Positions 1 through 45,663 of a DNA stretch of 45,663 nt are shown piece by piece. This DNA is from Octopus bimaculoides (Eukaryota): NCBI RefSeq assembly GCF_001194135.2, contig NC_068982.1, positions 186,814,915-186,860,577 of the forward strand, in the 5' to 3' direction. The position numbers and the translations under genes were made by a program. The first letter of the stretch is position 1. Each line of letters opens with the position of its first letter. A model generated the notes under the pieces. The model was not told the DNA's origin and ran no database searches. It was given only the letters and a program-made list of their open reading frames with translations.

Positions 1-540
1 TTAACTGGGAAGATAGTTTTTGTATGTGGCAGATGCTCAGGAGCAATAAACACTGAAAATGTGCAGAGAACAAATTTTGCCACATTCCAGGGAGAAAAAC
101 TAGACGTAGTTGATAGCTTCTGTTATCTAGGTGACTAAGTTAGTAGCAGGGGAGGGTGTGCTGAAAGTGTAGCTGCTAGCCTGGGCAAAGTTCAGAGAGC
201 TCTCACCTCTGCTGGTGACAAAGGGCCTCTCACTCAGAGTAAAAGGCAGACTGTATGATGCATGTGTACGAACAGCCATGCTACATGGCAGTGAATCATG
301 GGCTGTGACTGCTGAGGATATGTGTAAGCTTGAAAGGAATGAAGCCAGTATGCTCTGACGGATGTGTAATGTCAGTGTGCATACACGACAGAGTGTAAGT
401 ACCTTAAGAGAAAAGCTGGACCTAAGAAGCATCAGTTGTGGTGTGCAAGAGAGACGATTGCGCTGGTATGGTCATGTGACGAGAATGGATGAGGATAGCT
501 GTGTGAAAAAGTGCCACACCCTAGCAGTTGAGGGAACCTG
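1..540 (+). mobile_element. RTE-clade LINE ORF2 fragment (RT C-terminal region), degenerate
   Basis: Frame-broken translation gives FVCGRCSGAINTEN...GEKLDVVDSFCYLGD*V...LGKVQ/WAKFREL...GRLYDACVRTAMLHGSESWAV...LRWYGHVTRMDEDSCVKKC, typical of RTE ORF2. Contains stops and indels. Confidence 0.85.
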
Positions 541-840
541 CGCACCCTCCCCCACTACTAACTTAGTAACCTAGATAGCGGAAGCTATCAACCACTTCTA
601 GTTTTTCTCCCTGGAATGTGGCAGAAATTGTTTTCTGCACATTTACAGTGTTTGTAGCTCCTGAGCATCTGCCACATCTGCGTCTCTGTACATGGCTCGC
701 ACAGCTCTCACTAACTATTCTTCTATTCTTAGTTTCCTCATTGACCACCAGATGAGGGATCGGGGTACCCTGTCAAAGGCTTTCTCCATGTCAACGAAAG
801 CCAGGTACAGACGTTTATCCTTGGCTAGGTATTTCTCCTG
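541..840 (-). mobile_element. RTE-clade LINE ORF2 fragment, inverted relative to 1-540
   Basis: Minus ORFs contain QLQEKYLAKDKRLYLAFVDMEKAFDRVPRSLIWWSMRKL and EKLEVVDSFRYLG (RT motifs); it overlaps in content with the + fragment. Confidence 0.85.
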
Positions 841-1038
841 AAGCTGGCACGCAAAAGCACCCACTACACTCTCGGAGTGGTTGGCGTTAAGGATGGCATC
901 CAGCTGTAGAAACTCTGCCAAAACAGATTGGAGCCTGGTTTTGCCACCTGGTTCACCAGTCCTCAGTCATATCGTCCAACCCATGCTAGCATGGAAAGCG
1001 GACGTTAAACGACGACGACGATGATGATGATGATGATG
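841..1038 (+). mobile_element. RTE-3'UTR-type repeat with (GAT)n tail (truncated LINE or RTE-dependent SINE); first of about 20 copies in the window
   Basis: Core gagtggttggcgttaaggatggcatccagctgtagaaactctgcc...ccaacccatgctagcatggaaagcggacgttaaac+(gat)n. Other approximate copies: 6150-6315+, 7885-7942+, 14672-15290-, 20945-21420+, 22480-22680-, 23925-24210-, 24250-24450+, 28895-29160-, 29178-29345+, 30230-30540+, 31190-31335+, 34255-34630-, 34630-34793+, 39565-39900-, 40900-41450+ (two), 42653-42912-, 44540-44705+. Confidence 0.85.
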
Positions 1039-1654
1039 CACACATACATATTAGTTCCTCGTAGATTATTTCCAGAGAAACTGAACCTGAGCTCTGAGCT
1101 GTTGGATTCCAGACCAATACCAAAATTCTTCAAGCGTAAGAAATGCCAGTTTCACAATGGTAACACCATAGTTGCTGTCATGAAACCTGTATTTTTACAC
1201 ATACATGTATNNNNNNNNNNNNNNNNNNNNNNNNNNNNNNNNNNNNNNNNNNNNNNNNNNNNNNNNNNNNNNNNNNNNNNNNNNNNNNNNNNNNNNNNNN
1301 NNNNNNNNNNNNNNNNNNNNNNNNNNNNNNNNNNNNNNNNNNNNNNNNNNNNNNNNNNNNNNNNNNNNNNNNNNNNNNNNNNNNNNNNNNNNNNNNNNNN
1401 NNNNNNNNNNNNNNNNNNNNNNNNNNNNNNNNNNNNNNNNNNNNNNNNNNNNNNNNNNNNNNNNNNNNNNNNNNNNNNNNNNNNNNNNNNNNNNNNNNNN
1501 NNNNNNNNNNNNNNNNNNNNNNATATATATGCATACATATATAGAAATAACCATATCTATATATATGTGTGTGTATTTATGAGAAGGTTGTATGTTATTT
1601 CAGGAAAATTTCTCTATTACTTCTAACAAGTTTTGATACCACTTAAAGTTCTCA

Positions 1655-1975
1655 CTCATTCGACTGCAGCCATGCTGGAGCACCGCCTTCAATTGAGCAA
1701 ATCGACCCCAGGATTTATTCCTTGTAAGCCTAGTACTTATTCTATCAGTCTCTTTTCTTAAACTGCTAAGCTATGGGGGACATATACACACACATACATA
1801 TATATATACGATGGGCTTCTATCAGTTTCTGTCTACCAAATCTACTTACAAGGCTTTGGTTGGCCCGAGTCTATTGTAGAAGTCACTTGCGCAAGATACC
1901 ACACAGTGGGACTGAACCCAGAGCCATGTGGTTGGTAAGCAAGCTACTTACTACACAGCCACTCCTACACCTATA
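1655..1975 (-). mobile_element. tRNA-head SINE (family with ...ggtgctccagcatggccgcagt...gactgaaacaagtaaaaga tail)
   Basis: Reverse complement has the head ggctgtgtagtaagtagcttgcttaccaaccacatggctctgggttcagtcccactgtgtgg (B-box-like gggttcagtccc) and the family tail. Other copies: ~5101-5260+, 21870-22030-, 30915-31190+, 31350-31720-, 35665-36210+, 43185-43380+, 43975-44260+. Confidence 0.75.
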
Positions 1976-4639
1976 CATACATAGAAATGTATATACACAC
2001 ACAGACATTTATGTATAAATGTGTATATCCATCTATATATACATACATACAAATAGATGTATACACACACACACACGAGGAGGCAATGCCTACTACTCCC
2101 TGATATATTATAAGTATCCTCTTAACTGTTGCCATATTTTCATTGCTATTCGAGCGAAGCAGACTCACAGAATATTTCTGAGATAGAAAGACTTGGAGCC
2201 GAAATCAAAACCCAATAACTGACTCTGGTAAATAATATTCTTCTGATATTTATTTATTTAACACACAATTTACCACACATTTACATGGTTAAACATTTAT
2301 GAGACTTATTTCAAACATAAATATACTGTTATATAGATATTATTTAATTTTCACACACCATTTTATAGATTAAACATTGTTGAAACATTTTACAGTGTTA
2401 CATCACAAGTAAAACATTTCATTTCCAGAATATAATATAAAATATAGTTGTGTTATAACTATGTCAAAACTATTTGATGGAAATGTTCATCTAAGGATAC
2501 ATCATTTTAAGTAGTTTAAAGTGGATTTCTAGGTCTCAAGTGAGATTTAAAATTTGTAAATTAATTTTATGGCAGATAAATTAATTGGTTGTTTTTCGTA
2601 AACTTAATTTTTTTTAAACATGGTCGAGAGAGAAGGGCCCTGCATATGACCCTTTCTCTTTCTAGGGTCTTTGACAGTGGTGAGTGGGAGAAAGGCATTC
2701 TCAAGACAAGAGGCCTAACATAAATGCACACAAAAGAGAAATCCTCTGCTAAAAGCAGCTCAGGGGCCAGCTGATGGTGTGAAATTAGGTGATAGATTAA
2801 GTCTGCCACATAGGGTGGCCACAATGGGATTTGAACTCAGATCATAAAGAACCACATTACATACTGCAAGGCATCTTGTCCAGTATTTAATTCTACCACC
2901 TCAAACTAGTATTTAAATTAATGACCCCTGCATAATAAAAGTCCAAGTCGACGTTGCTAGAATTTGAACCTAGAACACAAAGTGTCAGTATAAATACCAT
3001 TCTAATGACTCTACTAATTGATCTTTTTCTTCTTTCAATCAATGAAATTTTTTAAACTGATTTTTTATTTTAATATTAAACTTTGAATATAAATGAAATT
3101 GTTCTGGTGATTTCATTTCTATTTTATATCTTGAAGCAAACAAGAAGAATTGTTTAAATATTAAACAATTTTGTGACAACATATATTTCCTCTCTCAGCA
3201 CATCTTTATTCTACATCAACATTTTAATGTGCAATGCATTAAATATGTTTTCTCACCATCTTCAATATTATTTACCAGATGGATGGCTTCTGAGAATTAC
3301 TTCACATTGTCTGCAGTTATTATAAACTCTATTACAAACCAACAACAAAGTCCCTAAACTACCCCTAAAAACATATTTAATTATGACAACTTATGGAAGG
3401 GTCATGGCTAGAGCGTTTTTTACTATAGCATTGCTAGACAAGAATTAACTTTTAGTTAAACATCAAAAACAGAAACCATAGTTTTAATATATTTTAATCA
3501 AATATATTTCTTTTATTTCAAATATATTTACAGTTTATGAAAATAATTTTAATGTTTTAATATTTCAACTTCATAAATTGTATTTTGGCATTATAAAAGT
3601 TAAACATTCTATTAAATTTTAAAAGATTATATTTTTAATATATTTTTATTAATTACATTTAAATATTGTATTTGAAATAATAATCTATGTTGTAAATTTG
3701 TATATTTCTTCAAAATTAAAGAATTCCAAGGTAACATCAGATATACCAATGAACATACACCTGTGTATAATGTAATCAATCATTTGTTATTAATTAGCCT
3801 AAGTATGACCTGGCTATGTTTCTCTAATGATGCTCGTTTAAACAATAATATATTCATAGAAATCAAACACTAATACAAGTGAACTTATTCATGTAAAAAG
3901 GGGTCAGTTGGCAAAGGCATTAACACATTTTACAAAAAGACTGTTTCCAGTATTTGCTCTGGTGCCCTGAGTTCAATTCCTAGTGAGGGCAGCTTTACTT
4001 TACATTATGATTGATAAAGAACCAATCAAGTACTGGAGTAGATTTGTCATCATTATTGTTGTGTTCATCTTGTTCTCCTTCCCCTTCAACCACTTCTTTT
4101 TTTCTATGTGGAAGACATTGGCAGAGGTTACACATGTAGAGAGAAAGGCTCACCCCCCAGATTTCAAATGTCTTCCAGTCATTCTACATCTTATGTCATC
4201 TGGTTGACCACTTTCGATTTTAAACACAGCCACAGAGGTCAGATCTTCTGAGGCTGTTTTCCAACTTATTTTCCATCAATGTAGACCCAGTGTTTATTTA
4301 CATGCCTCCTCTTCATCCATTTCCTCTTTCATTGTTCTTCTCTTTGTCTATATTATCAAGTCTGCAACAACTGTTGTAGTTGTCCCTACCACTTTTTCAG
4401 CTGTTTAAGGCTCCAGTCTCAAAGACACGCCCATCCAGTCACTGCAGTTGTGCTTCTGTTGTTGCTGTCAACACCAACTCATTGGCCATTCTCAGCATCA
4501 GCTCTGCCACTATAAATCCGTATGGAGTCAGGAGCTGACCTTTCCAGCATCATAAATCACTGCAAAGTGAAAATATTTGCTGATGACACTAAGCTCCAGC
4601 AAAAAATGCTGGGCAAAATGCTTGGCAGCATTTTGGTTG

Positions 4640-4772
4640 TCTTTATGTTCTGAGTTCAAATGTTGCCGATGTCAACTTCTATTCTTTTGAGTTCTGGGGT
4701 TGATGTAATCAACTTACCTGCTCACCTGAAACTGCTGGACTTGTGCTAAAATTTGAAACCATTATTATTATA

Positions 4773-4807
<35 letters not shown>

Positions 4808-5070
4808 TCGTTTGCTGCTACATTATGAGTTCAAATTCTACCAAGGTCGACTTTGCCTTTCATCCTTTTGGGGTCAATAAGTACCAGTTACATACTGGAG
4901 TTGTGTAACTGGTACTTATTCCACCAAATTCTGCCAAGGTCGACTTTGCCTCTCGTCCCTTTGGGATTGATAAAAAAAGAACCAGTTAGGGGCTGGGTCT
5001 GATGTAATCGACTAGTCCCCACACCCAAAATTTCAGGCTTGTGCCTGTAGTAGAAAGGATTATTTTTGTT
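4640..5070 (+). mobile_element. Fragments of a second tRNA-derived SINE family, interrupted by an (ATT)n microsatellite
   Basis: Repeated gagttcaaatt...aggtcgactttgcctttcatcc...ggggtcaataa...gtaccagtt motif, also at 33080-33302 and 38620-38822; (att)n at ~4766-4806. Confidence 0.7.
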
Positions 5071-6974
5071 ATTATCTTCAAAATATCACCAAAAACAGAT
5101 GGGGGCATGGCTGTAAGGTTAAGGAATTCACTTCGCAACTTTGTGGTCTCAGGCTCAGTCCTACTTTGCAGCACCTTAAAGAAGTAACTTCTTCTAATGT
5201 TCCAGGTTGACCCAAGCCTTGTGAGTGGGTTTCGTACAAGGAACTGATAAAGCCTATGGTATATATATATATGTGTGTGTGTGTGTATATTCATGTATGC
5301 ATAGCTACATTTGTACTTGTATGTGTATACATGTGTGTGTGTGTGTGTGTGCATATGTCTACCCATGTCTCCTTGTCTTGACATCAGATGCTAATTATAA
5401 ACAAATGTCACGTCAAACAGTGTCGTTTGTTTGCAGTGTTCCACCAGAAAACATATCCAACCATTGTGCTGTTCATGTTTGAAGAACTTGGTGAAATATT
5501 CTCTTGCTTGAAACCAGGTGAGGATTGGTGAAACTTGTCGAGTGTAGTCATAGACTTGACTGAGTGGGACTCACAAGAACCTGGCAAGGAACAAAACAAA
5601 ATTATGAGAGGGAAAACACAGAAAAGAAAATACATCATCTGATGTATTATAAAGGTTTTGACATCCATCTTCCCTAACTGGCATGGGTAGGACAGTTGAA
5701 GAGGAAGCAGTGAGCCAGAGGACTTTGCTGAGCTCCAATGAAAGATTTGGCAAGATTTCTACAGCTGGATGATCTTCTTAACACCAAATACACACATCCC
5801 TATCACTTACCCCTCTAATACACATAACTTATCATTCACTTCCAATATCACACATCCTTCATATCCCCCATGTTACTGTCACCTGTGACCCTACTGCCAT
5901 GCCCCTATCACCCCTACCTCTATCTTTCATCTCTCAATCACTCTCCCTTCTTTTTACTCTATCTTATTGCTGTAAATCTCTTCTCTTCACCATTCTTCCA
6001 ATGAAACTAGGGATGTTACTGGACCTCCCTGAGTCTGTCCCCAACACTCAACCCCTCCTTTCCATATATTTATTACCCTCATCCCAAGGTATATGTAAAG
6101 CCCAGAGATTGAGGGGAACCTTTAGTTTTGTCAAGGACATGGCAATCGTCTCTAGTGACGGCGCCATAAGATGCACCCAGTGCACATTGTGCAGTGGTTG
6201 GTGTCAGGAAGAGCATCCAGCTGTAGAAAGAAAATCAGAAAATGTAACTTCAGGCAAAATATTCTTTGAACCATCCAACCTATTCCAGCATGGAAAGTGA
6301 GGGTAAAATGATGATCATACATACATATGGATGTATAAATATACATATGTGCATCCTTGTGTATATATTATACACTTTCATTCATATATATGTATGCATG
6401 TGTATATAAATACAAACACAATTAGATTAAAATCTAATATAATTATTATGAGAGTTTTTGTATTAATTCCAATATTATTTTACAGTTGAAATATTTGCAA
6501 TTATCTGGTTTTCTCTTTATAAACTTAGTTGTCAACAACAACACCAATAACAACAACACAGCCTTATCCAGCTTTTTCCAAAAATATATTGTTGTTTAGT
6601 CCATGTATATTCAAAGAGCTGACATCCTGAAGAAGGTCACTTTTACTTTTCATTCTTCCTGGGTTCAGTAGATTAACAGTCATTATTTTATAGACCAAAG
6701 AGGAGGTAGAGGATCATTCTAATGATGATGAGTCACTAGAATGTCATTAAACACCCCACCAATATTTCCTAATCCACCTCACTAAACCCCCAATACTTCA
6801 TAATAAACTCCACCAAGTTATATCTCCTCACCTAACACAAAACCCCTCTTCACCTGCGAAAGCCCTTTTTCATAAAGACCTTTCACCTGCCAAACCCCTT
6901 TTTCATACAAACACGTCTTTCTCATTGCTACCCAAACATTGTCCCTTATATTAAATATAATTTAGGTGAACCTA

Positions 6975-7777
6975 CCTTTTGTTAATTGGGCTTATTCATT
7001 AACCAATCTTTATTACCTCAATCAGGAACAAATAATAACGATCCTCTCAACATGCTGTGTATCAGTGTGATTATATGAAAGCCCATCTTTGATAAGCTTT
7101 CCAAGTTAATCAATGTTGTGTATGATAATTGTGTGGATTATATTGAAATCTTGAGAGATTTACAGCATTTGTCAGGTTAAGAACAGTTTCATCTCCAGCT
7201 TTATTGATATCTCTTAATCCAGATAAATATAATGGAAACCAAGTCATCTATGACTATCACATTTCCAGTGCATATAATTATTAATAATACTTATATTCCT
7301 GATTTGTAGGGNNNNNNNNNNNNNNNNNNNNNNNNNNNNNNNNNNNNNNNNNNNNNNNNNNNNNNNNNNNNNNNNNNNNNNNNNNNNNNNNNNNNNNNNN
7401 NNNNNNNNNNNNNNNNNNNNNNNNNNNNNNNNNNNNNNNNCCTTTTGTTAATTGGGCTTATTCATTAACCAATCTTTATTATCTCAATCAGGAACAAATA
7501 ATAACGATCCTCTCAACATGCTGTGTATCAGTGTGATTATATGAAAGCCCATCTTTGATAAGCTTTCCAAGTTAATCAATGTTGTGTATGATAATTGTGT
7601 GGATTATATTGAAATCTTGAGAGATTTACAGCATTTGTCAGGTTAAGAACAGTTTCATCTCCAGCTTTATTGATATCTCTTAATCCAGATAAATATAATG
7701 GAAACCAAGTCATCTATGACTATCACATTTCCAGTGCATATAATTATTAATAATACTTATATTCCTGATTTGTAGGG
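6975..7777. repeat. 337-bp direct duplication (6975-7311 and 7441-7777) flanking an N gap; probable unmerged contig overlap
   Basis: Both copies start ccttttgttaattggg and end ttgtaggg exactly at the gap edges; one substitution noticed (attacctc vs attatctc). Confidence 0.85.
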
Positions 7778-8160
7778 ACATGGTATTTCATTATGCAACC
7801 ATAAATTACTGTAAAATATATTAAATCGTTTTATAAGTCAACACCACATTCTATTGTGTTAGCTGTGCTTTTCATATTATTCTTTTGACACCCATGCTAG
7901 CATGGAAAGCGGACGTTAAACGATGATGATGATGATGATGATTCCATAGAAATTATAGTTGGCTCTGATTTTTTGCTAAAACATTTCGTATCAACATGTC
8001 AGATGTAAAGAAGCGATGAGATAAACAATGAGAACAAACAACAGATGTTTTTGTCTTTGATCTCATTGTTTGTTTCCGTCTGACGTTTCGATATGAAATT
8101 TTGTAGCAGGAAATCAGTCCTGGCTATAATTTCTATCGATAATATCTGTANNNNNNNNNN

Positions 8161-11100
8161 GATTAATGAAGAAAACAAAATGTTGGCTCTCATCCCTGCC
8201 ACAGACTGTGATACAACATCGATTTCTAAGGAAACTACATTAATTCTTGCCCAAATATTACACACACGAAACACAAAGAAAACAGAAGAACAGGAAGCAC
8301 AAGACACAAAGAAATCTGAAGAATGGGAAATGTCCATGTTACCAAATTTTCTTCATATTGTGACATGTTACCAAACAATAATCAAAACAGACCACATCAA
8401 TACATTTATAGATTATGTAAAAGATAAGTGTAATCACATGGACTTCATGGGTTTAGATGGATCTTGTATTTTACGTAAAATCAAACGTAAAATGCAAAGA
8501 TTTCTTGAATTTACAAAACAAAATAAGGATTTTGTTCACCAAAACCTTGATTGGTTTCAACAAAGACTCTTTGACATTTATGTCACCTGTAACCCATACA
8601 ACCACAAAGCCATTGATCCACCAAAAATAACCACAAAATTTCGGCCTCTTTGCCCAGTTGTGACCAGAGAAGCAAAGATCAAGGAATCTGGAGAAGAATT
8701 TGACAATAAAAGCACAATAATAGCCAATACCATTATCATACAGGAGGGAGTGGTAACCTATTCCCGCCATTGTATGACAATATGTTGTGTGACAAGAGAC
8801 TGATAGAAATGATGTCCATTGTCCATCTTCTGTCACCAGTTTCACCAGAATCGGTCAAGAGATGGTTCTAGCAACCCTCCCCTTCCAAAAAATGATTCTT
8901 ATTATCAGCCCCACAAGTTTCAAGATTAAAAGAATACAGTTGGGGTTACATTTGGTTGCTTACTTGGAACATTCTACATTTATAGGTGTAGAAATGTTTG
9001 GTAAAACTATTTACCAAATTGATTGGGATGATAAAAGAATTCGACATGAATTCACGACTAAAGAAACACCTACAGATATTGCTGTAGGCATCCAGAATAT
9101 ACTTTTAATTACATTTTCCAGTATTAACAGAGTAATCTGTTATAAGATGGATGGCCAACAGTTATGGGAGGTAGAGACCTATTCTCGGCACCTCCCAAGT
9201 AAAATCTCTCTGTACCAAAGCTATTTCTATGTACTCCAGGGACAAATTATTTATAAAATTTCAGCTAAAGGTAGTGTGACAAAGAGGGACATTGGCAGGA
9301 AATGCCACACTATTTCTGTTGGTAAAAATACCATTTTGGTCACAGATTATTTTGGCAAACCACATGTCATTCAAATAAATAAAGACTTTTGGCCCAAACT
9401 GTTATACAACCACCAGCTACATACCCCCAGTTTGAAAGACAATATTGATATTAAGGATTACTGCAACATTACAAATATTCTACCTATGTCTATATCTTCT
9501 ATATTAATAATTTGCAGAAACAAAAAAGCCAAATTATTCACTGATACTGGGGAAATAATTAACCAAAATAATTTAGTTTTCCTTGAGCTTCCTTCTTTCT
9601 GTTGTAGAATAAACGCAAACAGATTCCTGGTATTTTATCGTGAAATGAAAGGATTTCAGTGTATCACCTGTCCTGAACTAAGAAAAGGTCCTTTAATAAA
9701 GGTCCAAACTGATTACATGAAAATATGTCATATTGTATCAAATAAGTGTTTAGCTGTGACCACCACTGAAAACAAAAATGAGGTCCATATCCTTTTGATC
9801 AACGAAGATAAAGTTGACATTATAGAAAGAGTTTCTCTAGGACATTATAATGTCACCATTGCTGCAACTCCAATTAATTTTGTAGTCGTAAATGGAAGCG
9901 AAAATAAAATGGTATTTTATTCCACATGTGGTGAAGAGCTTTTTCATAAATACCTTCCATTCTATGGCTACCCTCATCGCATCTACTCTGATAATGTTTA
10001 TTTTTATGTCCTCTTCAAGAGACACTCTATTCTGATATGTTATGATATATATGGAGAAACGAAATGGCAGTGGCAACTGCTTTCCCTGTTCACCCTCACA
10101 TTGCTGTTTTCCAAGGAACTGTTTATGTACCGGACACTCAACTCAACAGGATTCTTCTTTACAAGTATCAGGACTGGTCGTCTGGCTGTTGTTTGCACAC
10201 GAGAAATCCTTATATCAGAAATCTAAATATACGACTCAAAGAAAAGGAGAATGACAAAAAACTTGTCATTGGCGAAATATGTAAACTGGCAAATGGACAG
10301 TTGGTGGTGTCCGACATCAACCATGATTGCTTGTTATACATTTCTAATGAAGGAGACATTGTGTCCAGATTATCTCTGCCGTCTACAGCTACAGATATAT
10401 GTCGATGGGATTCTCATCAAATAGGTGTCACATTACCCCTACAGAAACAATTAAGGGTCATCGGAAACCTATCAAAGACAGTGAGAAGTGTATCATTAAG
10501 GCAGCCTTATGTACGGGTGTGTAAGATGGGTGAAGGTGAAATTGTTTGTTATTGTGATAAACCATCACATTTAGATATTTTAGCCATTAAATATTACAAT
10601 CAAGTTGAAACAATTCATAGAATTAATATCCCTTTTTTTGTGAAATCATTATCAAAAGACAAGAAAACAGAAAAGCTATTAATTGTTACTAGGGGAAAAG
10701 CTTTTCAGTACAACACTAGAATAGGTGGTGATGGTCATGGCAGTCATCAGATGGTCCCCAGTGTTTTAATGTCCCAAGTGAAACGTCCCTCCAATCTCTA
10801 TGGTGGATCTATTGACCAAATGTTTGTTTATCTTGTAGACAGCAGTCGTATGTTTGCTATAAACGATCATAATTTGTTGGTTAATGATCTCGTTATAAAT
10901 AATCAATTTAATTATTATATCGACCTGGTAGATGTATTTTCCAGATGCATTTCTGTCAGTGAAATGTTATCTTCTACTTTATATCTACAAGACCTGGCAG
11001 TTTCTGATAAAGCCAAACATATTCATATCCCTAAACATTTGGGAGACACAAGACCATTGTGGATTAATCCTTTGGTAATTACTGAAAATAATCTGATTGC

Positions 11101-13570
11101 AGGATGGGACAAGGAGAATCGAAAATTTAAGATATTCACATTGGATTGTCAACTTTTGGATTCAATTAAATTTAATGATTACTATTATATTAAAATGTGT
11201 CGATGGCAGTCAAACACACTGGTCATTACGGAGAGGGATTATGAAGCTGATGATGATGGTGATGATAAATCCCAACTGTTGACATTAAAAGTGGAATTTC
11301 CATTGTTGTTGGTAATTTACCAAACGAGAAATAAATATGAATACATGGCTTCTTTATCAAACAATCAACTGGTTTGTAGTAAATGGAGAGATAGAAATCA
11401 TTTGTATGTCATTGCTGTTGATGATATACATTCGAATGTGAAGGAAATAAAACAAATAGACATACCTGAACCATTAATATGGAGAAAAGAAGATGGAAAG
11501 TATTCACGTGATGACATTAAGGATATTAATGTTACTGCTGAAGATGTCATTGCTGTCTTAAACATGAGATTTGTCATTTTCTTCAACAGTGATGGTCAAT
11601 ATTTACATTCGGTCACTCACTACATGCGGTTTCATTGCTATGGTGATGATCACAAGATAACATTTGATGGCGGTTTTTTGTACATTCATGGTGAATGGGA
11701 GAAATATTCAGGTTTATTTCAATATCAAAACATTTTGTATTTCACCCAGACTGGGGAATACAAGAAAATATTTTTAAATCAAAGAATTTATAAAGGTCAA
11801 GTATATTTCTTCAGTATAAACTGTAAAGGACCAAGGGTTGTTGGAGTCCCCAAATGGGGATTGAGAGAGGATGAAATGTATGTTGAAGGGTTGTTTATGG
11901 TGAATCAAGAAAGCTTCCCGGTTGCTCGTTTACAAACAGACGAATTTCCTGTTCAAGTAAAAGATTTTGATATTTCTGATGAAGGAAAGACAGTTGTGTG
12001 TGAAAAAGCCAATAATGGAAATGTTAAAATATTTGATGAAGACGGGGAGTTGCTATGTCACAGAAATGTTGCAAGTTTAGTTTGTGGTGTGTGTTTTACA
12101 CAAGAAACACACATAATGACCACGGTTCCTAAAAGAAAAGAAATATTTCAACTGAATGGAAAAGATTTGCAGAAATCTAAAGTTTGGCCAAGTCACATCC
12201 CTTACGGTGTAATATGGAGAAAAGTGGTGGGTATTTACTGGTCTGTCCATATTGAATTGATTGAATGTCATTGCATAAAGATTGATGGGGATCAAACGAA
12301 CATTCTGGAATCTGTGTCGTTATTAAATCTTGATTCTGGTCTTCATTTCCCTTCCATTACATCTGAAACGAACAAGGAAATATTCAGTAATGAATTAATT
12401 AATAAATTGAAGTACAATGGAGGAGATGGAGGAAGAAGAGGTAAATCAGGTGAAATAATTAGTAAAAGTAGTTTAAAGGTGAGATGTGGTAATTACATAG
12501 CGGAGATTAGTAATTCAGGAATTGATGAAATATCAGTGAGGAGACTTCCATATAGAACAGCAATGGTCCCTCTTTCCATTCCTGCATTCAAGGAACCTGT
12601 TACTTATGATTATGAGGACATTAGGGACTAGAACAGTAAACTAATTAAGTTAGATGAGAATGTGAGTGTGTTGATATTTCGAGAAAGTGTCACTTTAATC
12701 AGAACAACAACAACAACAGTGGACATACTTCAACATGAACAACAACAACAATTACCACTGGACATATGTCGGTGGACAGATGAATGTTTCATTGTCGCCT
12801 TTGGTAGAGAAATGAGGGTCTTCAACAGGGATCTCCGTTGTTTAAAAACCATCAGAACTGAGAAATACTACAACAGGATTTATAAATACAACGACAATCA
12901 ACTGGTGTGTGATGGTCATTATATTAGAGACATGACTCAAGAAGAGAGAAACAAGAAATACGGAATTATATGGATGAACAACAAGGATTGCTACATTTGC
13001 AAAGACTCCAACACCTTTGACTCTTATTATGTGGATGTGGTTGATATCAAAGATGGGAAATGTAAAGATGAAGTGTGTCGTGGGGAGACGTGGAGATATT
13101 TAAGGTTGGAAGGAGATGAAGGGGTGGATAATGTGGCAGTCACATCTTTTGGTGATGTTGTTGTTATGAAGAGGGAGAAGGCGGGGTTGCATGTAGCATG
13201 GTGCTCTGATTTGTGTGTTGTGGAATTGTTCAGGGAAAAGTCATTGGTGAGGAAGATAAGAATACTAGGAAGAATGTATTCTACTTCATCATATTATATT
13301 GCAAGACATCATTTAACCACAATTGGTGAATGTGTTTATATAACAGGTGCCGAAAACAATATTTACAAAATACCGCGACTTATTGAAGAGGAAACGTCTG
13401 AAGATAATGAAATCCTGATATCTGAAAAGGATCCAAAATATTTACTCCTCAGTTGGGATGAAAATGAAGTCGTTGAAGTTCTTGGTTTTGATATTTCAGA
13501 AAATTCTTTGATGGTTTTTGGAATTATTCCTGGACGTCAACCTTTTGCTTTCTTTCATTATGACAAATAA
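8161..13570 (+). pseudogene. Disrupted large single-exon gene: helical N-terminal region plus six tandem NHL/TolB-like beta-propeller modules (~1,800 codons)
   Basis: Track ORFs 8093-8803, 8862-10226, 10064-12631 and 12662-13570 join end to end: +1 shift near 8795 (..TICCVT/QETDRNDVHCPSSVTSFTRIG..), -1 shift near 10080 (..KWQWQL/PFPVHPHIAV..), and in-frame TAG at 12629-12631 with the frame continuing NSKLIKLDENVSVLIF. Recurrent blade pattern (LVVSD-N..LLY..G.I..LP..A.DICRW...I.VT). AATAAA overlaps the terminal TAA (13566-13571). The true 5' end is hidden by the gap at 8151-8160. Confidence 0.8.
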
Positions 13571-13817
13571 ATATTTCCAGAAATATTAAACTTCAATCTT
13601 CTTCTTCTTATTATTATTATTGTAAATGGGTTCACCCGGGAATTGAACCTGCATTATATTCTGTACAATAACAATTAGTGTTGTAACATTCCTCAACACA
13701 CTCTCTTTGTGTGTGTGTGTATATTTATATGTAGTATATATACATGTGTTTATATATATACACACATATTTAGGAATGTATAGAAATAAGGCTATAAACA
13801 TAAATATGAATTCACTT

Positions 13818-13848
<31 letters not shown>

Positions 13849-13851
13849 AAC

Positions 13852-13970
13852 AGGTGCTCCAGCATGGCCGCATTCAAATCACTGAAACAAGTAAAAAAAA
13901 ATGTTTAACAGTTCTGGGATAATTTTGCCGTTTAAATAAAATGTGTATATACATGTGTGTGTATATATAT
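13852..13970 (+). repeat. SINE tail plus unique 3' flank, duplicated at ~17458-17575
   Basis: aggtgctccagcatggcc(g/a)cattcaaatcactgaaa..gtaaaa...taacagttctg(g/a)gataattttg..gtttaaataaaatgtgta is shared, including sequence beyond the SINE tail. Confidence 0.8.
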
Positions 13971-14008
13971 ATGTGTGTGTGTGTATATAATGTTTAAATA
14001 TGCATGTT

Positions 14009-14067
<59 letters not shown>

Positions 14068-14187
14068 NNNNNNNNNNNNNNNNNNNNNNNNNNNNNNNNN
14101 NNNNNNNNNNNNNNNNNNNNNNNNNNNNNNNNNNNNNNNNNNNNNNNNNNNNNNNNNNNNNNNNNNNNNNNNNNNNNNNNNNNNNNN

Positions 14188-14402
14188 GCAAACATTGCAG
14201 ATTAAGCTTTCCCCATTCACTATACGAGCCGTGCGCTTTCGCGCAGCTCGCTTAAGTTCTTCATGCTGGATACGTGCTCTCTCAAAAGTGTCGATCCCCT
14301 CCTTAACCTGCTTCCTCCATCCGTAGTGATGACAGGCATTGTTCTCCCAGTCAGTGTCCTGCATATCACAGGCCTTTAATGAGGACTTGACACAGTCCTT
14401 AA
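14188..14402 (-). mobile_element. RTE (BovB-like) LINE ORF2 C-terminal fragment
   Basis: Minus translation LKDCVKSSLKACDMQDTDWENNACHHYGWRKQVKEGIDTFERARIQHEELKRAARK...LICNVC fits the RTE C-terminus (W.....DR..WR, then a zinc-finger start). Confidence 0.75.
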
Positions 14403-14414
14403 GAGGAAGAAGAA

Positions 14415-14543
14415 GAAGAAGAGGTAAATCAGGTGAAATAATTGGTAAAGGTAGATTAAAGGTGAGATGTGGTAATTACATAGTGAAGATTAGTAGTTCA
14501 GGAATTGATGAAATATCAGTGAGGAGACTGCCACATAGAACAG
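14415..14543 (+). pseudogene. Isolated fragment of a paralogue of the six-propeller gene
   Basis: About 90% nucleotide match by eye to 12432-12560: RRGKSGEIIGKGRLKVRCGNYIVKISSSGIDEISVRRLPHRT vs RRGKSGEIISKSSLKVRCGNYIAEISNSGIDEISVRRLPYRT. Confidence 0.9.
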
Positions 14544-14544
14544 T

Positions 14545-16530
14545 AGGAAAGTCGGACTGGTGGCAATTTACGCCCCCAATAATGGTTAGTCTGAGTATTT
14601 CCGAGACCTAGAAAAGTTTCTTGGTACGTCGTACCCATTGGTTTTGTTAGGAGACTTTAACACCATTCACGATCATCATCGTTATTTAACGTCCGCTTTC
14701 CATGCTAGCAGGGCTTGGACGATCTGACTGAGGACTGGTGAATCAGAAGGCTGCACCAGACTTCAATCTGATCTGGCAGTTTCTACAGCTGGATGCCCTT
14801 CCTAATGCCAACCACTCTGAGAGTGCAGTGGTTGCTTTTACGTGCCACCGGCATGAGGGCCAGTCACTCGGTACTGGCAACGGCCACGCTCAAAATGGTG
14901 TTTTTACGTGCCACCTGCACAGGAGGCAGTCCAGCAGCACTGGCAATGACCTCGCTCGAATGATTTTCTAATGTGCCACCGGCACAAGTGCCAGTAAGGC
15001 GACGCTGATAACGATCACGCTCAAATGGTGCTATATACGGACCACTAGCACGGAAGCCAGACAGCTGCTCTGGCAATAATCACGCTCGGACAGTGCTGTT
15101 AGTGCTCCACTGGCACAGGTGCCAGTCATCGAATACGGTTCAATTACGATTTCGATTTCACTTGCCCCAACCCAATGAAGGAGAGGTTGAGATGGGTGCC
15201 AGTTGTCGAAGTTGGTTTGATTTCGATTTCAAAATCACTTGCCTCAACAGGTCTTTGAAAGCAGAGTTTAGTGTCCAATGAAGTAAAGATATGAATAAGT
15301 GAGCTGGCTGCGTGGATAATGTTGGCTCAAACTCAGATAGGGTACCGAATGCCGGCTTCCGGGATCTACTAAGTCACTTTCAGCTGGTGGATCCATACAG
15401 ACTTGAATTCCCGAACACCCCATTGTGGACATTGGTTAAGTGGTGAGGGGTCTTTTAAGTCATATATAGATAGGATTCTAATTAGAGAAATAGACAGAGA
15501 CATAGCTAAGTGTCCACAATTCCACTTGGTCAGCTACAGTGATCATAAATTGGTCACTTGTAAGCTGAACCTAGATAAGTTACAGAATAGAGGATCCGGT
15601 TACTGGAAACTCAATAAGTCCCTTTTGGCAATTGAGGAGTACAGGACTCGGATTAAGTTACTGATACAGAGGGCTTTAACAGGTACCATCATTAATAATA
15701 AATGGCGGTACACCCTCAAAAGAGCCATTAAATTTGAGTCTGTTAGATATAGCATAGGTTTAGTGGCTAGAGAGCATAAGAGGGAACTAGAACTAGTTGA
15801 GGAAGCTGTGTTGATTGGTAGTGCTGCTCAGGTGAAGGCTAAGAGACTGGAATTAAACCAGCACCTCGAGGCCAAACACATGGGATACTTTATCAGGGCT
15901 AGACTTCATGCAATGGGGAGTGAGGGGATCAATGCTGCTGGATGGGCCCGAGTGGTGGAAACCCAACGTGGAAATGATTCTACAATTCCATCTTTGGAGA
16001 ACCTACAAGGCGAGATTGTGAACGAACCCGATGAGATGTGTAAGGCTTTTCAGGAGGGGCGATGGACCAGATAGTAGGTTGAACCTTTCGGACTTCCTTG
16101 CCGGGCTGCCGCATCTCTCAGGACAGAATGCTGAGTGCTGTGAAGGGTCAATCACACCTGAGGAGGTGAGAGAGGCTATAGCTGACTGCAAAGTTGGTTG
16201 GGCGCCGGGACTTGAAGGTTTGCCTTACGAATTGTACAAAAGCATGCCAGACTTGTTTGGGCAAATGGCTTTCTTTCTAAGCCGTTCTCTATCAAGCGCT
16301 CAGTTTGCCAAGGATGTCCACTCTCGATGATTTTGTATGTGATGGCCCTAGAGCCGTTACTGCGAAAGTTGAGTGGCATCCCGAGGGGGACAGCTGTTTT
16401 CAGCATATGTAGATGACATCACCATTATCGTAACCAAGATGGAACACTTACAGAGGGTAGGTGAAACCAGTAAGGTTTACGAGAAGGTGGCAAGAGCAAA
16501 GGTTAACTGGGAAAAGTCAGTCAGAGAAAA
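14545..16530 (+). mobile_element. L1/Tx1-clade LINE ORF2 remnant (AP endonuclease plus partial RT), interrupted by an RTE-tail repeat at 14672-15290
   Basis: APE motifs LVAIYAPN...LVLLGDFN, IDRILI, SDHKLV, GSGYWKLNKSLL; RT motifs APGLEGLPYELY, QGCPLSMILYVMALEPLLRKL, AYVDDITI, AKVNWEKS. Multiple stops, frameshifts and an internal deletion. Confidence 0.85.
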
Positions 16531-16680
16531 TGTTCAAAGAAAGATGGTTGCATGTTGTGGGGGTGCTGGGAATGAAAGATTCCTCGTGAACGTGTCATAA
16601 GTCTGTATACAAAGGTTCCAGTAGGGGATTGGGACTCGTGGGGTCGGAGCGTAACCCATCTGCTCCTATGAGAATCTGTC

Positions 16681-17450
16681 GTTCATGAGCACCTGGTAAA
16701 GCTTGGGTACACAAATCGCTCCAATGTTTGGGTACTACATGAGTTGAGTGAGAAGAACCTTTTGGATCGCATTTCCATCTGTGATTCGCTTTATAAATGT
16801 AATGAAAACGTGCCTTTTTTAAAGCAAATTGTGACAGGTGATGAGAAATGGATTATCTACCGAAATGTTCAGAGAAAGCGATCCTGGAGTGAACGACATG
16901 AGCCACCCTTAGTCACCCCCAAAGCGGGTCTTCACCTTAAAAAGGTCTTGCTTTGTGTCTGGTGGGATTGGAAAGGAATTCTGTACTATGAGCTTCACCC
17001 AAGTAACCAGACAATTAATTCTGAGAAATACTGCACACAACTGGATGAGTTAAAAGCAGCAATTCGAGAGAAACGTCCAGAATTGGCCAACAGGAGGGGT
17101 GACCACACGTTTCTTTGGGAACCAGACAAAAATTGCTGCAGCTCGGCTGGGATGTGTTACCCCACCCTCCATATTCACCTTCGGATTTTCACTTATTCAG
17201 GTCTCTGCAGAATAGTCTTAATGGTAAAACTTTCAATTCCTTGGATGACGTAAAAAGATACCTTGATGAATTCTTTGCCATGAAACCACCGCATTTCTGG
17301 GAAGAGAGTATTTTCAAGTTAAAGGAAAGATGGAGATGCATTGTGCAACACAATGGTTCATATTTGGTTGATTAAAAATGTAATGGCAAGTATTTATTGA
17401 CCTTTTTCTTTCCTTTAAACATCGGCAAGAACTTTCCGGACAACCCAATA
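16681..17450 (+). mobile_element. 5'-truncated mariner (DD34D-type) transposon, defective
   Basis: WVLHEL (WVPHEL), IVTGDEKWI, KVLLCVWWD, HPPYSP-SDFHLF; 3' TIR ...actttccggacaacccaa followed by TA (17449-17450). Small deletions remove the FHHDNA catalytic Asp region and DLAP. Confidence 0.9.
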
Positions 17451-17557
17451 CATAAAGAGGTGCTCCAGCATGGCCACATTCAAATCACTGAAAGAAGTAA
17501 AAGAATTTGTAACAGTTCTGAGATAATTTTGAAGTTTAAATAAAATGTGTACATACA

Positions 17558-17592
<35 letters not shown>

Positions 17593-17684
17593 CAAATAAT
17601 AAGCAACACGGATTTCAAAAGTGATTGCAGTACGCACGTTTCATGCTACTTCAATTTATTTCAGTAATGTGAGCATTACCTTAG

Positions 17685-17935
17685 ATGCAATATGAAGAGC
17701 AATCTTCAGCTGCACGAAAAAATGTAGAAAAAAAGACATATTACAAATGTGGCAACATATTAAAACCAAGTGGGAGAGAGCAGAGGACTAGCCTGATAGA
17801 CCCTGCTATGTCAAGATGGACTTATATATTCTTCCTCTGCTCTCTCCCACTTGGTTTTAATATGTTGCCACATTTGTAATATGTCTTTTTTTCTACATTT
17901 TTTCGTGCAGCTGAAGATTGCTCTTCATATTGCAT
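17685..17935. repeat. Perfect 103-bp inverted repeat with a 45-bp spacer (fold-back element)
   Basis: 17685-17787 is the exact reverse complement of 17833-17935; the right arm ends at an N gap and may extend further. Confidence 0.9.
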
Positions 17936-18171
17936 NNNNNNNNNNNNNNNNNNNNNNNNNNNNNNNNNNNNNNNNNNNNNNNNNNNNNNNNNNNNNNNNN
18001 NNNNNNNNNNNNNNNNNNNNNNNNNNNNNNNNNNNNNNNNNNNNNNNNNNNNNNNNNNNNNNNNNNNNNNNNNNNNNNNNNNNNNNNNNNNNNNNNNNNN
18101 NNNNNNNNNNNNNNNNNNNNNNNNNNNNNNNNNNNNNNNNNNNNNNNNNNNNNNNNNNNNNNNNNNNNNNN

Positions 18172-18213
<42 letters not shown>

Positions 18214-20099
18214 CATATATGCATATATGTATACGTATATATATATATTATATATGCATGTATGTATACGTATATATATATATGTATACGTACATATATA
18301 TTTATACATATACGCATGTATGTATTCTAATGACTGGTCCCAAACCAGTGACTTTCATATCATTGATGCTCCATTAAAACGTAGACGACCGAAAGCAACA
18401 ACGGTAACATAATCAGCAGCAGCAGACGAGAACTACCACCACCACCGCCGCCGTCTACTATTCAAATTGGTGTTATTGACACCGTTGAAACGAATTAAAA
18501 CGCATTTGAACAATTATTTAAAGATATTTGATTAGTTTATTGTTTGAAGTTTAAAAAAAATTTCATAAAACTATGACTCTCCATGTACGATTAGAATTTC
18601 TGTTTTGGGCCTGGAAAATACATATTTTTGACAAAGAAAATCTTTCATTGTAGTTGACGACAAGAAAAGAAAAGGCGCCAAAAATGATGATAATAATCAG
18701 GGGAGGTAATGGGAGAAGCAAGAAACACAGGAGAGGTAAGCAACTTAGCAACAGGCATAAATAAGTTTCAGTAAAGTTGTTAATGTTTATATCATTTGTT
18801 GGCAAACATATTTAACTGAATGTGGACGTAATTTATATTGAAATGACAAATATACGCCACTTTGACGCTATCAAAATATTCCTATATTCTGGACACAAAG
18901 TTTATAAGTAATTATCATTCTACCTTAATTGTAAGTATTGTTATATTGATGCTCGTTTTGAAATCTCCTTGGAAACATCGTCTCCAGTCATGAAATTATT
19001 CCCAACATTCAGNNNNNNNNNNNNNNNNNNNNNNNNNNNNNNNNNNNNNNNNNNNNNNNNNNNNNNNNNNNNNNNNNNNNNNNNNNNNNNNNNNNNNNNN
19101 NNNNNNNNNNNNNNNNNNNNNNNNNNNNNNNNNNNNNNNNNNNNNNNNNNNNNNNNNNNNNNNNNNNNNNNNNNNNNNNNNNNNNNNNNNNNNNNNNNNN
19201 NNNNNNNNNNNNNNNNNNNNNNNNNNNNNNNNNNNNNNNNNNNNNNNNNNNNNNNNNNNNNNNNNNNNNNNNNNNNNNNNNNNNNNNNNNNNNNNNNNNN
19301 NNNNNNNNNNNNNNNNNNNNNNNNNNNNNNNNNNNNNNNNNNNNNNNNNNNNNNNNNNNNNNNNNNNNNNNNNNNNNNNNNNNNNNNNNNNNNNNNNNNN
19401 NNNNNNNNNNNNNNNNNNNNNNNNNNNNNNNNNNNNNNNNNNNNNNNNNNNNNNNNNNNNNNNNNNNNNNNNNNNNNNNNNNNNNNNNNNNNNNNNNNNN
19501 NNNNNNNNNNNNNNNNNNNNNNNNNNNNNNNNNNNNNNNNNNNNNNNNNNNNNNNNNNNNNNNNNNNNNNNNNNNNNNNNNNNNNNNNNNNNNNNNNNNN
19601 NNNNNNNNNNNNNNNNNNNNNNNNNNNNNNNNNNNNNNNNNNNNNNNNNNNNNNNNNNNNNNNNNNNNNNNNNNNNNNNNNNNNNNNNNNNNNNNNNNNN
19701 NNNNNNNNNNNNNNNNNNNNNNNNNNNNNNNNNNNNNNNNNNNNNNNNNNNNNNNNNNNNNNNNNNNNTTTCGAGAGTGGAGAGAAGAGATTCAGAAAAT
19801 TCACACGTCTCTTTATTTTCTCACAACTTTCTGAAATGTTTTTTTTTTTTTCATGAAATTTTCTTTAAATATATTTTAATTGGTGAAGATTACGGTTATA
19901 TTGGAATTCAATATGAAACGGAAAAAACTTGTTGGGCGCGTAAAAATACATACATACTGATACACACGTGTATCTACAAAATGAAACTGAAGTTTCGAAA
20001 AATTTGTGTGACTCAGTATGTATGTAGACGTGCCCAACGTACACATAGGTATTTTTCACATTAAATTCCGATATTATCGTAATCTACACCATCTGAGAG

Positions 20100-20192
20100 G
20101 TATTTGTAGAAGATTTAATTTTTTTAAATATCTATTTTTCTGAAAGTTATGAGGAAACAAAGTCGCGGAGCGGCACACTTGTGTAGGTATGC
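20100..20192 (+). promoter_or_regulatory. Candidate TSS/non-coding first exon of the CEP57-like gene
   Basis: Local CpG cluster gtcgcggagcggc followed by a donor-like ag|gtatgc at 20187; a possible second UTR exon lies at 20654-20720 (cag|...|gtaagt, no ATG). Inference only. Confidence 0.25.
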
Positions 20193-21769
20193 CTTGTGTG
20201 TGTATGTGTGTGTTAGGACAGTTGATAAATGCAACTCAATGAGTATTTATATTTTTTCAATTGTTAGAACGTCTTTATAAACAAACCCTGAAGCACTGAG
20301 TGAGTTGGTATCTTAGAAATGAAGAAAATCTTGAATGCAGGAAAATAGCTATGTATTCAGGTAAAATATCTTTATGGATGGGCCACCTTTTTTGCGTTTA
20401 TAAGGGTATTTTACCTGATCCTTCAAGCCAGGGGCAGACAGAGTATTAAGAATCCTTGGGCACTACTGTTTACCAGGCGCCTTAGCATTGATTTAGTAGA
20501 GTTGACATGTAGAGTGTGGGCCCTCGGGCAGTATCCAATTGACCGACTGCTCAGTTTGCCCCTGCTACAAGCTGTTTTCAAAACTATTTTTCTCTATTTG
20601 AAATTTTCTTCATTTCACCCCCCACCCCCATTATTTCTACCTGGTACAAACAGTTGTGGGGGTCACCGTGCAACTTGCACAACTGAGTGAGGTGTTGTAT
20701 TGAGGGAGACAGTTCAGTATGTAAGTAGCCCTTTTCTCACACAAAATATAATTATAGGTAACTGTTGCTGAAAGTTTAAATATGGTTGGCTGCGACATGA
20801 ATCGTATAAAAAGAAGAAAAAAAACCCACCTGAGAAGCTTTTCTCTAAAATTTAAGGAAAGAAAATCAGTTTCGAATCGTTTAAGATGTTCTGCAGTTTA
20901 AATGTCTGACCATATTGAATTTTTAATGTAATTCTAGTTGATTGAAAACACTTTTTTAAAAACAGGGATGAAGCCAGCCAACTTATGTGTGGCCTTTCCT
21001 TCTTTGGACACAAAACCCTGCTTGCGAAGACCTGTTGAGGCAAGTGAAATCGAAATCGAAAATCAAACCAAATTCGTTGACTGGCACCCATGCCAACCTT
21101 CCTTCATTGGACACTAAACTCAAGTGAGATCGAAACTGAACCAAATTTGATGACTGGCACCCGTGCCAGTGGAGCACTAACAGCACTACCAGAGCAGCAG
21201 TCTCACTTCTGTGCCGGTGGCACGTAAAAAAAACACCATTTGAGTGTGGCTGTTGCTAGTACTGCCAGACTGGCCCTCGTGCCAGTGAAACGTAAAAAGT
21301 ACCCACTACGCTCTGAGTGGTTGGCATTAGGAAGGGAATCCAGCTGTAGAAATTCTGCCAGATCAGATTGGAGTCTGGTGTAGCCATCTGGTTCGCCAGT
21401 CCCCAGTCAAATCGTCTGGTTCAATTTCGATTTCACTTGCATCAACAGGTCTTCACAAGCAAGGTTTTGTCTCCAAAGAAGGAAAGGTAAAGGCCACGGG
21501 TTATGGTCTCACTTGTCTTGCCGGGTCATATTTCCAAAGGTCTCGGTCACTAGTCATTGCCTCGGTGAGGTCAATGCCATGTTCGAAGGCCGTGCTTCAT
21601 CACCTCATCCCAGGTCTTCCTGGGTCTAACAGAGATCTTTAGATTCTTGGTATTGTTTGTTGAGGACTGAAGAATTTTCCAGCTCTGAAAAGGTAAGCCA
21701 GTCTTTGTGATGCAGTCATTCTGATGCCGAAATAATAATCCTGCTTTTTTTTTTTCTTCTTTGATACAG

Positions 21770-21839
21770 ATGTCTAGTCTTTCAGGTAGTTCTAGCATTG
21801 AAATACCATTGGACATTTCTCTTGAAAATCAAGTACAAG
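21770..21839 (+). CDS. CEP57-like exon 1 (short C-type, phase 0-1): MSSLSGSSSIEIPLDISLENQVQ
   Basis: ttctttgatacag|ATG acceptor and aag|gtaaacc donor match those of exons 4 and 7; its ATG may be the start or may continue an unseen upstream exon. Confidence 0.65.
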
Positions 21840-24800
21840 GTAAACCATTCCCCATTAACTTTTATCTGTTGTTTCAATCTTTAAACTGCAGCCATGCTTT
21901 GGAACCGCTTTGAAGAATTTTTAGTTGAATGAATTGATCGAATCTGTTTTTTTCTTAAGCTTGATACTTATTCTGTCAGTCTCTTTTACTGAACTGCTAA
22001 GTTACATGGATATAAACATACCAACATCATTAGAAAATAACTATTTGTAAATCTCACAATGTGAGATATTCAGCAACAGTACTTTGGAGTAAAGATTATT
22101 TGCCAACATAACATGGCAGTCCTGGTTTAGGACGAATGTTGCTGTAATTTAACCCCAAGAGGCATCGTCTCCAGCTGGCTATACGACATGATCTGTGTCC
22201 TTATGGTGGTGCTAGATTCCCTTGTTCGAAAATATAAGGACACTGATCGTGTCGTATAGCCAGCTGGAGATGATGTATCCTGGGGCTAAATTGCAGCAAC
22301 ATTCGTCCTAAACCAAGACTGCGGTGTTATGTTGGCAAATAATCTTTAATACCACCACCAGTTATCCAAGCTGCAATGGGGGACAAACACAGACACAGAG
22401 ACACACACACACATACATATTTGCATTCATAGCACCTCTAACCGTTAGCTATACAGAAGCTTTCAGCTTATCAAATTTCCTCGTAACTTTTACGTGCCAC
22501 CGGCACGAAAACCAGACAAGGCAGCGCTGACATCGGCCACATTTGGATGGTGCTTTTTATGTGCCACTGGCACGGGGATCACAACTACAATTTCCATTTG
22601 ATTTCATCATCATCATCTTTGTTTAAACATCCGCTTTCCATGCTAGCATGGGTTGGATAATTTGACTGAGGACTATCCTCAGCTGCCTAAATAAATAGAA
22701 TTTATTTAATCTATTATTTAATTCTATTTAATAATGCAGCTGAGGACAGCTCTGCATTTAAATTGATGTAATGATTGCATTGTTCAATTAAATGGAGTTG
22801 CTTGAAACGATCGTACTGCATCACCTCTGGATATCCTGTTGCTTATTTTGATTNNNNNNNNNNAAACGATCGTACTGCATCACCTCTGGATATCCTGTTG
22901 CTTATTTTGATTTTATTCACCTTATTTTGAAACTGTACGGATAATTCCACACTAATTTTTGGTGCCTCAGCTTAAGTACCTAATTCATTTGAATCTCAAT
23001 TATTTTGCTTATATATCATCCTTTCTGTTTTTCTCTCCTACCCTTTCCCTATTCTTCTCTCCCTTTCACCATTCCCTCTCTCTCTCTCTCACTCTTCCTC
23101 CTTGACTCTCTCGTCGCTGACACATGACGAGAGGGGATCTCTCTTTTTGCCCACTGCCTTCCTAAAGTAAAGACGTGTTTTTTTCTGTCTCTTCTCCATG
23201 TCTACCTAGCGTTCATAATAATTTTTCCATCGTCTTGGCTTAACAGCACTCACCGTTTGTCTTTACTGTCTTGTTCTCACTGTCCTGTTCTTGTTAACAC
23301 TTTAACCCTCCGCAAAATATCCCAAATTTTATTTAATTTGCTTGGCGGGAAGGACTGTTCCAACGAAGTTGCGTATTGTCCTTGCCTTTGAAACGCGGAG
23401 TAGATGGAACAGGGACAACTGACGAAGGGGTGTATTCTTTATGTTACATGTCTCGTTTCTCTGTTTTTTTTCATTGTTCAGAAAAAAGTTTGTTTTCTAT
23501 GTTTTCGTTTCTCATTGTGTTTAATGTTTTTTTGATGTCCTGTACCTATATATGCATGTATGTATACAAATAGATGTAGGTATGTACATATATGTATGGA
23601 TATATGCATATATTTATATATTATTATATGATCGAACGCCACACATCCTTTTCCAAGTAAGTTTTATCTATATCTAAATATATATATATATATATATATT
23701 TTTTTTTCTTTTTCCAGAATTTCGAGCTGCTCTAAGAAGCTTTGAGGAAGATTTAGAAAATGAAGAAATTGATCATAGCCAAGCTAAGAGTTACAGTAAA
23801 CACTGCATCTCTGAGACAGATGCTTACGAAAACTATTCACAAGACAATTCAAGAAATGAAACAACAACTAAAAGATTGACCGATCCTCAAGGTAATAACA
23901 TATTGATTGATAACTTTCATTTGTATCGTCATCATTTAACATCCATTGTCCATGCTGGCAAGTTGGAAGGCTGCAGTCTGATTTGGCATGGTTTCTGTGG
24001 CTGGATGCCCTTTCTAACCCTGACCACTCCAAGAACGTAATGAGTATTTTTATGTGCCACCTTCATGGGTGCCATTTGTGTGACGTCGGTATCTGCCACT
24101 ACTTCGATTTTACTTGGCTTGTAGGGTCTTCTTCTCAAGCATGACATAATGGCAAAGTTCTCGGTCATTCGTCATTGCCTCTGTGTGACCCAACACTCAG
24201 AAGATGTTTTTTTTAAGCAAAAGGTGTGTAAAACGAATCCCTGCTGTGCCACATAAAAAGCATCTGTGCTGGTGCCACGTATAAAGCACCCAGTACACTC
24301 TGTAAAGTGGTCGGCATTAGGAAGGGCATCCAGCTGTAGAAGCCATGCCAGAACAGATGACTGGAGTCTTGCACAGTTCTCCAGCTTGCTAGTTTCTGTC
24401 AAAGTGTCCAACCCATGCCAGCATGGAAAACATGTTAAATGATGATACTGTGTGTACCCTTGTCTTGACATTATGTTATAGTTATAGATAAACATTACTG
24501 TCATACAAGCGATGTTGTTACTTTTTGGTGTTCCATATAACACTATCTGGCTGTGGGGAAATGTTACACATTTCTTGTACACAAGAGAGGGTGGGTACTT
24601 GGCTGAAGATTCTACATGACCAATGTGAGCATGGAAAAGTGGATGTTAAATGATGAGGTTAATGTTGATTTTATATCCTTCCACTTGGAGAGTTTAAATG
24701 TAGTTACAACAATATGTCCTTCTGTTGAAATGAAATTTCTGTAAATTTCTATATCTTTGTGCTCTGCATTTTACATTTGATGTAATGTTCACATTGCTTA

Positions 24801-24945
24801 AATAAATGGAGTCGCATGAAACGATCATACTGCATTAACCTTGAATATCCTTGTTGCTTATTTTGATTTTAATCACCTTATTTTGGAATTGTATGGATAA
24901 TACTATACTTAATTCTGGTGCCTAAACTTAAGTATCATATTCACC

Positions 24946-24984
<39 letters not shown>

Positions 24985-27900
24985 TATATATATATATCAG
25001 TGGTAACTGTCACTCAGGCTGTTTGGGCTTAGCCTGAGTATAAATTTTGTAAAGTGAACGTGTTTTGCAAGCTGATATAATTTCTACCAACACTGACTTC
25101 AGTATATAATTACAGCCAATAACTCAGGCTCCTTTTATTAAGCCTGGTCACAGTTCATTTGTGTTCGTTCAGCGTCTGGCGATGGCTTAGAAGTGTCCTG
25201 TGTCAAAAAATATCATTCGTAGCAGACATTCTCTCAACATCGTTCACACACGCCTGACTCGAGCTCAGAAGTTACAGCCCGAGTTGTTGTCTATAACTGT
25301 AAAAATTAAAAGTAATTCAAATTCAATGTTTTCTTGAAGCAAATTTCTATAGAGATTAGGATTCAAATTCCAATCTATGAAAAGTTTCCTCCATTCTGCA
25401 ATAACCTTAAAGGAATGAAAATTTATCCAGCAGTTCAGGCTAATATGAATGAGCCTGGTAGGTGTAAAAGACTAACTGGCATCTCTTGTCAAGAGTACAG
25501 ACGACAATCAGATCGCTGATGTTTGTTGTGTACTCTGCTGTCGTTATTTGATTGCTGTTATTCGGTGCGTCTGTGTGTAAAGATCAATTGTGTTTTGCAA
25601 GGTTGCCTTATTTTTACTTTTAACTTAGAAATGGAGAAAGACATAGTGCTAGATATAAAAAATAAGCCATTTGGAGCTAGAAATAAAGTGGAAAAATGTG
25701 AAATTCTATGAACAGGCATGTGTCTTCTGCAAAATCTGTGATGAGCCTCAAGTGACGCTGATGACCTGGAGTCACCTCTGATATATATATATATATGCAC
25801 AAACACTAGCAGTTTTCTTCTAGTATTCTAATCAATATAAACGAAATCGATATATTGATTTCATTTCATATAATAAGCAATAGATACGAAGTTGCCATAG
25901 GCACAGAAAATAACAAGGCTTTCATTATTCAAAAAGCCGTGGTTTATACATTTGTGTATAACCAGATAAAATTTCAGATAACAAAAAATTCTCTGTAATT
26001 TTGATCTGATAAATAGATATAGGGTAAAAATTTTCATGAACTCCAAGCAATCCAGCAAAGTTACACGAAGAAGATTGTCTCAGTGCAACATGTCAGCTAC
26101 TGGGAGAGACTGAAAAAGTTAAGACTCTACTCCCTAGAACAAAGGCAGGATAGATACGCAGTGATATACATCTAGAAAATCCTAGAACTTGTACCAAAGT
26201 TTGGCATTGTCAGTTATGCAAACAGTAGAACGTGGCGCCACTGCATAGTACCAAAAATTCCAAGATTGCCGTCAGGATACATGACCAGATACTGCAACAG
26301 TTTGGGCTTCAAGGGCTTATAGCTCTTCCGTATCCTTCCACAAAGCCCGAGGGACCTACACAGGGTAGATGTAGGCATCTTTGCAACAAAACTGGATCTC
26401 CTTTTGTCAAGAGTTCCGGACGAACCTACCTTGCAGCAAGAAACACAGATGAGGGCAGCAACATCAAACTCCCCCCATTCACCAAATGCCACACATTGGG
26501 GGAGGTTTAATGAAAGTATAGCAAAGCAAACAGCGGTGCCACAGCTCTTGAGCTGAAACTAGAAAAGGAAAGAAAGGGGAAAAAATGAAACATCAGTTAA
26601 AAGATTGACCCATCCTCAAGGTAATAAGAGATATATTGATGATTGCCTTTCATTTATATACATGCATGCGTGTGTGTGTGTATACTATTGTCTTGATATC
26701 ATGTGTCTCAAAGTAAGACTTTGTAATTAATTTTTTATGGAAAAATTTGAATAAAAGTGTTTGAAGAAGATGGAGAATGTGACAAGAAACTGAAGCTGTG
26801 AGTGTGAGAGGAAAATTGTAAGTAGACAGGATAAAGGAAAAAAAGAGAATGGGAAGAGAGCGAAAAGGAAATAATACCTTAAAAATCATTATTACTCTGT
26901 AAGAGTTTTAAAAAGTGTTATCTTATGGTGATGATGGTGGTGGTGGTGGCGGCGACGATGGCGGACACGGGTTCTGTCTTACAAATTCCTCTCACAATGG
27001 TTGTGAGGCAAATGTCTTAACTACTCAGCCATGCACTTTAAGATAAATTGATCTGCTAACTGAAGGAGACACTTCTGGTAATGAATTGAAATGTTAAATC
27101 ATTTTTGCTCTAATCATTTTATCATCATCATCATCTAAACCAATGTCGATTAGGATGATGACAGCAAGAATGATTCAACATTTAAATTCATTACTTGAAC
27201 TGTCCCTTTGTCGTCTGTCGACAAAATGGATGCCTTTCTATTGGGGTTGGTATTTAGAAGAACATTGTTTACTCCCTACCTCACTAAATAAGGCAGTTTT
27301 TCTTGAAAATAATGAGTATTTGTGTCTCCTTACGCTCCCAAATAATTTGGTAAAAGACATTTCCTGAAGATGTCACACAATGGGATTGAACTTGAACTCC
27401 GTGATTGCAAAGTAAATTTGTCCAGCACACAACCAAACCTGTGTCCAGAAACATTGCTTTAATTCCATTTTTCCATGATTCCTATGAGTGAGGTGGATCT
27501 TGAATGTCTTGAATTGTTGAGAGCCAATATTTTTTTTTAAATGGAATCCTTTTATATTGCAGAACCTCAACAAAAGACATCATCAGTGATTGCTACTAAA
27601 CAGGTTGAAGTAAGTGTTTTATTAATTTAGTAATTTCTCTACTTAAACCATTTCCTGGAGTTCTCTTTTGAAGAAGGGAACAAACCCCTCTCAGTCAGTT
27701 ATCATCATCATCATCAAACATTCGTTGTCCATGTTGGCATGGATTGGACAGTTTGACGAAAGGGTTAAAATATATAATAGAGAAACAATTCTTAACCCTT
27801 TTGATACCAACCTGGCTGAAACCGGTTCTGGCTCTGAGTACAAATGTCTTGTTTTCATAAGTTCTGAATTAAAATCTTCCACCAAACCTTTGTCACAATT

Positions 27901-29363
27901 TATGTTCTTAACACTAGCTTAATGATAACTAAGTTATTTTACTAAATTCTTTGTTATATTCAAAGTAATTGAAAGAAACACAAAGCATCTCAACAGAAAC
28001 ATGGTAACAAAAGGGTTAAAGAACTTGCATTTATTGATATTCTTTGTTAAATGAATGATTTCAGCTATTTTAATCAGTTAATGGAGCCTCCATGCAATTG
28101 CTTGAAAATCTGCTTGAAACCATAGTTGAATCTCCCTCTAATCACACACTCATATCTTAACACGGCTCCCGAGCCTCATTTTACGTTTTATCTCAGGGTC
28201 CCAATACAATATCTTAATTAATTTTGACATGAGCAGTGTAATATTTTTACACTATACCATATGGGAGGCAAAGGTTACACAGGTAGTGTTAGATACATAT
28301 GTCCCACCAGAGGGTCATGTGGTACCCTAGTTCATATCACATCCTGGATACCACATGACCTACCTGTGACCAATTAAAAATTTTGGGTATTTTCTATTGG
28401 AAAATCTACCAAATAGTATTGGTACAAAAGACTGAGGGGGTGGGGGTGGAGACAGTAGTTCTGTGGTTCAGAAGTTGGGGCGTTTTGGTGAGTGATCCCT
28501 TACCTATAACTTATATGATATTCTGTGGATGTGTTCTAAGATGTCTGGATGTTTGTGGCTGCTGTACCTGATTTAGGAGCCATGCTTCATTTTGGGTCTC
28601 GTTTGAGAATTGCAGGTGTTCAGTAGTTGTTTGGAGTCTGAAGAATTTTCTGGACCAATCTTTGTGAAGCACTCTTTACTCTATTATTTCTATTTTCTTT
28701 GGTACAGATGGCTAATCTTTCTGACAGTTCTGATCTTCAACCTGATTCAGAGCAGATATTTGAAGACATAAGTACCGGTTCTTATAGGAAGCTGCCTCTT
28801 ACCAGTGATTCTCAACAACCTTCCGATAGACCAGCCTACAGTTTTCCTAAACCTAACACACAAGGTAAATTGTTCTTCATCATTCATCATCATTATCATC
28901 GTTTAACATCCGCCTTCCATGCTAGCATGGGTTGGGCGATTTGACTGAGGACTGGCGAACCGGATGGCTGCATCAGGCTCCAATCTGATCTGGCAGAGTT
29001 TCTACAGCTTGGTGCTTTTACGTGCCACCGGCACGAAGGCCACTCACACAGTACTGGCAACAGCCAACCTCAAAATGGTGTTTTTTACGTGCCACCTGCA
29101 TGGATGATTTTCTAACATGCTAGAAGGCAACACTGGTAAACAATTACGCTCAAATGGTGCTTATATATATATATATATCACTCTCTGAGTGGTTGGCGTT
29201 AGGAAGGGCATCCAGCTGTAGAAACTCTGCCAAATCAGACTGGAGCCTGGTGTTGCCATCCGGTTTCACCAGTCCTCAGTCAAATCGTCCAACCCATGCT
29301 AGCATGGAAAGCGGACGTTAAACGATGATGATGATGATGATGATGATATATATATAGATGATG

Positions 29364-29396
<33 letters not shown>

Positions 29397-31065
29397 CACA
29401 CTATCTCTGTTACAGTATGATATTTGAAATGTCTGTATGCCATTTTTAATCATCATAATTATATAGAAACCAGTGTTTCTCAACTAATTTTTACTTATCG
29501 ATCCCTTAGATTTCTGTTTTACTCTCCTTTTCAGCGCCGTTGGATGTTTAAAAAAAATCCTGTCACATCTTTATAATTAAATACTTTTAGGAATTGTATA
29601 AAATAAGTGTTAAAATATTTTGTGTCTTGTCGAAGTATCAGCAATTTATTGTAGATAAATTCTAATGGCAAAATTTTACATGAACCCTTGTTGAGAACGA
29701 CTGATTTAAAGGTATATTTTGTATTTCGTTGATATCTTTCCAGCTTTAATGACTGCTTTGAGAAGTTTTGAGAAGCAGATGAAGAATCTAGAATCTGAGC
29801 TTAATCTCGCTATGAGTCGCAATAAACAACTCCTCTCTGAAGCAGATGCTTACAAAAACTGTCCACAAAACAAGGCTGGGAAGGAAACATTTGAAGACTT
29901 GGCACCTCAGCAGAGTGGTAAGTAGCCTCTGTTGACAATTGACTCTTTCCATTTTCAGTATTTTAATGTTATATCCTTGTGCCTCCAATATTGTAGTATT
30001 GTTGATATTGTCGACAATAAATAAAGAATACACTGTAACAGTGTTATAACAATACAAAATAGAAACAATTGCAGTAACAAACATGCAAAGAAGAATCAAC
30101 AATCAATATTTCCAACACATTAACTTGAACTGTAAAAACTGCCCACTACATCAGACTGCTACTATTTATATGAATTGGTCCCATCTGTTCCATTGAAAGG
30201 GTGCTGTAGTCTTGCCACAACATCTAATAACATCAACATTCAAGCGAGGTCGTTGCCAGCGCCGCTGGACTGACTCCTGTACAGGTGGCACATAAAAACA
30301 CCATTTGAGCGTGGCTGTTGCCAGTACCGCCTGACTGGCCCTCGTGCTGGTGGCATGTAAATGCACCCAATACTCTCTCGGAATGGTTGGCGTTAGGAAG
30401 GGCATCCATCTGTAGAAACTCTGCCAGATCAGACTGGAGCCTGGTGCAGCCATCTGGTTTCACCAGTCCCCAGTCAAACAGTCAAACCGTCCAACCCATG
30501 CTAGCATGGAAAGCAGACGTTAAATGATGATGATGACGAAAATGAGACGCCAGTTTTTCTTATGATTGCTACATTACAGACATAGACAAAAGCCCTAAAA
30601 ACTACTTCTTTTGGATCTTTAAAAATTTCTCTTATATCATGATTGACAAATAATAACTTTAATCTCATCTATGCTGTTCAACCTAAACAGTTTTCCTAAC
30701 GATGTGACTCGAGTGCCTCAACAGCTCATGCCCCTCACACCTGACCTCACCTGAATCTCCACTTTTATATTACAGAACCTGAAGAAAAAAGATCATCAGT
30801 GACTACCACTAAACAGAAGGTCGATCAAGTAAGTATTCTATTGATTTAACATTGATTTGTGCTACAAGAATTGAATCTGTTTTAGAACCCATGTAATTAT
30901 CTATATTTTGGAAACCAGTGGCTGTTTGGTAAGAAGTTTGCTTCTCAGCCACATGGTTCTGGGTTCAGTCCTACTGCATAGCACCTTGAGCAAGTGTCTT
31001 CTATAGCCTCAGGCCAACCAAAACCTTGTGAGTGGATTCGGTAGACAGAAACTGTAAGAAACCTG

Positions 31066-31108
<43 letters not shown>

Positions 31109-33866
31109 ACGTGTGTCTTTGTGTCTGTGGTTGTCCCCCACCACCATTTGACAACCAATGTTGGTGTGTTTGTGTCCTCCAGCATGGGCTCAATCTAATG
31201 ACATCCTACTGCGACAGTCACGGAAGTCTGGTGCAGGCTTCTGCCTGGCCAGCTCTTGTCAAACTATCCTACCCATGCCAGCATGGAAGGCAGACGTTAA
31301 ACGATGATGATGATGATGATGATGATGGTGGTGGTGATAAAGTAAAAGATAAAAGTACCTTCTTTTACATGTTTCAGTCATTGGACTGTGGCCATGCTGT
31401 GGCACCACTTCAAAGGGTTTAGTTGAATAACTCAACTCCTGTACTTCTTTTTCCTTTTTAAGTTTGGTATTTATTTTGTTTGTCCCTTTTGCTGAACCTC
31501 TACATTAAGGTAACATCAGCAACTAACACTGGTTGTGATGCAGTGAGGGAAGAGAGTGGGCAGATATGTAACCCCCCCACATACATATATGTGCAACAGA
31601 CTTCCACACAATTTCTGTCTACCAAATCCACTCACAAGGCATTGGTTGGCTTGGGGCAAGCATAGAAGACTCTTGCCCAAGGTGCTGCACAGTGGGACTG
31701 AACTTAGAATCATGGGGTTGCATCTATCTAGCTATATATATGTATATATATATATATATATATATACATTTTACTGTGGCACCAACATGAGTGAGGTTGC
31801 CTTGTACCTTGCAGGACAGAAGAATGTCCTCACAGCTTTGTGTTGCTTCCCTTCATTCAGTGAAATTTGACCAAGTGAGTAGGAAAGGAAGACCAATTGT
31901 TCCAGTGCAGTTTTGGTTGTGTTACATGAGTCTCTGTTTTCTTTGGTACAGGTATTTAGTCCTCCCAGCTGTAGTGACGTTAGACCACATTCAGATCAGA
32001 TTTTTGACATTAGCACTGGTTCTTACAAGAAACTTCCCACTACAAAGCCTTCAATCAATGGTGATCATCAGACTTCTGATAAACCAGTCTACACGTTTTC
32101 TGAAACAAACATAGAAGGTAAACCATTCTCTATCTTTGTATTACTTTAACCCATTCATGCCGATCGTCCGTTCAAACTGACCCTTAATTTATAAGGGTAT
32201 AAAACAAATACTTCATACAAATTGTGATTTGTGTATGATCTGTATCAAAAAATGAAACATGTTCTTAACACGTATGCAATCTGAATCAAACGGATTTCAA
32301 TGAAATTCTTTTCAGTTGTTATTTAGGTCAAAATAATAGTTTCTGTGAATTTTCAGGCAATTTCATTCCCTAGAAAAATTTCGGCATGAATGGGTTAATA
32401 TAAGCCTACATATTTATTTTGACAGGCGTCTGTATGTTTTATTCTCATTTCTTCTGGTAACACTTTGGGATAAACTTATCTAATATACATACGATATTGA
32501 AACAGACTAAATATATATCTACATCTATATATTGGTTTCAAATTTTGGCACACGGCCAGCAGTTTTGGGTGTGGGGGTAAGTCAATTACATCAACCTCAG
32601 TGCTCTATTGGTAACTTAGTATGTATGCACACACATATGTATTAATATATTCATAGGCAGATATATATATCATCATCTATATTTTGTTGGTTTCTTTGCA
32701 GCTTTAATGAATAGTCTAAAAAGATATAAGCAGCACGTTGATGTTTTGGAATCTGAACACGGCCAAGCTGTAAGTCATAGCACAGAGTGCGTCTCTACTG
32801 AGACGGAGGATTACAGAAATCATTCACAAAAGAGTGCAAGGAATGGAACAACAGTTGAAAGATTGACTCATCCTCAAGGTAAGATACTAGCATGTTGATA
32901 CATGCATCTGTTCATCATCAGCTGTGTTTTTCAAAAGTTCAATTCCCAATCCATGTGGTTTTAGGTTCAGTCCCACTGTGTGGCACCCTGGGCGAGTGTC
33001 TTCTACTAAGCCTTGGGCTGATCAAATCCTTGAGTATATTTGGAGGATGAAAACTGAAAGAAGCTGGTTATGTGCAAAGCGACGAGTTGGCAGAAACGTT
33101 AGCACGCCAGGCAAAATGCTTTGCGGTATTTCATCTGCCGTTACGTTCTGAGTTCAAATTCCGCTGAGGTCGACTTTGCCTTTCATCCTTTCAGGGTCGA
33201 TTAAATAAGTACCAGTTACTTACTGGGGTTGATCAAATCGACTTAATTCGTTTGTTTGTCCCCTCTGTATGTGGCCCCTTGTGGGCAGTAATGAAATAAG
33301 GTTATGTGCGATTGTGCATGTGTGCATATATGTATTGTTGTAAAGCAGTCTTCTGTCACTTTGTGTATCTATCTTTTGATGACAGTTGTCGCTCTGACAG
33401 ATATTGTTATCGTCCAAAGTTGTCGATAGAATGGTTCTATCTAGCACTGTATGACCCCCAGTCGTTCAGTGTTATCATCCTCAAAAAAATTGGTTTGTTA
33501 TAACGCCCACTCAGTATCACAGGATAATTACTATATCAACGCAGACACAACTATCAACATATACTCTCAACCTTCCTGACCTTCCCCTGTCGACCAGCTA
33601 CTGGTCTCTTTATAATGACTGGATCCTACCACTTTTTTACCAGGCAGGGTGTACAGCTTCACTATACAGCATGTATGTCTGTGTTTGTTGTCATTTCCTA
33701 TCAATGAATCTTCTGCCAGCTTTGCTGCTTCAAAAACTTGTAACGTATGAGATCCCTTGCTTGAAAAACAGGGAACAGTTAGCAACTGGAAGGACATTTG
33801 GCTATAAAACAAACCTCATATTTTTGTCTATGAAAAAACGTGCATAAAAAATTTGAATGAAATATG

Positions 33867-33897
<31 letters not shown>

Positions 33898-36551
33898 CTC
33901 CAAATTATTCTATTCATCCAGATATAATTGCATCAGTAGCCAGAATTAAATCAAGGTGTATTTTGCTGAAGAAAAACTTAGAACAGCTGAAGCAATTGGC
34001 TTTGAAGGCAGAGCAAAACAAGGTAAACCTACAGAAAGAGTTGGAAAATCAAAAGAGCTGTAAAACTTTAGCACTTCATCAATCATCTCCACATCAATTA
34101 TCTCTGGACCAAATTACAGGACTTGAACGAGAAATATTACAACTGTCTATTATTCAAAATGTAGCTGAAGTAAGTATTCCATTAATTTAGTAACTTCATT
34201 TACTAGAGCTCTCTTTCGAAGAAGGTAACAAACTCCTCTCGATTGTCAACCGCCATCATCATCATAATCATCGTCGTTTTACGTCTGCTTTCCATGCTGG
34301 CATGGGTTGGATGGTTTGACTGAGGGCAGGCAAGCCACAAGACTGCACCAGGTTCCAACCTAATCTGGTAAGGTTTCTACAGCTGGATGCCCTTCCTAAC
34401 GCCAACTACAGGTGCTTTTTATGTGCCATCAGCATAGGAGCCAGTCTGGTGGGATTAGCAATGACCATGCTCAAATGGTGCCTTTTACATGCCACTGGCA
34501 CGGGGGTCAGTCAGCAGGTATTGGCATCGACCATGTTTGGTCGATGATTTTTATGTGCCACCAGCATGGGAGCCAGTCATGCGGGCCTGGCATCAACCAC
34601 GTTCAGATGGTGCTTTTTACATGTCACCAGCACTACACTCTCTGAGTGGTTGGCGTTAGGAAGGGCATCCAGCTGTAGAAACTCTGCCAAATTAGATTGG
34701 AGCCTGGTGTAGCCATCCGGTTGCACCAGTCCTCAGTCAAATCGTCCAACCCATGCTAGCATGGAAAGCGGACGTTAAACGATGATGATGATTTACGTAG
34801 AATACGCATTGTTTGATTCAAACAACCATTTCTTATTTTCTGTATGTTGGGCCTCACAGAGGCAATGACTGAGACCTTTTGGCATTATGTCGTGCTTGAG
34901 AAGAAGACCCATCAAGCCGAGCAAAATCGCAGTCATGGCAGATACCGGTGTCACAAATGGCACCCATGCCAGTGGCACGTAAAAGCTCCTGTTACACTCT
35001 TGGAGTGGTTGGCCTTATGAAGGGCATCCAGTCATAGAAAACCATGCCAAAATAGACTGGAGTCTGGTACAGCTTGCCAGCCCAAGGATGACAGATGTTA
35101 GATGATTATGATGACAACGATGACAATGATGATCAGCACTCTGAATTTTATGTTGTTTTATGGAGTTTAAAATTTTTCTCTTTCTCTAGCAACGGATTAA
35201 GCTTTTGGAACAAGCCCTAACAATAGAGAAGAAACAAATGGAGAGATTAGAGACGGCCTTAAAAGTAAGTGAGTAAACTTTATTTCAAAGTCTGTGTTTA
35301 TGTGGGGACTGTTATGGTAGTTGAAGATAATGTGGCCGTTTCAACATGGTCACAAATTTAGATAAGTTTGTTTGATGTAACCAGGAGAGGGATCTGATAT
35401 TTTAGGGATACCTTTTCAATCTAAGACTATTGTACTCTCTCAGACTAAAGGGACATTTTGGAGACAGTCCTCAAAATGCCGGTTTTTTCATTCTCCCACA
35501 AAATACAAACTTATTCAAATAATATTGGTAGTGGTGGCGCCAGCAGTGGTGGTGGTTGTTAAATTTTTCTGAGTTCATTCGTTTGTTAATTTCTTTTAAT
35601 TTTTTAATTTTCAAATTTTAATCTTTCTAATTAAATTTTTTCAGTACTATCCATAATTATAGGCACATGTATGGCTGTTTGGTAAGAAGCTTGCTTCTCA
35701 AACACATGGTTTCGGGTTCAGTCCTACTGTGTGGCACCTTGGGCAAATGTCTTCTAAAATAGCCTTAGGCCCACTAAAGCCTTGTGTGTAGATTTGATAG
35801 ATGGAAACTGAAGGAAGCCCATCGTGTATATATATATTGAGAGAGGGGTGTGTGTATGTGTTCATGCTTTTATAGCCAATTGGAACCTGAGCAACTCCTT
35901 CAGCTGGCCAGTTCCTGTCAAACTGTCCAACCATGCCAGCATGGAAAGCAGATTTTAAATGGTGATGTGTGTGTGTGTGTATTTGTGTGTTCCCCACCCC
36001 ACTGCTTGAAAACTGGTGTTGGTTTGTTTAGTTCCCTTGTGATTTAGTGGTTCAGCAAAAGAGAACCAATAGAACAAGTGCCAGGGTTTGCGAAAAAGAA
36101 ACAAAATAAGTCCTGGTGGGGTGGGGGTCGATCTGTTTGACCAACAATTCTCCAAGGTGATGCCCCAGCATGGCCGCAGTCTAATGACTGAAACAAATAA
36201 AAAAAATTGAAGGATAACTCCCTTGTCTTTCTATTTCCAGTCATTCACCCATCAAAATGGTGCCGACATTAACATGCAGGACGTTTTCACTTTAACGGAA
36301 CCACACAGCAAATGTCATCATCTCGACTCTTCGGCAAACAAAAGACAAATTGCTGGTACCACGTCGACAGACTGTACAAGTTCTTCTTTGCTGAACTGTA
36401 ATAACCTCCAAGAACTGTTTGCTCAACTCCAAAGAGAATTCTGTCAGCTGACATGGTAGGAAGCGCCATTGTTTGTGTTTGATGGTGTGTTAAGAAGTTT
36501 GCTCACCAACTGCACGGTCCTGGGTTCTGTGCACGCTTGTTGCTTGTGCCC

Positions 36552-36607
<56 letters not shown>

Positions 36608-39600
36608 TTAACATCTGTTGTCCATGCTGGCATCGGTTGGACAGTTTGACTGGGCTGGAAGGCTGCACCAGACTCTAGTCTGATTTGGCATGGTTTTCTA
36701 CAGCTGGATGCTCTTCCTAATGCCAACCACTCCAAGAGTGTAATGGGTGCGTTTACATGCCACCGGCATGGATGTTAATTTGTGTGACACTGATATCCAC
36801 CACCACCACCACCACCACTACGATTCTGCTCAGCTTGATGAGTCCTCTTTCCAAGCACAACATAATGCCAAAGGTCTTGGTCATTGCCTCCATGAGGCCC
36901 AACACTTGAAAGGAACTCATCCACTTTGCCTCTGTGAGGCCCAATGCTCTAAAGGAACTCAGCCACTTTGCCTCCATGAGGCCCAACGTTCAAAAGATGT
37001 TCTCTATGTGCCACCAGCACAGGTGCACTTAGCTTGACGGGTCCTCTCAAGCACAGCACATCACCAAAGGCCTCGGTCACCAGTCATTGCCTCTGTGAGT
37101 TCCAAAGATCGATGATCATGCTTCACCACCTTCTCTCATGTCTTCCTGAGTCTACCTTTACCACAGGTTCCCTCCACAGTTAAAGATCAGCACTTCTTTA
37201 CACAGCTGTCCTCGGCCATATGCATCACATGACCATACCAGCACAGTCATCTCTCTTGCACACCACATCTGATTCCTCTTATGCCCAACCTTTCTCTCAT
37301 GACATTCACATTCTCTGAAGCATGCACTCTGACATTGCACATCCAGTGAAGCATACTGGCTTCATTTCTCTCAAGCCTACGCATGTCCAAAGCTGTCACA
37401 GCCCATGTTTCCCTGCCATGCAGCATAGCTGTTCGCACACAGGCATCAAACAATCTGCCTTTCCTTCTGAGAGAAAGGCCCTTTGTTGCCTGCTGGAGTA
37501 AGAGCTCTCTGAACTTTGCCCAGCCTAATCTTATCCTCAGCTACAGTCTTGGAGCATCCACCTCCACTACTAACTTGATCACCTAGATAACAGAAGCTAT
37601 CTACTACCTCTAGCTTGTCCCACCGATAGTTGATGGAGTCTATTTTCTGCACATTTTCAGTGTTTATTGTACCTGTGCATCTTCCACATACAAAAGTTTC
37701 CTTGTTAACCTTCCTCTGATGTTGCTGCACCTTTTATGTGTCCAAAGCTTGCACTGGGTGGATCTTATGGAGTTTCTATCTACACCTTTTCTCCAGATTG
37801 AGCAGGGCCATCTACCTGAAGGGATTTATGAACCCCCTTTGGTCATGAATGGCCATGGGATTGTGCCTAAAAAGTTCCCCCTTCCAAGGCACAAATCTGG
37901 GCATGGTTGTTTATGAAAGACCAGCGGTCGCCTGTGCATGCCAGCCTTCATATCATCAGAGATACCGGTCCTTTGTCATCTCCATCAAGCTCAGAGTCCT
38001 AAGGTCAGCCTTAACCAGTTTGTCCCAGCCACATTTAGCAATCACCGCTTCTTTGTACAGCTGCCTTCATCCATACACATCACGTGTCCATACCAGAGCA
38101 GCTTCTTTCTTTCACACATTTCTTTCCTCTGATGTCCAGTTTTTCACCCAACACCATTCTACTCTTTCATGCTGATTCTGCAGAGCATGCTCGCTTCATT
38201 TCTTTCCAATCTTTTCAAGCCATCTGCATTTAAGGCCCATGTCTCACTACCATGCAGCACTGCAGTCCTGACACAGACATCACCCAGTCTGCCCTTCACT
38301 CTTACAGGAAAGTTCTTTGTTTTTGTTATCAGCAGTGATTGTAGCTCCCTGAACTTTCTCCAATCAGTTCTCACTGTGCCTACAATACTTTCAAAGACAC
38401 CACTTCCCTTGCTAATTGCATCTCAGTAACAAAAGCTCACAGCTATTTCTAATGAATCATCTGGGCATTTAAGAGACTCAGTTTCTGGATGCTTGTATAT
38501 GAAATGCTCCAGTGCTGCTACCACATGTGAAGCTTACATTTTCAGATAATCAGCCAGTGCTTGTTCTACATCTCTTGTGTGTCCATAGCTTACATCAAGT
38601 ACAGTGTATAGAATAAACGTTACCACGCTGGGTGAAATGCTTAGCGGTATTTCATTTACCGTTACATTCTGAGTTCAAATTCCGCTGAGGTTGACTTTGC
38701 CTTTCATCCTTTCGGGGTCAATAAAATAAGTACCAGTTATGCACTGGAGTTGATGTAATCGACTTAATCCCTTTATCTGTCCCCTCTATGTTTAGCCCCT
38801 TGTGGGCAATAAAGAAATAAGTGTATGGAGTTTATTCCTACTCCTTTTTCATTTATCAAACGAGGCCATTTCTCTAAAATTACCAGGGTTTTGTCTTCTT
38901 TCCTACTTACTAAAACCTTGATCTTTACCTTAAGACCTCTCGATTCCAGTTTTAGTTTCCATGCCTGGAATTTCTTCTCTATTTCCCCCTCTTGGTTCAG
39001 CTATGAGCACCAGATCATCATATAGGAGTTCCCATGGACAGTCTGTCTTAAACTCCACTGTGATGGTTTGTAGGACCAATGAATAAGAGAGGACTGAGGA
39101 GAGAACCTTGAAGTACTTCTATGTTCATACTGAATTCATCCCTGAAGTCATTGCCAACCCTCACTTGCTGTGCATCCTTCTACATGGCTTGAACCCCCTG
39201 CACAAACCATTCGTCTTCTCCTAGTTTCTTCAGTCTCCACCAGATTACTGAATGTCAAATGCTTTCTTCAAACCAGCAAAAGCCCAGTATAGCAGTTTAT
39301 TCTTAGCCAGGTATTTCTGTAATTGTCTCACTAGAAAGATTGAATCTGTGGTGCCACTTCCAAGGACAAAGCCGAATTGCATCACATCCGTGTCTACATT
39401 ATTAAGGATCAGTTGGGCTCTGACTTGCTCTGTGACCTTCATAACTCAATCAAGAAGTTTGATTGCTCCAGGGGCTGGACAAAATAATGGAAACATCTTG
39501 TTAAATGGAATTTTTATTATTTAGTATGGAATTGATTTACCTTTGGCGTCAGTCACAGCTTTAATCATCATCATCATCATCATCATTTAATGTCCGCTTT

Positions 39601-41927
39601 CCATGCTAGATGTGCCACCTGCACAGGAGCCAGTCCAGCGGTACTGGCAACGAACCCGCTCAAATGTTCTTTCATGTGCCAAGAAGGCGACGTTGGTAAC
39701 GATCACACTCAAATGGTGCTATTTACGTGCCACCGGCGTGGAAGCCAGACAGCTGCTCTGGCGACAATCACGCTCGGACGGTGCTCTTGACGCTCCACTG
39801 GTACAGGTGCCATCATGATTTCGCTTTCGCTTGCCCCGACAGGTCTTCGCAAGCCGAGTTTAGTGTTCAATGAAGAGACGTTGGCATGGGTGCCAGGCTA
39901 CAAATTTAGTTCGATTTAGGAATTAATTCATAAAGGTTATGAATGCTTTTTACGGGAATTTGTGCCGTTCTTTTAGTAAAACCTGCTTTACTTCTTTCAG
40001 TGACACTGGCAGAAGGAAGTGGCTCCCTACTTATTGCTCCCAAATCCACCATAAATGTTTGCTTATATTGAGTTCTGGTGATTGAAAGGATCTGTTCATG
40101 TGGCCTGCTTTGCTCTTGTATTCTTTGTACCAATTTTGAATAACATTAGTCTTGTGAATTGACGCATTATCATCCTGAATGTAAATTTTGTAAACCATGG
40201 TGAAGGCAACTCCAAATAAAGTCTGAGTGTAGAGAGGATGGTTGAGTTCTGTGAGACAATCTCTTTAGTGGTGGTGGCATGGAAGAATGCACTCCGTCCA
40301 CCCTGTAATTTAAGTGGTGATAGCAAGGCTGTCCACTCCGAAAACCAATGCCACATGTAGAATTTTAATTTGATGAAGATGGTAATGATGATGACGTAAA
40401 TCCACATTCACTGAAGTAGTAGTAGTAGTAGTAATAGTAGTAGTGGTAATAGTAGTAGTAGTAATAGTAGTAGTGGTAATAGTAGTAATTAATATTCTTT
40501 ATTTCTTTTACTTGTTTCAGTCATTTTTGACTAAATTTGAATCTTAAAAATATTTGATTGACAGGAAACACCAGAATTTAACGAAACTGTATAACGAGAC
40601 ACATGAGAGCCAGTTACACGAAGACCTTGAGACAGAGATTGACAATCTCGTGGATCTGATGGAAACAAAAGCAAAGCAAATGGTTAAAATTCGCAAAGCC
40701 CTCTACCCGGTAAAGGAATCTATCAATAATTGCTTCTATTTTCGTTTTTTTTTTCACCTCCATCCCACAACACACAAACACACCCACATGCTCACACATT
40801 TCCACCACCCCCAGCATCCCTGCTGCTTAGGTATCTTTTCCTTTTTACCTTTTAGTCCTTTCATTTTATTTATTTATCTTTTTCTACTTTTATGTGAACA
40901 TTGTCGCCTGACTGGCTCCTGTGTCGGTGGCACATAAAAAGCACCATTCATGCGTGCTCAATGCCAGTACCGCCTGCCTGGCCCTCATGCTGGTGGCACG
41001 TAAAAAGCACCCACTACATCTTGGAATGGTTGGTGTTAGGAAGGGCACCCAGCTGTAGAAACTGCCAGATCAGATTGGAGCCTGGTGCAGCCGCTGGCTT
41101 TCCAGACCTCAGTCAAACCGTCCAACTCATGCCAACATAGAAAGCGGGCGTTAAATGACGATGATGATGATGATTGCCGCCTGACGGGCTCCCATGCCAG
41201 TGGCACATAAAAAGCATCATTCAAGCGTGATCGATGCTGGTGCCACCTGACTGGTTCCCTTGCCGTGGCATGTAGAAATCACCCACTACACTCTTGGAGG
41301 AGTGGTTGGCGTTAGGAAGGTCATCCAGTTGTAGAAACCTTGCCGAATCAGATTGGAGCCTGGTGCAGCCTCCTGGCTTGCCAGTCCTCAGTCAAACCAT
41401 CCAACCCATGCCAGCATGGAAAGCAGACATTAAATGACGATGATGATAATGTGGATGACATATATAATAAATTAAAATTGTACACAAATACAATTGATAT
41501 TTTCTATTCTCTTTACTTTTAACAGTGACAAAGCAGGGAAGAGGGGAAGTCTCTTATGTGTTAAGGATTTCACTCCGGGAGTCTTTGAAAGATCTTGTTT
41601 TATTTCCCTGCTTTATACACACACACACACACACAATGTAAAAATAATGTATTTCCATTTTTTCTCGATTCCATTTCGTATTTCTTCATTTCTCTTCAGC
41701 CAAAGAAAGAAACTAAACATGAAAAGAGGAAAAAACGAGAAACCAATCAATCATTGTGTAAAACCAAAACTGTTTCCTTAGGGAACCATTCAAGAACTTT
41801 GAAAAGGCCTTGCAGGAATTTACCACAGACAGGCTCAGAAAATGTTGGGAGAAAACCTCATCAAATTTCAAAAGATCCAAGAAAATTACAAGCTACGTTG
41901 CGTCAAGAGGATTTACGTTGGGTGTGA
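21770..41927 (+). CDS. CEP57: CEP57/translokin-like centrosomal protein, 13 coding exons, 642 aa, with a triplicated N-terminal exon block
   Basis: All 13 exons have GT-AG boundaries and compatible phases, total 1929 nt with no internal stop. CLD-like segments: PAYSFPKPNTQ-ALMTALRSFEKQMKNLESE; SRCILLKKNLEQLK; LDQITGLEREILQL...AEQRIKLLEQAL. MT-binding-domain-like segment: LQELFAQLQREFCQLTWKHQNLTKL...LETEIDNLVDLMETKAKQMVKIRK. C-terminus KLQATLRQEDLRWV*. Compared against the recalled human CEP57 sequence; orthology versus paralogy is unresolved. Confidence 0.85.
22090..22348. mobile_element. Fold-back MITE-like element: ~114-bp imperfect inverted arms, 29-bp spacer, TA termini
   Basis: 22091-22204 (aaagattatttgccaacataac...gtgtccttat) pairs with 22234-22347 (ataaggacac...gttatgttggcaaataatcttt). 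Confidence 0.75.
22805..22912. repeat. 49-bp duplication across a 10-N gap (assembly overlap), within a dispersed repeat also found at ~24800-24950
   Basis: aaacgatcgtactgcatcacctctggatatcctgttgcttattttgatt occurs on both sides of the gap. Confidence 0.8.
23200..23570 (+). mobile_element. Possible Penelope-like terminal-repeat fragment
   Basis: cctttgaaacgcggagtag...actgacgaagggg resembles the GAAACG/CTGA(C/T)GA hammerhead-like signature of Penelope pseudo-LTRs; no ORF. Confidence 0.35.
23718..23891 (+). CDS. CEP57-like exon 2 (A-type, 174 nt, phase 1-1): EFRAALRSFEEDLENEE...KRLTDPQ
   Basis: Polypyrimidine tract ttttccag| and |gtaata donor; open frame; homologous to exons 5 and 8. Confidence 0.8.
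24998..25780. mobile_element. Degenerate non-autonomous TIR element inserted in a (TA)n tract
   Basis: Starts cagtggtaact and ends agtcacctctg (reverse complement cagaggtgact, 9/11 match); (TA)n on both sides. Confidence 0.45.
26035..26575 (+). mobile_element. CR1-group LINE 3' end (ORF2 C-terminus plus tail)
   Basis: ELQAIQQSYTKKI..VSYWERLKKLRLYSLEQRQDRYAVIYI*KIL..VP...KLDLLLSRVPDEP...RAATSNS; tail ggtgccacagctcttgagctgaaactagaaaag; two in-frame stops. Confidence 0.8.
26583..26620 (+). pseudogene. Decapitated remnant of a fourth A-type exon (3' end plus donor)
   Basis: aaatgaaacatcagttaaaagattgacccatcctcaag|gtaataa matches the ends of exons 2 and 8 and the start of intron 2; no acceptor upstream (LINE tail). 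Confidence 0.75.
27563..27609 (+). CDS. CEP57-like exon 3 (B-type, 47 nt, phase 1-0): EPQQKTSSVIATKQVE
   Basis: tttatattgcag| and |gtaagt; homologous to exon 6. Confidence 0.75.
27792..28019. mobile_element. piggyBac-type MITE (TTAA TSD, CCC...GGG ends)
   Basis: ttaa|cccttttgatacca ... tggtaacaaaaggg|ttaa; TIR 13/14. Confidence 0.75.
28708..28864 (+). CDS. CEP57-like exon 4 (C-type, 157 nt, phase 0-1): MANLSDSS...PAYSFPKPNTQ
   Basis: tttctttggtacag| and |gtaaat; homologous to exon 7. Confidence 0.8.
29744..29917 (+). CDS. CEP57-like exon 5 (A-type, 174 nt, phase 1-1): ALMTALRSFEKQMKNLESE...APQQS
   Basis: tctttccag| and |gtaagt; best match to the start of the CEP57 centrosome-localisation coiled coil ([20 protein letters not shown]). 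Confidence 0.85.
30776..30828 (+). CDS. CEP57-like exon 6 (B-type, 53 nt, phase 1-0): EPEEKRSSVTTTKQKVDQ
   Basis: ttttatattacag| and |gtaagt; homologous to exon 3. Confidence 0.75.
31952..32117 (+). CDS. CEP57-like exon 7 (C-type, 166 nt, phase 0-1): VFSPPSCS...DISTGSYKKLP...PVYTFSETNIE
   Basis: ttttctttggtacag| and |gtaaac; shares QIF(E)DISTGSY(R/K)KLP with exon 4. Confidence 0.8.
32146..32398. mobile_element. piggyBac-type MITE (TTAA TSD)
   Basis: ttaa|cccattcatgccga ... tcggcatgaatggg|ttaa; perfect 14-bp TIR. Confidence 0.85.
32702..32878 (+). CDS. CEP57-like exon 8 (A-type, 177 nt, phase 1-1): ALMNSLKRYKQHVDVLESE...RLTHPQ
   Basis: tttctttgcag| and |gtaaga; homologous to exons 2 and 5. 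Confidence 0.8.
33080..33302 (+). mobile_element. Near full-length tRNA-derived SINE (second family); another copy at 38620-38822
   Basis: gttggcagaaacgttagcacgcc...ttctgagttcaaattccgctgaggtcgactttgcctttcatcctttcagggtcga...cccttgtgggcagtaatgaaataag. Confidence 0.8.
33922..34169 (+). CDS. CEP57-like exon 9 (248 nt, phase 1-0), coiled coil DIIASVARIKSRCILLKKNLEQLK...QNVAE
   Basis: ctattcatccag| and |gtaagt; resembles CEP57 ENKCNLLEKQLEYMR...LEKLDLLEQEYNKL. Confidence 0.85.
35190..35264 (+). CDS. CEP57-like exon 10 (75 nt, phase 0-0): QRIKLLEQALTIEKKQMERLETALK
   Basis: ttttctctttctctag| and |gtaagt; heptad coiled coil. Confidence 0.85.
36241..36455 (+). CDS. CEP57-like exon 11 (215 nt, phase 0-2): SFTHQ...LQELFAQLQREFCQLT
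   Basis: tctttctatttccag| and tg|gtagga; its end resembles the start of the CEP57 microtubule-binding domain. Confidence 0.8.
36554..37720 (-). mobile_element. 5'-truncated RTE LINE: ORF2 C-terminus, 3'UTR and (GAT)n tail
   Basis: Minus: FVCGRCTG..VVDSFCYLGDQV..FDACVRTAMLHGRETWAV..RRLERNEASML..GRLRKT..TEAMTGDRGLW, running contiguously into the repeat body and the (cat)n at 36554-36605. Confidence 0.85.
37930..38430 (-). mobile_element. RTE LINE ORF2 fragments
   Basis: RTDWRKFRELQSLL..KGRLGDVCVRTAVLHGSETWAL..KRLERNEASML. Confidence 0.75.
38980..39460 (-). mobile_element. RTE LINE reverse-transcriptase fragment
   Basis: MQFGFVLGSGTTDSIFLVRQLQKYLAKNKLLYWAFAGLKKAFD and QGSLLSPLLFI...PWELLYDDL. 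Confidence 0.8.
40413..40487. repeat. (TAG/TAA)n microsatellite
   Basis: gtagtagtagtagtaatagtag... Confidence 0.9.
40565..40709 (+). CDS. CEP57-like exon 12 (145 nt, phase 2-0): WKHQNLTKL...METKAKQMVKIRKALYP
   Basis: ttgacag| and |gtaaag; completes a Trp codon with exon 11; strong match to CEP57 ELEALVGRMEAKANQITKVRK. Confidence 0.85.
41700..41927 (+). CDS. CEP57-like exon 13 (terminal): PKKETKHE...KLQATLRQEDLRWV*
   Basis: ttcatttctcttcag| acceptor, phase 0; C-terminal motif resembles CEP57 KDMQSIQNSLQSSSLCW. Confidence 0.8.
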   Translation, partial: PKKETKHEKRKKRETNQSLCKTKTVSLGNHSRTLKRPCRNLPQTGSENVGRKPHQISKDPRKLQATLRQEDLRWV

Positions 41928-42481
41928 TTATCAGACGTGTGTCAGAGATTATCTCCTATTTTAAATCATTGTTGACAATTGAAAGGTACACAGAAACGAA
42001 TGACTTCAGCATTTCAAATCATGTCTTTTCTAATCAAGAATATTGGAATGGTTCTGCAAGACGTTGCAATATTCTATATGTTTTATTTTTTAAATATATT
42101 TATGAATCAATCAATGGAGTAAGATGCCCCTAATGAGCTGAGTCCCTCATTTGTCTTGATTCCTGGTTTTAGCTGAATTACTTTGTGGAAGTAGTTCTCA
42201 TTGTGCTGATTAGATTTATGCGTATTCTGTCATTTGAAATGTGGAGAATTCCAGAAAGTATCTGACTGTCAAAAGCGACTTAACTTGGTCCCCTGTCTCA
42301 AGTGCATTTGCATGGAACCAAGTATAGTTGGTTCCTGTGCAGCAAAGGTTAATACTGCTGAAAGAGATTCAAACAATGTTTAAATACCATTCCCTCTCTG
42401 AAATAATTCAGAGAACTTTTGCTTCATCCAAAGACCAAAATAGATTCTTTCATTCATTTTCCTAATTTACATTTCCATTGC

Positions 42482-43016
42482 TTAACCCTCTAGCATTCAA
42501 ACTGGACATATCTGGCCCAAATATTCCACATGTTTTATGTTCAAACTGACCAAATCCAGCCTCTTATACATAGCCTACAATGTCATGTTAAAAATGAGCA
42601 ATCACATCATTGAAATCTCAGAGCTATGAGATAAAGCATGATTGATTCAAGACATCATCGTTTAACGTCCGTTTTCCATGCTGGCATGGGTTGGACGGTT
42701 TGACTGGGGTCTGGGAAGCCAGGTGGCTGCACCAGGCCCCCCAATCTGATCTGGCAGTGTTTCTACAGCTGGATGCCCTTCCTAATGCCAACCACTCCGA
42801 GAGTGTAGTGAGTGCTTTTTACATGCCACCGGCACAGAAGCCAATCAGCCACGTTTGGATGGTGCTTTTTACATGCCACCGGCACAGGGGTCACAACTAC
42901 AGTTTCCATTTGATCATTGAAATCTCAGAGCCTTGAGACAATGCATGATTGATTCAAATCCATGTGAATAAATAAGCATTACATTGGTCAGAGTAATCTG
43001 AATGCTAAAGGATTAA
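42482..43016. mobile_element. piggyBac-type MITE carrying an RTE-tail repeat insertion (42653-42912)
   Basis: ttaa|ccctctagcattca ... tgaatgctaaagga|ttaa; TIR 12/14. Confidence 0.7.
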
Positions 43017-44946
43017 AGTGATTCCTGATATTTTGGAGATGCCAGTCCAGTTAGCAAGTTGCAGTTAAGAGAATTGTAGGTGACTGGGAAGCAGGGAAGC
43101 AGGACATTATGTCTTCTACTCTATTCTCAGGCACTGTGAGTTGAATTTGGAAATGGAAGCCTGCCGCGTGTGTACATGTGTATAGGCACAGGCATAGCTG
43201 TGTGGTTAGGAAGTTTGCTTCCCAACCACATGGTGTCAAGTTCAGTCCCACTGTGTAGTATATTGAAAAAAATGCTTTGGGGTGTCCGAAGCCTTGTGAA
43301 TGGAGTGGGCAGACAGAAACTGAAAAAACACTCATATATATATATATATGTGTGTATGTATGTATATAGGTGCAAGTTTTTGTCTCCTCGTCTTAATCAC
43401 AATACAGTTGTAAGCAAGTATCAGTCATACAAGAGATGGGTTTCGTTTACAATCTTCAATGAAAACATGTCTAGTCATGGGGAAATGTTACCTTGCTGTG
43501 AAACAGTTGAGGGTTGGTGACTGGAAGGGCTTGCTGTTACTGAAAAGTTGCTTCAACAAATTCTGTCTGACTCATACAAGCAAGAAAAGTAGACGTTAAA
43601 TGATGATGCATGTGTGTGTGTGTTAATGTTTATATTCTGTGGCATCTTTACATAAAACTGCTCAAGCAAAAACGGTGGCATCATGCTGACATTCCCTTTT
43701 AACAGATCATCTCATAACTCTGTGCTTTTGAAAACAAATGGAATAACAAATAGTCCCTTAACTGAAAAACAAGCAAGGGGTTGGTGACAGGAGAAGCATC
43801 CAGCTGTAAAGTAGTGTTTCAAATATCAAACTTTATATATATATCGTTATTCTGTTTCTTTGGAAACATTACTAGTCACATAGATAGGTGCCAAGAGATT
43901 ACGAATTTTAATTTTTGTAATTAAATTATGTATTTTATAATTATATTTTATATATTCTACAAAAGAAAAAGCATTTAGTGTGACTGTGTGGTAAGATGAG
44001 TGCTTCCCTACCACATGGTTCTGATGGAAACTGGAAGAAGCCCATCATATGTGTATGTGTGTGTCTTTTGTGTTTGTCCCCCACCACTTTTTGACAACCG
44101 GTGTTTACATCCTTATAACTTAGCAGTTCAACAAAAAGGACCGATAGAATAAGTACCAGACTTTAAAAAAAAAAGTACTGGGGTCAATTTGTTCAACTAA
44201 ATTTCTTCAGGGCAATGCTCCAGCATGGCCGCAGTCTAATAACTGGAACAAATAAATGATGAAATAATAGATTTATTAAACTAAGTGTTGTGATAAATCT
44301 TACCATTCCAGGTCCCACCATCATCGTTGTCTTCTTTCCAGCTACTCACCCTTATAGAATGTGGGGTAGGCATGTATCTCAAGACACCTGTGCCTGTCCC
44401 TTGATCATGCTTCAGCCTCTCAACACCTGACACAAAAACCCCTTTCCTCAGTGTTGTGCCACCAATCAGTCGAAGGGTCTTTTTTAGTCCTGTGAGTTAC
44501 ATGGTAACCTCATTAGTACAAGTGACATTAAAAAAAAACACCCAGCACACACTATAATGGGGCTGGTGTGAGAAAGGGCATCCAGCCATAGAAACCTTGC
44601 CAAACCAGACACCGGAGCATGGTGCAGTTCTCTGACCTATTGGATCCTGTCAAACCATCCAACCCATGCCAGCATGGAAGACACAGTGAATGATGATGAT
44701 GATGTCTATTTTTTCTACAAACAATGATCCTTCACATTAGAACTTTTAAATAAATATGATTGTATGTATGACTGTGTGAGATACACATTGTTGAGAGATG
44801 ATGATGATGATGATTTACCTTTGACGGATATTTGTCCCCATCTTGTTTGTTGTTAACACAATGTTTTGGTTGATATACCTTCCAGCCTTCATCAGTTGTC
44901 TTGGAGAAATTTCGAACCTGGGTTCTCATTCCTAAGGTATTTTTCA

Positions 44947-44947
44947 A

Positions 44948-44985
<38 letters not shown>

Positions 44986-45663
44986 TTCTTCTTCTTCAAA
45001 TTTTCTTCCATTTCTCGCCGAGTGTTTTCCGTACACCTAGTGCAGAGAAGTTCATTGTATGCATTCCCAGTTTACACACGCAAATTCACAGGTAAAATAT
45101 GTATTTTTAAAAAAATTAATAAATAAATAAATAAATTCATGAATGGGTGTTGTTTTCCCAGCGATAATGCCCTTCTCAGTACATGAGTCGTTCCAGTTAA
45201 CATGATTTTTTTGCACTTCCTGTAGGGATGGTAAGCCTGGTATCATTTTCAAATAGGTTTCAGTACCTTTTTTTTTACCCTACAATCACTGGTACGGTAG
45301 TCGCCTTGAGATTCCACATTTTTTCAATTTCTATTAGCAAGTCTTTATATTTACTGATCTTGTCAAATTCTTTCGCCGCTATATTATGATCACAGGGAAT
45401 ACTCATGTCAATTAATAAACACATTTTTTTGTCTGATCTTTTATAGTAGTATCCACTTTATTAGCTTTTATAGTTTTGTCGGTATGTACGGGGAAGTCCC
45501 AGAGAATTGACACATTTTCTCCCTCAGTTACAGCTTCAGGATGGTGTTTATACCATTTGTCAGGGGTTTTGATTTTATAATGCCGACATATTGTCCAGTG
45601 TAAATACTGGCCGACTCTGTCATGTCTTACTTTATATTCTACAGGTGCTAAGACTCTACACCC
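44947..45663 (-). mobile_element. R4/Dong-like non-LTR retrotransposon with restriction-like endonuclease, 3' end; continues beyond the window
   Basis: Minus strand from 45663: GCRVLAPVEYKVRHDRVGQYLHWTICRHY..WYKHHPE..ILWDFPVHTD..ANKVD.. /CLLIDMSIPCDHNIAAKEFDKISKYKDLLIEIEKMW..VPVIVG.. /GLPSLQEVQK/IMLTGTTHVLRRAL, then a 3'UTR and (AAC)n tail at 44947-44983. Frameshifted. Confidence 0.85.

What the first reader, a model, noticed from the sequence alone, without database searches (positions are those of the whole stretch)
8161..13570. Intronless giant gene with six tandem mollusc-type NHL/TolB-like propellers
Seen: six homologous ~230-310-aa modules start near 8711, 9465, 10265, 11060, 11954 and 12632. 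Each has a hydrophobic strand-G-strand pattern and a second-blade motif (SFTRIG, FCCRIN, DICRWD, KMCRWQ, GVCFTQ, DICRWT), after a helical region of about 180 aa. Established: a single divergent propeller of this kind ends many mollusc TRIM/B-box proteins, an expanded, often immune-associated family. Inference: a six-propeller string in one exon could be a lineage-specific multivalent recognition scaffold. I do not recognise it as a named protein.
Basis: partly seen in the sequence, partly recalled or inferred. Interest (0 to 1): 0.7.

Follow-up and report, generated by a model that had tools for sequence, protein, structure and literature searches.

The report
Disabled octopus six-propeller NHL-like gene
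This is a broken copy of a large, octopus-only, intron-free gene family whose 1,800-residue proteins string together six NHL-type beta-propellers, an architecture with no named counterpart and signs of fast adaptive change in two of the six propellers.

Summary
Window 8161-13570 is one collinear reading frame of about 1,800 codons, broken by a 2-bp deletion (after 8800), a 1-bp deletion (after 10079) and a TAG (12629-12631). Its start codon is hidden in the 10-N gap. It is 80% identical end to end to intact single-exon 1,801-aa Octopus proteins. The family was found only in Octopus species and Argonauta, is annotated only as 'uncharacterized', mostly lacks Pfam hits, and has at least 20 copies on one O. 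vulgaris chromosome.

The six modules are real. AlphaFold2 models them as all-beta propeller domains; three clearly have 24 strands, and M3, M5 and M6 are less clear. Foldseek matches multi-propeller arrays. A library-wide HMMER search links modules 3 and 4 to the C-terminal domain of mollusc RING/B-box proteins, and that domain matches canonical NHL structures.

No family member has a RING or B-box, so it is not a TRIM. Modules 4 and 6 show pN/pS of about 2.5 between intact paralogues.

Best reading: a probable pseudogene of an octopod-specific, cytosolic, multivalent NHL-propeller scaffold. Its function is inferred, not shown.

The parts
8151..8160 (.). 10-N assembly gap that hides the start codon and about 400 bp of upstream sequence
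   Evidence: Window 8149 aligns to L001 9596 and window 8161 to L001 10009. The P0001 gene starts at L001 10001 (ATG GAA AAA ATT...), so ATGGAAAA falls in the gap.
8162..8710 (+). N-terminal region (aa 1-183): disordered Lys/Glu-rich head, helices at aa 53-143 (nt about 8318-8590), then a disordered linker
   Evidence: AlphaFold2 gives H60-95, H100-120 and H129-143 at pLDDT 60-75. hhalign finds no similarity to the modules or to TRIM RBCC regions.
8711..9464 (+). Propeller module 1 (aa 184-434), interrupted by frameshift lesion 1
   Evidence: AlphaFold2: all-beta, about 23-24 strands, pLDDT 75-85. hhalign to the mussel TRIM-like propeller P0068: 59%. dN/dS 0.3-0.4.
8799..8802 (+). Lesion 1: 2-bp deletion after 8800 relative to the intact paralogue (GAGAC--TGATAG vs GAGACAGTGACAG); the frame shifts from 2 to 0
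9465..10264 (+). Propeller module 2 (aa 435-700), interrupted by frameshift lesion 2
   Evidence: AlphaFold2: 24 strands, pLDDT 79-88. dN/dS 0.4-0.5.
10078..10081 (+). Lesion 2: 1-bp deletion after 10079 (CTG-CTTTCC vs CTGCCTTTCC); the frame shifts from 0 to 2
10265..11059 (+). Propeller module 3 (aa 701-965), the most conserved module; carries the DICRWD...TLPLQKQL motif shared with mollusc TRIM-NHL proteins
   Evidence: hhalign 94.6% and 95.7% to P0065 and P0069. HMMER profile hits cover profile positions 592-716. AlphaFold2 job 2: aa 701-899 at pLDDT 75-86; aa 901-948 is conserved but unmodelled.
11060..11953 (+). Propeller module 4 (aa 966-1263), fast-evolving and acidic
   Evidence: AlphaFold2: 24 strands, pLDDT 75-91. 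hhalign 95.5% to the cuttlefish TRIM-NHL P0066. pN/pS 2.29 between P0001 and P0002, p=0.013. pI 5.4.
11954..12628 (+). Module 5 (aa 1264-1488), short: four modelled blades plus a disordered insert at aa 1388-1440
   Evidence: AlphaFold2. hhalign 70% to P0066. dN/dS 0.36-0.87.
12629..12631 (+). Lesion 3: in-frame TAG where intact paralogues have CTG (Leu) or CGG (Arg)
12632..13570 (+). Propeller module 6 (aa 1490-1801) and the natural stop codon (13568-13570); fast-evolving and acidic
   Evidence: AlphaFold2: about 27 strands, pLDDT mostly 75-93. hhalign 83% to M3 and to M4. pN/pS 2.70 between P0001 and P0002, p=0.014.
14405..14543 (+). Orphan 139-bp fragment of a family gene (equivalent to 12429-12560, module 5), 92-93% identical, with non-homologous flanks

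Best explanation
SHOWN. The region is a full-length but disabled copy of an octopod-restricted, single-exon gene family. It carries two frameshifts and one nonsense codon, and its start codon lies in an assembly gap. The proteins are about 1,800 aa: a short helical N-terminal region followed by six tandem beta-propeller modules. The modules are homologous to one another and, through mollusc RING/B-box proteins, to canonical NHL propellers. The family itself has no RING or B-box. It has expanded by segmental duplication, with at least 20 gene models on one 29-Mb O. vulgaris chromosome. Modules have been exchanged between paralogues. Modules 1, 2, 3 and 5 are under purifying selection. Modules 4 and 6 show an excess of amino-acid change between intact paralogues.

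INFERRED. The intact proteins are soluble and cytosolic, because no signal peptide or membrane segment was found. They act as multivalent binding scaffolds, with each propeller offering a binding face, as in TRIM-NHL proteins. The conserved, basic propellers 1-3 bind a constant partner (RNA or protein). The variable, acidic propellers 4 and 6 set a rapidly changing target specificity, as expected for a recognition or genetic-conflict (for example immune) function. The helical N-terminus may mediate self-association. The window copy itself is most likely a recent pseudogene.
For: - Collinear 80% identity to the intact P0001, and 40 family hits, all from Octopus.
- Only 33 clusters (at 50% identity) in 1.84 billion representatives; full-length members only in Octopus spp. 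and Argonauta hians.
- Single-exon genes.
- Lesions mapped against the intact gene; the other net indels are all multiples of 3.
- Module homology.
- AlphaFold2 propeller models: M1, M2, M4 and M6 at pLDDT 75-93; job 2 pTM 0.60.
- Foldseek top hits are multi-propeller arrays: LRP2/megalin, DDB1, IFT-A, at E 1e-18 to 1e-14.
- Link to mollusc TRIM-like propellers, and from those to NHL structures.
- The octopus-only stacked-module profile hits TRIM2 NHL at 7e-4 and Brat at 2e-3.
- dN/dS and Fisher tests.
- Mosaic dS: M1 0.72 against 0.02-0.06 elsewhere for P0001-P0002.
- Flank comparison argues for segmental duplication, not a mobile element.
- No hydrophobic segment; basic versus acidic module pI.
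Against: - No functional, expression or binding data exist.
- Direct sequence evidence for NHL is borderline. The full-length family profile gives only E=1.5 to TRIM71, and the stacked profile also hits designed WD repeats.
- Blade number is uncertain for M3, M5 and M6, and model coordinates could not be inspected.
- The dN/dS>1 result rests on one pair of intact paralogues with low dS (0.02-0.04). The modules were singled out after looking, and gene conversion can distort such estimates.
- Variable sites are only weakly enriched in loops.
- The lesions could be assembly errors. Relaxed constraint on the window lineage is only suggestive (p=0.07).
Confidence: 0.65

Rival explanations
1. The window copy is a functional gene, and the three lesions are assembly or sequencing errors. 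The scaffold is gap-rich, with a 10-N gap right at the start codon.
For: The window has seven N gaps. Both frameshifts sit in short repeats (CC; ACAG/TGACAG). Overall dN/dS of window vs P0001 (0.77) is not far from the intact-intact value of 0.61. Every other net indel is a multiple of 3.
Against: Three independent disabling changes in 5.4 kb is a lot for base-level error. The TAG needs two substitutions from CTG or CGG. Private changes in the normally constrained modules lean towards neutrality: 91 nonsynonymous to 29 synonymous, against 33 to 21 in the intact copies. No database protein equals any window ORF.
Confidence: 0.2
2. The modules are propellers of another class (WD40-like or YWTD/LDL-receptor class B), and the resemblance to NHL is convergent blade chemistry.
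For: The Foldseek top hits are YWTD and WD40 arrays. The octopus-only profile's best PDB hit is a designed WD-type repeat protein. The direct family-profile hit to TRIM71 is not significant.
Against: The Foldseek ranking is driven by multi-domain length, not blade type. The WD hits are sums of eight identical designed repeats, each insignificant on its own. Full-domain, in-register profile matches go to proteins whose propellers match solved NHL domains at 1e-11 to 1e-25. The modules are 225-310 aa with about 24 strands, not the seven WD blades of more than 300 aa. There are no EGF linkers and no signal peptide, as YWTD arrays would have.
Confidence: 0.1
3. The 5.4-kb intronless multicopy ORF belongs to a mobile element, and the family is selfish DNA rather than a host gene family.
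For: It is multicopy and intronless and sits in transposon-rich DNA (mariner and LINE fragments nearby). Some gene models are fused to DUF4371 or zinc-finger domains.
Against: No similarity to any transposase, reverse transcriptase, integrase or helicase. Young paralogues share more than 13 kb of patchy flanks without sharp ends, while older paralogues share only the coding region. Divergent members have 1:1:1 orthologues at 90% identity or more in three Octopus species, on other chromosomes. Purifying selection acts on four modules.
Confidence: 0.04

Closest known systems
Mollusc RING/B-box (TRIM-like) proteins with a C-terminal divergent NHL propeller, e.g. Acanthosepion pharaonis CAE1315789.1 (P0066) and Potamilus streckersoni KAK3588083.1 (P0068)
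   Same: The propeller domain is homologous over its full length. It shares the blade-1 'vvsD..n..l..f...G' pattern and the blade-2 'P.DIC.W....VtLP..kqL' motif.
   Different: Those proteins are 280-660 aa with one propeller behind a RING, B-box and coiled coil. The octopus family has six propellers, no RING or B-box, and an unrelated helical N-terminus.
Canonical TRIM-NHL proteins (TRIM2, TRIM3, TRIM71/LIN-41, Brat, Mei-P26, Thin/TRIM32)
   Same: A six-bladed NHL-type propeller used as a binding platform for RNA or protein. Linked by intermediate-sequence homology and weakly by direct comparison.
   Different: They have a single propeller and E3-ligase RBCC modules, and are conserved across animals. 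Here the ligase part is absent, there are six propellers, and the family is lineage-restricted and fast-evolving.
Multi-propeller array proteins (LRP2/megalin and LRP4 YWTD arrays, DDB1, IFT-A subunits)
   Same: Several propellers in one chain; these are the best Foldseek matches for both models.
   Different: No detectable sequence homology except weak YWTD/NHL superfamily signals. LRPs are secreted or membrane proteins with EGF and LDL-A modules. DDB1 and IFT proteins use seven-bladed WD-like propellers.

Membership tests
NHL-repeat beta-propeller (Pfam PF01436 / six-bladed TolB-like superfamily) | Significant direct sequence match to known NHL domains | tested here: inconclusive
   The full-length family profile against PDB gives a best hit of TRIM71 NHL at E=1.5. 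The stacked octopus-module profile gives TRIM2 NHL 7e-4 and Brat 1.8e-3, but also hits designed WD repeats. Precomputed Pfam hits are absent for most members.
NHL-repeat beta-propeller (Pfam PF01436 / six-bladed TolB-like superfamily) | Homology to bona fide NHL domains through intermediate sequences | tested here: met
   M3 and M4 match P0065, P0066, P0067 and P0069 at hhalign 92-96%, and by HMMER at E 6e-6 to 5e-4 library-wide. P0066 matches TRIM3 and TRIM2 NHL at 1.6e-11, and P0065 matches TRIM71 at 6e-6. The joint profile matches NHL structures at 8e-25 to 4e-15.
NHL-repeat beta-propeller (Pfam PF01436 / six-bladed TolB-like superfamily) | Six four-stranded blades per domain | tested here: inconclusive
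   DSSP strand counts on the AlphaFold2 models: M1 about 23-24, M2 24, M4 24 (met). M3 has about 19 plus an unmodelled conserved stretch, M5 has 16, and M6 has about 27.
TRIM / RBCC E3 ligases | N-terminal RING finger | tested here: not met
   No Cys/His RING pattern in any full-length member, including Argonauta and the divergent Octopus members. The N region against the P0066, P0065 and P0068 RBCC regions gives hhalign probability below 1%.
TRIM / RBCC E3 ligases | B-box zinc finger(s) | tested here: not met
   Same evidence as for the RING. Intact genes are single-exon and start 8 nt before window 8161.
TRIM / RBCC E3 ligases | Coiled-coil region before the C-terminal domain | tested here: inconclusive
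   Helices at aa 53-143 are predicted, but no homology to TRIM coiled coils was found. PDB matches are only non-significant hits to helical proteins.
Pseudogene (unprocessed, duplicated copy) | Disabling lesions relative to intact paralogues in an otherwise collinear copy with homologous flanks | tested here: met
   Two frameshifts and one nonsense codon. The flanks are collinear with the P0001 locus. Sequencing error was not excluded.
Transposable-element ORF | Element-type enzymes, or defined termini shared by all copies | tested here: not met
   No such domains. Flank homology is patchy and depends on paralogue age.

The most novel reading that the evidence does not exclude
The family is an octopod-specific intracellular recognition system. 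It would be a chromosome-scale cluster of single-exon genes encoding six-propeller NHL scaffolds. Propellers 4 and 6 would act as specificity determinants, diversified by positive selection and by gene conversion between paralogues. This would be a functional analogue of TRIM5- or NLR-type arms-race families, but built without an E3-ligase or NTPase module.
Probability: 0.2. Interest if true: 0.8.

Novelty: new variant of a known kind. Interest (0 to 1): 0.55.

Why it matters
Cephalopod genomes are known for lineage-specific gene expansions whose roles are mostly unexplained. This family combines several features that usually mark recognition or conflict genes: about 1,800 aa from a single exon, dozens of copies, a range restricted to octopods, a known binding fold (the NHL propeller) in an undescribed six-fold tandem arrangement, and a mix of conserved and fast-evolving propellers. 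If so, it offers a new architecture for multivalent recognition in an animal group without adaptive immunity. It also gives a clean case of a domain escaping from its TRIM context and being multiplied. For this window alone the practical message is more modest: it holds a decayed member of the family.

Tried and rejected
1. Second and third homologous-protein searches. The profile of modules plus TRIM-like domains returned only short Octopus fragments. The divergent member P0046 returned only itself and one relative. Neither gave Pfam labels for the TRIM-like relatives.

2. The 120-nt GT...AG stretch at 12441-12560. I considered an in-frame intron or mobile 'introner', because an orphan copy lies at 14405-14543. 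Rejected: the segment is conserved as protein in all paralogues and is kept in RefSeq models. The second 'orphan' (L003 4911-5045) turned out to be part of a larger gene copy.

3. Transposon-encoded ORF. Rejected on the flank comparison.

4. N-terminal region as a remnant of the TRIM coiled coil. No support.

5. Enrichment of variable sites in loops versus strands. Only weak: odds ratio 1.7-1.9, p=0.02-0.09 in M4 and M6.

6. Exact look-up of the 855-aa window ORF to identify the source assembly. Not on record.

7. Four literature searches, including RefSeq LOC identifiers. Nothing found on this family.

8. Rfam and tRNA scans of the window. Nothing found.

9. Foldseek on whole multi-domain models cannot separate NHL from YWTD or WD40 propellers, and single-domain models could not be cut out.
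Full report
THE SEQUENCE

The window is gap-rich eukaryotic DNA with seven runs of N. Between 8084 and 13570 on the + strand there are four long open segments:
- 8084-8800, frame 2
- 8793-10223, frame 0
- 10046-12628, frame 2
- 12632-13567, frame 2, separated from the previous segment by a single TAG

Joining them at the two frame changes gives about 1,801 residues. tblastn of this protein back onto the window finds nothing else except a 39-residue fragment at 14426-14542.

RELATIVES

A search of 5.8 billion proteins returned 40 clusters. All are from Octopus vulgaris, O. sinensis or O. bimaculoides, and all are named 'uncharacterized' or 'hypothetical'. Nearly all lack any precomputed Pfam hit. 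Many are 1,700-1,900 aa, and the best, P0001, is 1,801 aa.

- The joined window protein aligns collinearly with these proteins from the first to the last residue, at 80% identity to P0001.
- At least 20 of the O. vulgaris models lie on one 29.19-Mb chromosome record, OX597841.1. The three looked up sit at 9.57, 21.9 and 22.66 Mb, one of them with a paralogue 5 kb downstream.
- An exhaustive HMMER profile search (aa 90-1263) of 1.84 billion representatives found only 33 clusters. Full-length members occur only in Octopus and in Argonauta hians.
- Two divergent members have 1:1:1 orthologues in the three Octopus species on other chromosomes.
- The family is therefore octopod-restricted as far as these databases show.
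- I found no paper on it.

GENE STRUCTURE AND LESIONS

The genes for P0001, P0002 and P0019 are exactly (aa+1)x3 bases long, so they are single-exon.

The window is collinear with the P0001 locus at 88.8% nucleotide identity over 8161-13699. Patches of flank homology lie upstream at 2181-3707, 4606-5075 and 7936-8149.

Against that intact gene the window has:
- a 2-bp deletion after 8800;
- a 1-bp deletion after 10079;
- TAG at 12629-12631, where paralogues have CTG or CGG.

Apart from one +1/-1 pair four bases apart at 12611-12615, which cancels out, every other indel inside the ORF is a multiple of three.

The intact gene starts with ATG GAA AAA, 8 nt before the position equivalent to window 8161. 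The start codon and about 400 bp of upstream DNA are therefore inside the 10-N gap. The short open stretch upstream of the gap is not coding in the homologue.

Changes private to the window copy in the normally constrained modules 2, 3 and 5 are 91 nonsynonymous to 29 synonymous. The two intact copies together have 33 to 21 (Fisher p=0.07). That is a weak sign of relaxed constraint.

I read the window copy as a recent pseudogene. Sequencing error cannot be excluded; I put it at about 0.2.

THE SIX MODULES

Profile-profile comparison shows in-register homology:
- M3-M6 and M4-M6: 83% probability, E about 9e-6
- M2-M4: 40%
- M4-M5: 24%
- M1-M2: 55%, shifted, as expected for internally repeated blades
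- The N region matches nothing.

In a stacked alignment of the modules the six motifs fall in one column.

AlphaFold2 with the family alignment gave two models.

Job 1 (aa 1-1000):
- Helices at aa 53-143.
- M1 (189-404) and M2 (436-667) are all-beta with about 24 strands each, at pLDDT 75-88.
- M3 failed.

Job 2 (aa 690-1801 without the stop, with more divergent members added; mean pLDDT 69.9, pTM 0.60, all five models 61-70):
- M3: aa 701-899 at pLDDT 75-86, about five blades. The invariant stretch 901-948 is unmodelled.
- M4: 24 strands, pLDDT 75-91.
- M5: 16 strands (four blades) around a disordered insert.
- M6: about 27 strands.

In every module the motif lies on the first strand of the second blade.

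Foldseek of both models against the PDB returns multi-propeller arrays: IFT-A, DDB1, LRP4, and LRP2/megalin at the top for M3-M6, with E from 1e-18 to 1e-14. TM-scores are low because the queries are multi-domain. These searches confirm 'propeller array' but cannot tell propeller classes apart.

WHICH KIND OF PROPELLER

The exhaustive profile search also gave weak but library-wide significant hits (E 6e-6 to 5e-4) to short proteins outside the family:
- P0066: cuttlefish, 656 aa, with RING, B-box, coiled coil and propeller
- P0068: freshwater mussel, 467 aa
- P0065: two B-boxes plus a propeller
- P0067 and P0069

hhalign of the module profiles against these propeller domains covers the whole domain in register:
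- M3-P0065: 94.6%
- M3-P0069: 95.7%
- M4-P0066: 95.5%
- M4-P0067: 91.8%
- M5-P0066: 70%
- M1-P0068: 59%
- M2 and M6: about 30%

These intermediate proteins are genuine TRIM-NHL relatives:
- The N-terminus of P0066 matches the TRIM28, TRIM2 and TRIM3 RBCC regions (2e-14). Its propeller matches the NHL domains of TRIM3 and TRIM2 (1.6e-11), Thin, TRIM71 and Brat.
- P0065 matches the TRIM71 NHL domain (6e-6).
- P0068 matches the teneurin NHL domain (1e-6).

A joint profile of M3, M4 and the five intermediates hits NHL structures at 8e-25 to 4e-15, but that signal comes mainly from the intermediates.

Direct evidence is thin. The full family profile gives E=1.5 to TRIM71. A profile of octopus modules alone gives TRIM2 NHL 7e-4 and Brat 1.8e-3, beside artefactual hits to designed WD repeats.

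I therefore file the modules as divergent NHL-type propellers by transitive homology. The protein is not a TRIM. No member has a RING or B-box, and the N region shows no similarity to RBCC regions.

HOW THE FAMILY EVOLVES

Pairwise Nei-Gojobori estimates used the window, P0001, P0002 and P0019.
- Overall dN/dS is 0.55-0.77.
- M1 and M2 give 0.3-0.5.
- Between the two intact O. vulgaris paralogues, M3 and M5 give 0.36-0.49.
- Between the same pair, M4 gives pN/pS 2.29 (p=0.013) and M6 gives 2.70 (p=0.014). Combined they give 2.46 (p=0.0012). This is a post hoc selection of modules at low dS.
- dS is mosaic. For P0001-P0002 it is 0.72 in M1 against 0.02-0.06 elsewhere, which indicates exchange of modules between paralogues.

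Young paralogues share more than 13 kb of patchy flanking DNA. An older paralogue shares only the coding region. That fits segmental duplication of a host gene and not a mobile element.

A hydropathy scan shows no membrane or signal segment. M1-M3 are basic (pI 8.6-9.1) and M4-M6 acidic (pI 5.4-6.1).

INTERPRETATION

Shown:
- the architecture;
- the restricted taxonomic range;
- the single-exon structure;
- the lesions;
- the link to NHL propellers;
- the uneven selective pattern.

Inferred:
- A cytosolic multivalent scaffold in which conserved basic propellers hold a constant partner. TRIM-NHL propellers bind RNA or proteins (established knowledge of Brat, LIN-41 and TRIM2/3).
- The fast-evolving propellers 4 and 6 supply changing specificity, as in recognition or conflict gene families.
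That these are 'immune-associated' rests on general knowledge and was not tested.

VERDICT

It is wrong in expecting upstream RING, B-box or NTPase exons, over-confident about six blades in every module, and silent on the point that this copy is probably dead. The family is an undescribed architectural variant of a known fold, and is moderately interesting.

Noticed in passing
window 14405-14543 (+): An orphan 139-bp piece of a family gene, equivalent to 12429-12560 in module 5. It is 92-93% identical, has unrelated flanks, and sits next to a LINE-like ORF remnant on the opposite strand (13879-14364) and an N gap. Its origin is unexplained; it could be the remnant of a degraded neighbouring copy or a captured fragment.
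   Followed up: partly
window 16744-17250 (+): Fragment of a mariner-type transposase. It matches the Mos1 transposase catalytic domain at E 4e-25 and SETMAR at 1e-24.
   Followed up: yes
window 15403-16074 (+) and 13879-14364 (-): ORFs that look like LINE endonuclease/reverse-transcriptase remnants by eye. The first gave no significant PDB sequence match, so the call is unconfirmed.
   Followed up: partly
window 14672-15029, 21209-21416, 28879-29389, 30234-30545, 34255-34792, 36585-36768, 40912-41472, 42653-42888 and others: A short interspersed repeat of about 380 bp, matching L001 7470-7854, recurs at least a dozen times in the window in both orientations at 72-95% identity. A second repeat, matching L001 about 18500-19400, also recurs. 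The locus is repeat-dense.
   Followed up: no
L003 (O. vulgaris OX597841.1, 21.89-21.93 Mb): The P0014 gene model spans 22.9 kb with introns and has a different N-terminus from P0001. A further 1,783-aa paralogue lies 5 kb downstream, and another family fragment lies upstream on the opposite strand (L003 4911-5045). The family has two N-terminal types (MEKINEENK... and M..QT.NTSRKL...), possibly from alternative 5' exons or from gene-model fusion.
   Followed up: partly
stitched protein aa 901-948 (window about 10865-11008): The stretch YIDLVDVFSRxIxxSEMLSSTLYLQDLxVSDKA is among the most invariant in the whole family. AlphaFold2 nevertheless leaves it unstructured or weakly helical between modules 3 and 4. 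It could be the missing sixth blade of module 3 or a conserved linear motif.
   Followed up: no
window 13950-14067, 18172-18300 and 1523-1600: TA/CA-type microsatellites (translated as YIYIYI / THTHTH) flank several assembly gaps. This probably explains why the assembly broke there.
   Followed up: no

What the first reader, a model, noticed from the sequence alone, without database searches (positions are those of the whole stretch)
21770..32878. CEP57-like gene with its N-terminal exon block tandemly triplicated in frame
Seen: exons fall into three homology classes in the order C-A-B-C-A-B-C-A, ahead of a single-copy coiled coil and microtubule-binding tail. A-type exons are 174/174/177 nt, phase 1-1 (ALRSFE/ALRSFE/SLKRYK...E.DAY/E.EDY). 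C-type exons share ttcttt(g)(g/a)tacag acceptors, aag|gtaaa donors and DISTGSY(R/K)KLP. B-type exons are 47/53 nt. All splice in frame. Established: in CEP57 the P..AYPESNSR-AIFSALKNLQ segment begins the centrosome-localisation domain. Inference: the protein carries three diverged copies of the CLD-initiating helix separated by Ser/Thr-rich linkers, an architecture I do not know from other CEP57s. It could give multivalent centriole/CEP63-type binding, a longer spacer, or isoform choice, since each block is phase 0-0 and can be skipped.
Basis: partly seen in the sequence, partly recalled or inferred. Interest (0 to 1): 0.78.

Follow-up and report, generated by a model that had tools for sequence, protein, structure and literature searches.

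The report
Octopus CEP57 gene with triplicated start
The octopus version of the centrosome protein CEP57 has its first three exons copied in tandem and in frame, three times in Octopus and twice in Argonauta. The repeat is real and specific to this lineage, the gene model is already in public annotation, and only one copy of each conserved motif still looks ancestral.

Summary
The window is Octopus bimaculoides chromosome CM046602.1.

- **Repeat structure:** exons run C-A-B-C-A-B-C-A with the stated lengths, phases and splice sites.
- **Conservation:** the same 13 exons, with the same lengths, GT-AG sites and no stops, occur in gap-free O. sinensis and O. vulgaris assemblies.
- **Assembly gap:** it lies inside the C1-A1 intron, and the 49 nt on each side are identical. 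It does not affect the reading frame.
- **Distribution:** Argonauta has two blocks. Cuttlefish, bivalves, gastropods and vertebrates have one. The repeat therefore arose in the octopod lineage in at least two steps.
- **Origin of B exons:** they are relics of the first coiled-coil exon (E9), so the repeated unit was C-A-E9.
- **The copies are not equivalent:** only A2 keeps the ancestral signature of the start of the centrosome-localisation domain (the PINC region) and strong constraint (dN/dS about 0.1-0.2). Only C3 keeps the upstream "KPFIN...KPV" motif. A3 evolves at dN/dS about 1.2-1.6, and constraint on block 1 is not shown.

There is no RNA evidence for block skipping. Interest is modest.

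The parts
18709..18735 (+). Upstream first coding exon of isoform X1 (MGEARNTGE), spliced to C1
   Evidence: tblastn of the X1 N-terminus; the gene range in L006 maps to window 18709-41927
21770..21839 (+). C1: C-type exon, 70 nt, phase 0 to 1, starts with ATG. An internal deletion of about 87-96 nt removed the DISTGSY...KP motif
   Evidence: conserved with the same length in O. sinensis and O. vulgaris
22854..22863 (.). Assembly gap inside the C1-A1 intron, flanked by identical 49-nt copies (22805-22853 and 22864-22912)
23718..23891 (+). A1: A-type exon, 174 nt, phase 1 to 1; predicted helix; weak match to the ancestral PINC-region profile
   Evidence: dN/dS 0.63
26584..26621 (+). A': remnant of an A1 3' end with an intact donor. 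It lies downstream of a local duplicated segment (22749-22994 resembles 24761-24951) and is not in any annotated model
   Evidence: also present in O. vulgaris at L003 17658-17696
27563..27609 (+). B1: 47-nt exon, phase 1 to 0. Its 3' end and donor region are homologous to those of E9
28708..28864 (+). C2: C-type exon, 157 nt, starts with a conserved ATG (M98); keeps only the second half of the N-motif
29744..29917 (+). A2: A-type exon, 174 nt. It is the copy that best keeps the ancestral CLD-start / PINC-region helix and is under strong purifying selection
   Evidence: Pfam Cep57_CLD profile 1-58; custom profile 12.5-14.3 bits; dN/dS 0.08-0.21; helix 148-185
30776..30828 (+). B2: 53-nt exon, phase 1 to 0; same length as the single B exon of Argonauta
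31952..32117 (+). C3: C-type exon, 166 nt, no ATG. It is the copy that best keeps the conserved SY..(Y)P..KP.IN...KPV..F.E.N motif
   Evidence: custom profile 21-25 bits; dN/dS 0.07
32702..32878 (+). A3: A-type exon, 177 nt, directly before the rest of the CLD; predicted helical but fast-evolving
   Evidence: dN/dS 1.2-1.6 and 69% aa identity to O. sinensis; no Pfam hit alone; helix 276-327
33922..34169 (+). E9: single-copy coiled-coil exon, 248 nt (Cep57_CLD profile 61-143); source of the B exons
35190..35264 (+). E10: coiled-coil exon, 75 nt, end of the CLD
36241..36455 (+). E11: linker and start of the Cep57_MT_bd domain
40565..40709 (+). E12: Cep57_MT_bd domain exon
41700..41927 (+). E13: basic C-terminal tail ending ...KLQATLRQEDLRWV, plus the stop codon

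Best explanation
This is the Octopus bimaculoides orthologue of CEP57, annotated as LOC106874820 / cep57l1.

**History.** In the octopod lineage, after the split from cuttlefish, the 5' three-exon unit was duplicated in tandem inside the gene. The unit was exon C (N-terminal motif), exon A (start of the centrosome-localisation domain, i.e. the PINC-region helix) and exon E9 (first coiled-coil exon). The upstream E9 copy shrank by about 195 nt, in frame, to a 53-nt B exon. That two-block state is shared with Argonauta. Octopus carries a further block (C1-A1-B1). That block either arose later or was lost in Argonauta.

**Product.** All copies stayed in frame and are most likely spliced in series. 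The result is a 642-aa protein with three helices joined by Ser/Thr-rich disordered linkers, placed ahead of an ordinary CEP57 coiled coil and microtubule-binding domain.

**Drift of the copies.** The copies degenerated in a complementary way. The ancestral helix signature survives in A2 and the ancestral upstream motif survives in C3. A3, C2 and block 1 have drifted.

**Inferred mechanism (not shown).** The protein still acts as a centriole-to-pericentriolar-material linker. The C-terminal domain sits on centriolar microtubules and the E9-E10 coiled coil dimerises. A2 would be the main partner-docking helix (pericentrin PACT and/or Cep63-type binding). It now sits about 130 residues upstream on a flexible tether that carries the C3 motif. 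A1 and A3 would act mainly as spacers or auxiliary helices.
For: **Shown**
- The model reproduces and equals the RefSeq protein.
- Both CEP57 Pfam domains score above threshold.
- All 13 exons have identical lengths, GT-AG sites and no stops in three Octopus species, although intron lengths differ up to about two-fold.
- Every length difference among paralogous and orthologous C, A and B/E9 exons is a multiple of 3: C 70/157/166/181/160, A 174/174/177/180/174, B/E9 47/53/53/248.
- There are no indels in 1,018 nt of repeated exons, where about 5 are expected at the rate seen in alignable intron (P=0.006).
- Purifying selection is shown for block 2 (p=8e-4), block 3 (p=0.03) and the rest of the gene (p=2e-7).
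- Argonauta has two blocks with a 53-nt B exon.
- Cuttlefish CEP57 and about 137 other family members have one block.
- Trees put Argonauta A-I with A2 and A-II with A3.
- The B donor regions match the E9 donor region.
- Complementary retention is seen in three ways. Custom profiles built from non-octopod CEP57s favour A2 and C3. On isolated blocks, Pfam hits only Octopus block 2 and Argonauta block I. dN/dS differs between A2 and A3 (Fisher p=0.002), and between A2+C3 and the other repeated exons (p=2e-4).
- AlphaFold2 predicts three helices with disordered linkers.

**From the literature**
- The human region aa 68-103 (PINC) is needed for centriole localisation and pericentrin PACT binding (PMC6389942).
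- It is modelled as a parallel dimeric helix (PMC11321043).
- N-terminal Cep57 binds Cep63 (PMC11194501).
Against: - No RNA reads could be examined, so serial splicing rests on gene predictions. The O. vulgaris annotation did use Iso-Seq and PASA (PMC10700109), but it also used O. bimaculoides proteins as evidence.
- Constraint on block 1 is not shown from substitutions (omega 0.5-0.6, p=0.28).
- A1 falls outside both the A2 and A3 clades with low support, so the order and date of the second duplication are open.
- Profile scores for single short exons are small (2-25 bits).
- With the combined C+A profile, blocks 2 and 3 score about equally (about 35-37 bits), so A3 is not devoid of signal.
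- From my own recollection of human numbering, the conserved PINC lysine (K79) would be position 12 of the A exon. It is Q, H and D in A2, A3 and A1, so pericentrin binding may not be conserved at all.
- The AlphaFold2 model is a monomer built on a shallow alignment (mean pLDDT 59).
Confidence: 0.7

Rival explanations
1. The blocks are alternative modules rather than serial ones. Transcripts would use different starts or skip blocks, as tandemly duplicated cassette or mutually exclusive exons do, so most proteins would carry one or two helices rather than three.
For: Blocks 1 and 2 are exact phase 0-0 cassettes of 291 and 384 nt. C1 and C2 both begin with ATG directly after the acceptor, and the C2 ATG is conserved in three species while C3 has lost it. 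An older O. bimaculoides model, XP_014778171.1 (545 aa), starts at M98 in C2.
Against: All other annotated isoforms in three species carry all three blocks, apart from one 5'-truncated O. vulgaris model that starts inside A1. They differ only at the extreme 5' end or after E10. Mutually exclusive use would not require the B-to-C junction phases to stay compatible, yet they are kept in all species.
Confidence: 0.15
2. The upstream blocks, at least block 1, are decaying relics that gene predictors stitch into the model because they happen to stay open. The functional protein would be the two-block or one-block form.
For: Block 1 has omega 0.5-0.6, not distinguishable from neutral. C1 has lost its motif. 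Block 1 gives no Pfam or profile hit. A dead A' relic lies in the same block. No transcript-derived protein fragments for this gene were found in the protein collection.
Against: Exon lengths, splice sites and frame of block 1 are identical in three species. Its indels relative to its paralogues (87 or 96 nt in C1, 6 nt in B1) are all in frame. C1 is 96% identical at protein level between species. Block 2 is clearly constrained.
Confidence: 0.12
3. The repeat is an assembly artefact, with collapsed or duplicated contigs joined at the gap.
For: There is an N gap with duplicated flanks inside the region. The chromosome-level record is the same sequence as the window, so it gives no independent check.
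Against: The copies are only about 66-78% identical in DNA, which is far too diverged for an assembly duplicate. The same arrangement is present in two independent gap-free assemblies of other species, and two blocks are present in Argonauta.
Confidence: 0.01

Closest known systems
CEP57 / CEP57L1 family (Pfam Cep57_CLD PF14073 + Cep57_MT_bd PF06657), e.g. cuttlefish CEP57 CAE1313664.1 and human CEP57
   Same: Both Pfam domains are present in the same order. The motif SY..YP..KPFIN...KPV..FPESN followed by the helix A(V/L)(I/L)SAL..L is recognisable in C3 and A2. The C-terminal ...KLQ(A/T)TLR(Q/K)(E/D)DL.W ending is shared.
   Different: The N-terminal unit is present three times (twice in Argonauta) instead of once. 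The best helix copy (A2) now lies upstream of the best N-motif copy (C3). The central polybasic stretch and the HYRLNL..IPFVAGK motif found in cuttlefish, bivalves and vertebrates have no counterpart in the octopod loci. The protein is only 34% identical to the decapodiform proteins P0015 and P0133.
PINC motif of human CEP57 (aa 68-103), the pericentrin PACT-docking helix (PMC6389942, PMC11321043)
   Same: The A exons begin at the position where the Pfam CLD profile and the vertebrate AIFSALKNLQ.KIR.LELER helix begin. All three are predicted helices.
   Different: Only A2 scores against profiles of that helix. No binding was tested. Going by my recollection of human numbering, none of the three copies keeps the conserved lysine.
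Intragenic tandem exon duplication followed by complementary degeneration (the 'permutation by duplication' route known for protein domains)
   Same: Homologous exons of conserved length class and phase lie in tandem, and different ancestral motifs are retained in different copies. The order of the two best-kept motifs is therefore reversed relative to the ancestor.
   Different: These are short linear motifs and helices in a coiled-coil protein, not a globular domain. Function of the retained copies is inferred, not shown.
Horn shark (Heterodontus francisci) CEP57L1 isoform X1, XP_067883291.1
   Same: It is the only other family member among 151 scanned that shows two PINC-like helices, at residues 61-93 and 157-214.
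   Different: It is an independent case in a vertebrate paralogue and a predicted isoform only. No C-type or B-type repeat was examined there.

Membership tests
CEP57 family | Cep57_CLD (PF14073) above the Pfam gathering score | tested here: met
   53.9 bits against a cut-off of 28; residues 281-459 match profile 1-175
CEP57 family | Cep57_MT_bd (PF06657) above the Pfam gathering score, C-terminal to the CLD | tested here: met
   38.9 bits against a cut-off of 31.3; residues 496-563
CEP57 family | Central polybasic (LMN) stretch and HYRLNL..IPFVAGK motif seen in most members | tested here: not met
   No counterpart in the protein alignment or by tblastn of cuttlefish, squid-like, oyster and Lingula proteins against the Octopus and Argonauta loci. 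Only a weak remnant is present in E11. This is a conserved feature, not a Pfam-defining one.
CEP57 family | Single orthologue of invertebrate CEP57 rather than an extra paralogue | tested here: inconclusive
   No second octopod CEP57-like cluster appeared in the exhaustive representative search or in the search with the decapodiform protein P0015. Whole genomes could not be searched.
PINC-motif pericentrin anchors | Helix matching the conserved 36-aa PINC sequence | tested here: inconclusive
   A2 scores 12.5-14.3 bits with a 43-position profile from 18 non-octopod CEP57s; A3 scores 2.5 or less and A1 below 0. Pfam CLD profile 1-58 hits block 2 only, below threshold.
PINC-motif pericentrin anchors | Binds the pericentrin PACT domain and is needed for centriole localisation | not testable with these tools
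   Requires co-immunoprecipitation or localisation assays, or multimer modelling.
Tandem cassette or mutually exclusive exon arrays | Adjacent homologous exons of the same phase and length class | tested here: met
Tandem cassette or mutually exclusive exon arrays | Alternative rather than serial inclusion in mRNA | not testable with these tools
   No read data were available. Annotated isoforms include the blocks in series, except one 545-aa model that starts in C2.

The most novel reading that the evidence does not exclude
Octopods rebuilt the partner-binding end of CEP57 by duplication followed by complementary loss. The docking helix (A2) and the upstream linear motif (C3) swapped order. 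The docking helix now sits on a flexible Ser/Thr-rich tether of about 130 residues. The gene also lost the central polybasic and HYRLNL motif that drives self-assembly and microtubule nucleation in human Cep57. Together these changes would mean a differently organised centriole-to-pericentriolar-material linker in this lineage, with A1 and A3 adding valency or reach.
Probability: 0.2. Interest if true: 0.55.

Novelty: new variant of a known kind. Interest (0 to 1): 0.35.

Why it matters
CEP57 tethers pericentrin and the Cep63-Cep152 complex to the mother centriole through a short N-terminal helix. Here a whole animal lineage carries that helix in two or three diverged copies, with clear differences in constraint between the copies. 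This is a natural experiment on how much of the N-terminal region is needed, where it must sit relative to the coiled coil, and whether valency matters. It is also a clean, datable example of in-frame exon-block duplication followed by complementary motif loss within a single protein. The practical weight is limited. The gene model is already public, the function is inferred, and octopus centrosome biology is not an experimental system at present.

Tried and rejected
- **Independent closure of the gap:** the chromosome-level record turned out to be the window itself, with the same Ns.
- **Transcript-derived protein fragments spanning block junctions:** two searches of the 5.8-billion-protein collection returned only gene-model proteins.
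- **Species behind the closest single-block transcript contigs:** searching for their SRA run numbers in papers found nothing. The P0133 cluster was later tied to Acanthosepion pharaonis through cluster membership. P0015 remains unnamed.
- **A hidden third block in Argonauta:** none was found in the gene or in 10 kb upstream at E<0.01.
- **Homology of the B-exon 5' end to the E9 5' end:** an eye-level resemblance (CATCAGT...) is not supported by blastn. Only the 3' end and donor region are supported, and part of the shared downstream intron is a dispersed repeat.
- **Placing A1 by neighbour-joining:** unresolved.
- **Other genes on either strand inside the region:** only transposon-like open frames were seen.
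- **Fold search of the model:** not run, because a mostly coiled-coil and disordered model with pTM 0.26 would give meaningless matches.


Full report
**What the window is.** The window is Octopus bimaculoides chromosome record CM046602.1 of assembly GCA_001194135.2. A locus fetched from that record matches window 12709 onward with no mismatches and carries the same N runs. The gene is LOC106874820, named "centrosomal protein cep57l1" by RefSeq. It runs on the + strand from 18709 to 41927.

**Check of the observation.** I rebuilt the exon model from the sequence. They join into an open frame of 1,929 nt, giving 642 aa. That protein is identical to XP_014778169.1 / UniProt A0A0L8GTG0.

- Exon lengths are 70/174/47, 157/174/53 and 166/177, and the phases are as stated.
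- tblastn between copies gives A1-A3 7e-12, A1-A2 5e-8, A2-A3 2e-3 and C2-C3 3e-11.
- B1 and B2 are 78% identical over 87 nt including their flanks.
- C1 aligns with C2 and C3 over the acceptor plus about the first 35 nt, and over about the last 35 nt plus the donor. An internal deletion of about 87-96 nt removed the DISTGSY...KP motif.

**The assembly gap.** The ten Ns at 22854-22863 lie in the C1-A1 intron, about a kilobase from either exon.

- The 49 nt before and after the gap are identical.
- A paralogous stretch at 24761-24951 aligns across the gap position with a single copy of that 49-mer.
- The gap therefore looks like two contig ends that overlap but were not merged.
- In gap-free O. 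sinensis and O. vulgaris assemblies, C1 and A1 are adjacent in the same order, 1.5 kb apart.
- About 1 kb around the gap has no alignable counterpart in those species, so its length is unverified. It is intronic, and the frame does not depend on it.

**It is a CEP57.** The full model hits Cep57_CLD (53.9 bits, residues 281-459, profile 1-175) and Cep57_MT_bd (38.9 bits, residues 496-563). Both are above Pfam's cut-offs.

**Conservation.** I fetched the orthologous loci of O. sinensis (L002), O. vulgaris (L003) and Argonauta hians (L001).

- In both other Octopus species all 13 exons are present in the same order, with exactly the same lengths, intact GT-AG sites and no internal stop. Intron lengths differ up to about two-fold.
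- In the alignable parts of the introns, O. bimaculoides and O. sinensis differ by 7.4% and by 5 gap openings per kb. The 1,018 nt of repeated exons have no indel, where about 5 would be expected (P=0.006).
- Every length difference among paralogous and orthologous copies is a multiple of three: C 70/157/166 and Argonauta 181/160; A 174/174/177 and 180/174; B 47/53/53 against E9 248.
- The substitution pattern shows purifying selection on block 2 (p=8e-4), block 3 (p=0.03) and the single-copy part (p=2e-7). It does not show it on block 1 (omega 0.5-0.6, p=0.28).

**Age and origin.**

- Argonauta has two blocks, C-A-B(53 nt)-C-A-E9. No third block was found in the gene or in 10 kb upstream.
- An exhaustive profile search of 1.84 billion representative proteins found 99 family members. 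Most are 470-530 aa with one N-terminal unit.
- The nearest non-octopod proteins are P0133 and P0015. P0133 clusters at 90% identity with CEP57 of the cuttlefish Acanthosepion pharaonis (501 aa). P0015 is 75% identical to P0133. Both have a single block.
- A profile of the C+A region, built from 18 non-octopod proteins, finds one copy in 137 of 151 family proteins and two copies in 14. Thirteen of the 14 are octopod proteins of this gene. The other is horn shark CEP57L1 isoform X1.
- In neighbour-joining trees Argonauta A-I groups with A2 and A-II with A3, both well supported. A1 falls outside both with low support.
- The first duplication therefore predates the Octopus-Argonauta split and postdates the split from decapodiforms. 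Whether block 1 is an Octopus addition or an Argonauta loss is open.

**What the B exons are.** The last bases of B1 and B2, their donors and the first 20-30 nt of the following introns match the 3' end, donor and intron start of E9. B1 is 87.5% identical over 32 nt (E=3e-5) and B2 is 80% over 35 nt (E=6e-4). Further downstream similarity is partly a dispersed repeat and was discounted. No significant match was found for the B 5' ends. The simplest reading is that the repeated unit was C-A-E9 and that the upstream E9 copy lost about 195 nt in frame. This happened before Octopus and Argonauta diverged, since both have a 53-nt B exon.

**The copies are not equivalent.** Four lines of evidence agree.

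| Evidence | Better-kept copies | Drifted copies |
|---|---|---|
| Custom profile, upstream motif SY..YP..KPFIN..KPV..FPESN | C3: 21-25 bits | C2: about -1.5 to 6 bits (second half only); C1: none |
| Custom profile, helix | A2: 12.5-14.3 bits; Argonauta A-I: 14.0 bits | A3: at most 2.5 bits; A1: below zero; Argonauta A-II: none |
| Pfam Cep57_CLD on isolated blocks | Octopus block 2: 16.4 bits; Argonauta block I: 20.4 bits | Octopus blocks 1 and 3 and Argonauta block II: no hit |
| dN/dS, O. bimaculoides vs O. sinensis / O. vulgaris | A2: 0.08-0.21; C3: 0.07 | A3: 1.6 / 1.2; A1: 0.63; C2: 0.47 / 0.14; B exons: 0.5-1.5 on very few sites |

- A2 differs from A3 (Fisher p=0.002), and A2+C3 differ from the remaining repeated exons (p=2e-4).
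- The deeper Octopus-Argonauta comparison shows the same pattern: A2/A-I 56% and C3/C-II 58% identity, against A3/A-II 40% and C2/C-I 41%.
- One caveat applies. With the combined C+A profile, blocks 2 and 3 score alike (about 35-37 bits), so A3 keeps some signal in context.

**Structure.** AlphaFold2 was run on a 29-sequence alignment (mean pLDDT 59, pTM 0.26). It predicts helices at 16-50, 148-185 and 276-327, each starting in or just before one A exon. Residues 51-147 and 189-273 have pLDDT below 50. The CLD helices (338-386, 397-451) and the microtubule-binding helices (494-565) follow. The limits are those of a monomer model on a shallow alignment.

**Isoforms.** Fourteen annotated proteins from three Octopus species were compared.

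- They differ in the 5' exon (MGEARNTGE, or a longer O. sinensis start) and after E10.
- Some skip E11 and read E12 out of frame. The O. vulgaris forms join E10 to E13 and so lack the microtubule-binding domain.
- None skips a block internally.
- One older O. bimaculoides model (545 aa) begins at the C2 ATG. One O. vulgaris model (476 aa) begins inside A1.
- The O. vulgaris annotation used Iso-Seq, RNA-seq and PASA, but also O. bimaculoides proteins (PMC10700109), so it is only partly independent.
- No transcript-derived fragments of this protein were found.

**How it most likely works.** What is shown is an in-frame, conserved, lineage-specific repeat in a bona fide CEP57 gene, with unequal constraint on the copies. 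The rest is inference from the literature.

- In human CEP57, residues 68-103 are required for centriole localisation and pericentrin PACT binding (PMC6389942).
- That region is modelled as a parallel dimeric helix (PMC11321043).
- N-terminal Cep57 binds Cep63 (PMC11194501).

On that basis A2 is the best candidate for the working docking helix. It now sits about 130 residues upstream of the coiled coil, on a linker that contains the conserved C3 motif. A1 and A3 are more likely spacers or auxiliary helices than full extra binding sites. Whether pericentrin binding is kept at all is uncertain.

**Comparison and novelty.** The gene meets the Pfam definition of the family. It departs from it in the repeated N-terminal unit, in the reversed order of the two best-kept motifs, and in lacking the central polybasic and HYRLNL..IPFVAGK segment. 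No paper in the library links Cep57 with octopus. The sequence and model are public. The repeat architecture and its history appear undescribed. I rate it a new variant of a known kind, of modest interest.

Noticed in passing
window 26584-26621, with 22749-22994 and 24761-24951: Block 1 contains a local partial duplication. A second copy of the A1 3' end with an intact donor (A') lies about 2.7 kb downstream of A1. The intron segment that spans the assembly gap is repeated upstream of A'. A' is also present in O. vulgaris (L003 17658-17696) and is not in any annotated model.
   Followed up: partly
window about 25990-26580: Sequence immediately upstream of A' looks like the 3' part of a LINE-type retrotransposon. 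This was judged by eye only, and it may have replaced the 5' part of A'.
   Followed up: no
window 35265-36240 and 36456-40564 (introns around E11); L001, L002: The octopod CEP57 loci have no counterpart of the central polybasic stretch or the HYRLNL..IPFVAGK motif that is conserved in cuttlefish, bivalve, brachiopod and vertebrate CEP57. Only a weak remnant is present at the start of E11.
   Followed up: partly
window E10-E13 (35190-41927); proteins P0005-P0009, P0012, P0013: Annotated isoforms end soon after E10 (E11 skipped, or alternative ends). In O. vulgaris they join E10 directly to E13 in frame. These forms would lack the microtubule-binding domain.
   Followed up: no
L002 8865-9011; L002 17674-17781; L003 6815-6922: There are two further A-exon-like sequences upstream of the gene in O. 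sinensis and O. vulgaris. One has an acceptor and is 75% identical in DNA to the A1 5' region. The other coincides with the end of the annotated upstream gene in O. vulgaris. No counterpart was found in the window, which has several N runs upstream.
   Followed up: partly
protein P0037 (Heterodontus francisci CEP57L1 isoform X1), residues 61-93 and 157-214: A shark CEP57L1 prediction carries two PINC-like helices. This is an apparently independent duplication of the same element.
   Followed up: partly
window 1211-1522, 7312-7440, 8151-8160, 14068-14187, 17936-18171, 19013-19768: There are six further assembly gaps in the window. The last one (756 N) lies inside the first intron of this gene, between the MGEARNTGE exon and C1.
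   Followed up: no
window 34411-34632 and many introns (e.g. 22603-22674, 28883-28953, 29179-29335, 34636-34792): Many copies of a SINE-like element (...catcatcatc...ccatgctagcatgggttgg...) fill the introns. A 66-nt unit is repeated 3.4 times in the E9-E10 intron. Two copies (29179-29335 and 34636-34792) are 97% identical.
   Followed up: no
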